Assembly (NCBI GenBank): GCA_025558095.1
Contig: JAIVFI010000003.1
Coordinates: 186,001-250,000 of the forward strand
Direction of reading: 5' to 3'
Source: Hyaloraphidium curvatum SAG 235-1
Lineage: Eukaryota > Fungi > Monoblepharomycota
Length of the DNA: 64,000 nucleotides
The translations under genes were made by a program, and so were the position numbers. Below, one piece after another: positions 1-64,000 of this stretch. Position 1 is the first letter of the stretch. The number at the start of each line of letters is the position of its first letter. The notes beneath the pieces were generated by a model. The model was not told the DNA's origin, ran no database searches, and was given only the letters and a program-made list of their open reading frames with translations.

Positions 1-281
1 CGCCGTCCTGAAGCTGGTGGACGTGTACCGGAACCCGGGCAACTACGTGGGGGTGCAGAGGAGCTTGACGCTGTTCAGTGGGTTCCGTCGCGTCGCCCGA
101 TGCGAGCCTCTGCTGACGCCCAGTGGCAGTCTGCATCACCATCGTCCTGGGCATCGCCACCTGGGTGGTCTCGGTGCTGAACCTCCTGCAGTACAAGGAG
201 GGCAAGCTCAAGGACCTGGTGGAGCGCAACAAGGCCAACCTCGAGATGGCGAGGCAGCGCAAGTGGAGCATCGAGGACTAA
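1..281 (+). CDS. 3' end of a membrane protein gene (partial, starts upstream of the window)
   Basis: Branch site CTGAC and acceptor CAG at 121-123, followed by a GC3-rich frame AVCITIVLGIATWVVSVLNLLQYKEGKLKDLVERNKANLEMARQRKWSIED with TAA at 279-281. The exact donor was not resolved. Confidence 0.55.
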
Positions 282-485
282 AGGGGGGAAGGGGCTGCAG
301 CACGGTGATGGGGCGGTGGAACGGAGGCAGGGGAAGTTGCTTGAGTTGCGCATGCGTATTTGCCTGTTATTTGAAGATTATTCCGGGGCTCGTGGGCTGC
401 GAAGGCTAGCTAAGCAGGCGCTCTGCCAACTGGTTCGACCGACGTGCGCTCCGCACGGTTCCCCGCCCACGTCAACCCCACTGCG

Positions 486-953
486 ATGGCGCCCGTGCTC
501 CCGGCGGTGGCGGCCGCGCTGGCGCCGAGCGCTTCTGAGGCGCGACGGAAGGCGCTGCGGCTGTACCGGCAGTACCTCAAATCGGTGGGTGGCGGCGGCC
601 GCTCCGAGTGGACGCGCCCTGACCGCTCCTGTCCCACGGCTGAATCCCGCCTGAATCCCCATTATCTGCCCTTTAAATAGGCGCCGGACATCGTGCAGTT
701 CCAGTTCCTCGACATCACCCCCGCGCAGCTGCGCGCGCGCGTGCGGCTCGAGTTCGAGCGCAACGCGGGCGCAACGGACCTCGGCGCCGCCAACAGGCTC
801 ATCTTCCGCGGCGAGAAGGATTTGGAGGAGATGATGAACCAGTGGATGCAGAAGACGCACGTGATGCGGTTCTTCGAGAACGACTTCAGGGCCAAGGACG
901 AGCAGGCCGCCGCCAAGCCGTTCCTGCAAAAGTTCTACGAGGGGAGGGACTAG
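486..953 (+). CDS. NDUFA6: NADH:ubiquinone oxidoreductase accessory subunit B14 (LYR family)
   Basis: Exons 486-584 and 681-953 (GT..TAG intron). The protein has the LYR motif ALRLYRQYLKS, then RVRLEFERN, EEMMNQWMQKTHVMRFF and C-terminal FLQKFYEGRD, all typical of NDUFA6. Confidence 0.92.
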
Positions 954-1220
954 GAACTCCCAGGCGAAAGGGACACTTGCTATCGCGTCGGGGACCCGCC
1001 CTGGATGATCGGGGCCGAGCGGGAGGGATCGGGAGGCAGGATGGGACGGAAGGCTGCTGGACGGACCATGCCGCGGACTGAAGCCCTTTGGCGGGAAGCT
1101 AGACACTGCAGCGACCAAGAAACGGGTCTGAGCACTTGCTTTCTTCGCAAAGACGGCAGGAGTGGGGCCAGGGGTGTCCATCTATTGGCAAGGCCCGATG
1201 GACTCCCTGTCCGGTCCCAT

Positions 1221-2666
1221 CTAGTCAACCGTGGCAAGCCACGCCTCGAACATGATCTCCTGGGCCACTTCGGGCGGCAGCCCCCCGATCGCTCCGCTCC
1301 CGATCCAGCGCTTCCACGCAGCCACCTCGAGCACGTCGTCCATCAGCCCGCGGTACCTGTCCGCGCCCGCATCGGCGAGCACCTTGGTGAGGAGGTGATT
1401 CGGGCCGCCGGCGCCGTAGAAGAGCAGGAGGAGGACGAAGCTCCGCCTGCCGTGGAGGGGCGAGCCGGGCCGCTGCACTTCGTTAAGGAGCGCAGCAAGC
1501 TCGCACGGGCCTGCGCCGGCACCGCCGGTGCTGCCGGCGAGCCTAGCAAGGATGAGGCGGACGGAGAGGAACATGTCGCGGAGGCCCGAAAAAGGGACGT
1601 CTTCGAGGTACTTGGTCGCGGCCTTGTTCACGTTGAGGCAGGATGAGAGCAGTTTGGCATCGCAGCGCAGGACTCCGAGCTCGATGAACTTAGCGTAGAC
1701 TCCCGGGTGCCTCCACCTCGGCAGAGCTCGGTTGCGGACCCAGCATGCGATTTCGCGCTGCATTGCGGGTGCGTCGCGGAAAAACTCGTCGAGCAGGTCC
1801 AGGAAGCGCCGGGCCTGGAACGCCGGCTTATCCCATGAGTTCAGAAAGGTCCTGAAATAGGGCTTCCAGTTGGCTTCTGTCGGACCGTGCCCGTACTCCT
1901 TCAAGGCAGCAGTGGTCACGGGGCCGTAAACTCCAAGGATCGCCACCGCTTCGTGCTCCGTTCGGCCGGGCCTCCTAATGCAGTCCTGGGGTGAAGGATA
2001 TCCAGGGAAAGCAGAGAACACCCTGTCGTAAAGGACGCGGAAGCACCGCCTGCACGCTTCCTCCTCGTTGCGCAGCATGGCACTGCCCGGCTTCCTGGCC
2101 AGGGTATCGCTGTACTCGGTCCGGCCCAGATCGACGAGGAACTCTTTGGCCGAGGTCCGGTCGCTGAGCATGGCAGCCCACTTGTCGCCCGGCTTAAGAG
2201 GAACCAGAGACTTCGCGTTGTCCAGCATCCAGCTCACGGTCGCGTCCGCAAAGCATGACAGGGCGCCCTGGAAGTTGTCCGACAGGGGCAGCGGCCCGAC
2301 CACCTCCACCCATTGCGCGAGGAATGCCACGTCGTTGGAAGCCGCGGCCACGTCCGTGGCGCACCAAGTGGCGGTGTACGTGGAGCCGACGTCCGAGAAG
2401 CTCAGGTTTGCAGCCTGCAGGGCCTTGATCCGGGCCTCCCGGTTCGGCGCGCCCGGCGGGGGGACCATCTCGCGCAGCACCTGCGCGTTGCCCGTCGCGG
2501 CGGCGAAGATGACGGGGTGCACGTCGTCTCTCTCCAAAATATGGCGCCGCAGGCGGGCGAACATCTTCTCGGGCGAGGCCGACGGTGCGGCCTTCCGTTC
2601 AACGCGCGAAGCCCGAGCCCAAAGGAGACGATGAACGTCCTTCCCTGCCTTCCGGGTCGACGGCAA
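1221..2666 (-). CDS. Uncharacterised 481-aa protein; weak N-terminal ankyrin-like repeats and C-terminal F-box-like LPPEV motif
   Basis: Long intronless ORF. PVIFAAATGNAQVLREM and ATDVAAASNDVAFL resemble ankyrin repeats; it ends IGGLPPEVAQEIMFEAWL. Confidence 0.55.
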   Translation of the reverse strand: MPSTRKAGKDVHRLLWARASRVERKAAPSASPEKMFARLRRHILERDDVHPVIFAAATGNAQVLREMVPPPGAPNREARIKALQAANLSFSDVGSTYTATWCATDVAAASNDVAFLAQWVEVVGPLPLSDNFQGALSCFADATVSWMLDNAKSLVPLKPGDKWAAMLSDRTSAKEFLVDLGRTEYSDTLARKPGSAMLRNEEEACRRCFRVLYDRVFSAFPGYPSPQDCIRRPGRTEHEAVAILGVYGPVTTAALKEYGHGPTEANWKPYFRTFLNSWDKPAFQARRFLDLLDEFFRDAPAMQREIACWVRNRALPRWRHPGVYAKFIELGVLRCDAKLLSSCLNVNKAATKYLEDVPFSGLRDMFLSVRLILARLAGSTGGAGAGPCELAALLNEVQRPGSPLHGRRSFVLLLLFYGAGGPNHLLTKVLADAGADRYRGLMDDVLEVAAWKRWIGSGAIGGLPPEVAQEIMFEAWLATVD

Positions 2667-2936
2667 TGGGATCCGCGAGAATAAGAATGATGTTCAACGA
2701 AGGGGTCCAGCGACGGAGCGGTGTTCCTGGCACCTCCTCGTGAATCCCGCAAAGCGATTCGGGACCGCCGTCCCTCTCAAACAACCCGCATTGTCCACCC
2801 CATCGACCTGACAGCGGCGTGTCTGCGGTGCCAGTGGCACCGTCTCCGCTTTATATTAGTCGCGGCCTTCGCGCAGCGGGGGGCGTTTCCCGCCCGGGCC
2901 ACCGCTCCTCGAACTTTGAGGGCCCGCCAACCGCGT

Positions 2937-4661
2937 ATGGCTTCGGACGGTTTCAACTCGCAGGGCTCGGGCGGCTCGCTGCAGAACGTCGGGGTCGCCT
3001 TCATCGACGTCAAGTTTCCGCCGGAGCAGCTTGAAGAACTGCGGAAAAAGGTCGTTGACGAAGGCGAGTGTGTTTGTGACGCTTCGTTCCCTCTTCCTCC
3101 TCTCTGACCCCCAAAACCAGGCGGGCAGCTCAAGCCGGCCGGCGAGGCCGACGTCCTTGTGACCGTGCTCAAGTCACCGTCGCGCATCGGCCGCCACATC
3201 CCCCGCGAGGCGCCCAGCGTGCCGGTCGTCACCCCCCAGTGGATCTCCGAGACCATCGACGCCGGCTTCACCCAGCCTTTTGGCGAATACGCCATCGAGG
3301 TCTCCGAGGAACATCGCCCGCGCAAGCGCCCCCGGATCTCCCCGTCCCCCCTCCCGGCACCCGTCATCCTGAGCCCCCGCGCCTCGGACGACGAGTCGGA
3401 GCGCTACACCACGGACGAGGAGGCCGGCCTCCCCCCCGGCGCCGGCAACCTCGACCCGCGCTTCCGCAACACCAAGTACGAGTGCCAGCGCCCCACCCCG
3501 CTGGAGCACCACAACCGCGAGCTCATCGAGGAGCTCGAGGTCATCTCGCGCGACCGCGAGCTCTCGTTCGAGGACCGGCACGCGTCGGCGTACCGCCGCG
3601 CCGTCGCGGGGCTCAGGGCCTACCCGCGGGACATCCTGACCGCAGTCGAGGCGGAGAAAATCCGGTTCGTGGGGCCAAAGATCGGAGCGGCCATCAAGGA
3701 GTTCCTCCGAAAGGGACACATACCCGAGGCCCGGAAGCTGCGCGCGGATCCCAAGTTTAGGGCTGCCGATTTGTTTGCCGGGATCTACGGCGCCGGCCCC
3801 GCGGCGGTCAAGTCGTGGATCGCCAAGGGGTACCGCTCCTTGGACGATCTCAAGGCGGGGGAGGGCTACCAGGAGGAGGGCGCCGAACAGGGCAAGCCCA
3901 AGAAGCCGCCCAAGGGGGACGACGAGGACGAGCGCCACTACCGCGGCCTCACCGAAAAGCAGAGAAAGGGCCTCAAGTGGTACGATGCCCTCCGCGAGAC
4001 CATGTCGGGCGCGGACGCCGAGGAGATCCACGACCTAGTAGCCGCCGAGGTCGAACGGATCGTGCCGGGCTCGATCGTCGAGCACCTCGACGAGTACCGC
4101 CGCGGCAAGCGCAAGGGCATCAAGAACGTGGACCTGCTGGTCACGCCGCCGGCGATCGAGTACTTCGACCGCCTGCTCTCCAAGCTGCTCTCGGCGCTCG
4201 ACAAGAAGGGCCTGATCCTCGACGTCCTCATGCTCTCGGACGACGACGAGGACAACGCCTCCAAGACCCTGGAGGTGCAGCCCGGCCCGGGTTCTCCGCG
4301 CCGTGCGCCTCCATCCGCCACGGCGATCCTCATGCGCCTCAAGGCTTTGCCCCCGGAAGCCGACCCCACGCGCAAGGCCAACCTGATCCTCCGGCAGCCC
4401 TCGTCGGGCAAGCTGCGTGCGGTGCACATCATCGTCTGCCCCACCCCCTGCCGGCCCTACACCCTCACCTGCCTCACGGGATCGATGACCTTTGTCCGGT
4501 CGATGCGGGAGTACCTCGACAAGGAGAAAGGGTACAAGATCAGCAACCACGGGCTGTGGGACGCCACGACGGGTGCCAGGGTCGCGGACTGCGCGACCGA
4601 GAGGGACGTGTTCGACAAGATGGGGCTGCCGTGGATCGAGCCCGAGGGGAGGAACTGCTGA
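2937..4661 (+). CDS. DNA polymerase X family (Pol4/Pol mu-like) with N-terminal BRCT; catalytic residues degenerate
   Basis: Exons 2937-3063 and 3121-4661 (probable GC-AG intron). BRCT (VVTPQWISETI), 8-kDa domain (HNRELIEELE..AYRRAVAGL), HhH (GIYGAGP), YRRGK, TGSMTFVRSMR and C-terminal ERDVFDKMGLPWIEPEGRN. Confidence 0.9.
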
Positions 4662-4863
4662 GGCCGTGGGACGGCGGTGGAGAGGGGATCGGCCCGATGT
4701 CGGGCACCTGCGGGATCGTTTCGTGTCGTTAGCTCAGTCTTGCTTTGTTGAATCATGATTTAGGAACGAAAAGATGACCCGTTCGCCGTCGCGTCATCCG
4801 GCCGTTTTCCGATCGACGCCGGGCGGGTGAGCCGTTTCCTTCCGGTCCTGCCGACCAGCTCAA

Positions 4864-6375
4864 ATGACGGCCTCGCCGACGTCGACGTCCCTCCCGGCGC
4901 AGGCGCAGGACAAGTTCTCCTTCACGGCCATCTCGGCCGACGGCACGCGGATCTCGTGCCTGCTGGAGCGCAAGGCGACGCTGACGAAGCACTCGGGGAC
5001 GTGCGTGCTGCTGGCGCACGGGCTCGGACAGGTGGGGCGCCTCAAAACACCGAAAATAGGCAAGCTGAGCGCCAGTATTGATAGGACAAGTCGAGTCCGG
5101 CGGTCAGGGGGATCGCGGAGGGGCTGCCGTACAATGTCTGCACGTACGACGCGAGGGGGCTCGGGGACAGCAGCGGCGAAGCCGTGGGTCTCTCTCGGGC
5201 GCATTGCCGCGTCGTACACCCTGATGGTGTTGTCGGCAGTCGATTTGCGACTTCAAGGACGCGGTGGAGGACATGAACGCGGTGGTGGACAAGCTCGCCG
5301 GGCTCGGGCTGCCAGTCCACACCGTGTTTGGGCTGTCGAAGGTGCGGCTTTCGGGCTCTTTCGCGACGGGATCTTATTGTTCTTGTCGTCGACTTGGGGC
5401 ACATCTATCGCACAGGGCGGGGAGGTCGCGATCCTCTTTGTCAACCAGTACCCGTCCAAGATCCGACAGCTGGCCGTCTTGGGCGTGCACTACGACCTCT
5501 CCCGCAACGACGAGTGCCAGCTGACCCCCGCCCAGCTCCGGCAGATCCAGACTCAGGGCTACATCGTGTGGAAGCGCTACGGGCGCAACAACAACCCTCG
5601 GTTCTGGATCATCCGGAAGGAGGACCTCAGGCTGCGCGCGGCGATGGACGTGCACACGCCCATGTCGCGTATTTCCTCCCACGTGGGGATCCTAGTGCTC
5701 CACGGGGAGGACGACGAGGTGGTGCCGGCGTCGGAGGCGAGGAAGTACGCCGAGATGATGGCAGGGCGGTCGAACTTTTCCTGGACCGTGCTGGAGGGCG
5801 TCACCCACGCGTGCTCCACGCCGGAGGAGATACAAAAGGTCGTCGAGACCGTGGAGCGGTTCACGGAGGGCGAGCCGCTGGACTCTGGTGCCGTCGCCGC
5901 GGGCGAGGGCTACTACGGGGCCCCGCCGACCGCGGACGCCGGCAAGCTGCCGCGGCGCGGGTCTTCGGCCTCGCAGGCGGCGCCTCCGCAGCCGGGTCTG
6001 TCGCCGGCGATCCTTGCCGAGTTCCTGGAGACGCCCTCGGAGCTCGCCGCGGACCGCTGGGCGCTGGATTCGCTCACGCCGCCGTACGTGCCGCCATCCG
6101 GGGCCTCGCGGTCGCGGGGCAACAGCAGCAGCACGCCTGTCGCCCCGCTCGATCTGTACGTCGAGGAGCTGGACGGGGCGGACGACTCGGGGCGCAGAGG
6201 ATCGGTATCGGCCCTCTCGGCGGCGCTCAGCTCCGCGGGGCTCGGGCCGAACAGGGTGGCGAAGGTGCCTACGCCGCCTATGCCGATTGCAGTGAAGATT
6301 GACGGCAGAGGGGGCAAGGGGCAGCCGGCAGTCGCGGAGGAGGAGGAGGACGTCGCATTCCGGCTATCGCCGTGA
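4864..6375 (+). CDS. Alpha/beta hydrolase with low-complexity C-terminal tail
   Basis: VLLAHGLG oxyanion motif; nucleophile elbow GLSK/GG split by an intron at about 5342-5414; VLHGEDDEVVP acid; GVTHA histidine. About three introns. Confidence 0.8.
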   Translation: MTASPTSTSLPAQAQDKFSFTAISADGTRISCLLERKATLTKHSGTCVLLAHGLGQVGRLKTPKIGKLSASIDRTSRVRRSGGSRRGCRTMSARTTRGGSGTAAAKPWVSLGRIAASYTLMVLSAVDLRLQGRGGGHERGGGQARRARAASPHRVWAVEGAAFGLFRDGILLFLSSTWGTSIAQGGEVAILFVNQYPSKIRQLAVLGVHYDLSRNDECQLTPAQLRQIQTQGYIVWKRYGRNNNPRFWIIRKEDLRLRAAMDVHTPMSRISSHVGILVLHGEDDEVVPASEARKYAEMMAGRSNFSWTVLEGVTHACSTPEEIQKVVETVERFTEGEPLDSGAVAAGEGYYGAPPTADAGKLPRRGSSASQAAPPQPGLSPAILAEFLETPSELAADRWALDSLTPPYVPPSGASRSRGNSSSTPVAPLDLYVEELDGADDSGRRGSVSALSAALSSAGLGPNRVAKVPTPPMPIAVKIDGRGGKGQPAVAEEEEDVAFRLSP

Positions 6376-6720
6376 CCTGTAGCGGCTGATCTGATCTGAT
6401 GGCTGTTCGGCCGAAGTAGCCTCGGCATTTGGTGATTGGGATGGTCCCATCTAGGCCATGGAAGGAACGCCGACCGGCAACGTCAAGGGGGGGGGGCGCG
6501 TTGTGGCTGTGAGCGAACGAACACCCCTGGCCGAGCGCTAATTCTGCGCGTCCCTCCTCCGATACTCCAAAGATACCCCGGGACGTAGCAGACCAACGCC
6601 TTCTTATCTGCCCCCGACGTGGGTGCTGACGGTCAACGCTTGGTGGACCTTCTGCTCGGGCATCGGTTTCGCCCCGGCTCCTGGCCGGGCGCCCTTGCGG
6701 AACCCCGGCAAAACGGAACC

Positions 6721-9700
6721 ATGGCCGGCGGACGGACATTGATCGCGTTCGGAGCCGCTTTCCTTTGGCTTTTCGTGGTTGTTGCATGGCTCGGCTCGGA
6801 TCGGGGCAAGGCATTCGCGGGCAGCGCGGACCCGGCCGTTCCTGCGTCGCGTTCCCCGCGCCGTCTTGCACCGCGTGGCCTGTCCAAGCTTTCCGCCCTT
6901 TCTCCAAACAACAACAAGACCTCAAATTCCTCGCCGCTTGCCCAGTTTCTGAGCAAGGCGCAGCCTCGCGTGCCCAAGCTGGTACACTTCATCTACGGCC
7001 TCGACCAGTCGCGGGTACCCGAGTTCGGCTTCATCCAGTGGCTCTCCATCGTCTCAGCCTACGAATCCATCCGCCCGGAACGCATCTTCTTCTGGCACCG
7101 GGGCGAGCCCAGGGGGGAGTGGTGGGAGCGCGCCAAGCACTTCATCACCGACCGGCGCCAGGCGCGGGACGTGACCTCGGTCTTCGGTAACCCCATCGCC
7201 AACTACGCCCACAAGGCCGACATCCTCCGCCTGGAGATCCTGATCGAGCACGGGGGGATATACCTGGACCAGGACACGGTGGTGTGGAGGTCGCTGGACG
7301 AGCTGCTGGGCTACGAATGCGTCATGGGCCACGAAGGCGAGGGCGGATGGGTCGGCCTGGGCAACGCGGTCATCATTGCTCAACCGCGCTCGCGATTCCT
7401 TTCGCGGTGGCTGCGGTCGTACCACAACTTTGACGACGCCAACTGGAACTACCACTCCATCATCCTGCCGCGGATCCTGGCCGCCGAAAACCCCCGCGAG
7501 GTGCATGTGCTGGACTACACGCGCTTCTTTTGGCCTCTGTGGAACGAGAACGGGCTGCAGAAGTTCTATGTGGAAAAGGTTTACGACTTTGGCAAGCTGG
7601 GCTTCACGAACCACCTCTGGGAGAGCAAGGCCCTCAGATTCGTGCTCTCGGACGCGGCCAATGCACCGACGTTGGAGCAGGTGGACCTGCCTATCTACTG
7701 CGGCATGCGGAGGTTCCTCAAAGTCCAGCCGCCGGGGCCGCGGATGAAGGACTCATCGGGAGCCTACTGCTGGCACAACCAGGAGGCACCTGCAGAGATG
7801 CCAGAGCCCGAACCCGCGTGCAGGATCCTGGATGGGCCGCTGGACAACAGCACTCTCGGTAAGCTGCGGAAGATGCGATCCTCCACACTCTCTTGACACT
7901 GCTCTGCAGTCTCGTACTACGACTTCGACCGAGACCGCGATCACCCGCTGAAGCTCCTTGACAGCAGCGGGCACCACCTGAACGGCTGGTTCCTCTCCTT
8001 CCGCACGCCGGACGTCCAGGATGTTTCTCAGATCCCCGGCTTTGCGACGTACCCTCCTCCGTTCGGGACGGTGCGCTCCTTTGATGGTTCGCGAGGCGAC
8101 TACGCCATCCTCCCCACGCTGCGCACGTACGGCCAGAGCTTCCACGCCTTTACACTTTCCTTGTGGCTTCGGTTCGACTCGCAGGCAGCTGCCACGGCCG
8201 ACCGCATGGCCGTGGCCGAAGTGGTGGGCGACTGCGACACCTTTGGGACGCACGACAGGTGTCCCTCCTTGCACGTGCAGCTGAAGCGGGCCAAACGAGC
8301 TCCGGCCCCATTCCAGCTAGGGAAGGCGAACAGGGAGGCGAACCAGAGGCCGGTCCAGGGAAAGACTGACGGGCCCTGGATCTGCGAGGCGGCCATGCAC
8401 GAGCGCAGGGCCGGAGACTCTTGGATCGTCGTCAAGCTGGCGCGGATCGACGTCTGGGAGGGCGTCAAGGAGCACATGTTGCCTGACGTCTGGTATCGCG
8501 TGCAGGTATCGGCCTCGCGGAGGTCCCAGAAGCTTCGGTTGCAGGTGTGGAAGGGGGCTTTCGAAGGCGCGGCCCGCTTCACAGTCGAGAAGATCGCTGA
8601 CCTCTCCAATGGGTACTACACTCCGTCGTCGATAGTGCCAGTTCGATTCAGGAACATCTGGCTCGGCGGGCCTTGGCATCTGCTGAAGGACGCGCACGAT
8701 GCGTCCAATTACTTCACGGGGCAAATGGACCGCGTAGTCATATCTTCGACGGAAGTCGAAAACGCAGAGGACCTCGCGGAAGGGCGAACGTCGCTCGATC
8801 TCGCGCCGTCGTTCGGAGTGGTCGACGCAGCCGAGCTTGAGCTGCGGCAGCAGGACGATCTTGACAGCATGCTCCGGGCCGCGGGGAGTGGCTCACGACT
8901 GCGCAAGAGGCTGGCAGGCGCACCCGTTCCGATGTCGCTTTCCGAGCGTGCCCGCCAAGTGTTGGATTCCCTCATCCTCGCGGCCGCTCTCGAGCCGGTG
9001 ACCTTCATATTCGTCGTGTTCGGGCCTCTCGGCGTGTACCTGTTGCGCTCGTCGCGCCGGCTCCGCAAGTTTGCGTGGATGGGGTTTCTCGGCTTTCTCA
9101 CGGTTGTGGTGGTACTGGAAGCTGGGTGCCTGGCAAGTGTCCACAGGCTCTTGGGCGTCTTCGTTCGAACTGACGCTTTCCGCATTTGAAACAGCTGCGT
9201 CAGCTTCCTTGGGAAAGATTGCCCGCTGCCGTGGCCGTCGAAGCGGCCAAAGCGGATGCCAAAGTCGATTTGGCTGACGTTCAGCTCCTCCGGCAAGATC
9301 TAGCTTCAGAGCCGGCAATCCAGGCGACTCTGAATGAATCAACTCCTAACGCGTCCAATGAAGCAGCTGAGCTGGAAGGTCGGGATTCAGAGGATGTTCC
9401 CCGACCCGCTAAGCCAGCGAAAGGGTCGCGCCAGATCGCGCTTCTTGAACAGCCCTTGCGCCCGTGGGAGCCGCGAATCGCAGTGATTATGCCCTGTCAC
9501 AAGCAAGCCATCTATATCCGCGATGCGCTGAGGAGTGTGTTCCGGCAGTCGTACGCCTCCTGGGACCTGATCGTCGTGGACGACCGATCCCCCGATCGGT
9601 GCGGGCGCGTTGCCGTACGCGAAGTTCGTTCCCGATTCCGGGACTATGAGGAAACTTCGGAACGTCGAAACACACGACTGATGCCGGAGGACTTCCTCGT

Positions 9701-10853
9701 TCGCCACATGGACCTCACTGTCACCTCGTTCCGCGGGGCTCAGGGCCGAACAATTCAGGTCGTCGAAAACCACGATAACTGCGGGCTTTCGTGCTCGAGG
9801 AACCTCGCCATCCTGTTGACGGATGCGCCGTACATTCTCACCCTCGATGCCGACGACTTGATCCACCAATCGTACCTCCGCATCGCGGTCTCGGCATTGC
9901 AAACAAATCCGGCCCTGGGGATCGTCACGGGTGCGACGCAGCAGTTCTTCGGTGCTTCCAATTGGACCTGGTGGTTGCCCGAATGGTCCCCGCGAGCTGT
10001 TCTGGATCGTGGGCCTTTTCCCGTGGCGACAGTTTACCGAAGGGCCGATTGGGCTCGGATCGGCGGGTACAACCCGCTGTTGCCATGGGGCAACGAAGAT
10101 TGGACCTTCTGGATCGCGCTCTCCTGGCTCCCGGGCATGCAGGTCCACAAGCTGAAGGGAGAGTACTGGCCGGGGAAGGGCATGGGCAAGGGAGAGAGCA
10201 CAAGCTCCTACAGGTACAAAGCTGCGTCGATGGCTCGGTCCAAGGAGGAACACGCCGAAGAGTGCGAAGCAATGATGCGCACGATCCACTCGGCATTGTA
10301 CGGGCCCGAACGCACGCTCGAGGCCCATTCCTTGCTCCTCACCCGGGGATCTCTCCAAATGCGCGAGCTGGTGGAGGCAGCTGTCGCCCGAGCTGGCACC
10401 GGAAAGGCCCTGGGCAGGCAGAGCGAAGCAGCACTGTGGCTTGGTCTGTGGTGGGAGGGGCGAGCCGAGGAAGACGGGGAAGGAGGCCTGAAGGCCGAAG
10501 CATTGAGGGAGGCGAGGGACTGGTACGTCCGCGGGATCGAGCACGGATTGGCCCAACGGGCATCCGACGAGGGCCGTGATCCAAAGGAATGGTTACCCAG
10601 CATGAGAGCGGAGCTACCCGATGATTGGCAGCTCTGGTGGAGAGCCGGGATAGCCACCGCCAAGCTGGGTGAGCTCTCCTTAGGGGCGGAAACGAACGTC
10701 ACCCTCTCGGCGTCAGTCGAGATTGCTGGCATAGGATCCTTCACTTGCCGCAAGCTTTGTGAGGAAGCTCTGGCGAGAGCGGGGCAGCTGCTGGCGCCAC
10801 GGGTATCTGAATGCCATTCTCCGGCATCGGCCGCTGGAACAAGGCGTGGATGA
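6721..10853 (+). CDS. Bifunctional glycosyltransferase: TM-GT32(DxD)-LamG/ConA-like-2TM-GT2
   Basis: Exons 6721-7858, 7910-9132 and 9195-10853 join in frame. GT32 motifs VPKLVHFIY and HKADILRLEILIEHGGIYLDQD; LamG-like YYDFD..DSSGHHLNG..FTLSLW..FTGQMDRV; GT2 motifs AVIMPCHK..IVVDDRSPD..RNLAI..ILTLDADD..EDWTFW. Confidence 0.8.
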
Positions 10854-10909
10854 ACGAATAAAGTTGATAATGATGAAATGCCATAGCTTATCCACTGGGA
10901 CTCAAGTCT

Positions 10910-11754
10910 TCATTGGGCGGTACCCGAGGCACCCGTGAGCGTCAGGAAGAGGGAAGGAAAGTGCTGCTTCAGCCACGAGTCCATGATGAGTATAAGTTCG
11001 TCCTCATCTCCAAAGAAAAAGTGGTCCGCTTCCAGTGTTTTGAGCGTCGCGGGTCCGGTGACGTGCTGCTGCGTCATGGTCTTCAAGCTGGACACCGAGG
11101 TGAAGTTATCATGGGTCCCGATGACGAACAGTTTAGGAGCCGTCTGCAGGGAGGAAAGCCGACCCAAGTGTTTCGAGGAATTGAAAGCCGTAAGGAACCA
11201 TAGCACGGAATACGGATATCCGATAGCAACAAGGCCAAGGAGTTTGCCTGACGTCTCCAGGTCCGGTGCGACAGAGCAGGCCACGACGCTGCCGAAGGAC
11301 TAGCAGCAAGCGATCAGTTTCGGTGCATCGCGCCCTTTTCGCGCTCTTGACTCACGTAACCGACGAGCAGAACCTTTTCTGCGTCGGTCGACTCCAGAAG
11401 GAAGGCGTAAGCGGCGCGGAGATCCTCCATCTCGGCCTCGGCCTTCCACGATGTCCTCCCTTCCGAATCTCCAACACCGCGAAAGTTGAGGCGCAACGTC
11501 GTGCAGCCGCGGCGCGCAAAGTACTCGATAACGGCAAATACGACGTTGTTGTGGAGATCGCCGCCGAGCGGCCCGTCTGAAAGGACGTGTCGGTGAAGCG
11601 GCTCTGGGCATCTCGTCGAAATCGCCTCACAGGGGTGAGTGACTATGACACCGACGCCCGCCAGGGGATTCTTGGGAGGTCGATGCACGCGAGCCTCGAT
11701 ATGGACGCCATCGGACGCGCGGAGGCGCACGGATTCCTCGGGCAGGCGACTCAT
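10910..11754 (-). CDS. Alpha/beta-fold hydrolase
   Basis: IVTHP/YGPLGGDLHNNVV, LRLNFRGVGDSEG, GY/SFG nucleophile elbow across an intron, FVIGTHDNF acid and ADHFF histidine; two introns. Confidence 0.85.
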
Positions 11755-11875
11755 GTTTACGACCACGTTGGCGCATCACCGGCGCGCTTTCTCTGCCGGC
11801 CGTTTCATCGCTGTCGATCAGCGACCTGCTCCAAGCATCGCATCATTATTGCAACAAAGACACACGACAGCTGAC

Positions 11876-14412
11876 TCAAGACGAACAAGAGCACTGGAAG
11901 TTGCGCAGTTTCTAAAAGGAGAGGTTAGGTCTGATGGGAGCGATGGCGACGAGAGTACCCACCGGAGGTTCACCGCCCCACTTCTCGACTAGCATCCACT
12001 CCTCGAGGCCCCAGCCTTTGGCAAACGAGTTGGTCTCCTTCTTGTGACCCAGCAATCGCTCCCACTCCTCCGCGTCCGAGACTTCGCCGTACGTATCGCC
12101 GCACAGCACACGCATCGCGCGGTCAACAGCCAGCACGTTCTCGTCGGCCTCGACGGCCGGGGGAGGGACGTCCTCCGGCGCAGGAGGGTTGTCGGAGGAG
12201 GTGAAGTTTGCCAGCTCCGGCACCTTGCAGATCGGAGACTTGGAGCAGGTTTCGATCACGTCCTATCACGGAGTCAGCCGTGACGTGCCTGCCTGCTACA
12301 ACTTTTTCAACCCACCTGCATGATCCATTGCCTCGGCACCCATTTGGGATTTGCGGCCCACATCCTCGTCTTGCGGTCCCTGTCGCCTTCAGCGAGCGCC
12401 TCCGGGCTCAGGTCCGAGCCGACTTCTTCCAGAAGCCGGTTGTGGTACGATCCAAACCATGCCTCGAGATCCTCGGCGATCGAGTCGGCCGTGGGAGGCT
12501 TCTCGCCCGGTTCGGGCTTGCGGAAAGCGCGCTTGAACGACTTGGATGTGAACGAATCGCGCACGAGGGAAACGAGCACGTCCTTGGTGACGGAGGGCGA
12601 AGCGACAGAGTAGGAAGAGAGGGTGCGGAAGAAGAGGGTGTAATCCATGCTCGAGGTCTGAAGAACCTCCAGAAGCGGGTGCACGAGCGTGTCGGCGTCG
12701 TCTTCCTGCGATGTCTTCAGGCCAAGTTTCTGCGCGGGTGGATCAGTCCAAGCACGCCCTGCCTCACACAACCGACGCACCTGGCGCATGAGATTCACCC
12801 ACTCCGCCAAAAAGGTCGGAACGAACTTGTCCAGCACCTCCTTCAGCTCCCTGCCAACCCGCTGCGTTTCCTCCTTCGAGTCCTTCGATTCGTCCACCAG
12901 CACGTCGATGAAGCACCTGGCCATCCGAGCCAGGTTCCACAAGATGATGCCCGGCTGGTTCCCGAAGCAGTAGCGCCCGTCTTCGTCGGTCGTGTTGGGC
13001 GTCCAGGAAGGATCGTAGTCGTCGAGAAACCCGTACGGCCCGTAGTCGAGCGTCAGCCCGAGAACCGAGGTGTTGTCCGTGTTTAGCACCCCGTGCACGA
13101 AGCCGAGGGCCTGCCAGTGCGCAACCGTCTCTGCGTTGCGTTGCACAGAGACACGAAACAGATCCAAGTAAAGGTCCGACGTCGCCTGACCGCCATGCTT
13201 CTCCCAGATCTCGGGCAGGTAGTTCCGCACAACGTACTCGCAAACCAGCTTCGTGCCCTCCTTCCACTCGCGCATCATCGGAAGCTCCAGCGTGCCGACG
13301 CGGACCCAGCTTTCCGCCATCCGCATCACGATCGCTCCCATTTCGAGGCCCTGCTCGCGCATCACGGGCCGGTTGGGCGTGACCACCATGCCGACTGCGC
13401 GGGTGGTCGGAACGCCGACGCGGGCCATGAACTCGGAGCAAATATACTCCCGGATCGTGGAGCGGAGGACGGCGTAGCCATCCGCGAATCGCGAGTACGG
13501 CGTGCGGCCAGCGCCCTTGAGCTGGACCTCCCACATCCGGCCGCCCTTACCGGTCGTCTGCAGCAAAGAAATAGCTCTGCCGTCACCCAGCTGCGAACAT
13601 AGCGTAAGGAATGACAAAGACAGGGCCGCAATCGAACCCTACCTGCCCGGCAAAGACGCCGAACTGGTGACCAGCGTAAGCCTGCGCCCACGGGTCCGTG
13701 CCTGGGACGAGCTTGTTCCCCGCGATGAAGTCTGCAAAATCCGGTTGGCTCGTCAAAAGCTCATCACGGCTCGGCAGATCCAGCTCAGCGAGGGCGGCGT
13801 CGGAAGCAGAAACGAGAAAGGGGCTCGGCGTCGCGAGGGGGTGGACGTGGGTGAAGAACCCCTTATGGACCTGGCGAGAGGTCCGCTTGATGGGGCTGAG
13901 CAACAAAGCGGGCAGAGAATAGAGATTAGAGCCGGCAATGGCCACGAAGATCCGCGGGATGCTCACTGATCTTTGTCGTACTTGTTTCCGACTTCGTCCC
14001 CAGGGAGCTCCTTCGTGAAGCCATCGATGACCGGCAAATCAATGAAAGACTTCCTAAGTGTCGAGTCGGCGTGTCCGTTGGTGGTTTTGGCCAGCGCCGG
14101 CTGCGCAGCGGTGCCCGAGCGTCCGTCGACAGCCGCGTCCCCGTCCGGCATTGTCTCCCTCACTGGTTCGGGACGTATAGCCGCTGAAGACTGAAAGCAC
14201 TGACGGAGGTGTGGTTTCCGAGGCGGCCAAGGAGCACCGGAAGTGCCTCCGGACGTTTGGAACGCGGGAGACCGGATCTGCCGAACGAACGTCGAGCCGT
14301 GGAGTCCCGCCTTCCGTTCACGCGCGGCGACACGCCGCGCTGCAGAAGTAGTTCCGACCCTTCTCAAGAGACTAACGGCTGCGCTGGTGGCGCAATCGCG
14401 GGCCCGGGGCAT
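11876..14412 (-). CDS. FMP40: SelO/YdiU-family protein adenylyltransferase, Cys form, probably mitochondrial (alternative start 14151)
   Basis: YAGHQFG..GQLGDGRA, QLKGAGRTPYSRFADGYAVLRSTIREY, GFVHGVLNTDN, LDYGPYGF and NPKWVPRQW. The last exon gives KLRNFQCSCSS-TGA (11876-11878). Arg-rich N-terminus. Confidence 0.93.
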
Positions 14413-14518
14413 GAAAGATGCCGAGAACCTCGGCTGTGCGCAACGGCAGATCGAGACGATCCGACCCGACCGGGACTCCGGGAGATCGCACCGGGAAATC
14501 TTGCCCCTGAAGAACGTC

Positions 14519-15928
14519 CTACAAGCAGAAAGAGCCAAATTCTGATCTACCTAGCTTCGAAAGTTCTCCATCAAACTCTCCATCGTGGCTGGCATCGTAG
14601 CTCTTGGCTTTCTCCACTCGGTCGCGGTACAGCTTCGGATAGTTGCCGACAGGGACGATCTCGCGGTCCGCGACCTCGTTGACCAAGGATGCGAGGCCGT
14701 TGTAGAATGCGAACGCCCTGCCGTGGGAAATGGTCGCTACATTAGACCGGCAGCGAAGACCTCCTGCGCAGCCTACCCTGCGGCCACGGCAAACCATCCA
14801 GCGACATCGTTGGCCACGTTGGAGTATATGCCGCCTATGAGGCATCCAAAAGTGGCGGCCTGCCAAAAGTCAAGTCGTGGGTGATGTCCCGCGGATCGGG
14901 GGTTGGCACAAACCAGAACGAGAAAGAAGATGTTGAGCGAGACGCTGATGAAGAAGGTGACCAGCCACATGCAAAGCGTAAAGAAGCACCAGAGACTCCA
15001 AAACACGGTCATCCCCTTGCGCGGAACCGTGGTTGTTGCGCCAGTTGAGGTGACGAAAAAGAAGATGCCAAGCCCGAGCCATAAAGCGCCGTACGCGCTG
15101 AACACCACGGCACCAAACGTGTTTTTCTGATCAATGACAATGGGAAGGAAGAGGAGGGGAAAAGGTGGAGTGGACATCGTGTCAAAGCCCAGCGATCGGA
15201 GCGCGCGGAATCAATCACACCTTGGCGAACTCCCATTGCCCAGCGAGAAGCTGAACCAGGCCGCCGAGTGTGAGAGCGAAGGCGTAGGTGAGGGCTTGGA
15301 ACTCCAGCTCAACCACGTCCTGATTGAAGGTGACAGTCGGATCAGAATCAGACCCCTGCCTGGCCCGAATGGCGCAACGCACGGTCTGCAAGAAGCCGAA
15401 GAAGAACAGGAGGAAGCCAAAGGCCCAGAAGCCGAGAGGCGACGGATTCGCTATGGCGGCCGAAGAGTCGATTCGAATTATCAGGTCGCCTTCTTCCACC
15501 GCCGCCGTGGCGGTCGCCTTGCTTCCGGACGTCCTGGCGCCACGGAAGTCGGAGCGCGTTAGGTACGGATAAGAGCTGCCCAGCGATGACGCTGCGGGCG
15601 TGGTGGTCGTGCTTGCTTCTTGAACAACCGTGGAGCGCTGTGCCGCCGTCGATGGAGAGAACCCGAAGCGGTCCGGCTCGCGCCAAGCCCCGCTGCCCGA
15701 AGGGCCGGTGGTGAGATAGCTTGTGTCCTGATGGACGAGATAAGCGGCATCGTGAAGACGGTCCAATTCGACACCTACATGGGTCCTCGGGCGCTGGGAG
15801 CCGCCTTCGGTTTCGCCGCGAGTCGCTGCACGCACGGGCCTTGAGCTCGGCACGTACGCCGGCTCGTTCAACGTCTCTTTCGTGGGCTCGCGGGAGCGTT
15901 GGCCGGGCGCCGCGTAGTACTGGGACAT
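14519..15928 (-). CDS. GPR1/FUN34/YaaH (Ato/Ady2) acetate/ammonia transporter
   Basis: Signature ANPSPLGFWAFG, GGLVQLLAGQWEF, NTFGAVVFSAYGALW and AFYNGLASL; multiple TM helices; several introns. Confidence 0.88.
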
Positions 15929-16011
15929 GTTTGGTGGTTTGGACCGATGACTGGACGCTCCGCACCAGAAGCCTCCTCGGATGGACCACATCCAGATGTA
16001 CATAGAATGAG

Positions 16012-17447
16012 CTATTTGAACTCGAGCGTCCCAGCCCGCGCCTGGCCGTAAACGGTCCTTTTGTTCTCGTCCCAAATCTTCTTGAGCCCCGCCAGGTACT
16101 TGGTGTGGTATTCGCGGACGACCTCCTCGCTCGGGTTCTCGATCAGGGGGCACTCGATCGGTTGGCCGACGATCGTCACCACGTGGCGTCGGTAGGGAAG
16201 CAGCCCAAAGTTGTAGCTGAAGATGCCCCGCCCGTGGAACAGGGGCACGGTGACGCCGTACGCCTTCTTGGTCACCTCGTTCAGTTTCTGAACCGTCGGC
16301 GTCGGATCCTCGAGGTCGAACAGATCGTTCTCGCCGAAGGAGAACACGGGCTGTCACGTCGGAGATATCAGCATGACAGAGAAACAGCCAAGATGTCGCA
16401 CGTACCACGAGGCTGGCGCCGTTCTGGAGCGCGATCTTCACGAAACCAAACCTGCGCCCGAGCACGAGCGTCGCCGATCCGGGTTTCTGAACGGGCATGA
16501 GAGAAGGTTTTGCTGAGCCTGAACCGCAGCCACGCACCGCATAGAGCGCCTCCTCTGCCCCGCCGACGACAATCATCGCCGCCTTGCCCGTCCCCTCCGC
16601 GACCGACCCGTCGGCATTCTTCTTCCTCCGCACAATGTGGGTTATGGAGCCACGGCTGACGCTGACGATGCCCAGACTCAGAAGGAAGGTGGCGAGGAAG
16701 GGCACCTTGAAGTTGGGCGCCAGCGTGCAGAGCCTGAGGTCGATGCCGGGAAACTTTCCGGGGAAGTCGTTGGCGTTGGTGCCAAAGTTGGTGAAAGCCC
16801 CGACCGAGATGATGCCGTGCGGGTGGTAGCCGAAGATGTAGTTGCGGTTCGGCGGCAGGTCGACAGTCTTTCGCAGTTCGATCGGGCTGTTGGTGGGAGT
16901 GTGAGGACGGCGAATCCTGCGAGTCTTCCAAAGCACCGACAAGAAGTCGCGTAGCCACTTCCAGACGAAAAGATCCTTGATGAACTTGACGGGACGGCCG
17001 CCCTTCTCCCCGGCCTTGTCCGTCAGAACGAAAGCAACGTAGAGGGCGAAGGGAATCCACAGGAAGGGTATAAATAGACACACAAGCGTAAGAATAAGGC
17101 TCAAAGGAATGATGGCAAACGCTGAATGGGCAGGCCGAGCGCGATGCGTTGCGTGGGTCGCGACGGCGTTCACGGTGAACAGGGTCCCAGTCTTCGGCAC
17201 AGGTCCACTCACTCAGGACGACGGCAAAGGTCTGGAGACGGCGATGCCACGGCACATCCAACGGTGCCCACTCGATCCCGCTGGACGAGGATCGGCCGAA
17301 CACGTCCGCGCGCTCCTTGAGAACGGGTTCGATGTCGGGCAGCGAGTCCTCGGCGTCCGCTTCCGGTGCAGCCTCGCCGCGGGAACGCAGGCCGGCTGAC
17401 GATGCGTTTGGATCCGCGGAAGAAGAGGACGCTCCAGCTCGGGCCAT
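16012..17447 (-). CDS. DGA1: Diacylglycerol O-acyltransferase, DGAT2 family
   Basis: WAPLDVPWHRRLQT, YIFGYHPHGIIS, VVGGAEEAL, RFGFVKIAL, VFSFGENDLF and GLLPYRR..VGQPI; about four introns. Confidence 0.93.
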
Positions 17448-17572
17448 TTCGTCGGGCAATGAGACGGAGCACCGAGCTTCAGGGAGGACTCAGGGAGCTT
17501 GGTCCCTGCTCGCAAGTTCTTCATCGACAAACGGCAAAGCCTAAAACAAAAATGCATCATCTCGTAGCTATG

Positions 17573-18744
17573 CTACTCTTTCCGACCAGCTCTTTGCCGC
17601 GCCGAGGTGCGCCTGGGCGAGTCGATTCCTGATGCCTGCGCCGTGGGCAGTTCTTCCATCACCGCATCTTCGCCAAGGTAGCTCGGGGCTGGGAGATCGG
17701 GCCAGTACGCCTTGCGCACTCTGTGGAAGAAGCTGACGAGATTAGGGTATTTCCTAGAGAGAGCAATCTGTCAGCTCGTTGGCGGGCGGAGCACCAAGGC
17801 TTAGCTTACTTGAGCTCAGCTGCTACCAGCGGGGAGCATTGAGCATTGTACCAAACCGACGCCAGCACGCCGTAGAGCATGGCATCCGTCGTCGTAGGTG
17901 TCGCCGTGCCCACCAGCCATTCGTTATCGCCGAGCTGCGCGGCGATCGCGGCCACGTCCGCAGGCAGGATCCGGTCGTAGACCTCCGACTTGCTGTAACG
18001 TCCAACTCCCGCACCGTTCAACCCGGAAATGACGCCCTTGCGGACGCTGTTGCCGATGATAACACGGATGGGAAGCGGCGCGCCCTTAAAGATCATCTCG
18101 TCGCGGGTCGTGGTCCAATTGTCGCGCCAGCGCTCCAACGCGGTAATCAAGTAGATGGAATTCTCCAGGATGCGGCGAAAGGCCACGGCGACTGCTTTCT
18201 CCTTCGAGCTAAGGTTCTGTTCGAGGTCAGGGAGCAGGCCGGTCTCGATGAGCTGCTCGTAGCCGAGCTGGCTATCCTCGAACAAACGGCCGTTGTAGAT
18301 ATACACGGGATTCTTCCCTGCGAGTTGGCCGTCGGGTGAGCCGGCGCGGCGAACGGCGTTCAGCGAAGAAGCACCTTTCGGCATGCTTCCGCTGAGCCCG
18401 AATGAGTTCTCGTACTCGACATTGCAGAACTTCAGAATCGTTTCCGCCTTCACGCAAGGGCTCGACGCGCTGGCGCTGTCCTTGGGATAGGCGAACTGGT
18501 AAAGCACGACCTTGTCCCGCGGAAGAGTCTTGGCCCGTTCGGCCTCCTGCTTCGCGGCACGGGCTTGCTTCTCCTCGGTCGTGAGCGGGCGCCCGAACAA
18601 GAAGGAACCCAAAAGCCAGACGGCGGCCGCGGCGGAGAGAACAAGTCCGCCGACGCGCCACGGGGACGACGCGATGGCCGCGAGCTCCGGGACCACCATG
18701 AGCCGGCCGAGAGGGAGAGGAGGGAGCTGTCCGTTTGCGGCCAT
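17573..18744 (-). CDS. Metaxin/FAX-like glutathione S-transferase-fold membrane-anchored protein
   Basis: N-terminal TM; SASSPCVKAETILK, PKGKNP..YNG..EDSQ, AQLGDNEWLVG..PTTTDA; last exon KYPNLVSFFHRVRKAYWPD with stop at 17573-17575. Confidence 0.85.
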
Positions 18745-18936
18745 GGCAGCGAAGTGTCTGAGCAGCGACGAGAGAAGTAGCGGTCAGGACGGACGCCCTT
18801 TCGACTTCGAGCCGGGATTATCCGCGCGGGTTCTCGAGCAGGGACCGCTGTCACGGTGGCGTCGCGACGATCATACCCGAGTTCATTGCAGCGGGATCTT
18901 CTTTACAGACGATCTTCTCTCCCGCCTTCGGTGGCG

Positions 18937-20685
18937 TCAGCGCAGCTCTGCCGCGGCCCTGGAGAAGGGGCTCTTCCGCGATTGCCGAACCTCGACCTTG
19001 CCTCCTAAGCACTTTCCAACGGTATCGATGTACGCGTCACAGGCTTTGGGATCAATGTAGCCCTCCCTATGCCACTCGACCTGCTCGAGCTTCGGCGCGT
19101 AAAGACCGGCAAACTGGGCCGCCGCACGCTTCGGCGCGTCGGTGCACTGCCAGGGGATGAGGTTGCCGTCCAGCTCAAGCTTCCGGAGGGCCGGGAAGTT
19201 GCCGCGGAGAAAAGTTTCCACGCCGCTGCCTGGGAAGCCGAGAGCGAGCTCGCGCAGGCCGTCGCCGAGCCACCGGCCGATGAGAGCGAGGAAGCGCGCG
19301 TTGTACGCCGCTACTGTCTGGCGCACAGCGAGGGTCTCGAGCGACGCGAACGAGCCCTTCTTGCCAACCTTCTGCTCGAGCTCCCGTCGAAGGTCGTCCG
19401 GCAGGGCGACGACCAGGTAGTTTGGCGAATCGGCAGCAGCATTCTCGTCGTGAATCGGCAGGCCCGACATGTTCAAGCAGGAAAGCTCCACCTCGCGTAG
19501 GGCAACGCAGCTGCAACATGTCGCGTGTGAGAATCATTCGCCGTCAGGTTGCACGAAGAGAGACCCACGTCTGCAGCAGGGACATGAACACTTTCATGGA
19601 CACGCTCGATTCCAAAGTCAGCCGCCTCAAGGTCGCGTGCACCGGGAGTCTGGGGTCCTTGTTTGCGAGTACCGTCGGGAGATCTTCTGAAGGATGGATC
19701 CAGTTGGGCTGGTTGGCCGGCGCTTCAAAGACTGAGCAGTTGAGCGCGAGCTCCTCCAAGTTGTTCGAGGTCCGGATGATTTCGTGCACGCAGCTCGGCA
19801 TGCGGCGGCCCCCGTGGTCGGAAGTGAGCACCCGAAGTATCTTCAGTCTCTCGAGCTTCCGCATGCCACTGAGCTTGTTGTGCTGATCGTAATTCGAGCC
19901 GATCTAATTGCGGATCAGTTGTTAGACACTTAACGACAACGAAGTGGAGGTCTCACGAGGTTCAGCTCTTGAATGCTCGGATGGGCTTCGACGATCTGGA
20001 ACAGGATGTTCTTCGGTATATTGCCGACAGTGAGGCTCGCGACCACTCCTTTCGGAACAGCCTTTGTCAGGAGGCGGTGGAGCCCGTTGGAGTCGATCCA
20101 TCTCTTGTACACCTGCTTCGAGTGCTCCTTGAGGACGTTGATGTGCTTCCAGATGCTGGGCGCGGCGATCAGGCGGCGGAAGCGCATCGAGACGGACAGG
20201 ATGAAGGTGAGGCGCTCCTTCAGGGGCAGGAACTCGAGGATCAAGACCAGAACCTGACAAACGCGCTATGCTTCAGCATGTCTTGCCGCCCGAATGACAA
20301 TGCCTTCACCCACCTCAGTAGGAAGTGCCACGAGGTTCGCCGTCCGGAGAGAGAGGAGCACGCCCTTCAGGTCGTCGAGCGTGACGACGGTGGCGCCCTC
20401 CACCGCGCGCAGGATGACGGCCTCGATGGTTTGCCGCGGGAGGGCGTGGATCAGCCCTCGCACCGTCGTTTCGGGAGGGTTCCGCGGGTCGGGCGTCGGC
20501 TCGCGGTCGCGCTGCCTCTTGGCGGCGCCCTTGTCGGTCCATGCCGTGCGCTCGCCCTCCCGGACGTGAGGAAGACGCGCTTCCTCCGCTGCGGCGAGCT
20601 CTGCCGGGGAAAGTGGAGAAACGAAGCCGTCGAGCTTCCGCTGCGGGTCCCTCTTCTTCTTCTTCGCTGCCTTCTTCGGCGGCAT
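18937..20685 (-). CDS. F-box/LRR-like protein, paralog 1 (NLS and PIP-box-like N-terminus)
   Basis: F-box LVALPTE/VLVLILEFLPLKERLTFILSVSMRFRRLI across an intron; downstream LxxLxL repeats; start MPPKKAAKKKKR. Confidence 0.8.
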
Positions 20686-20908
20686 GGCGTTCACCGGAGT
20701 CAAGCGGCAGCGCGTTCCGAAAGAGGAGGAGCGCGTCAGGCTCCGCGGTCTCGATGGGAAGGAAGGGACGACCGTGGTTTGGTCGCGGACGCGAGTGCGC
20801 CTCCGGCTGACTCAGCCGTACAGGACACTCCGAACGGTGGAAAACCGCCTCAACACGAGCTACACTACTGGAATCCTCTCTGAACAAATGTCGCAATGGG
20901 CATGCCAT

Positions 20909-22710
20909 TCATCCGAGGAACAGGTCTTGGAACAGGCTTTTCGCGGCCTGGCGGCAGATCCTCTCGACTTCGACCCCGCCCAACAGCCGCGAAACTTCCG
21001 TCCAGTAAGCCGGCTCGTTGGGAAAGTAAGTCTTCCAAGCGCGCACACCCTCTAGTTTGGGTACCTGGAAGCCCGCAAAGTTGCAGCGCGCATGCTCTTC
21101 CGGGCTCAGCCTTGGCGTCAGCCACTGACTCCTCCTCGCGATCGTGAGCTTCATGAGTGACGGAAAGCAGCCGCGGAGGGCGAGGTTGGTGCCGCTTCCC
21201 GTGATCGTCAAAGCCTTCAGCTTTGGCCCCAGGAATTCGGCGATGGGCGAGAGGTAGTTCGAAGGTAGCACGTGTCCCTGCTCTACCGGCCCGATCGAAA
21301 GGCTTTCGAGCTGCGCCAGCTGATCCGGATCGCCGCGTTTGCAAAGCATGTTCTGCCTTGTCCAAATCCCAAGCTGGATCGTCCTGCACGCGGGGAGATC
21401 GCCGGCAGCCTCCTCGTTGGACCACGACATGCCGTACGCGTGCAAGGTCTCGATTCGCAGCTTCTTCAGGCCGATGCACGTCTGAACTATGGCGAAAAGT
21501 CCATCAACGGTCACTTCGCCCAGGTGCGCCGAGGTCAGGCTTCTGTGGAGAGGGCACGTTGGGGCGCCGAGGGTGAGAACCGTGGGCTCGCCGCTATTGT
21601 TGAAGACCGCAAAGTCCACCAGCAGGTCCTTGAGACACGACAGTTTCTGCAGGTAGCCATCGAGCGAGTCCGGAACGATGTAGCGAGATTCGCCCATTGA
21701 GGTCACGATTTTCAAGCTGTCGATGCTCAAGACCGGAAAACCGCGATAGCGACCCCGCTGGGCATAGTTGCTGCCAACCTGCAGCGCCTGTTACCCGCAA
21801 AGCACAGGAGCAGCACCTAGCATTGGCTCACCAGCGTCAGCTTCTGCAGCGACTCCCTGTGGGCTTCCAAGCACGCAATGAGCTGTGTCCGCGACAGGAG
21901 ATCCGAGTGGGTGGCGAAAGATCTGACACAATTTGTCAGCATGTCGCAAGAAGTTACTTGCCAAGAGCCCACCTGAGCGTGTTTGTCGGCAGGACGTTGA
22001 TCAGAAGCTTCTGCGTTCCGTGCTGATCGATCCTGTTGCCGTGTCGCGGCCGCTCAAACGATGCCGGATTCCGAAACAGATCGACGGATCCTCACCATTT
22101 GGCCTTGTTGGGCAGGAGAACCTGGTGCTTCAAGAGCGAAACCGAACGAAAGAGGCCGGCAGAAACCAGGCCGCGGAATCTCGTGCACAGCGAAAGGACG
22201 CACAGCAGCCGGTCGCGCAGGGGCAGGTACGAGAATACGAGCACGAGGATCTGCATGAAATGAATCAGCAAGTAATGATCTCGCGAGCGATGATCCGATA
22301 GAATGGAGGCGCACCTCGTCGGGGAGCTGTCCAAAGTACCGACCCCTCAAGTCCCTCAAAAAATTCTTGATCTTTTCCTCCGTGATGAGCGACCCGCTCT
22401 CCACCGCGCCGGCCAGCAGCTCATCCAGCGTGTTCCGCGGCAGCATGCCCAGCATGCCCGCGACGGTCGCTTCGGGGTCCTGCCGCGGCGGCGGCGGAGG
22501 CGGGGGAGGCGGCCCCTTGGGCTCCTCCAGGAGCTTCCGTTTCCTTTCCTCGAGCACCTCCTTGGGCGCCCACACGGTCCGTGCGGGCGGGGCGGAGCCT
22601 TCGGACGCGTCGGGCGCGTCGGGCGAGGCGGGCGAGGCGGTGCCGCTGTCCGCGGTCGACACGTCGAGGAACATGTTCAGTGTCATCTGCTTTTGCTGTT
22701 TCGGCGGCAT
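20909..22710 (-). CDS. F-box/LRR-like protein, paralog 2
   Basis: F-box FGQLPDE/ILVLVFSYLPLRDRLLCVLSLCTRFRGLV with the same intron position as paralog 1; homologous pre-F-box helical segment and C-terminal FPxLxKL..FAG..PKLE. Confidence 0.78.
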
Positions 22711-22982
22711 GGTCGCGTTTCTTTTGGGGGCCGGGAGAAAGTGGTGTTCGGACTGGCGACTCGTCGCGGCGAATTCGTGACAACCGTCGCACCAAAGAGA
22801 CTCCGAGCACCCCAAATCAAACGACGAGCATGACACTTGATTCCAACAAAATTACATAGCAAATGCAGATTGCAACCCCCCGGAAGACCTCCGCCAACCC
22901 CGCGTCTTCCGCTCTACCCGAAGGTCCTTGTTTGCGCTCTTGGGAGCGCTCCTTGTTCCCCCCCGGCCCGCCGCCGGCCGGC

Positions 22983-23714
22983 CTACACCACCAGCCCCTG
23001 AAACACGGCCGGCACCCGCCCCGCCTTCCACTCCAGCCACAGCCCCCTGTGCGCGGTCTTGAAGTGCTGCACCGCGTTGTCCCGCGTCTTGCTGCCCTTC
23101 TGCGGCCCCCCCTCGGTCGCGCAGAGGAGGCACAGGTAGTGCGGGTGCTCGTCCGCCATGTGGACGTGCGAGGGGAGGTGCTGCCGGAGGAGGTCCTTGC
23201 TGCCGTGGGTGCGGATGCCGTTGGGCTCCTTGGCCGAGACCTTGTGCGGGATCGGGCACCGGCAGTCCGCCGCGACCTCGTGGTCCTCGTAGAGGTGCTT
23301 GACCATGCCGCAGTCGACGTAGGTCCGTGCCACGCCGCCGCCAAAGACGGCCACCTCGCGCCTGCGGCCGAGAAAGACGTACCGCGGCCTGCAGACCGAC
23401 ACGTGCGCGCAGCCGGGGACCTGGCACCGGTCGAGGAACTGCTGGGTGCGGCGGAGCATGTCCAGGCGGAGGTTGGCGGCGCCCTGAGGCGAGATGGTGT
23501 CGACCTGGTGGAGGAGGCCGGGCGACGGGGGTGCTGCGGCGGAAGGGAGGCCGAGCTCGGCGAGCAGTTCGTCCACGGTGCCCAGGGAGTTGACGGCCTC
23601 GTCGAGCGGGAGCTCGGAGGTCTCGAAGACCTCGACGAACTCGACCGCATCGACGATCTCGACCGAGGCCGAGTTGATGTCGAAGAAGTCCTCGACGGAC
23701 TTGAAGGCGGCCAT
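22983..23714 (-). CDS. C2H2-type zinc-finger protein
   Basis: Intronless. CQVPGC..HLYEDH, CRC..HLPSH and YLCLLC..RDNAVQHFKTAH; acidic N-terminus. Confidence 0.6.
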   Translation of the reverse strand: MAAFKSVEDFFDINSASVEIVDAVEFVEVFETSELPLDEAVNSLGTVDELLAELGLPSAAAPPSPGLLHQVDTISPQGAANLRLDMLRRTQQFLDRCQVPGCAHVSVCRPRYVFLGRRREVAVFGGGVARTYVDCGMVKHLYEDHEVAADCRCPIPHKVSAKEPNGIRTHGSKDLLRQHLPSHVHMADEHPHYLCLLCATEGGPQKGSKTRDNAVQHFKTAHRGLWLEWKAGRVPAVFQGLVV

Positions 23715-24306
23715 CGCGGGTGCGGGGTGCGGAGGTTGGGGTAGCGAAGCTTGCAAATGGGGATCGCAGAAAGCTCAGAGAGCTCGGAGAATGCTGCAGG
23801 CGGCTATGGAGTGGTGCTGATCGGTGCCGCTTCCTCCTCTGAGGCGGCAGCTGCGCAGTCGCAGTCGTTGAGAGTCCTCTTCTTGGTTCGCTAATGCCGG
23901 CGAGAAACACAGTGGCCTCGGCGGCGTTGCAAGCGCCGCGGCCTACGGCGCTATTCGTCGGGAGGTACGCCGCGGAGAAGCCTGTCTACCGCCTGGGCGT
24001 CCTCCGCAAGGAAGAGGGGCGGGCCGGGGCAGTCGCCCGCCCCGGCCGCCCGCGCGCCCGCCGTTCCCGGTCCCGTCATGGTAGTATTCGCCGCAGGCGG
24101 TCGGTCGTCAGCTGCTGTTAGTCTCTATGCTGCATGCTGCTGCTGCTGCGCGGAACGGGCGGTGGAGAAGCACAGGGAGGGCGGCCCTTTTGAACCCGGG
24201 CACCAGCCCGTGGCACAGCACCCCCTCGTCAGCCCGGACACTCAGCGCCCTTTGAGACCTTGATTTTGCCTCTAGCAATTTTGCTACTCCCCATCAACGA
24301 CTACTG

Positions 24307-25284
24307 TCATCGACCGTCGTCCGATACGGACGGGAACGACCCCGGGTGCGACTCCGGCGTGCCCGGGAGCGCGCCGGCGCCGTCCGCCGTCATCGCAGCC
24401 TCGTCATCGACCAGCTGCTCGAGAATCCCAATGATGTCGACGAAGGTCGGCCTCTCTGCCGGATCCTGGGCCCAGCACCGCGTGATGAGCTGCCAGTCCG
24501 CGTCTTGCATGCCGTAAGGCCGGGTGGGCCGCGTCCCATTCATGACCATCACTCGGAACTGCCGGTTTGTGTCAACCGACGGCCTGAGGGGTGTGAAGGA
24601 ACGCCAGACTCGCCTGCATGTGCCCCATAGAAGCGAACGGCCGGTAGCCGCCCCCGAGAACCTCGTAGGCGGTCAGCGCGAAAGCGTAGACGTCCGACGG
24701 CGGCCCCCTGGTCCCGTCGAACATCTCCGGTGCCATGTAGAGGGGCGTGCCGCCCGCCACGTCCTCCCGCTCGGCGGGCGCCGCCAGCGCGAACCCTTCG
24801 ACCTTGGCCTTCCCCCCGCACACGAGCACGTTGGCCGGCTTCAGGTCCCCGTGCACGAAGCCGCGGCCATGGATGTATGCCATGGCCCTCGCGGCGTCGA
24901 GAAGACGGCGGAGCGCCTCGCCCCGGTCCCACCCGCGGAGCTCCATGTGAGACCTCAGGTCGCCGTCGCCGAGCTCGACCACAAGCATTGGCGGGTCGGC
25001 GGTGGCCCCGATGAGCTGGAGGACTGCATGGTAGAAGCTGAGGATGCGTTTGGAGGGTGGCACACAGCGCGATGCCCACCGTTAGGATGCTGCAACCTGC
25101 CCCAGACCGCGATCTCCTCCGCCAGCACCTCGGCGGCTCCATCCCCGCGCGGCACCTTGACGGCAACCGGCGTGCCCAGGTAGCGCCCCGCAAAGACGCT
25201 CCCGAAGGCGCCGGCGCCCAGCTGTCGTTGGAAATCCACGGCCAGGTCGCGCGCGGGGATGAGCAGGTCTTCGCGCACGTCCAT
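24307..25284 (-). CDS. TKL-type protein kinase, probable pseudokinase (DFG to GFA)
   Basis: LGAGAFGSV, VAVK, HPN/VL, HGDLKPAN, KVEGFALA, GTPLYMAPE, SDVYAFA and CWAQDPAERPTF; two introns. Confidence 0.85.
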
Positions 25285-25637
25285 CGCGGTCGCGCGCGCC
25301 CGAAGTGACCCGCGGTCGAAAGGCGGGACCACGTAGCGCGCGGCGAGGTGGTCCCGCTGGTCTTCCGGGCGGGGGAACCGCGATGGAAAGGCGGGAGTGG
25401 CGACCGCGCCGCTGCTGGCTGCGACCGTGAGTGTCAGTTCCGCTTCGCGACCGACGATTCCCAGGCGCATCCTCCGCTTCCCATGTCATTCCGGCAGCAT
25501 CCTAGCACTGCAGACCTACATCCTTCACGGAGTAATCCCGACCTTTGGCTTCGCACGTCTCCCATTCATCCACGCCCCTCCAAACCTGCCCACCAGGCGA
25601 AACCAGCAAATCCGACCACCGCCCGCCCGCGGCCCGC

Positions 25638-27564
25638 TCACCCCGCCGTAACCAGCGCCTCGTGTGCCTTGGGCACGTCGTCCATCCGCCCCAGCGCCTC
25701 GGCGTAGAACGCGATCGCGTAGAGCTCCCCGTCCAGCGACTCGGACACGCCGAGCGTGCGGCGGATGTACTGCGGCTCGTCCGAGAGGTTGTAACCCGCG
25801 GCCTCGTCGGTCCCGGAGAGGACCCCGTCGACGTAGGTTTTGCGGTTGGTTTTGTCGGCCACCTTGGGGTCGAAGGTCACGGCAACAGTGTTCCCCGGGA
25901 TCGGGAGGCCCTGATGGAACGACTGGTCCAGTACCCAGAAGTACGAGTGGTACGCTAGCTTGGCTGCTTCCCCCCTTGTGACAGTGCGCAAGCAGTTCGC
26001 CTTCCCGGCCTTGGGGAGCCCGCACCGTACATACCGTACCCGCTCCCGTCTCTGGCCCGAACATCGGCAAAGAACCCGTGCCTTGCGATCGCCGAGAACG
26101 CTGAGGTCCCCGTGGGGATCGTCCCCGTCGGCATGGTGAGGAACCTGTGCGCGGCTTCGGATCCGCTGCCCCTGCCGGAGCGGAAGAACATCACGGGGGA
26201 GGCCGGCGTGGCCATCCGGAGGACGTAAGGGCGGGTCTCGGGTTCGCCGGTGGCGTGGCGCTGGTTGCCCGTCTGGTCGTACCAGATCGTCAGGTAGGCG
26301 ACGGGGTCGGGACCGAGCCATTTGGCGAGGTTGGTGCCGTCGGCCTGCATGGGAACGGTGAGGCCGGGTTCGGCGGGCTCACGGGCACAATCACCTTTGC
26401 GAGGACGTTGTTGCACGCGTAAAAGTCGGCGGACTGGCCGTCCTCCTTGGCGAGCTTGGCGACCGGGCCGTCGTAGTCCGCCACGATCTTGCTCAGGGCG
26501 TAGGCGCCGTTGGGCTTCTTGGGGAGGAACAGCTTCTGCGGCGGAGCTGCGATGCGGGATCGGTGCGTCAGGACGGTCTCTGCCCCGCGCCCGGCTGACG
26601 GTCACGTACGGCATCCGCGCGATCCGCCGCCGGAGCCATTGCTACCGGAGTCCTGGCCGCCGGAGCCGTTGGCGGGAGGTGCCGTGCAGGATCCGCTGCC
26701 GGCCTCGCTACCGGAGCCTGATCCGCCTCCAGCACCCTTGGCTGGGGGCGTTTTGGACCCCTTCTTCTTGCCCGGTTTCTCGCAGGCGAACTTCAGCGTA
26801 AGCGCCTGCAAACGGTGCGCGCGTCCGCGGACTGGGTCAGGCGCCGAACGGCCAGCCACGAGGCAGTCCCCGGACGACCCACCCCGTTCGTGCACTCTTC
26901 GGGAACCGGAAGCAGATATCTGCTTTGTCATCGCGCACGATGCCTTGCCGTCGCAGTTCTTGGCCAGGGTTTCCGCGACCTGTGCCAAAACGTCTTTGGG
27001 GAGCGCGCATGGGTCTTCCTCTGCATCCTCCCCCTCCGAATCATCGTCCCCCGAATCCTCGTCGTCGCCGCCCTCCGAATCCTCCTCCTCGTCGTCATCG
27101 TCGTCATCCTGCCTCTTGCGGAGCCTCCTCTCCGGGGCCTCGCAGCCGTCTTCGTCCCCGGCAAAGGCCACCGACTCGGGCGCCACCTTGATCAATGCGC
27201 CCTTTGTCTCCTTGCACGACAGCGCGAGGAACTGCCTGCCGCTGCACGTGAGCGCGGCGAACGTGCCCTCGCCCTCTCCCGCGGTGACGGTCGACGGGGT
27301 CAGCTTGGGCTTCTTCGGGGCCTTCGCGGCCTGCGCGGCGGCGAGCAGGAGCGCGAGGACGAGCCACAGCAGCGCGAAGCGCCGGGGCGCGGCGGCGCCG
27401 GGGCGGCCGGCAATCGGGAAATGTAATTGGATGTCGCGAGTGGCGCGGTGTCTCGGTGGGTCTCGTTCGGGGGGCGAGCAGCGGGAGCGAGGGACGACCG
27501 GCGTCAAAGGCGGGTGCAGGGCTGCGCGCGCCGGAGGGGCGTCAAAGACGGGTCCAATCGTCAT
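25638..27564 (-). CDS. Secreted modular lectin-like protein: SUEL/Gal-lectin-like domain, Gly/Ser linker, LamG/AbfB-catalytic-like domain
   Basis: Hydrophobic signal FALLWLVLALLLAAAQA; LSC..IKV..VAFAG..C..LAKNCDGKASC..LKFAC; then GAYALSKIVADYDGP..WLG..YLTIWYDQTGNQRHA..YVDG..LDGELYAIAFY. Several introns; start codon uncertain. Confidence 0.6.
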
Positions 27565-27831
27565 TTCAGGGGATCGCCGAGTCACACCGCTGAGGCCTCA
27601 TCCGTGCCTCGATGCCTTTGAGAAGACTGATGAAGAAAGTCTAGTCATTCAATGCTTCCGTAGGCGGATGGCTCCGGCTCCGGCCTCGGGCCATTTCAGC
27701 CAGAAGGTTGAACCCTGGGACCCAGAATCGCTGCCCCCGTCCGTCTTAGTCACCCAGGATTGGGCGCGCGCGAAATCCGACCCGCCCCCCGGGCTGCACG
27801 GCACCGCCGCGCCGTTCCGTTCTGCGGCTGC

Positions 27832-30800
27832 ATGCCACCCTCCACATGCCGCTGGCGGGCGGAGGGCCGCGCTGCCAGGCGGCGGCGCCGCGCCGGGACG
27901 CTCCTCGCGGTGCTGCTCCTCGCGCTCGTCCTGCTCATCGCCCCCGCCGATGCGCGTCTGAGATGGGACGCGGAGGCGAGGCGCGCGTTGGCGGCGGGAA
28001 GGCCGATGCCGGAGCTGCGGGAACGTTCGCCGGGGACGGAGAGGGCAGCAATGTCGGGTGCCGGAGCAGAACACATGATCCGGGCGCGGCAGAACAACGC
28101 AGGCGACGACGAGGAGCAATCGGAGGACGAAAATGATGATGAGGCCGCAGATGGGTGGGAAAGCGAGGAACCGGATGAGGGAGACGAGGAGGGTGGGTCT
28201 CTCTTCCGCCGGCTGCTTTGTATGGATCCCGCGAGCAAGACTAACTCCGGACCGAATCTCCAGCGGGCGAAGAAGACTCCGCAGGCGACGACGCCGGACC
28301 GGACGACGAGGACGATGCGGAGGATGGCGCGGACGAGGAGGCGGAATCCGACGAACGGGAGGTGGGCGAGCGTGGTGTGGTTTCGCGGACCGGAGTCTCA
28401 TGTTGTCATCGCTCCCCAGGAGGAGCCCGCCGACGTGTCCGGCGAGGAGGAGGAAACCTCGGAGGAGGATGTGAACGAACCGGTGGCGGAGGATGGCGGC
28501 GAGGACGAGGCAGAGGAGGACGAGGTGCGGACGCGTCGCCCATGGGCCTGCGGGACGCGTTTCTGACCGTGCTGGTCGCAGGCCGGGTCTGCGGAAGCGC
28601 AAGGCGACGCTGCGGAGGAAGAAGAGGGAGAGCAGGAGGTCCGCCGGCTTGCAGGACGGCCCCAGTCCCTTTGTCACTGAGCTGCTTTCCGCAGGGCGAC
28701 GAAGCGGCGGAACAGGAGGACTCGGAGGATTTGGTGGAGCCGGAGGAAGCCGAGGATCTGGCGGAGCCTGAGGAATCCGAGGATTCGACGGAGCGGGAGG
28801 AATCGGAGGACTCGGGGGATTCGGAGGAATCCGAGGATTTGGCGGAGCCCGAGGACTCGGAGGACTCGGAGGATTCGAAGGAATCCGACGATTTGGCGGA
28901 GCCGGAGGAATCAGACGACGTACGCCGCTTCGGAACTGGACAGATTTCCGTTTGGTTGACTTCCGGCGATGTTCGGCAGGATCAAGCGGCTGACGACGAT
29001 TCGGAAGGAGAGCAGGAACAAGGCGAGGGCGCCGAGTCTGACGACACCGAAGTAGCTGCCCGCGTGTTTCCTGGCGGGACTGCGTTCCTGATGCCTGCTG
29101 GCAGGTTGACGAGGACGAGGAGAGCGGGGACGACGACGACGATCAGGAGGAATCGGAACAGGAGGACTCGGAAGACGAGGAGTTCTCCGAAGCCGACGAG
29201 TCCCTCGCCAGCGTCCTCGGCGTGGAACCAGACCGGGCCGTGGAGCTCAAGTCGGCGGCGGAGCAGGCGGGCTTCAAGGTCGCTCACTGCGCCCACAGGA
29301 CGGCGCTCGAAGCCGAGCTGAAGGTCGACGACAGCAAGCTGGTCCATTCGGCGTGCACCGGCGTCGCGCCGGACGACGATCCGGAGGGCGCCGTGATCTT
29401 CCTGCCGGATCTCGCACAGGCGAAGGAGATCGCCGGCATGCTGCCCGAGGAGCTCGCACCGGCCCTCAACTGCGCCCAATCTACGCTGGAGAAGCTGGAT
29501 CTCCCTGCCGGAGTCAAAGTTGCGATCGGCGTCGGACCCGACCGAGGAAACGAGACCCCGCAGCCCGAAGCTCCGGCACCGCCGCCACCAAGCAGGCGCC
29601 TGGAGAAGCGGGACGGCTACGCAGCCAAGTGCCGGATCCGCATTTCGCTCCGGCCGAATGCCGGTTTCCAATTCCTCAATCTCAACGGCATACGCCTCCT
29701 TGATCGTACCGGGCAGCCCATCCAGGTCCTCGAGTCGGACATCTCCTTCGGGCAAGAAGGAGAAGGGGTCGGGGCTTGGAGGGAGTGCTTCAACGGTGGC
29801 CGCGGGTGCCACTCGGCCATCAAGCCCCAGGACACATACCCCTGGTTTTCTGCGTCATTTGACTGCACCCGCGGCCTCACCAGGATCACCGTGCTCAACG
29901 CCGGTCACGATCAACATCGGATCAATGCGTACATGCTGGTGCTGTACGGTCGCAGCGGAACTAGCGTTGCAACGTGGTCTTTTCAGGTACAGTCGCATGG
30001 CCCGCGAGCTTCCAGGAGGCCAGGCCGTTGACTCGGCACGACAGGATTCCCGTCAGGAATACAACTTTGCGGTAGATATCGACTATTGCACGGCACGAAT
30101 CGCCCCTAGACCCGGCATGATGAGCTTCATCAACATTCGCGAGTTTTCGGTCGACCTGTTCGATCCGAACCAGAAATACAGGCCGCCCATCGTCGGACAC
30201 GTCAGTAGTGCATGGGCCTCGGATCATCCCCCGGCCAATTGCTACGATGGCAACTTGAATGACTGGATTTGTCACACTGCCGGTATGTCTCTCCGCATTC
30301 TCGAACGGTTTGGCTCTAAGCTTCCTGCTCCGCCCCAGAATGGGACCCGGTGCCCAGCGCGACGCTTCAGTTTTGGTGCGGAGATCCAGGAGACGGGAAC
30401 GGCGGTTGGTCAGGAGTACTGGTGAACATACATAACCGCCTGGACTGCTGTGGGTAACTTGGACGTAGCTTCGTCGCCAGCGCTCATAGCTTTATCGTTC
30501 CGCAGGCTGGGAGCGGATCAAGCACTTTCAGGTCGAGTTCCTGGACCGGGGTGGAGTGCCGTTCGCTCAAAACCACTATATTGCGCACAACGACGACCGT
30601 ATCCCGCTTTTCGAGATCAGGAGAGCATTCCCTTCGAGGCGGTGCGGGATCCATATTTTCTTGAAACCCGGCGTGCCTCCCGACTATCTGAATCTTCGGG
30701 ATGTCAAGCTCACGGCGCGCACAGGCCAGGTGGCTGCGAATCAGCTCGATTACTGGTTGTCCAGCGAGGCTTCGCCGGCGAGCTCCTGCTTCGACGGAAA

Positions 30801-33800
30801 CGACGCTTCAATTTGCCACACGGCGGGTAGCGACTACAACCCGTCGCTCACCGTGCGGTACGATTGCGCTATCGACGTGGACTACGTCGAGATCTACAAC
30901 CGCATTGACTGCTGGTGGGGAGGAAAGCTAGCCCCTTTCTGCTCTCTTCTCACCTATAGTCCGCATGGCAGCAAGCAGCGCATCACCAACTTTGCCTTGA
31001 CCTTCTTTGACGCGTTCGGCACGGCCATTCGGAGCCCGTACCAGTTCCAGTACGCTCTCGACATGTTCCGCATCAGCGCCTCGGAACCCAGCTGGTGTTC
31101 TGTGCGCATCGTTCTCAAGTCGGGAGCCGGTCCTTCGAACCTTCAATTGCGCGACGTGCGCCTCATTAACGAGGACGGACGCGCTCTGCACGCGTCGGAG
31201 CTTCAGATCGCCATTAGCTCCGAATGGCCCACACTCGGGGTCGGCTATTGCTTCGACGGTGACATGGGGACCATTTGCCACTCGAGTGGCGACGACCAGA
31301 GCCCGAAGCTTGCCGTGCGCTACGACTGCTCCAAGAAGAAGCTGCAGCGCGTCGAGGTGTACAATCGGATCGATTGCCCGCCAGAATGGAAATGCCCCGG
31401 CAAACTCAACTCGTTCAGGCTCGAATTCTTGGATCCCACGGGCTCGGAGCTGCGCGCGCCCTACGACTTTGAGGGTGGCAGGGGGGAGTATTTCGTGCCC
31501 GCGCAGTACGCCGTGTGCACCGTGCAGATCCGCATGAATCCGGGAGAAAGATCGGGAGAGTTTTTGAATCTGCGGCAGGTGAAGCTGTTCGACCAAAACG
31601 GCCAGATACCGTCGTCGGAGCTCCTGACAGCCTTGGCTCCGGACTGGCCAGCGGAGTACCCCGTCGGCCGGTGCTTCGATGGTTCCACCGCTCTTGATAA
31701 CATGTGTCATACGGGATCGTCGACGGAGGCTTCGCTGACCATCCGCTACAACTGCGCAATGAGGCAGTTGTCACGCGTCGAGGTCTTCAACCGCTGGGAT
31801 TCGTGCGGGGCTTTGTGCGCGGACCGGCTCAACAAGTTCCAGCTCGAGTTCCTGAGGCCGGATGGCAAGCCTTTCCGATTTCCGTACCACTTTGCCGGTG
31901 GACGCCAACTCTACAATGTGGGCGAAAAGTGCGCGATCCGGTTCGTGCCTCCTTCGGAGAAACCTGAATTGCGCCTGCGGGAGCTGCGGCTCTTTGGAAC
32001 GGACAATGCTCTCTTTCCGCCCTCGGATCTCGTTTTCGGAGCGGACTGGAGGGCGTGCTTCGACGGCAACGACAACACCCAGTGCATCATCCCGGCGTCG
32101 GCAGCGGACGAGACTTATGTCGTCAGATACCCGTGCACGAAGACTGTTCTGACGCGCGTCGAAGTCGTTCCGGCCGAAGGAGATTCCTCGATCACGCGGT
32201 TCCAGTTAGAGTTTCTCGACGCGGCCATGTTTCCGAGCCGCGAGCCCTCGTTGTTCAAAACGTGGAAGGCCCTGTACACCATCACGGCCGGATCGACTGG
32301 TGAGCTGGATGCCTTTCGTGGACGTCCGGTGCTGACATTGTGCTCTCTTCCCGTACAGCCAACATCGCCGCCGCCTCGGATCTCGAAGCCGAGTTTAATG
32401 TGAGCTGCTTTCCTTGAAGGATCTGCGGGCTGTGGAGCTAACCGGCACTCGCCATACATACAGGCCGCGCGTACAGCGGCGGAGGCAAAACCCGTCGCAG
32501 AAACCCCCGCCGTGAGCGCGCAGCTTTCTGCTCCATTGATGGGCTGCTTATCAGTCACTGCCTCTCTCCAGAGCCTCCAAGCCGCTTTCGAGAAGAACAA
32601 GCTGGATTGGCCGACCCTGAAGAAGGACACCGCCTGTCCCGGTGGCTATTCGCCCTTCGGATCCAAGGAGCGGGGAGGCTTCTGCTGCTCTGGGGACGTC
32701 TCACCCGACGGGCTGCAATGCACCGGCGGCGACTATTGCGGGTTTCCCGGAACCCCGCGCCCTCCGGACGCCAAGTGGAAAACTTGCCGAACAACCTCCA
32801 AGATCGTGTGTCCGGCGGGCTACGCCGCGTTTGGCGACTACTTGGGCGGCTTCTGCTGCAAGGGCAAGATCGCCGCCGACGGAAGCTCCTGCGATGGCGA
32901 GTCGTGCCGGATTCAAGGGGTGAGCAAGTATTGGCTTTTCGCAGCCGTTTCTTATACTTCACCGTCAGAACAACCGCACGGAGAGCGTGCCCTTGTGCAG
33001 GAGCGGGGTGCCCGCAGCAGAACCGCTGACTGTGGAAGCGGACCTGCGAGCCGCCAAAGACCTCCCGCCAGCTCATCCAAAGCCATCAGGTCCCGTGGAC
33101 GAAAAGGAGGTCTTCAATTATGTTTGCGCATCGGGAACCTCGCCCTACGGAACTGGTTTCTGCTGCGGCGGAGAGGTTTCCGCCGACGGAGCCAAATGCT
33201 TGAGCGGCGCAAGCTGCGCTTTCCCGAGGAACGCAGACAACCAGACTGCGGCATGCCGTGACGGCCAGCGGTACATATGTCCGCGGGGCTCCGTTCCGTA
33301 CAACGATGCTCGAGGCGGGTTCTGCTGCAGCGGGCGCGTGAAGGACCCCCCGGGTCTCTCGTGTGAGGGCTCATCGTGTGCCTTCACGACGAATGGCCGG
33401 CCGCAAGGACAGCCGTTCTGCGATGGCTCGATTGTCAGGGATGTTTCCGTACTGGAGGATGCTTCTGCCGTGAAAGTGTCGTCGCCGCCGCCCGAGGTTG
33501 TCCCGGGCGACTCGGAGCCATCTCCCGGTGTGGACGTGGGACATCTCGCGCTATCGTGTCCCGGGCTTCCGTCGCACGGCTTCAACCGGCGCCTCAGTAT
33601 CCGTCTTACCGGTGCCGTTCCCTGGTCAAAGGCTCTGCCGCTGGCGAATCTGCTGCTGAACAACAATCCGTTCGAGCTGCCTGACGGCATGGGGAAGCTC
33701 TCGGACGTGGCAAAGATCGTGCACGTGGCCATGGACTTTGACGCCCTGCCGGCGATCGCGGCGGCCAACGTCATCATCCAGGTGCCCAACGTGACGGTGT

Positions 33801-36800
33801 CGCACGATTTTGGCCTCGTCGACATCACGGGCAACCTCGCGTACGGCTCCGAATCGGGCGCGTCCTTTGATCTTTCTGGATCCGGGCGGCTGCCCGGGCT
33901 CGCCTCGGGCGTTCCTTTTCAAATGGCGCTCCTGACGGACGGCGACATGATTCCCTTGACGCTGGCTACGCAGGACCGGCCCTTGACGCTGAACTCGATG
34001 CTGACCGGCATGCGGATGCAGTCTGCCTATGGCGACCTGCCGCAGGTCCCGCTCTTGTCGTCCAAGTTGGCGGAGTTTCTCCAGATCCAGATCAAGAACG
34101 TCGTTCTCTTTTTCTGCAAACCCGGGGCGAAGTCTCGCGGCTGCGTGCCGCGCGCCTCGATCAACATCCTCGTCCCCTCGAGCCTCCTGTCTTTCGACAA
34201 CAGTCTGCTGCCCGTGTCGTTGAACGACGCACTCCTTACGGTCTCCATGGTGGACGTCTTCTCCTCGTCGCGGAGCCTCGAGTTCCGCATCACCGGGAAA
34301 TGGAACGTCGCCGGGGTGCCGCTCGTGCTGACGGTGATGCGCGCTCCCAGCGAGGAGCAGCTGGATCTGACGGACTATTCGGGGACCGACGACCAGCCCT
34401 CGAGAAGGCCGCGACTCGCCGCGCGCGAACATGTCCTCGATCAAGACGATTCCGAGAGCGACCGAGACGTTGAGCTCGATGCGGATCGTGGCGTCGTGGA
34501 TGACGCGGTTGGATCCGATCGCGTCGCCGAGGACGTCGTCGGGCTTTCCGGCATGCCTTCCATTGAGGTGGCTGGGGACGACGGTCTATCGGACGCGCTT
34601 CCTGCAACGGACGATTCCTGGGTACAGTTTCCGGACCTGTCGCACACCTTCAGCGCGGGAGCCGGGTTCTTCGACGTCCCTCTCGCTCATGTTAACCACC
34701 ATCTTTACCGTACCCATCTCGAGAGGCGCGGATTGGATCCTGCGCTGGCACACCGGCGCCATCTGCTGCGGAACGAGACCACTCGCACACTCCAACGACG
34801 CGAAGCTAAGGATGAGTCTGGCGCGGCGCACTCCAAGTCGCGGACTGTGCTGGCAAAAGCCAGGCCGACTGCCGCAAGGAGGGTTGCAAAGTCGCCGAAG
34901 AGGAAGCCCGGGGTGCGGGTGCCGAAGGGATCGTCCGGCATGTGGGTCGTCTCCGCGGTGGCTCCGAGTCTCCAGCTGGGCAAGCTTCTGGATGCTTTGT
35001 CTGCCAAGATCCTTCCTTCGGGTGCGTCCGTCTGATACGTGCCCGTTTCCCGGCTAAGTATCGCGGTCAACAGGCGAGGTTTCCGACGTCGTCAGGAGCA
35101 CGGGCTTGGACGACTTTGAGATCAAGGATTTCGGCTTGATGCTCGTACTTGGCCAAAAGGAGCTGTTTCTTCGCCTTTCGGGCTCCACGGACAGGCTTCC
35201 CGGCGAACCCAGGGTCCAGATCGTGGTGAAGCGCGAGGTCGGGGGCAGCTTTGAGGGCGCGATCGCGCTTGGTGCCAAGGGCGAGATCTTTTCCGAGACG
35301 ATGCGCAAGTTTGTGCCCGGTTTCGAGCTTCCGGGTTTGGACCTCGTCGCCTCGGGGCTCACGATGGGGATCATTATCTCTAGCAAGACCATGGAGCTGA
35401 CCAACAGCGCGCTTGCGCTCTACAGCCCGCTCGACTACATCGGGTCAATCCATCGGGGCCTTGAACTCAACCTCCGGATGGGCCTCCCCAAAACGTGCTC
35501 CGGATTTTGCGATGTGATGAAGCAGCTTCTCGGCCCGGACGTTGGCCTGCAGGTCATGGTCATCGTGGACTCTTCCTCCGTGGTACTCGGTGCGGGCGTC
35601 ACGGACGTCAAGATCACCGACGGGCTCACGTTGCAGTCCGTCAAGTTTGAGGCCAGCTTCAGCAAATCTGCAGGAGCGATGATGAAGCTCATCGGCACTC
35701 TGATGCTGGACGTCGATTCTAGCCAGCCGCCGCTCATTTTTGATGCGTACGTTGGCGTGAAAGGTGCAAGCGTGTTGCTGGGAGGCAAAATGAAGGGCAT
35801 TTGGCGCAAGGCTTTCGGCTGGGACCGGCTGGCGGTCGGAAACTTGGTACTCGAAGTCGGCATCACAGCTGCTCTCGGGGCACCTTCGATCTTGATTGGG
35901 GGGGAGGTTGCAATCGGCAAGAACTGCTACACTTCTTCGGACACGTTCGACCTCAGCAACAACAAGTGCTTTGGTGGCGCGGTGTACATCGGCACCGACC
36001 CGGTCAACCCGCAGAGCAACTGGTTCGTTGATTCCGGAGTCACTCTCTGCACACACCTCACTCTATGAGCGCTGGCAGGTTCGCGGGCGAGCTCAACAAC
36101 GTCGATCTCAGGCACATCATCGGGGCCTTCACCGACAACGAGCCCGACGAGAGCGTGTTCCCGAAGCCGCTGCTCAACTCGGGCTTTCCTGGGAAACTGC
36201 AAGTGTCGTACTGTCCCGCAGGAGGCTGCGAGGTTCCCGGCCACTCGTTCGGGATGGGTTTCTACCTGAATGGGTCAGGAAAAGTTGGGTACCGTTTCAC
36301 GCTCAATCTCTAACCTTGTTCCACTGCCAGAACCATCAACATCTTCGATGTGACGGCCCGCGCCGAAATCCTCGTATACCCGTCGAAGCAGATCAAGCTC
36401 GACTTTGAGCTGTCTCCACTCAACCTCGCCAACGGCCTCATCGTTGCCTACTACAGCAAGGAGGATTCGTCGCGGGGTCCCCGCCTCAAGCTCGACATTG
36501 AGTACGCCAGGATGGACAAAGCCACCCTGCTGCTCAATGGCTATGTGAAAGTGTTCCTATTTGAAGTCGAGGCCGCGATCGAGATTTCGCCCACGGTCGG
36601 TGGATCGTCGTGCGCTTTTCGCGTCTCTGCTAACCATCTCCCCAGCACTACAAGATCGAATTCGAGGCATCCTACTTCGCGTTTCATGCCAGTTTCTTGC
36701 TGCAGGCGCAAATCGGAGCAAGACTGGGTGCGAGCCTTCGGTCCACGATTCGCAACGGCCATCTGACTCCACATGCAGCCTTCCGAATGCAGGCCGAGTT

Positions 36801-39447
36801 CTCCATGTCGCATTTTCAAGCCTTTGTCGACGCGGTCGTGAAAGCGGTCGAGGGATGGGCCGAAGACGCGTCCAAAGTCATGGGAAAGGCCAAGGCCGGG
36901 GTGGAGTCCGCGCAGAAGAAAGTCAACGAGGTCAAGAACTCGGTCTGCGAATTCCGAGACAGGTGCCAGGCTGCGGCGGACGCGGTCAAGTGCAAGCGCC
37001 GGATCAAGAAGCGCGGGCTGGAGGGAGGTCAAGCGGGCAATCGCCGTTCGGATAGGCGCATGCTTGGCAAGCGTACCTCCAAGGGGCTCGACAACCGCAG
37101 CGAGGGCGGTCATCACCTGGAGAAGCGTTTGGGCATCATCAAGAGCAGCTTCGAAAAAGCCTTCAATTGGTGAGTTTCTTTACGCGCAGGTAGACTGGGA
37201 AAGTCGATGATCTCGTCTGCAATCAGGGTGAAAAACGCAGCCATTACTGTGGCCAAGGGCGTTGCGAGCGCGGCAAGATGGGCGGCGGACCAGGCGGTCA
37301 ATGCCGGGAACGCTATCAAGTCCGCCGCCGAAGACGTGGGCAAATTTGTCAAGGACACCGCTGTCAAGGCGGCGGACTGGACGGCAAAGACCGCCACCAG
37401 GGTGGCGAACGAGATCAAGAACGGCGTGTGCGCCGGATGGGAAATGGCATCGGGTTCGTCGGATGCGGCGGCCGTAGTCGGAACCAGCTCATCTGGCTTT
37501 CCATCTCCCAGGAGCTATCATTGATGGAGCTTGCAAAGCTGCTTGCGAAGTCGCCAAGGCCGGTTTGGACATTGCCAACGGCGTGCTGGCCGCCGCTAAC
37601 GCCGGTAGGCCTGCCTTGCACACCGCGAAAGCCGTTCTTGCCAGGCTGACCTCGATGCCTCAGTCGTCACGGGCATAGACATGGCCATCCAGGCCGCGGC
37701 CACGATCTTCAAGGAGATCGCCAAGAAAATCGCCGAGCAAATCCAGATCCGCAGGGTATCGATTGGTGAGAAGGCCACCGAAGCCGCGGGCAACGGCTTA
37801 CCCTTTTTGCCCTTGCATAGCGGCCGACGTCAGCGCCGATCTCAAGGCCGGCATGATGGGCGGCAGCGTCGGCGTCCAGATAGAGGCCAAGCTCTTCGGG
37901 AAGGAGATCGACGTCGGGTTCACGATCGACTTCAACGGTGGCAACGGCGCGGCTGGATCCCGTTGCTGCGCCTGACATTGTGCCGTCGCAGACATCGTAC
38001 GATCCGCCGGCAAGTTCTTCTCCGACCACGTGAAGGACCTCGCCGTCGATTTCGCCAAGTCGAAGCTGGGCATTAGCTGGCGCGGTGGGTTTAGCGTCCG
38101 CGGTGTGTGGACTTGTCTGATCCCAACCCTGACTCATGCAGAGAAACGTCGCTTGCTCGCCGCGCGAGAGGCCGCCCCGAGCGGCGCGATTCCGATGTCG
38201 AAACTGCCTTGGATGCCCGGATTCAAGGAAGGATTCGACCAGGTCGGTTGGCAGCTGCACGGGCAGGACTTTCATGACGCTCACTTCCTCACCAGGGCCC
38301 GCCGCCCGGGCAACCCGGCGGCGAGGACAACGACTTCCGGATCAAGTTCGGCGAGTCGCTCTACCTCAGCTGCGCGACCACGATCGGGGCCTTCAGCCGC
38401 AAGGGCGCCCCCTGCGTGTTTGCGGACAAGGCGCGGGCGACCATGTTCATGAGCGCGCCCGAGCCGAGCGGGAAGCAGTCGTTCCGCGCCGGGAAATACT
38501 GCCTGGCCGTCGACCGCAGCTCCAACGTCGTCCTCACGCCGTGCCTGGCCGACCAGCCCAACGGCGTGTGGATCTACGACGCCGTGACGGGGCAGCTCTC
38601 GTCCAAGGGCGCGGGGGTGGCGCGGGCCGCGGACGCGGGCAGCGCCATCACCAGGGCGGACATCGAGTTTGCGTCGCTGGCCAGCGACGGCAAGTGCATG
38701 ACGGTGACCAAGGGCAAGAAGGCGCGGGTGACGCGGTGCTACGGGCTCGGCGACAAACCCGCCGATCTGAAAGTGCAGCGCTTCACCATGCGCATCAACG
38801 TCGAGTCCATCAACCTCGGCGACCTCGTCACCTTCCACGCCGCGGGCCTGTACGAGCGCTCGTACATCGCCGCGGACCCGGCGGACGGCAGCGTGTCGCT
38901 CAGGCCCGGGGACCTGGACGACCAGCAGGCCGACAACCTCGCGGCGTTCAGGGTCGTCGAGCCGCTGTGCGGGGCCAACTACCACTTCACCCTCGAGAGC
39001 GTCGCGCGGCCGGGGTTCTACCTCTCCAGCGCGCCCGGCGATCGGCCCAGGCTCGTGCTGACGGACAAGCCGGCGGGCAGGGACCACGCGTGCTGGCTGC
39101 CCACGCCCGGCCCGGCGAGGCCCAAGTACGCCTCGGGGTGCCCGGGGATCATCTTTGGCCTGCGGTCGCGCGGGGTTCAGGGCACGTTCCTCCGAGCGAC
39201 GGAAAAGGGCGGCCTGGTGCTGTCGGGGGCGCCGGACGAGTTCATGCTCTCGTGCTGGAGGCCGGTGCCCCCGCTCGGGGCGCCGTCGGCGGCGAACCCG
39301 TTCCCCGAGGGCGGCGGGGAGGCGGAGGAGGATGCGCCCGGGAGCGGGGTGCAGGAGGAGGACATTGCAGCGGGGGGGATGGAGGACGAAGAGGAGGGGG
39401 ACGGGGAGTTTGGACAGTGGCGGCTCGATCCGCGTCGGGAGCTCTAG
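27832..39447 (+). CDS. Giant secreted multi-lectin protein, copy A (about 3,400 aa, more than 20 introns)
   Basis: Signal peptide TLLAVLLLALVLLIAPADA; D/E-rich region; six F-type-lectin-like repeats (29630-32300); four Cys-rich repeats (32635-33421); beta-rich region; amphipathic helices (36790-38070); ricin-B-like and AbfB/CBM42-like (FTLESVARPGFYL) C-terminus. Splice junctions from repeat 6 to the stop were traced by hand and stay in frame. Confidence 0.8.
28708..28920 (+). repeat. 27-nt coding tandem repeat (EPEESEDLA-like), about 8 units
   Basis: Repeated GAGCCNGAGGANTCNGAGGATTTGGCG-like units; about five units in the mirror copy at roughly 52918-53046. Confidence 0.8.
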
Positions 39448-39748
39448 GGCAGGGTCGTGAGGTGCATGTTGGCTTTGACAGATCTATTGCTCGTCTCGCT
39501 TGACGGGCGCGGCGTTCAAAAGTGCTGCTCCGGTTCTTGTCCTCCACCCCCGTCGGAAGCATTTCAAGCACGATGAGATCGGAAGAGGGGTTTCCCGCAG
39601 CCCACAGCCTTGGAGATGTCGCGGTGTCGCGCCAAGCTTTGAACGGATTGGTATGTATGGCGGGTGTTTGCATCAGTTCGCTCCGGCCTCTCAACACGAA
39701 TCCCGCAAATCGCGGTGCGCTCCCCGCCGCCGGCCTTCAATCGCCGCG

Positions 39749-40104
39749 ATGCAACGGCCACTTGACCCCACACGCTCGACGCGCTCGCTGCCGACGCGCT
39801 CGCGCACATCGCCGGGCGACTGCCCCTGCTTTCCCTCGTGAAGCTGGGATCGACGTGCCGCGGCCTCCGCCGGTTTGTGTTCCTCGCGGACTGCGACACG
39901 CCGCTGCACGGCGCGTGGCGGACGGTCGACTTTGCGGCCATGCAGAGCCGCGGGGAGCCCATCCGTCCAGGGGAGACGATGCCCGCGAACGGGGTGTCGC
40001 CGGCGCACGTCACCGATGCCACGGTCATCGCGATGCGCGGAAACATGTCCCCCGCGGCGCTGGACACCGTGCGCGAGGTGCGGCTCGACTGGACCGCCGT
40101 CTGA
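39749..40104 (+). pseudogene. Frameshifted, truncated F-box gene fragment in the palindrome spacer
   Basis: ATG 39749 (MQRPLDP) is one frame off from TLDALAADALAHIAGRLPLLSLVKLGSTCRGLRRFV (F-box), which has an in-frame TGA at 39763 upstream. The frame stops at 40104 after one LRR-like segment. Confidence 0.55.
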
Positions 40105-40394
40105 GCCTTGAGAGGCGCTGCGTGCCCAAGGCGGGAAGCTGCCCAGGTTGGTGCATTGGAACAACACCAGGAGGCGGCGCCGCGGACCGTCCCCGCCGCG
40201 CATGCAAATCCGCGCGATGCTTCCGCTGCCGGGCACCGCGCAGCCGTCGCCTGGGCGCGACGCGAAAGAGGCATGAGTCACGTCGCTGTTGGGGACGCAA
40301 TTCAAGGCCGCCCGCCCCCTCTGCAGTCCCTGACGCCATCGCTAGACAAGGAGCGCCCGGATCCGCCTTCCCCCCTTCCAGCAGAGCCATCGCC

Positions 40395-40677
40395 ATGTCC
40401 GGTAAGCTCCGCAGCCCCCGCGCCGCCGCGCCGCACCGCGCTGATTGCCGCGCAGACCCCGCCGCCGCTCCCGAGCAGCCCGCCGCCGCCCCCGCCGCCG
40501 CCGCCGAGCCCGCCGCCGAAGCCGACGGCGAGGTGCAAGCCCTCGGCCGTGAGTGCCGCGCTCCGCCCCGCCGCAGCACGCTGACGCCCCCGCCCGCCAG
40601 GCATCCGGGAGGGCAGGGACAAGAAGTTCACGGAGGACATCCAGAAGAAGCTCTACCAGGACATGCCGATCGAGTAG
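40395..40677 (+). CDS. 58-aa spliced microprotein
   Basis: Exons 40395-40401, 40456-40548 and 40601-40677 total 177 nt. Introns are GTAAGC..CTGAT..CAG and GTGAGT..CTGAC..CAG; the start context is CGCCATG. Confidence 0.7.
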
Positions 40678-40734
40678 CCCAAGTAGCGGCACATGGCCGA
40701 CTAGACGCATCTCCCTTCCCGCCGTCCCGTCCCT

Positions 40735-41643
40735 TCACCTGACCTCTGCGCTGAGGACGGCGCACGGGTACGCGTACAGGACGGCGTCGCCCTCCAGCCG
40801 CACCTCGATCCCGAGGCTGCCGTCCGCCGCCGACCGCCTGAACATGTCCAGCACCTTCTCCTCGTCCCCGGGGGCGGGGAAGCTCCGCGCGAGGAGGTTC
40901 CTCGCGTCGTCGCGGATCTCATAGCGTGCTTCCTCCAGCTCCACGAGCCCGGCCTGCAGAAAGAGCCCCCGCAGCTCGGCAAGCGCCAGAGCGCGAACGT
41001 GCGACGGGTCGCGCAGCCGCTCCAGGGCGTTGAACGCCGCGGCCTTGTCCGCGGAGGGGTGCGAGTACATGTCGCAGACCACCACCCGGCCGCCGGGGCG
41101 CACGATCCGCACCATCTCGCGCAAGACGGAGAGCGGGTCGGGGAAGTGGTGGAACGAGTACCGCGTGGCCGCCACGTCCACCGACCCGGCTTCGAAGGGG
41201 AGGTTTGCGGCATCGCCGATCCGGAACTCGGCGTTCCGCAACCCGGCCTCGCCCGCCCTCTCCTCCGCCCGCTCGAGCATCGCGGGCGTCACGTCGATGC
41301 CGATCACTCTTGCGCCCGGCACGGCCCCCGCGAACGCGCACGCGACGATGCCGCCGCCGCACGCGACGTCGACGACCAGCCCGTCCGGCGGGGGGCGGCC
41401 GGCGGCGATCACCATCGCGAGCGCGCGCGCGTCGTTGATCGGCGCGGCGGCGTTGAACCCCGCGGCCTGCAGCGTGAACTGGTCGAGGATGAGGTCGCGG
41501 TGCGTCGGCATGGCGGCGGGGGTGAAGACGGGGCGGTGCGGCGGGCGGGAGACAGTGCGGGAGGCAGCCGCGTCCACGCGGAGGAGGGAGAGCGGGCGGA
41601 GGAGGCTGCGCGGCAGGCGGCGGGATGCGAGGCGCGGCAGCAT
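40735..41643 (-). CDS. Class I SAM-dependent methyltransferase (bacterial-type) with predicted mitochondrial presequence
   Basis: Intronless. VVDVACGGG, IGIDVTPAML, GDAANLPF..VDVA, YSFHHF..EMVRIVRPGGRV and ERLRDPSHV; Arg/Leu/Ser-rich N-terminal 44 aa. Confidence 0.88.
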   Translation of the reverse strand: MLPRLASRRLPRSLLRPLSLLRVDAAASRTVSRPPHRPVFTPAAMPTHRDLILDQFTLQAAGFNAAAPINDARALAMVIAAGRPPPDGLVVDVACGGGIVACAFAGAVPGARVIGIDVTPAMLERAEERAGEAGLRNAEFRIGDAANLPFEAGSVDVAATRYSFHHFPDPLSVLREMVRIVRPGGRVVVCDMYSHPSADKAAAFNALERLRDPSHVRALALAELRGLFLQAGLVELEEARYEIRDDARNLLARSFPAPGDEEKVLDMFRRSAADGSLGIEVRLEGDAVLYAYPCAVLSAEVR

Positions 41644-42269
41644 ATTCCGGGGAGGCGCGGGTTTTGTATCCGCAGTTCCGGTGGGAGGGCGGGGATGAGA
41701 TGTAGGAGGTCCGGGTCTGGGGTCTTGGTCTACGGGGTCGCCGCCGCCGAGGTCGGGCTGCCGAGGCGCACCGGTACGTTCCCCTGCTCCTGGGAGTTTG
41801 CGGATCTCCCCCTAGTCGACGCCGGCGTAACGGCGTGGCACCGTCTGCTGTTGGGGCGGACTGTTTCAGCCCGCGCAGACCGGTTGGCGCACTGCAAGAT
41901 TCGCAGTTGCTCTGCCGGCCAGTCAGTGGAGCGGTTCGCCGGATGCGTCGCCCTTGCCCTTGTACCCCAAACGGATGAGAAATCGGTTGGATCGGAGCCT
42001 GCATCGAACGAGCCGCGGCGGGCTGCGCGGCGGCGGGGTCCGCGCGGTCGGCGGTCAGCGCCGGGGCGGGCGGGCGGCCGCGCGGCGCCTTGCGCACCGG
42101 ACATGGCGATGGGTCCGGATGGGGGGTCCGGTGCTCAGAGGGGTTCCGCGGGGGGCGTCTTGGCGCTCAAGGACTCGCGGCTCGGCGGGCGGGCGGTCCC
42201 TGCGTCCTTGGGCCCTGGGTATGACTCATCCCCACCACATGCGTCCACGCCGTGTCTAAGGCCGTAGGC

Positions 42270-45200
42270 TTGTGCTACAGGGACCCCCTCTTCCGGTAGC
42301 TTCGTCCCTGGAGTGCTTCGGACAGGGGTGGAGGACTAGAACCGGCCTAGCCATTTGGAAGCCCGCGTCGGAACCCAAGCGAGACATGAACAATCGATCT
42401 GTCAAAGCCAACATGCACCTCACGACCCTGCCCTAGAGCTCCCGACGCGGATCGAGCCGCCGCCCGCCAAACTCCCCGTCCTCCCCGGACGTCTCGTCCT
42501 CCATCCCGCCCGCCGCAATGTCCTCCTCCTGCACCCCACCCATCGCATCCTCCTCCGCCTCCCCGCCGCCCCCGGGGAACGGGTTCGCCGCCGACGGCGC
42601 CCCGAGCGGCGGCACCGGCCTCCAGCACGAGAGCATGAACTCGTCCGGCGCCCCCGACAGGACGAGCCCGCCCTTCTCCGTCGCCCGCAGGAACGTGCCC
42701 CGCACCCCGCGCGACCGCAGGCCGAAGATGATCCCCGGGCACCCCGAGGCGTACTTGGGCCTCGCCGGGCCGGGCGTGGGCAGCCAGCACGCGTGGTCCC
42801 TGCCCGCCGGCTTGTCCGTCAGCACGAGCCCGGGCCGATCGCCGGGCGCGCTGGAGAGGTAGAACCCCGGCCGGGCGACGCTCTCGAGGGTGAAGTGGTA
42901 GTTGGCCCCGCACAGCGGCTCGACGACCCTGAACGCCGCGAGGTTGTCGGCCTGCTGGTCGTCCAGGTCCCCGGGCCTGAGCGACACGCTGCCGTCCGCC
43001 GGGTCCGCGGCGATGTACGAGCGCTCGTACAGGCCCACGGCGTGGAAGGTGACGAGGTCGCCGAGGTTGATGGACTCGACGTTGATGCGCATGGTGAAGC
43101 GCTGCACTTTCAGATCGGCGGGTTTGTCGCCGAGCCCGTAGCACCGCGTCACCCGCGCCTTCTTGCCCTTGGTCACCGTCATGCACTTGCCGTCGCTGGC
43201 CAGCGACGCAAACTCGATGTCCGCCCTGGTGATGGCGCTGCCCGCGTCCGCGGCCCGCGCCACCCCCGCGCCCTTGGACGAGAGCTGCCCCGTCACGGCG
43301 TCGTAGATCCACACGCCGTTGGGCTGGTCGGCCAGGCACGGCGTGAGGACGACGTTGGAGCTGCGGTCGACGGCCAGGCAGTATTTCCCGGCGCGGAACG
43401 ACTGCTTCCCGCTCGGCTCGGGCGCGCTCATGAACATGGTCGCCCGCGCCTTGTCCGCAAACACGCAGGGGGCGCCCTTGCGGCTGAAGGCCCCGATCGT
43501 GGTCGCGCAGCTGAGGTAGAGCGACTCGCCGAACTTGATCCGGAAGTCGTTGTCCTCGCCGCCGGGTTGCCCGGGCGGCGGGCCCTGGTGAGGAAGTGAG
43601 CGTCATGAAAGTCCTGCCCGTGCAGCTGCCAACCGACCTGGTCGAATCCTTCCTTGAATCCGGGCATCCAAGGCAGTTTCGACATCGGAATCGCGCCGCT
43701 CGGGGCGGCCTCTCGCGCGGCGAGCAAGCGACGTTTCTCTGCATGTGTTCAGGTCGGGATCAGACAAGTCCACACACTGCGGACGCTAAACCCACCGCGC
43801 CAGCTAATGCCCAGCTTCGACTTGGCGAAATCGACGGCGAACTCCTTCACGTGCTCGGAGAAGAACTTGCCGGCGGATCGAATAATGTCTGCGACGGCAC
43901 AATGTCAGGCGCAGCAACGGGATCCAGCCGCGCCGTTGCCACCGTTGAAGTCGATCGTGAACCCGACGTCGATCTCCTTCCCGAAGAGCTTGGCCTCTAT
44001 CTGGACGCCGACGCTGCCGCCCATCATGCCGGCCTTGAGATCGGCGCTGACGTCGGCCGCTATGCAAGGGCAAAAAGGGTAAGCCGTTGCCCGCGGCTTC
44101 GGTGGCCTTCTCACCAATCGATACCCTGCGGATCTGGATTTGCTCGGCGATTTTCTTGGCGATCTCCTTGAAGATCGTGGCCGCGGCCTGGATGGCCATG
44201 TCTATGCCCGTGACGACTGAGGCATCGAGGTCAGCCTGGCAAGAACGGCTTTCGCGGTGTGCAAGGCAGGCCTACCGGCGTTAGCGGCGGCCAGCACGCC
44301 GTTGGCAATGTCCAAACCGGCCTTGGCGACTTCGCAAGCAGCTTTGCAAGCTCCATCAATGATAGCTCCTGGGAGATGGAAAGCCAGATGAGCTGGTTCC
44401 GACTACGGCCGCCGCATCCGACGAACCCGATGCCATTTCCCATCCGGCGCACACGCCGTTCTTGATCTCGTTCGCCACCCTGGTGGCGGTCTTTGCCGTC
44501 CAGTCCGCCGCCTTGACAGCGGTGTCCTTGACAAATTTGCCCACGTCTTCGGCGGCGGACTTGATAGCGTTCCCGGCATTGACCGCCTGGTCCGCCGCCC
44601 ATCTTGCCGCGCTCGCAACGCCCTTGGCCACAGTAATGGCTGCGTTTTTCACCCTGATTGCAGACGAGATCATCGACTTTCCCAGTCTACCTGCGCGTAA
44701 AGAAACTCACCAATTGAAGGCTTTTTCGAAGCTGCTCTTGATGATGCCCAAACGCTTCTCCAGGTGATGACCGCCCTCGCTGCGGTTGTCGAGCCCCTTG
44801 GAGGTACGCTTGCCAAGCATGCGCCTATCCGAACGGCGATTGCCCGCTTGACCTCCCTCCAGCCCGCGCTTCTTGATCCGGCGCTTGCACTTGACCGCGT
44901 CCGCCGCAGCCTGGCACCTGTCTCGGAATTCGCAGACCGAGTTCTTGACCTCGTTGACTTTCTTCTGCGCGGACTCCACCCCGGCCTTGGCCTTTCCCAT
45001 GACTTTGGACGCGTCTTCGGCCCATCCCTCGACCGCTTTCACGACCGCGTCGACAAAGGCTTGAAAATGCGACATGGAGAACTCGGCCTGCATTCGGAAG
45101 GCTGCATGTGGAGTCAGATGGCCGTTGCGAATCGTGGACCGAAGGCTCGCACCCAGTCTTGCTCCGATTTGCGCCTGCAGCAAGAAACTGGCATGAAACG

Positions 45201-48200
45201 CGAAGTAGGATGCCTCGAATTCGATCTTGTAGTGCTGGGGAGATGGTTAGCAGAGACGCGAAAAGCGCACGACGATCCACCGACCGTGGGCGAAATCTCG
45301 ATCGCGGCCTCGACTTCAAATAGGAACACTTTCACATAGCCATTGAGCAGCAGGGTGGCTTTGTCCATCCTGGCGTACTCAATGTCGAGCTTGAGGCGGG
45401 GACCCCGCGACGAATCCTCCTTGCTGTAGTAGGCAACGATGAGGCCGTTGGCGAGGTTGAGTGGAGACAGCTCAAAGTCGAGCTTGATCTGCTTCGACGG
45501 GTATACGAGGATTTCGGCGCGGGCCGTCACATCGAAGATGTTGATGGTTCTGGCAGTGGAACAAGGTTAGAGATTGAGCGTGAAACGGTACCCAACTTTT
45601 CCTGACCCATTCAGGTAGAAACCCATCCCGAACGAGTGGCCGGGAACCTCGCAGCCTCCTGCGGGACAGTACGACACTTGCAGCTTCCCAGGAAAGCCCG
45701 AGTTGAGCAGCGGCTTCGGGAACACGCTCTCGTCGGGCTCGTTGTCGGTGAAGGCCCCGATGATGTGCCTGAGATCGACGTTGTTGAGCTCGCCCGCGAA
45801 CCTGCCAGCGCTCATAGAGTGAGGTGTGTGCAGAGAGTGACTCCGGAATCAACGAACCAGTTGCTCTGCGGGTTGACCGGGTCGGTGCCGATGTACACCG
45901 CGCCACCAAAGCACTTGTTGTTGCTGAGGTCGAACGTGTCCGAAGAAGTGTAGCAGTTCTTGCCGATTGCAACCTCCCCCCCAATCAAGATCGAAGGTGC
46001 CCCGAGCGCAGCTGTGATGCCGACTTCGAGTACCAAGTTTCCGACCGCCAGCCGGTCCCAGCCGAAAGCCTTGCGCCAAATGCCCTTCATTTTGCCTCCC
46101 AGCAACACGCTTGCACCTTTCACGCCAACGTACGCATCAAAAATGAGCGGCGGCTGGCTAGAATCGACGTCCAGCATCAGAGTGCCGATGAGCTTCATCA
46201 TCGCTCCTGCAGATTTGCTGAAGCTGGCCTCAAACTTGACGGACTGCAACGTGAGCCCGTCGGTGATCTTGACGTCCGTGACGCCCGCACCGAGTACCAC
46301 GGAGGAAGAGTCCACGATGACCATGACCTGCAGGCCAACGTCCGGGCCGAGAAGCTGCTTCATCACATCGCAAAATCCGGAGCACGTTTTGGGGAGGCCC
46401 ATCCGGAGGTTGAGTTCAAGGCCCCGATGGATTGACCCGATGTAGTCGAGCGGGCTGTAGAGCGCAAGCGCGCTGTTGGTCAGCTCCATGGTCTTGCTCG
46501 AGATAATGATCCCCATCGTGAGCCCCGAGGCGACGAGGTCCAAACCCGGAAGCTCGAAACCGGGCACAAACTTGCGCATCGTCTCGGAAAAGATCTCGCC
46601 CTTGGCACCAAGCGCGATCGCGCCCTCAAAGCTGCCCCCGACCTCGCGCTTCACCACGATCTGGACCCTGGGTTCGCCGGGAAGCCTGTCCATGGAGCCC
46701 GAAAGGCGAAGAAACAGCTCCTTTTGGCCAAGTACGAGCATCAAGCCGAAATCCTTGATCTCAAAGTCGTCCAAGCCCGTGCTCCTGACGACGTCGGAAA
46801 CCTCGCCTGTTGACCGCGATACTTAGCCGGGAAACGGGCACGTATCAGACGGACGCACCCGAAGGAAGGATCTTGGCAGACAAAGCATCCAGAAGCTTGC
46901 CCAGCTGGAGACTCGGAGCCACCGCGGAGACGACCCACATGCCGGACGATCCCTTCGGCACCCGCACCCCGGGCTTCCTCTTCGGCGACTTTGCAACCCT
47001 CCTTGCGGCAGTCGGCCTGGCTTTTGCCAGCACAGTCCGCGACTTGGAGTGCGCCGCGCCAGACTCATCCTTAGCTTCGCGTCGTTGGAGTGTGCGAGTG
47101 GTCTCGTTCCGCAGCAGATGGCGCCGGTGTGCCAGCGCAGGATCCAATCCGCGCCTCTCGAGATGGGTACGGTAAAGATGGTGGTTAACATGAGCGAGAG
47201 GGACGTCGAAGAACCCGGCTCCCGCGCTGAAGGTGTGCGACAGGTCCGGAAACTGTACCCAGGAATCGTCCGTTGCAGGAAGCGCGTCCGATAGACCGTC
47301 GTCCCCAGCCACCTCAATGGAAGGCATGCCGGAAAGCCCGACGACGTCCTCGGCGACGCGATCGGATCCAACCGCGTCATCCACGACGCCACGATCCGCA
47401 TCGAGCTCAACGTCTCGGTCGCTCTCGGAATCGTCTTGATCGAGGACATGTTCGCGCGCGGCGAGTCGCGGCCTTCTCGAGGGCTGGTCGTCGGTCCCCG
47501 AATAGTCCGTCAGATCCAGCTGCTCCTCGCTGGGAGCGCGCATCACCGTCAGCACGAGCGGCACCCCGGCGACGTTCCATTTCCCGGTGATGCGGAACTC
47601 GAGGCTCCGCGACGAGGAGAAGACGTCCACCATGGAGACCGTAAGGAGTGCGTCGTTCAACGACACGGGCAGTAGACTGTTGTCGAAAGACAGGAGGCTC
47701 GAGGGGACGAGGATGTTGATCGAGGCGCGCGGCACGCAGCCGCGAGACTTCGCCCCGGGTTTGCAGAAAAAGAGAACGACGTTCTTGATCTGGATCTGGA
47801 GAAACTCCGCCAACTTGGACGACAAGAGCGGGACCTGCGGTAGGTCGCCATAGGCAGACTGCATCCGCATGCCGGCCAGCATCGAGTTCAGCGTCAAGGG
47901 CCGGTCCTGCGTAGCCAGCGTCAAGGGAATCATGTCGCCGTCTGTCAGGAGCGCCATTTGAAAAGGAACGCCCGAGGCGAGCCCGGGCAGCCGCCCGGAT
48001 CCAGAAAGATCAAAGGACGCGCCCGATTCGGAGCCGTACGCGAGGTTGCCCGTGATGTCGACGAGGCCAAAATCGTGCGACACCGTCACGTTGGGCACCT
48101 GGATGATGACGTTGGCCGCCGCGATCGCCGGCAGGGCGTCAAAGTCCATGGCCACGTGCACGATCTTTGCCACGTCCGAGAGCTTCCCCATGCCGTCAGG

Positions 48201-51200
48201 CAGCTCGAACGGATTGTTGTTCAGCAGCAGATTCGCCAGCGGCAGAGCCTTTGACCACGGCACGGCGCCGGCAAGACGGATACTGAGGCGCCGGTTGAAG
48301 CCGTGCGACGGAAGCCCGGGGCACGATAGCGCGAGATGTCCCACGTCCACACCGGGAGATGGCTCCGAGTCGCCCGGGACAACCTCGGGCGGCGGCGACG
48401 ACACTTTCACGGCAGAAGCATCCTCCAGTACGGAAACATCCCTGACAATCGAGCCATCGCAGAACGGCTGCCCTTGCGGCCGGCCATTCGTCGTGAAGGC
48501 ACACGATGAACCGCCACACGAGAGATCCCCCTTCTTCACGCGGCCGCTGCAGCAGAACCCTCCTCGAGCATCGTTGTAGGGAACGGAACCCCGCGGACAA
48601 ATGTACCGCTGGCCGTCCCTGCATGCCGCAGTCTGGTTGTCTGCGTTCCTCGGGAAAGCGCAACTTGCGCCGCTCAAGCATTTGGCTCCGTCGGCGGAAA
48701 CCTCTCCGCCGCAGCAGAAACCAGTTCCGTAGGGCGAGGTTCCCGATGCGCAAACATAATTGAAGACCTCCTTTTCGTCCACGGGACCTGATGGCTTTGG
48801 ATGAGCTGGCGGGAGGTCTTTGGCGGCTCGCAGGTCCGCTTCCACAGTCAGCGGTTCTGCTGCGGGAACCCCGCTCCTGCACAAGGGCACGCTCTCCGTG
48901 CGGTTGTTCTGACGGTGAAGAATAAGAAACGGCTGCGAAAAGCCAATACTTGCTCACCCCTTGAATCCGGCACGACTCGCCATCGCAGGAGCTTCCGTCG
49001 GCGGCGATCTTGCCCTTGCAGCAGAAGCCGCCCAAGTAGTCGCCAAACGCGGCAAAGCTCGCCGGACACACGATCTTGGAGGTTGTCCGGCAAGTCTTCC
49101 ACTTGGCATCTGGAGGGCGCGGAGTCCCGGGAAACCCGCAATAGTCGCCGCCGGTGCATTGCAGCCCGTCATGCGAGACGTCCCCAGAGCAGCAAAAGCC
49201 TCCCCGCTCCTTGGATCCGAAGGGCGAGTAGCCGCCGGGACAGGCGGTGTCCTTCTTCAGGGTCGGCCAATCCAGCTTGTTCTTCTCGAAAGCGACTTGG
49301 AGGCTCTGGAGAGAGGCAGTGACTGATAAGCAGCCCATCAATGGAGCAGAAAGCTGCGCGCTCACGGCGGGGGTTTCTGCGACGGGTTTTGCCTCCGCCG
49401 CTGTACGCGCGGCCTGTATGTATGGCGAGTGCCGGTTAGCTCCACAGCCCGCAGATCCTTCAAGGAAAGCAGCTCACATTAAACTCGGCTTCGAGATCCG
49501 AGGCGGCGGCGATGTTGGCTGTACGGGAAGAGAGCACAATGTCAGCACCGGACGTCCACGAAAGGCATCCAGCTCACCAGTCGATCCGGCCGTGATGGTG
49601 TACAGGGCCTTCCACGTTTTGAACAACGAGGGCTCGCGGCTCGGAAACATGGCCGCGTCGAGAAACTCTAACTGGAACCGCGTGATCGAGGAATCTCCTT
49701 CGGCCGGAACGACTTCGACGCGCGTCAGAACAGTCTTCGTGCACGGGTATCTGACGACATAAGTCTCGTCCGCTGCCGACGCCGGGATGGTGCACTGGGT
49801 GTTGTCGTTGCCGTCGAAGCACGCCCTCCAGTCCGCTCCGAAAACGAGATCCGAGGGCGGAAAGAGAGCATTGTCCGTTCCAAAGAGCCGCAGCTCCCGC
49901 AGGCGCAATTCAGGTTTCTCCGAAGGAGGCACGAACCGGATCGCGCACTTTTCGCCCACATTGTAGAGTTGGCGTCCACCGGCAAAGTGGTACGGAAATC
50001 GGAAAGGCTTGCCATCCGGCCTCAGGAACTCGAGCTGGAACTTGTTGAGCCGGTCCGCGCACAACGCCCCGCACGAATCCCAGCGGTTGAAGACCTCGAC
50101 GCGTGACAACTGCCTCATTGCGCAGTTGTAGCGGATGGTCAGCGAAGCCTCCGTCGACGATCCCGTATGACACATGTTATCAAGAGCGGTGGAACCATCG
50201 AAGCACCGGCCGACGGGGTACTCCGCTGGCCAGTCCGGAGCCAAGGCTGTCAGGAGCTCCGACGACGGTATCTGGCCGTTTTGGTCGAACAGCTTCACCT
50301 GCCGCAGATTCAAAAACTCTCCCGATCTTTCTCCCGGATTCATGCGGATCTGCACGGTGCACATGGCGTACTGCGCGGGCACGAAATACTCCCCCCTGCC
50401 ACCCTCAAAGTCGTAGGGCGCGCGCAGCTCCGAGCCCGTGGGATCCAAGAACTCGAGCCTGTAGGAGTTAAGCGCGCCGGGGCAGTCCCATGCCGCCGGG
50501 CAGTCGATCCTGTTGTAGACCTCCACGCGCTGCAGCTTCTTCCTGGAGCAGTCATAACGCACCGCCAGCTTCGGGTTCTTATCGTCCTCCTTCGAGACGC
50601 AAATGGTCCCCATATCACCATCAAAGCAATAGCCGACGCCGAGTGTGGGCCATTCAGAGCTGATGGCGATCTGAAGCTCCGACACATGCAGAGCGCGTCC
50701 GTCCTCGTTGATGAGTCGCATTTCGCGCAATGCCAGAGACCGAGGATTGGCTCCCGACTTGAGCACGACGCGCACCGAGCACCAGCTAGGTTCCCATGGG
50801 CTGATGCGGAATGCATCGATTGCATATTGGAAGTCGTAGGGGGTCCGTATGGCTCCGAACGCGTCGAAAAACGTCAGGGCAAAGTTGGTGATGCGTTGCT
50901 TGCTGATGTGCGGACACGGGTGAGCATCGTCCAGAACGTGCATAGCAGATCGTCCCACCAGCAATCCACGCGATTGTGGATCTCGACATAGTCCACGTCG
51001 ATGGCGCAATCGTAACGCACGGTCAACGACGGGTTGCCGTCTCCGCCGGCCGTGTGACAATAGGAGGCCGTCGGCCCCTCGGCCCCGTCAAAGCAGCGGC
51101 TCACGGGGTCGTTGGGCAATTCGCTGGACATCCAGTAATCGAGCTGATTCGCAGGTACTTGGCCGGTACGGGCAAAGATCTTGACCTCTCGAAGGTGCAG

Positions 51201-54040
51201 GTACTCGGCGGGCACACCGGGCTTCGTGAAAATGTGGATCCCGCACCGCTTCCAAGGGTACGCTTGGTTGAACTGGATGTAAGCGTTAGAGTTCGCGATG
51301 CCGTGGTTCGGACCCAAGGGCACTCCGCCCCGATCCAGGAGCTCGAGTTGGAAGTTCATGATCCGCTCCGAGCCTGCGAAACGATAAGGTTACCGGCCTT
51401 GTATGCGAGACGTCACTTCGCCACCACCCACAGCAGTCTATGCGGTTGAATAGGTGAACAAACACTCCAGACCAACCAGAATTTGAGGTCCCAACAGCGC
51501 CGCACCAATACTGAAGCGTCGCGCTGGGTAGCGGATCCCATTCTGTGGCGGGAAAGAATCAACGATCCAAACCAGAGGTCACTGTCCAGGAGACAAACTG
51601 GTGGTGTGACAAAAGTTCTCGAGGTTGCCGTCGTAGCAATTCCAAAATGGTTCGGCGTTACTGCTAACGTGACCGATAATGGGCGGCTTGTGGTTGCTTT
51701 GGTATGGAGCGTACATTTCCACCGCAAACTCGCGAAGATGGAGGGAGTCCCACGCGCCAGGTCTGGTGGCGATCCGCGCTGTGCAATAGTCCACGTTGAC
51801 CGGAAAGCTGTACTCGGGGAAACCTCCATCGAAGTACCACTGCTCGATCCTCGTTCCGGCGCGACCGTACAGCACCAGCATGTACGCATTGATCCGATTA
51901 CGACAGCAGTCGTGCTCGCGGTTGAGCACGGTGATCTTGGTGAGGCCGCGAGCGCAGTCAAAGGAGGCCGAAAACCAGGGGTAGTCGTCTTGGGGGCTCA
52001 TGGCCGAGTGGCACCCGGGGCCACCGTTGAAGCAGTTCGCCCACGCCTCGATCCCTTGCTGCCCGAAGGAGATGTCCGACTCGAGGACCTGGATGGGCTG
52101 CTCGGTACGATCAAGGAGGCGTATGCCCCTGAGATTGAGGTATTCAAAACCAGCATTCGGCCGGAGCGAGATGCGGATCTGGCACTTGGAGGCGTAGCCA
52201 TCCCGCTTCTCCAGGCGCCGGCGTGCGTGCGGGGCAGGAGCTTCGGGCTGCGGGGTCTCGTTTCCTCGGTCGGGTCCGACGCCGATCGCAACTTTGACTC
52301 CGGCAGGGAGATCCAGCTTCTCCAGCGTAGATTGGGCGCAGTTGAGGGCCGGTGCGAGCTCCTCGGGCAGCATGCCGGCGATCTCCTTCGCCTGTGCGAG
52401 ATCCGGCAGGAAGATCACGGCGCCCTCCGGATCGTCGTCCGGGGCGACGCCGGTGCACGCCGAATGGACCAGCTTGCTGTCGTCGACCTTCAGCTCGGCT
52501 TCGAGCGCCGTCCTGTGGGCGCAGTGAGCGACCTTGAAGCCCGCCTGCTCCGCCGCCGACTTGAGCTCCACGGCCCGGTCTGGTTCCACGCCGAGGACGC
52601 TGGCGAGGGACTCGTCGGCTTCGGAGAACTCCTCGTCTTCCGAGTCCTCCTGTTCTGATTCCTCCTGATCGTCGTCGTCGTCCCCGCTCTCCTCGTCCTC
52701 GTCGACCTGCCAGCAGGCATCAGCAACGCAGTCCCGTCAAGGAACACGCCGGCAGCTACCTCGGTGTTGTCGGACTCGGCGCCCTCGCCTTGTTCAGACT
52801 CGCCGCCCTCGCCTGGTTCCTGCTCGCCTTCCGAATCGTCGCCAGCCGCTTGATCCTGCCGAACATCGCCGGAAGTCAACCAAACTGAAAGCTGTCCAGT
52901 TCCGAGGCGGCGTACGTCGTCCGATTCCTCCGGCTCCGTCGATTCCTCCGGCTCCTTCGAATCCTCCGAGTCCTCCGAGTCCTCGGGCTCTGCTAAATCC
53001 TCGGCTTCCTCCGGCCCCGCCAAATCCTCCGAGTCCTCCTGCTCCGCCGCTTCGTCGCCCTGCGGAAAGCAGCTCAGCGACGAAGGCACTGGGGCCGTCC
53101 TACAAGCCGACGGACCTCCTGCCCTCCCTCCTCTTCCTCCGCAACGTCGTCTGGCTCTTCCGCAGACCCGGCCTACGACCAGCCCGGTCAGAAACGCGTC
53201 CGCCATGCAAAATGAGGGACGCGTCCCCACCTCGTCCTCCTCTGCCTCTTCCTCGCCGCCATCCTGGGCCACCGGTTCGTTCATATCCTCGGCCGATTCG
53301 TTCTCGTCCTCGCCGGACACGTCGGCGGGCTCCTCCTGCGGGGAGAAGGCCGCCTTTCCAGTGCACAGTCGCGCCGCGACGCCGGCACGCTGCCCACCTC
53401 CCGTTCATCGGATTCCGCCTCCTCGTCCGCGCCATCCTCCGCATCTTCCTCGTCGTCCGGCCCGGCATCGTCGCTGGTGGAGTCGTCCTCGCCCGCTGGA
53501 GATTCGGTCCGGAGTTTGTCGGCGCTCGGGGCGTCCGAAACAGCACACAGCCATCGGAGGCCCACCTTCCTCATCCGCGTCCTCCGATTCTTCCTCGTCG
53601 TCGGCCTCTTCGTCTTTCTCGTCTTCCTCATCTCCCAATTCGTCGTCGTCGTCGTCGTCGTCGTCCTGCCGTGCCCGAATCCCGTGCTGCGCTCCGACAC
53701 CCGGGTTCGCCGCGCCATCCGTTCCCGGAGAACGCTCCCGCAGCTCCGGCATCGGCCTTCCCGCCGCCAACGCGCGCCTCGCCTCTGCATCCCATCTCAG
53801 ACGCGCATCGGCTGGGGCGATGAGCGGGACGAGCGCGAGGAGCAGCACCGCGAGGAGCGTGCCAGCGCGGCGCCATCTCGTAGCACCACGGCCCTCCGCC
53901 GTCCGGAGGCTAGCGGAGGGCTGCATGCGGTCGCGGGATGGCACTGCGGTGCTGTGCGGTCCTCGGGCGGCGTCGGGCCTCGGCGACGCCTGAACTGCCA
54001 TGGTGACTGCAGATGGGGGCAGCGATTCTGGGTCCAAGGG
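42270..54040 (-). repeat. Right arm of the inverted repeat
   Basis: Reverse complement of 27710-39610; near-identical over about 42900-50460 and more diverged outside that interval. Confidence 0.97.
42433..53926 (-). CDS. Giant secreted multi-lectin protein, copy B
   Basis: Same exon and domain structure as copy A; start MQPSASLRTAEGRG at 53926; stop at 42433-42435. Confidence 0.8.
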
Positions 54041-54167
54041 GCGAGCCCCAGCCGCCGATCCCCAAGGACCTCGCGGGAGAAGCGCACGCGCGCAATCCGG
54101 CCTCGGATGTCGGCTTCTTCTCCGGTCGGATGTCGCTGCACCATATGGTGGCACGGCAAGCACTGTA

Positions 54168-54480
54168 TCACGCAACAGGACACACGGTCTGGATCGTCAC
54201 CCTCGCCCCGGCTCCCCTCAGGATGCCAAACAGCCCCACGCCCACGGTCAGCCCCGTGACGAGCAGGCCCCTGAGCACGCCGTACCCCACCACGAACCCG
54301 AACAGCTTGGCCAGGTCCGCCCCGCACGCGGCCTCGTACCGCGCCATCAGCTCCGCGTGCGCCCTCAGGCGGCGCCGCTCCTGGTGGTCCGGGTCGAGGG
54401 CGAGCAGCCCCGCGAGGGCGGTCTGCGCGCGGCGGTACAGGTCCACAATCGAGGAGACGCCGGCATTGGCGACGACAAGG
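54168..54480 (-). pseudogene. 3' fragment of a multi-TM protein (C-terminus reminiscent of 7TM chemoreceptor-like proteins)
   Basis: GC3-rich frame VVANAGVSSIVDLYRRAQ..AKLFGFVVGYGVLRGLLVTGLTVGVGLFGILRGAGARVTIQTVCPVA-stop. Upstream it runs directly into antisense kinase sequence. Confidence 0.5.
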
Positions 54481-56811
54481 GTTGGCCCAAGCCGCTCTCG
54501 CTGCGCCTGTTGGCAGATGCCGCTGCGGTCATGGAGGTGCTGCATGCGGTGGGCGTCGTTCACTCCGACCTCAAGGCCGACAACGTGCTCGTGTCGCTCG
54601 AGGCTTCCGGCAACCCCGTGGGCAGGATCGCCGACTTCGGCATCTCGAAGCTGCGCACGCGGATCCAAGACAGCAAGGGGAATAAGGGCTACGAGTACAA
54701 GGGGGTTTACGGGGCAACAGTACGGTTCGCGCCGCCCGAGTTCTTTGACCAGGAGCCGATGGGGAGGCAGTCGGACGTGTGGACTTTTGGCATGATGTGC
54801 TACCAGGTCTTTTCGGGTGGAAGGGATCCGTACGAGGACCTCAATTCGCCGGCGGCGGTTTATTTCAACGCGGTTGCACGATCTTGGAGCCCGTAATCTG
54901 ACGAGGTTTCCCGCTTCAGGTGATGAGAGCCATCTTTACGGGCCAACGGCCCTCGCGGCCATCCGATATCCCGAATGCGATATGGAGCCTTGTGGAGCAA
55001 TGCTGGAGAGAGGAACGCTCGGAGAGACCGACCATGGCCGAGCTTGCCGAAGCTTTGCACAAGGAAGCCGGGGTTGGCGGCAGGCAACCTCCGGAGCAGC
55101 CGGCCTCACCCGCATCGCCCCCTGCCGAGGCCGAGCGGCAGAGGAACCATGCAGCGCAGCGGGCCGCGCAGCAGCGGCAACGTGAAGCCGACGAAGCTGA
55201 AGCACGCAGGAGGCAGCAGCAACTCGAGGATGACGCCCGGTTGCGAAGGGAACAGGACGCGGAGCTGGCCCGTCGGCTCGAGGAGCTGCGCGCGCGGGAG
55301 CAGGAGGTGGAGCGCTTGCGGCAGCGCGAGGCCGAAAAGGCCGAAGCCCGCAGGAAGCAGCAGCAGCTCGAAGACGACGCTCGGATGCAACGGGAACAGG
55401 AAGCGAAACGGCTTGAGGAACTGAGAGTGCGGGAGCAGGAGGCGGAAAGGGTGCGGCAGCGCCAAGCAGAAGAGGCCGAAGCCCGCAGGAGGCAGCAGCA
55501 GCTCGAGAACGACGCCCGGGTGCGGCGGGAACAGGAGGCGGAGCTGGCCCGTCGGCTCAAGGAGCTGAGGGTGCGGGAGCAGGAGGCGGAACGCAAGATG
55601 GCCGAGGCCGAGGAGAGGGCCAAGCAGGCGCGGGGTAACAGGGGGAAGGACCCCGCAATCATCGCCGACTCTTCTCCGCATCCAGCTGCCAGTGAATCCA
55701 TCTCCACCTTGCTTTCGGATCCTGGCCTCGCACAGCTTCGGGTGGACCAATCTCAGCTCAGAACTGTCTCTCTTCTCGGACAAGGCTCATTCAGTGACGT
55801 ATGGAAGGGAGTTCTGAACGGGTCACAACCTGTATCCATCAAGAAGATGAAAGCTGGCGTACTTAGCGAACCCAAGGTCCTCGACATCTTTTTCGCGGAG
55901 CTTAAGATTTGGGCTCCTCTTCGGCACCCAAACATATTGTCTCTTTTAGCCTTCAGCTTCAGCGCGAACCCGTTCAGTGCGGATCCCCCAATGCTAGCAG
56001 CGGAGCTCTGTGATGGATCTCTCCGGGATGTGATGGATGCTCGGCGATGGCCACCTGCTTTGGGATGGAAGTTCATCAGGGACGTGGCAAGTGCGTTAGT
56101 TTATCTGCACAACCGTTCCATCCGCCACGGGGATGTGAAGAGCGCGAATATTCTCATCAGTGGGTCCAACTTCGTGGGCATCCAAACCACGTTAACAGGG
56201 CGATTGCAGCTAGGGAAACGGCTCAGCTTTCGGACTTCGGTATCGCCTGTAAGATCTCACCTGACAGGCCCGCAGAATGGCCGGCACTCCTTCCTTCATG
56301 GCCCCAGAGCTGTGGGAGGGTGGTTTCGTGGGCGCTGAAGCCGACGTGTATGCACTTGCCATGACTTGTTGGGAAGTTGCCGAGGAAGGAGAGTTCCCCT
56401 TCATGGTAGGTTGCTGCCAGTGTAGGTTGCCGACCAAGACTGATCTGGATGATAAAGGGCCTCGGTGGATTTTCGGGCATACGGGAAGCTGTTGCCGCCG
56501 GCATACGCCCCAACAGACCAAGTAGCTTGCCCGACAGCCTGTGGAAGCTCATGCAGCAGATGTGGGCCCAGGAACCCGAAGACCGGCCCACTGCGGCCAA
56601 GGTCGTGCAGGAGCTGGATCGGATCCTGCCGGGGTTGGATTGGACACCCAAGGGCACCGGCGGTGCCGCGGTGAGCGCGGGCAACACGGCCGCCTCCACC
56701 GCTGCCCCGGCCGCCGTGAGAGGAGTCAACAAGGCCAACCCAAGCGCCGCCGCGGGCATGGAGCCCCTCGGCAAGAAGGTCGGGGGATTGTTCAAGAAGC
56801 TTTTCAAATAA
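54474..56811 (+). pseudogene. Tandem TKL kinase (C-lobe only, coiled-coil repeats, full second kinase); 5'-truncated and frameshifted
   Basis: Kinase 1 begins at DKGWP with HSDLKADN, IADFG, FAPPE and SDVWTFG but has no Gly loop or VAIK. Kinase 2 has GQGSFSDV, VSIKK, HGDVKSAN and SDFG, then a frame change at about 56276 before MAGTPSFMAPE. Stop TAA at 56809-56811. Confidence 0.7.
55175..55595 (+). repeat. Three 45-48-aa coiled-coil repeats between the kinase domains
   Basis: RQREAxEAEARRRQQQLEDDARxRREQxAELARRLEELRxREQExER, three times. Confidence 0.85.
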
Positions 56812-56997
56812 GGGCCGACCCGAGCAACGGTGATGCGGGGGAACGTAGCTTCGACCTTCACTTTGGGTGATCCACCCTGTCCCATGTTCGCCGCGGAGCT
56901 CGGACGAGGTAGCTCTGGGCTTTGGATACCCTTTGCAAGGAGAAATGAGATTGGTGCCCAGATACCGGATGCGTGTGATCCGCAAGCGCACGAGGCG

Positions 56998-58205
56998 TCA
57001 GGGCTGCGCGCTTGGCGCGGCATCTCCACCCATGTCCTCGCCCGGGAAGAACATCCCCACGGCATTGTCCCACGCCCGCGCGCACACCTCCTCCAACTTC
57101 TCCCCCCTCGACCCCGCCACGGCCGCGGCGACCCACCGCGTCGCCGCGGGCTCGTTCCGCTCCTTCACCATCCTCCCCGCCTCCCACTTCTCCTTCTTTT
57201 TCGCGTCCGCCTTCGCCACCTCGTCCGCGACGAACGGCCACGACGCGTGCGTCCGCCGGATGTCGCACCACGGCGCGTCCGACTCGAGCATGACCCTGTC
57301 CAGCGGCACCGCGCGCACCGTGTCGAGGTTCTCGGGGGTCTTGAGCGAGCACCCGTTGAACCCGATGCACATACCCTCGAGCGCGAGCACCGCCAGGGCT
57401 TCCGCCGGCGGGGCGGTGAAGCTGTGCGCGACGCCGCGCTTCCACTTGGCGCGGTTCCGGGAGAGGATCCGGACAAAGGCGTCCGTGGCGGAGCGGCAGT
57501 GCAGGAACAGCGGGAGGCCCAGCTCGTCCGACAGCGAGAGCTGCAGCTCAAAGTACTTTTCCTGCACCTCGGGCGGGCAGAATTTGGCGCGGTCGGGGTC
57601 GAAGTCGAGGCCGAGCTCGCCGACGGCTACCACCTTGCCCTTTGCGCGGCCGCGCCGGGCGAGGTCGAGCAGGCGGCGGAGGTAGTCCGCGGGGCCGGCG
57701 GGGTGCGCGTCGAATTCGGAACAGCGGGTGGGGTGCACGCCGACGGTCGAGTAGAGGCCGTCTGTCACAGAGGCGTGCGAGGTTCAGTGACTGGTTGGCT
57801 CCCGGGATTGAGGGAAGTCACCGTGCTGCTCGGCAAGTGCCAGCGCCTCCTCCGACTCGGAGAGCGAGCCGCCCGTCACGATCACGCGCTCCACGCCCGC
57901 CGCACGCGCCCGCTCGAGCACCTGGCCAAAGTCGTCTGTGCCCAGGCGGGCAAGGCTACATGAGCTCCGTTCCATGAAACCGTGCAGACCCAAACAGACG
58001 ACGCACCGGGGTGCACGTGCTTCCCGCGGTATATTCCGCGGAAGACGGGGTCCGTCAGGTTCGCGCCGATGTCTGCGCGGCCATCGGGGCAAGAGTCGCC
58101 GCGGGAGGCAGAGTCGCGGAACGCCGCGGGTCAGCGCCGATCGGGGCCGCCGCCGCGCATGCGAGCGAAGTGCCCACCGATGAGGCGTATCCGACGCGCG
58201 GCCAT
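56998..58205 (-). CDS. TATDN1: TatD-family DNase
   Basis: Spliced MAARRIRLI/DIGANLTDPVFRGIYRGK, TVGVHPTRC, AVGELGLD, PLFLHCR, GVAHSFT, IGFNGCSLKT, MLESDAPWC and KERNEP. Confidence 0.93.
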
Positions 58206-58447
58206 GTTTTCGGCAGCGCGAACGGGACGGGCGGGAGGCCGGGTAGCGGGACGCGTTGTTTGGCGTCTCCAATGCCCGCCTCCCCGACACTCCGAATCAC
58301 GCAGCGCACATCCCCGCCGGCGAGCCATCGGCCGCCGCACACCCGCGCCCGCCGCTTTTGAGAAGCCGTCGAGTGCAGCGGGCGACGGCACGCGGGGTCG
58401 GAGGCACCGCAGAGCGCTCCACAGGCCGCCCCGCGGAGAGCCAAACA

Positions 58448-60269
58448 ATGGGCGGCACCGGCGCCGCCGCGGCCATCGAGCCCGGCCGCGCCGCCGGCAC
58501 GCCCCGATCCTCGCCGCCGCAGCCGTTCCGCATCGACACGGCCGCCGGCCCGCTGCCGCTGCCGCCGCCGGTGCTCTCGCCGACGTCGCGGCTGTACATG
58601 CTCGGCAAGTCGGCCACCGGCCTGTCGGACCTCGACCTGCTGCGCTCGCAGCTGTCGGCGTCGTCAGAGGGCATGGCGCAGGCGCTGTCACCCGTGCGCT
58701 CGTCGTCGTTCGCCGCGCTGTTCGGCGAGGGCCCCGAGGGCCGCGCCGCGACCGAGACGCTGCAGGCCCTGCTGGCGCCCGATCGGGCCTCGGCAGCCGC
58801 GTCGGCGGCGCAGACGCCCAACCCGGGCCATACTGCGCACCACCAGCTCCTCCAGGGGCTGTCGGACGTCGAGATGCGGCCGGCGGACGCGCCCTTCCTT
58901 CAGGGCCTGTCCATCCCGGACCTGTTCGCGGCCCTGCAGGGCCACGCCGGCGAGGGCTCCCCCGATGGAGCGCACAGCGGAGCTCATGGACAGCTCGACG
59001 CCGAGCATGGCTGGATTCCCGACCACGCCGAGCCCCTGCCCCCGCTGCCGACCACCGGCGGCTACACCTACGCCGGGCACCAGCCCGAGGGCCACGACGG
59101 CCCCCGCCAGGAGGGAGTCCTTCCCGTTCTCCTGCAGCACGTCGTCGACGACGGCAACGGCGGCCCCCGCGTCGAGCTCGTCCTCTTCGACCCCAGCACC
59201 GGCGAGTTCGCCGTCGTGCCCCCCGAGCTCGCCGCCGGCCTGCGCTTCGTCAACCCCGCTGATCACCTCGGGGCCCCCGCGGGCGGGGACCCCCATCCCC
59301 ACTCCCACTTTGCCGCGGGCCCGCACGGCCTGATGCCCGTCCCCGAGGGCGAGGAATCCACCTTCTCCGGCTCCCCGCCGCGCCCGCCCTCCCGCCCGGC
59401 CTCGGTCTCCCCCACCCGCCCGCGCAAGCACAAGCCCCGCTCGCGCTCCCTCCAACCCCCACCCTACCCCATCCCGTCGCTGCACGACGCGCAGCAGCAG
59501 CCGCTGTACCCCTCCCGCCCGCTCTTCTCGGAACCCCCGGGCAGCGAGGACGGCTCGGAGTTCGACCCCGCGGCGTACCGCTCCCGCGCCGTCCCCGGGT
59601 CGGCCGACACCACCCCGCGCACGAGCCGCACCTCGTCGCTGGCGAGCGAGCCGGCGGGGAGCAGGGGGAGCAGCCCGGGGAGGGAGCCGCTGCCCGCCGA
59701 GGCGCTCGAGGGGCTGGCGATCGGGCAGAAGCCGAAGAAGGTGTACTACTGCGGGTTCGAGGGGTGCGAGCGGAGCTTCACCACGAGCGGGCACCTTTCG
59801 CGGTACGTGGACGTTGCCGGGGTGCGGCACGCAAGGAAGCTGACCGCTCCTTCCGCGCGCTTCCAGCCACAAGCGCATCCACGTGGGCACCAAATCCTTC
59901 CTCTGCCCCATCCCCGGCTGCCCCTCCTCCTTCTTCCGCTCCGACAACATGATGACGCACTACCGCGTGCACGCGCGCAAGCTCGGCATCCGCGCGCTCG
60001 AGGACGCGCACGCCGTCGCCGGGGGCGAGTACGACGCCGACCTCTCCGCGGCCGGGCTGGACGGCGCGGCGCAGAAGGCCGCGTGGGAGGCGGCGCTGGG
60101 CGTCGCCAAGATGTCGGCCGAGGGGGAGGTCCGGGTTGCCAAGGGCGCGTGGGGGCCGCAGGGGAGCACGGGGAGCCTGATCGGGGACGTGGCGGTGCTG
60201 GCGGGGAGCGTGGAGCCCGCCGGGCCGGGCGGGAGCAAGAGGAAAAGCAAGGGGGCCGCGAGGGCTTGA
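58448..60269 (+). CDS. Two-finger C2H2 transcription factor, Nrg1-like
   Basis: YYCGFEGCERSFTTSGHLSR/HKRIH and FLCPIPGCPSSFFRSDNMMTHYRVH; one intron inside finger 1. Confidence 0.85.
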
Positions 60270-60373
60270 TTCGTTTTGGACTGCAGACCCGGCGGGGACC
60301 GGGGGAAAAGCCGCAATTGTAGACCGCTCGCAATCCATCATCTTTTTCGTTGCAATTGGCTACTCATGCAAAC

Positions 60374-61123
<750 letters not shown>

Positions 61124-63264
61124 ATGTCGAAGCGTCATTGGATCATTTCCTACGGGCAGAAGAGCAGGGACGACTTTGCGGGCATCGCGAGCTCCTACTC
61201 GCACCATGACAACGGGTTACGGTTGGCACCAAAGAAACTCTCGATCGGCTCAACCATCCTGCCGGGCGACACCGTCTGGATCGTTCATGACGTCCAGCCT
61301 TTGCCGCCTCAGGATTGGCCCGTGGACGTTGATGCCCGGGGGCCCATCCGGCTGGACTTTCCGCTGTTGGCGGACGCGGTCCTCGTTGGCACGGTCGACC
61401 AAGTCGTCGCAGCCGGTGACGGGAATGGGCCCACTGGGCTTCTTGTAATTCAAGTTCAAGGCGCCTCAGACGATGTGCCGCTGCCGCTATTGCCGGAATT
61501 TGATGAACTTCGCGCCGTACTGGTGTCGGCCTGGAACGAAGGACAGCCAATCGCAATCCGAACGTAAGTGCCATAGTCGTCAGGACGCTACGCGCTAACG
61601 TGTATTGCAGTCCTCTAACACTACTCTTGGCCGCCCCTCGTCCTGGAGAACGTGTTGTTCGTGATATTGCGGCAGAATCAGACGTCGGCACCTTTCGGGA
61701 CCCACACTTTTGGAGGCAAACTCTTGGAAAGCAAGGGAACGTGTCCTACCACGGTCGTGGACTGAAAGATGCGGATATTGCAGCCCTGACTAGAGCTCTT
61801 GAAGGCAATACGTCCCTGGGGAAGATAAACTTGAGCGCCAACAAGTTTGGTGATGAGGGCGTACTCGCTTTAGCCTCATTGCTTCGGAGGAATGCAACAT
61901 TGGAGGATGTACGTCTTGCCAGCAACACCTTCTCGGAGGGAGCTGCAGAGGAGCTCGCAAAGGCATTGTTGGAGAACAGCTCTATTACGGAACTCGAAGT
62001 TCCAAGAGATCATCGCAGGTTGATCAGATCAGCCCTCCATGATAAGAGACGGATCCGTCGGGAAACTTCTTCGACAACATCTGGTTCAGACAGCAGCTCG
62101 ACTGAGTCTGACCATGGACAGCAAAACGACACAAAGGTCCCGCGTACTGCAAAGCAAAATTCTGCTCGACCACGCGCTGGCAATAAGCAGGGCAGTGCTT
62201 CGAAGAATCTGAGCGCCACGAGCGAGCAGTATTGGCGTGGCATTTTGGGCACTCAATCGGATTTGTCACTCCGTGATCGTCGCTTGCAGGATGATGAGGT
62301 GACAGCTCTTGCAAAAGCCTTGGAAACCAACAGTAGACTCCAGAGCTTGAATCTATGCGGGAATCTAATTGGTGATGATGGTGCGCGGGCTTTAGCAAAG
62401 GCATTGCGTTCCAACTCTACCTTAAGGAGTCTGCATTTGAAGGACAACCCGTTCGGTATAGATGGAGCCCGCGCATTGGCAGATGCTTTGAAGGATAATG
62501 GAGCGCTTTCGGTGCTTAACGGGCCCAAGGCACATCGCCAAATCTTCCTTGATGCAATTGGTGGTCCTAGAGGTATTGACCGTGGTGCTGCTGCTGCTAC
62601 TGAAAGTGAAGATTCGGAGCTGGCCTTTGATGATCCGGATAAGGATGCGCCGGAAAGTGAGGACTCGGACATTGCTATGGACGAGCCAGATGAGCTAGAG
62701 CAAGGACATGGAGGGTCGCAATCACAACACTCTTCTTCATCCTGGTCTAGTGGGGCTCAGCAGGTGCCTCTTGCTGTTGTTCCATTCAGGGAACACCTTG
62801 AGGTAACTGTGAAGGAGATTCATGAGGAGTACAAGACATATAAGCGTAGAGAGCGACGTTATCAGCTTGCCTACCGGAGCAAGACAAAGAGCACTTGGAA
62901 TGGCACGATCATTCGGGAGATTGGAGTTCTGACGTTTCCCAAACCAGAGTATGGAACAGTGCCTTTCGACAGAGCAGACTTTCTTGTGGACTTGGGAGCA
63001 TCGGATGCACTGCTTGTGGAGTTCAAAGTGGGCAAGGGGAAACTGAAGCCGAAGGACAAAGACGATTTCATTGGGCAATTGCGGGGATATCTAGATGACG
63101 CAACTAACTTTGGGTGTCTTGAGGCTGGTTTCTCTGGGAACAAGTGGCACGGTTTCGGCCCCGTCTTTCGACCCAGGTTCATTGGAGGCTTCATGGTGCG
63201 TTTTGATAACTCCCAATCGGCCCATGAGCCGGATGTTTATTGGGTTCCCTGGCCGGAGAAATAG
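61124..63264 (+). CDS. EVE/PUA-like(?) domain, two RNI-type LRR blocks, acidic linker and PD-(D/E)xK (GxxExxY-like) nuclease
   Basis: Exons 61124-61563 and 61611-63264 (GTAAGT..GCTAAC..CAG, in frame). LRRs NTSLGKINLSANKFGDEGVLALA and NSRLQSLNLCGNLIGDDGARALA; nuclease ERRYQLA..RADFLV..LLVEFK..QLRGYL..GFMVRF. Confidence 0.8.
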
Positions 63265-63318
63265 AGATCCGCGTGCTTGCCCACCCGTTCACCTGGTAAT
63301 GACGTGTTTGCTTGATCA

Positions 63319-64000
63319 CTAGGGGCTGGCGGGGCCAATCGCCTTCTCGTCCCCATCCTCCTCTTTGCCCTCGTCCTCTTGCTGCTGGAGCGGAGGTGCG
63401 CTCTCCTGCGGTTCGCAGTCCGCAGCACCGTCGCCAGCCTCCCGCTCCACGTCTTCCTCCCCATCCCCGTCCTCTTCCCCGCTTCCCTCCCCGTCCTCCT
63501 CCTCCTGCTCGTTCTCCGCGTCCACGTCCATCTTGATGGCCGCCATCTCCACGAGTCCCTCCAAGACCACACGCACGTCCACCGCCAACTCGTTCTCCTC
63601 CTCCGCCCTGCCCAGCCTCCCCGCGGTCCCAGATGACCCGAACGCGCGCTCCACCTCGCGCAAGTCCGAGATCAGCGCGGTGAACTGCGCCTCGTCCCCC
63701 ACCAGGTCGTCGAAGTACGTCCCCAGCCTGCCTTCAGAAGCCATCTCGACCGACCGCGCCATGCGCGACATGAGGGCGCGCAGGGGGAGCAGGTACGACA
63801 GGTACAGTCGCTCATCGTTCAGCACCGCCGAGACGCGGCGCTGGCGCAGGGAGGAGGCGACGGCGCGGAGGGCGAGCGCGTCGCCGGTGCCGGGCGGCGG
63901 GTCGGGGGCGGTTGCGGCTGCGGAGGGTCCGTTTGCCGGGAGCAGCGGGTTGCCGGGAGCGTCCGCAGGAGAGGGCGACGCGACGAGCGGGGATTTCGCG
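63319..64000 (-). CDS. 3' end of an uncharacterised protein with acidic tail (partial)
   Basis: GC3-rich helical ORF (LNDERLYLSYLLPLRALMSRMARS..) continuing past the window edge; stop at 63319. Confidence 0.6.
   Translation of the reverse strand, partial: AKSPLVASPSPADAPGNPLLPANGPSAAATAPDPPPGTGDALALRAVASSLRQRRVSAVLNDERLYLSYLLPLRALMSRMARSVEMASEGRLGTYFDDLVGDEAQFTALISDLREVERAFGSSGTAGRLGRAEEENELAVDVRVVLEGLVEMAAIKMDVDAENEQEEEDGEGSGEEDGDGEEDVEREAGDGAADCEPQESAPPLQQQEDEGKEEDGDEKAIGPASP

Follow-up and report, generated by a model that had tools for sequence, protein, structure and literature searches.

A deeply divergent lectin head between homogenised tracts in a palindromic gene pair of the fungus Hyaloraphidium curvatum

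Introduction

The palindromes of primate sex chromosomes have inverted arms of more than 10 kb around a unique spacer, carry genes in these arms and are kept at more than 99% arm identity through intrachromosomal gene conversion. In plant NLR/LRR clusters and in the KIR/Ly49 genes, which are multi-copy systems, a variable recognition domain is combined with a homogenised remainder, and dN/dS is above 1 at contact residues. Islands of divergence in duplicates under gene conversion have been described by Teshima & Innan (2004/2008), and PMC3728101 names human RHD/RHCE, the opsins, yeast HSP pairs and the Tigriopus GOT1 paralogues. Tandem arrays of F-type lectin domains are represented by the eel AAA and eFL isoforms, striped-bass FBP32, oyster bindin and SpX of S. 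pneumoniae (PMC5712786).

Here we analyse a window of 64,000 nucleotides of Hyaloraphidium curvatum SAG 235-1 (contig JAIVFI010000003.1, positions 186,001 to 250,000, forward strand). The locus is a palindrome with 11.7-kb arms that holds two convergent copies, A and B, of a giant secreted-protein gene. It resembles the primate palindromes in its inverted arms of more than 10 kb, unique spacer, near-identity and arm genes. However, primate arms are usually uniformly identical, whereas these arms are a mosaic in which a block of 25-40% divergence lies between converted tracts. The pattern itself is already known, and the H. curvatum pair is a new example of a divergence island under gene conversion. 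As in the known islands, the paralogues are near-identical by non-allelic conversion save for one bounded divergent region, the peak lies inside it and both copies are functional. Unlike them, the pair is palindromic and belongs to an early-diverging fungus, and the island is large (four domains over 1.85 kb), very old (dS ~0.6-0.9) and includes an intron gain or loss. With the F-type lectin arrays the encoded repeats share the predicted jellyroll fold, the H…R-x-D-C-C-x-x-R and h-h-D-G-x motifs, a tandem arrangement in which some repeats have the basic triad and others lack it, and variation between isoforms in the binding loops. They differ in being apparently permuted (each starts with the two strands that are canonically C-terminal), in a His-Arg spacer of 27 or more residues and in their host, a fungus of the monoblepharid lineage; moreover, the variation is between palindrome paralogues rather than alleles or splice forms, and positive selection was not detected between the two. 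A conversion-shaped mosaic of conserved and variable segments is shared with NLR/LRR and KIR/Ly49, but H. curvatum has two copies and a dN/dS of 0.2-0.3.

Results

Architecture of the palindrome

Arm A (27000-40000, forward strand) was aligned with the reverse complement of arm B (42000-55000). Many identical runs of 300-1,800 nt join the inverted arms on both sides of the unique spacer, giving the kilobase-scale near-identity of a palindrome. Copy A is transcribed towards the palindrome centre. The main features are as follows.

27798..39540, forward: palindrome arm A with giant lectin gene copy A (inverted-repeat pairs I1-I13, per-100-nt identity table)
39541..42335, no strand: unique spacer of ~2.8 kb, without arm-to-arm similarity
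42336..53960, reverse: palindrome arm B with copy B (inverted-repeat pairs, identity table; public model P0001 covers part)
27832..27960, forward: start codon and putative signal peptide at the N-terminus of copy A (…LLAVLLLALVLLIAPADA), from the translation
27961..29155, forward: acidic (D/E-rich) N-terminal region of intermediate arm divergence (dS ~0.2, introns JC 0.05-0.10)
28362-28419, 28639-28694, 28920-28979 and 29052-29104, forward: RNA-supported introns of the acidic region
29156..29574, forward: recently converted island (419 nt, 1 difference) that encodes an orphan linker module of 129 aa
29575..31425, forward: divergent head of copy A, R1-R4 (R4 minus its last ~26 residues), from the arm alignment
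50452..52236, reverse: divergent head of copy B, which mirrors 29575-31425 by the coordinate map (P0001 residues about 50-590)
32299..39005, forward: homogenised rest of arm A, including orphan sequence and Cys-rich modules, with the same open frame continuing at least as far as 35032
32300-32358, 32400-32463, 32512-32571 and 32920-32968, forward: introns in the homogenised body, from RNA

Copy A has an open frame of 1,946 aa and copy B one of 1,918 aa, and the protein has six F-type-lectin-like repeats, R1-R6, which are apparently circularly permuted. Copy B has its own start codon and the same hydrophobic N-terminal segment as copy A. The public annotation gives separate models, P0002 for copy A and P0001 for copy B; 889 of the 951 aa of P0001 are identical to the RNA-supported translation of copy B. 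A Pfam family search matched nothing in the linker module, and a family search of the body downstream of the lectin repeats gave none recognisable.

A mosaic of identity between the arms

Clustered differences start at 29575 and end at 31425, both edges being sharp, and an identical run of 87 nt begins at 31426. From 29575 to 31513 the arms differ in 523 of 1,966 columns (26.6%). The 419 nt before have a single difference, and 31514-39005, some 7.5 kb, has about 66 (~0.9%). The contrast between the 1.85-kb head and its homogenised flanks is ~30-fold, far beyond chance. An earlier note on this DNA had reported that R1-R4 differ heavily between nearly identical flanks, and the alignment bears this out. 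The note had also drawn a line between a variable head and a constant body, which describes the arms in part. The head does escape conversion, but among the lectin repeats R5, R6 and the end of R4 have been homogenised; the acidic N-terminus is divergent, and small stretches of the body differ by 6-10% (32582-32823, 33214-33409, 33559-33622 and 37996-38134). Upstream of 29156 (27800-29155) the arms also diverge, with 58-96% identity per 100 nt. The 3' conversion boundary (31425/31426) is inside R4, ~26 residues short of the repeat end, and not at a domain border.

Three divergence tiers are interleaved along the arms: 0-0.3%, about 5-10% in patches (5-20% in the 5' region) and 25-40%. Within the head the divergence is dome-shaped, with edges of 14-18%, a core of 30-40% and its peak in R1b-R2. 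The dome is also present at silent sites (dS 0.24-0.49 in R1, 0.39-0.54 in R4 and 0.85-1.4 in R2/R3). Since the tiers are interleaved, a 419-nt identical island lies between divergent blocks and patches of 6-10% lie within identical sequence, we infer arm-to-arm gene conversion and not a single recent duplication. A third donor is ruled out because the sole other paralogue in the genome is ~38% identical.

The lectin repeats

The repeats of copy A are given below with their comparison to copy B.

29582..30089, forward: R1, dN/dS 0.33-0.53
29987..30044, forward: A-only GT..AG intron of 58 nt in R1 (RNA joint 29983>30042); copy B is collinear without exactly these bases
30090..30639, forward: R2, the most divergent repeat (61 of 139 aa differ, dN 0.30, dS 0.85), with introns at 30283-30338 and 30450-30505
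30640..31092, forward: R3, under the strongest constraint (dN/dS 0.09-0.17, dS 0.85-1.4), with an intron at 30915-30971
31093..31512, forward: R4, with His, Arg-x-Asp and Lys in A; His>Val and Lys>Ala in B
31513..32298, forward: R5 and R6, homogenised, with one aa difference each

The AF2 model of R3 of copy B (pLDDT 88) has a predicted F-type beta-jellyroll fold, which VIA-align matched to SpX-3 (2j22; Z 9.4, rmsd 2.5, 105 aligned), FBP32 (3cqo; Z 8.5) and AAA (1k12; Z 8.2). The aligned span is residues 38-146 of the model (7-127 of 158 in the chain of the known domains), and a two-repeat model agrees. The canonical strand order, in which the N- and C-terminal strands pair at the barrel bottom, was not found; instead, the first two strands of each repeat are predicted to stand where the canonical C-terminal strands would be. 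The two-repeat model is of moderate confidence (pLDDT 70), and its matches stop before the next strand pair. The array opens with that pair and R6 ends without one. The models fit a circular permutation of F-type lectin repeats. A Foldseek search with the lectin-repeat model had no matches, as would be expected of a permuted strand order. PF22633 reached 36 bits on the multi-repeat ORF (cut-off 27.8, E 1e-8), and single repeats reached at most 23.3 bits, below the cut-off. The PDB profile matches were all F-type lectins, yet with E only about 1e-3. The best outside relative is P0003, a mollusc protein with eight PF22633 domains.

The fucose-binding motif is H-X24-R-X-D-X4-(R/K) (PMC5712786). 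It is present in R2 and R3 of both copies, in R5 (with an insertion), in R1 of B (an R-x-x-D variant) and in R4 of A, where Lys is the last base and five residues split the Cys-Cys; it is absent from R1 of A, R4 of B and R6. The His-Arg spacer has 27 or more residues, as against 24 in the motif. The repeat profile NR-x-DCC-x-x-R aligns column for column with NRGDCCPER of FBP32. The cation motif h-h-D-G-x is found in R2-R6 as CFDGN, CYDGN, CFDGD, CFDGS or CFDGA, and R1 has CFNGG. Each copy has four motif-bearing repeats, R2-R3-R4-R5 in A and R1-R2-R3-R5 in B.

The peptides quoted in the earlier note, LNAGHDQHRIN (A) and LNREHDCCRNRIN (B) for R1 and ICHSSGDDQSP (A) and ICVSKEDDKNP (B) for R4, recur exactly both in the public models, P0002 for A and P0001 for B, and in the translation backed by RNA. 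Each copy is indeed altered at a different site, with fucose-triad residues lost in R1 of A (NAGHD--QHR, lacking Arg and Cys-Cys, against NREHDCCRNR in B) and in R4 of B. The stress on these two sites is not borne out by the divergence profile, whose maximum is in R1b-R2, a stretch in which neither copy has lost any of the triad. Between the A and B proteins there is probably some difference in valency or fine specificity, and the island need not be maintained by it.

Expression, age and selection

Both heads are transcribed and spliced with open frames, as seen in spliced RNA contigs with at least 12 GT..AG joints. From 30042 to 31455 an RNA contig specific to A matches without a single mismatch, and the head of copy B is represented by a B-type RNA contig (record 3) and by B-type DNA contigs of run X2. 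Since both copies are transcribed and spliced in frame, the silence of one copy, by which the earlier note would have been refuted, does not occur.

The dS of the head is 0.59 (NG86) to 0.86 (YN00), compared with 0.04 in the body, and intron divergence (JC) falls from 0.49-0.56 in the head to 0.05-0.10 upstream and 0-0.02 in the body. The core of the head has remained unconverted for a very long time while its flanks were homogenised. Both heads are under purifying and not diversifying selection, which gives no support to the proposal that the heads diversify. The dN/dS is 0.2-0.3 overall and 0.09-0.55 per repeat, nowhere above 1, in a comparison of two sequences (A vs B) without an outgroup, whose reach does not extend to site-wise positive selection. 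Likewise, pN is below pS (Nd 202 of 1,246 sites, Sd 148 of 362 sites; p=2e-21). Derived changes are symmetric, 11 in A and 13 in B. In a post hoc comparison, R4 replacements were enriched in the motif-bearing loops (9/28 vs 10/104, p=0.005); this enrichment is absent in R1-R3, and all four repeats together give OR 1.55 (p=0.07).

Discussion

We think it rather likely that A and B are old inverted paralogues evolving in concert through conversion between the arms, and that the island persists mainly by a barrier of mismatches and indels. Repeated conversion would have overwritten most of the arms and left the three divergence tiers. The island may by now have diverged too far for heteroduplex formation and branch migration to be tolerated, and the presence/absence difference of the intron and the several indels would also help it persist. 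Because of the high divergence, the intron difference and the indels, tracts starting in the identical flanks would die out at the island edges, which would give the observed dome. According to PMC3728101 and references therein, conversion declines with divergence and is blocked by indels, so that neutral islands arise. A neutral barrier such as this one (>25% mismatch, the A-only intron, several indels) can sustain an island without selection. The gain or loss of an intron within the island makes a neutral barrier at least as likely as selection, though the dome shape by itself fits either. Some observations sit less easily with the barrier. Under frequent conversion a neutral island is hard to start, and the first differences needed a cause, be it selection, a conversion-free period or the intron change. 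The island has outlasted at least two rounds of homogenisation around it, and it encodes the one part of the protein with a recognisable role in ligand binding. The motif losses are in different repeats, and the R4 replacements cluster in motif loops (p=0.005). All this agrees at least as well with selection for two heads as with a barrier that is purely mechanical.

Selection of the kind modelled by Teshima and Innan, essentially the idea of the earlier note, is a possible but doubtful cause of the island's persistence. The heads would have different useful glycan specificities or valencies, and selection would remove homogenising conversions in the heads but leave the remaining gene free. 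The island between freshly converted flanks is far older than all other arm parts, and the model, as set out in PMC3728101, predicts a dome of divergence around the selected target. Both copies are expressed, with intact frames and under purifying selection, the loss of the triad is reciprocal, and replacements cluster in the R4 motif loops. F-type lectin arrays elsewhere vary at the binding pocket, and some lack the triad (oyster bindin, eel isoforms; PMC5712786). However, no repeat has a dN/dS significantly near or above 1, the loop enrichment is missing in R1-R3, the divergence maximum is in R1b-R2 rather than at the two altered sites, and R5 and R6, also lectin repeats, are homogenised. 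The locus has the homogenised flanks on both sides, the inner peak and the two functional copies of a Teshima-Innan island, but not the absence of neutral conversion blockers, given the A-only 58-nt intron, the in-frame indels and the 30-40% mismatch of the core. It is quite improbable that the head is simply the uncovered remainder of old, fully diverged paralogues after one or two large recent replacements, of 8 kb (31.4-39 kb) and 0.4 kb (29.16-29.57 kb), with no ongoing process. Two such tracts suffice for the 0-0.3% tier, and the boundaries are indeed sharp. But the body patches (6-10%), the 5' tier (5-20%) and the graded head edges need more than two events over time, as the three tiers imply, and the small patches most plausibly survive from the gaps between separate tracts. 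Least probable of all is that the copies are alleles, haplotypes or a fold-back assembly error. Chimeric long reads can yield near-perfect palindromes, but these arms lie within a 1.15-Mb contig with different unique flanks and the unique 2.8-kb spacer, and divergence of 25-40% with intron presence/absence is far beyond allelic variation. In addition, the separate DNA run (X2) has both head types, and so does the RNA, with similar contig depth, and each copy has its own public annotation model.

The locus is a clean, well-bounded natural case of partial escape from concerted evolution. A single gene pair brings together three adjoining sequence ages, expression of both copies and an intron gain or loss inside the escaped block, and the island could help to tell selection from a self-sustaining mismatch barrier. 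The protein is unusual in being a permuted F-type-lectin array of an early-diverging fungus whose paralogues differ in the repeats that retain the sugar-binding triad. More speculatively, and with little likelihood as we see it, the palindrome might be a two-allotype recognition device, in which conversion would keep one giant scaffold including R5-R6 while selection would hold apart two multivalent fucolectin-like heads (R2-R3-R4-R5 in A and R1-R2-R3-R5 in B) with two glycan-binding specificities. If so, this non-flagellate planktonic fungus would have two specificities for adhesion, prey or partner recognition, or defence, and the locus would be the first such system of circularly permuted F-type lectin domains in true fungi.

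Transcription and extent of the two copies

Copies A and B are convergent, paralogous genes for giant secreted lectins, one on each arm of a palindrome. Each encodes six F-type-lectin-like repeats (R1-R6); the R1-R4 segment is called the head and the rest downstream the body. The relevant features are listed below in window positions, the blocks and patches being those of arm A.

26602-27585, minus strand: gene head-to-head with copy A; its product looks secreted and has a poly-Asp/Glu tract as well as paired Cys motifs
27832-35032, plus strand: copy A from its signal-like N-terminus onward, with an open frame of at least 1,946 aa from RNA joints
53172-46848, minus strand: copy B, corresponding span
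29156-29574: near-identical block 5' of the head, one difference between the arms
29575-31513: divergent block, 523 differences in 1,966 columns (26.6%)
31514-39005: homogenised block 3' of the head, about 66 differences (0.9%)
32582-32823, 33214-33409, 33559-33622 and 37996-38134: small patches in which the otherwise identical arms differ by 6-10%, mostly at synonymous sites

Among 5.8 billion proteins, a word search with the repeat open frame matched only two hypothetical proteins of H. curvatum, whose assembly containing the window is 31.9 Mb. These are the public models of copy B (P0001, 951 aa) and copy A (P0002, 442 aa); a lookup of the contigs encoding them found none on record. Both models are too short, and each takes an internal Met as its start (in A the one at 29440). 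The RNA joints give copy A a single open frame at 28567-35032, of 1,946 aa, and the mirrored model of copy B has 1,918 aa. Each copy has its own ATG and a signal-peptide-like segment further upstream. The length of the open frame is a lower bound, as greedy intron chaining past 35 kb always yields some path and is unreliable. P0002 stops early, through a frameshift, because its acceptor lies 7 nt downstream of the RNA-supported joint 30971/30972, and P0001 leaves the RNA-supported frame past residue 889.

Run X1 is spliced RNA, whose contigs skip at least 12 short GT..AG introns. One contig matches copy A over 30042-31455 with 0 mismatches and a second has the letters of B, at a similar contig depth (186 vs 224, a rough figure only). 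Since A-type and B-type RNA contigs are both found, a silent copy is rejected. Both head types are also present in run X2, which is DNA because its introns are retained. An allelic or assembly-artefact origin of the A/B pair was rejected as well.

A mosaic of identity along the arms

Compared with itself, the window contains a single large inverted duplication; its arms lie at about 27798-39540 and 42336-53960, separated by a spacer of about 2.8 kb. When arm A is aligned globally with reverse-complemented arm B, the clustered differences of the divergent block begin at 29575 and end at 31425. An earlier note had placed a variable head at 29580-31420, with its mirror at about 50460-52230, and had quoted peptides from R1 and R4; the coordinates, with the mirror at 52236-50452 in the alignment, and the peptides are all correct. 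Its picture of constant flanks holds for the near-identical blocks on either side. It does not hold 5' of 29156, where A and B are again divergent, nor for the four patches inside the supposedly constant part, and the 3' edge of the divergent block falls within R4.

These patches look like remnants of an intermediate layer of divergence, with separate conversion tracts on either side. The arms carry at least three divergence layers, interleaved along their length, and this requires repeated conversion over time rather than a single duplication. Of these layers the head core is the oldest, untouched in every conversion round, so that escape from homogenisation, as the head had been described, is apt. 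A 58-nt GT..AG intron at 29987-30044 is spliced in A RNA and is precisely absent from B (51832-51826 region), which is collinear at the codon level without it. Within the old island, either A gained this intron or B lost it.

F-type-lectin-like repeats and their relatives

In both copies a signal-like N-terminus is followed by a long D/E-rich region, an orphan 129-aa module, the six repeats of about 140 aa, Cys-rich modules and a long orphan region. For the Pfam family F5_F8_type_C_2 (PF22633), the repeat open frame scores 36 bits, above the cut-off of 27.8. A nine-repeat profile, searched against the PDB sequence set, finds F-type lectins only (FBP32, SpX, lectinolysin and AAA; E about 1e-3), and NR-x-DCC-x-x-R corresponds column for column to NRGDCCPER. 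The AF2 model of R3 from B (pLDDT 88), aligned by VIA-align over residues 38-146, matches SpX-3 (Z 9.4), FBP32 (Z 8.5) and AAA (Z 8.2). In the models of P0001:327-473 and P0001:327-610 (repeats at 29582-32298), each repeat opens with two strands that sit where the canonical C-terminal strands would be; matches cover only residues 38-146 of each unit, and in the two-repeat model (pLDDT 70) they stop short of the next strand pair. This modelling supports the repeats being circularly permuted F-type domains, in which the canonical C-terminal strand pair would come first. Foldseek gave no match in the PDB at E<=0.001; given the F-type/CBM32 fold later found by VIA-align, the permuted order is most likely the cause. 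Four Cys-rich modules (CPxGYxPFG…GGFCCxG…DG…C) lie 3' of the lectin array at 32572-33500 and belong to no Pfam family. The body exons, including a region of at least 500 aa after these modules, matched no family in Pfam or the ESM Atlas.

Searched exhaustively, 1.84 billion representatives gave 421 domain-level relatives. Among these, none exceeds 40% identity apart from the paralogue, and there is no orthologue. The best are mollusc proteins with multiple F-type lectin domains, at 40% identity across short stretches; a green-algal MAG protein is also among them. A second H. curvatum paralogue, P0004 (KAI9024881.1, 811 aa), aligns with the query over four stretches, with an identity of about 38%. 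A distant F-type-lectin-like paralogue locus in the same genome (G000:C12:758207-761530), without a Pfam match, is probably its gene. As no orthologue was found, an outgroup is lacking and neither head has a possible conversion donor. A third copy as donor was rejected, the only other paralogue in the genome being about 38% identical. The gene at 26602-27585 was also rejected as a donor: its product has no Pfam match and no likeness to the repeats, and for the same reasons the label "lectin" is not confirmed for it. Two metagenome scans, with B-head peptides and with conserved peptides from the R4 tail to R6, found no relatives and hence no wild variants or outgroup there. Two 151-nt contigs of a freshwater metagenome (X4) are identical to homogenised R5-R6 (31743-31893 and 31928-32078), which suggests that H. 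curvatum or a very close strain was present in that sample.

Divergence of the head and what maintains it

Each repeat was searched for the fucose motif, His … Arg-x-Asp-Cys-Cys-x-x-Arg/Lys (PMC5712786), and dN/dS was estimated from the codon-aligned A/B comparison by NG86 and YN00.

Fucose motif and A/B divergence by region
R1: lost in A (NAGHD--QHR), present in B (NREHDCCRNR); dN/dS 0.33-0.55, 5' part not significantly below 1 (p=0.06)
R2: intact in both; dN 0.30, dS 0.85, dN/dS 0.34-0.36
R3: intact in both; dS 0.85-1.4, dN/dS 0.09-0.17
R4: present in A (CH…NRIDCPPEWKCPGK), lost in B (CV…PGA); dN/dS 0.18-0.23
R5: present with an insertion in both; one residue difference
R6: absent in both; one residue difference
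Head, R1-R4: dN 0.18, dS 0.59 (NG86) to 0.86 (YN00), dN/dS 0.2-0.3
Everything downstream of the head: dS 0.04, dN/dS 0.13-0.17

Each copy has altered a different site, as the earlier note had it; judged against the other repeats, the derived state is that of A in R1 and of B in R4. Changes polarised by the gene's own other repeats, a weak substitute for an outgroup, are symmetric (11 derived in A, 13 in B). Over the whole head pN is below pS (p=2e-21). Head divergence is dome-shaped, rising from 14-18% at either edge to 30-40% in the core (R1 C-terminus, R2 and R3), and silent sites follow the same gradient. In introns, the JC distance is 0.49-0.56 within the head, compared with 0.05-0.10 upstream of it and 0-0.02 downstream. 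GC3, taken as a trace of GC-biased conversion, is the same in head and body.

PMC3728101, citing Teshima & Innan and others, sets out a framework in which such islands are explained either by selection for paralogue-specific residues or by a neutral block, where divergence or indels halt conversion. A dome of divergence is expected under both. Selection for dual heads would fit an island that encodes the ligand-binding part of the protein, that outlasted several conversion rounds and in which the binding-motif sites lost differ between A and B. However, both proteins are conserved, no repeat approaches a dN/dS of 1 with support, and divergence peaks in R2, whose sugar motif both copies retain intact, and not at the altered sites of R1 and R4. 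The claim that the heads diversify is therefore not borne out. An excess of replacements in the three motif loops is seen only in R4 (9/28 vs 10/104, p=0.005, post hoc), and the pooled value for R1-R4 is OR 1.55 (p=0.07). We rank selection second and consider it possible but rather unlikely.

The A-only intron, the indels, the mismatch above 25%, the homogenised R5-R6 and the lack of a binding-loop excess in R1-R3 count for a neutral barrier. In such a barrier, high divergence and indels in the head would themselves stop conversion, and the block would sustain itself. We favor this mechanical barrier, with moderate confidence, as the reason why the island persists; the functional divergence between the two lectin heads would then be modest and a by-product.
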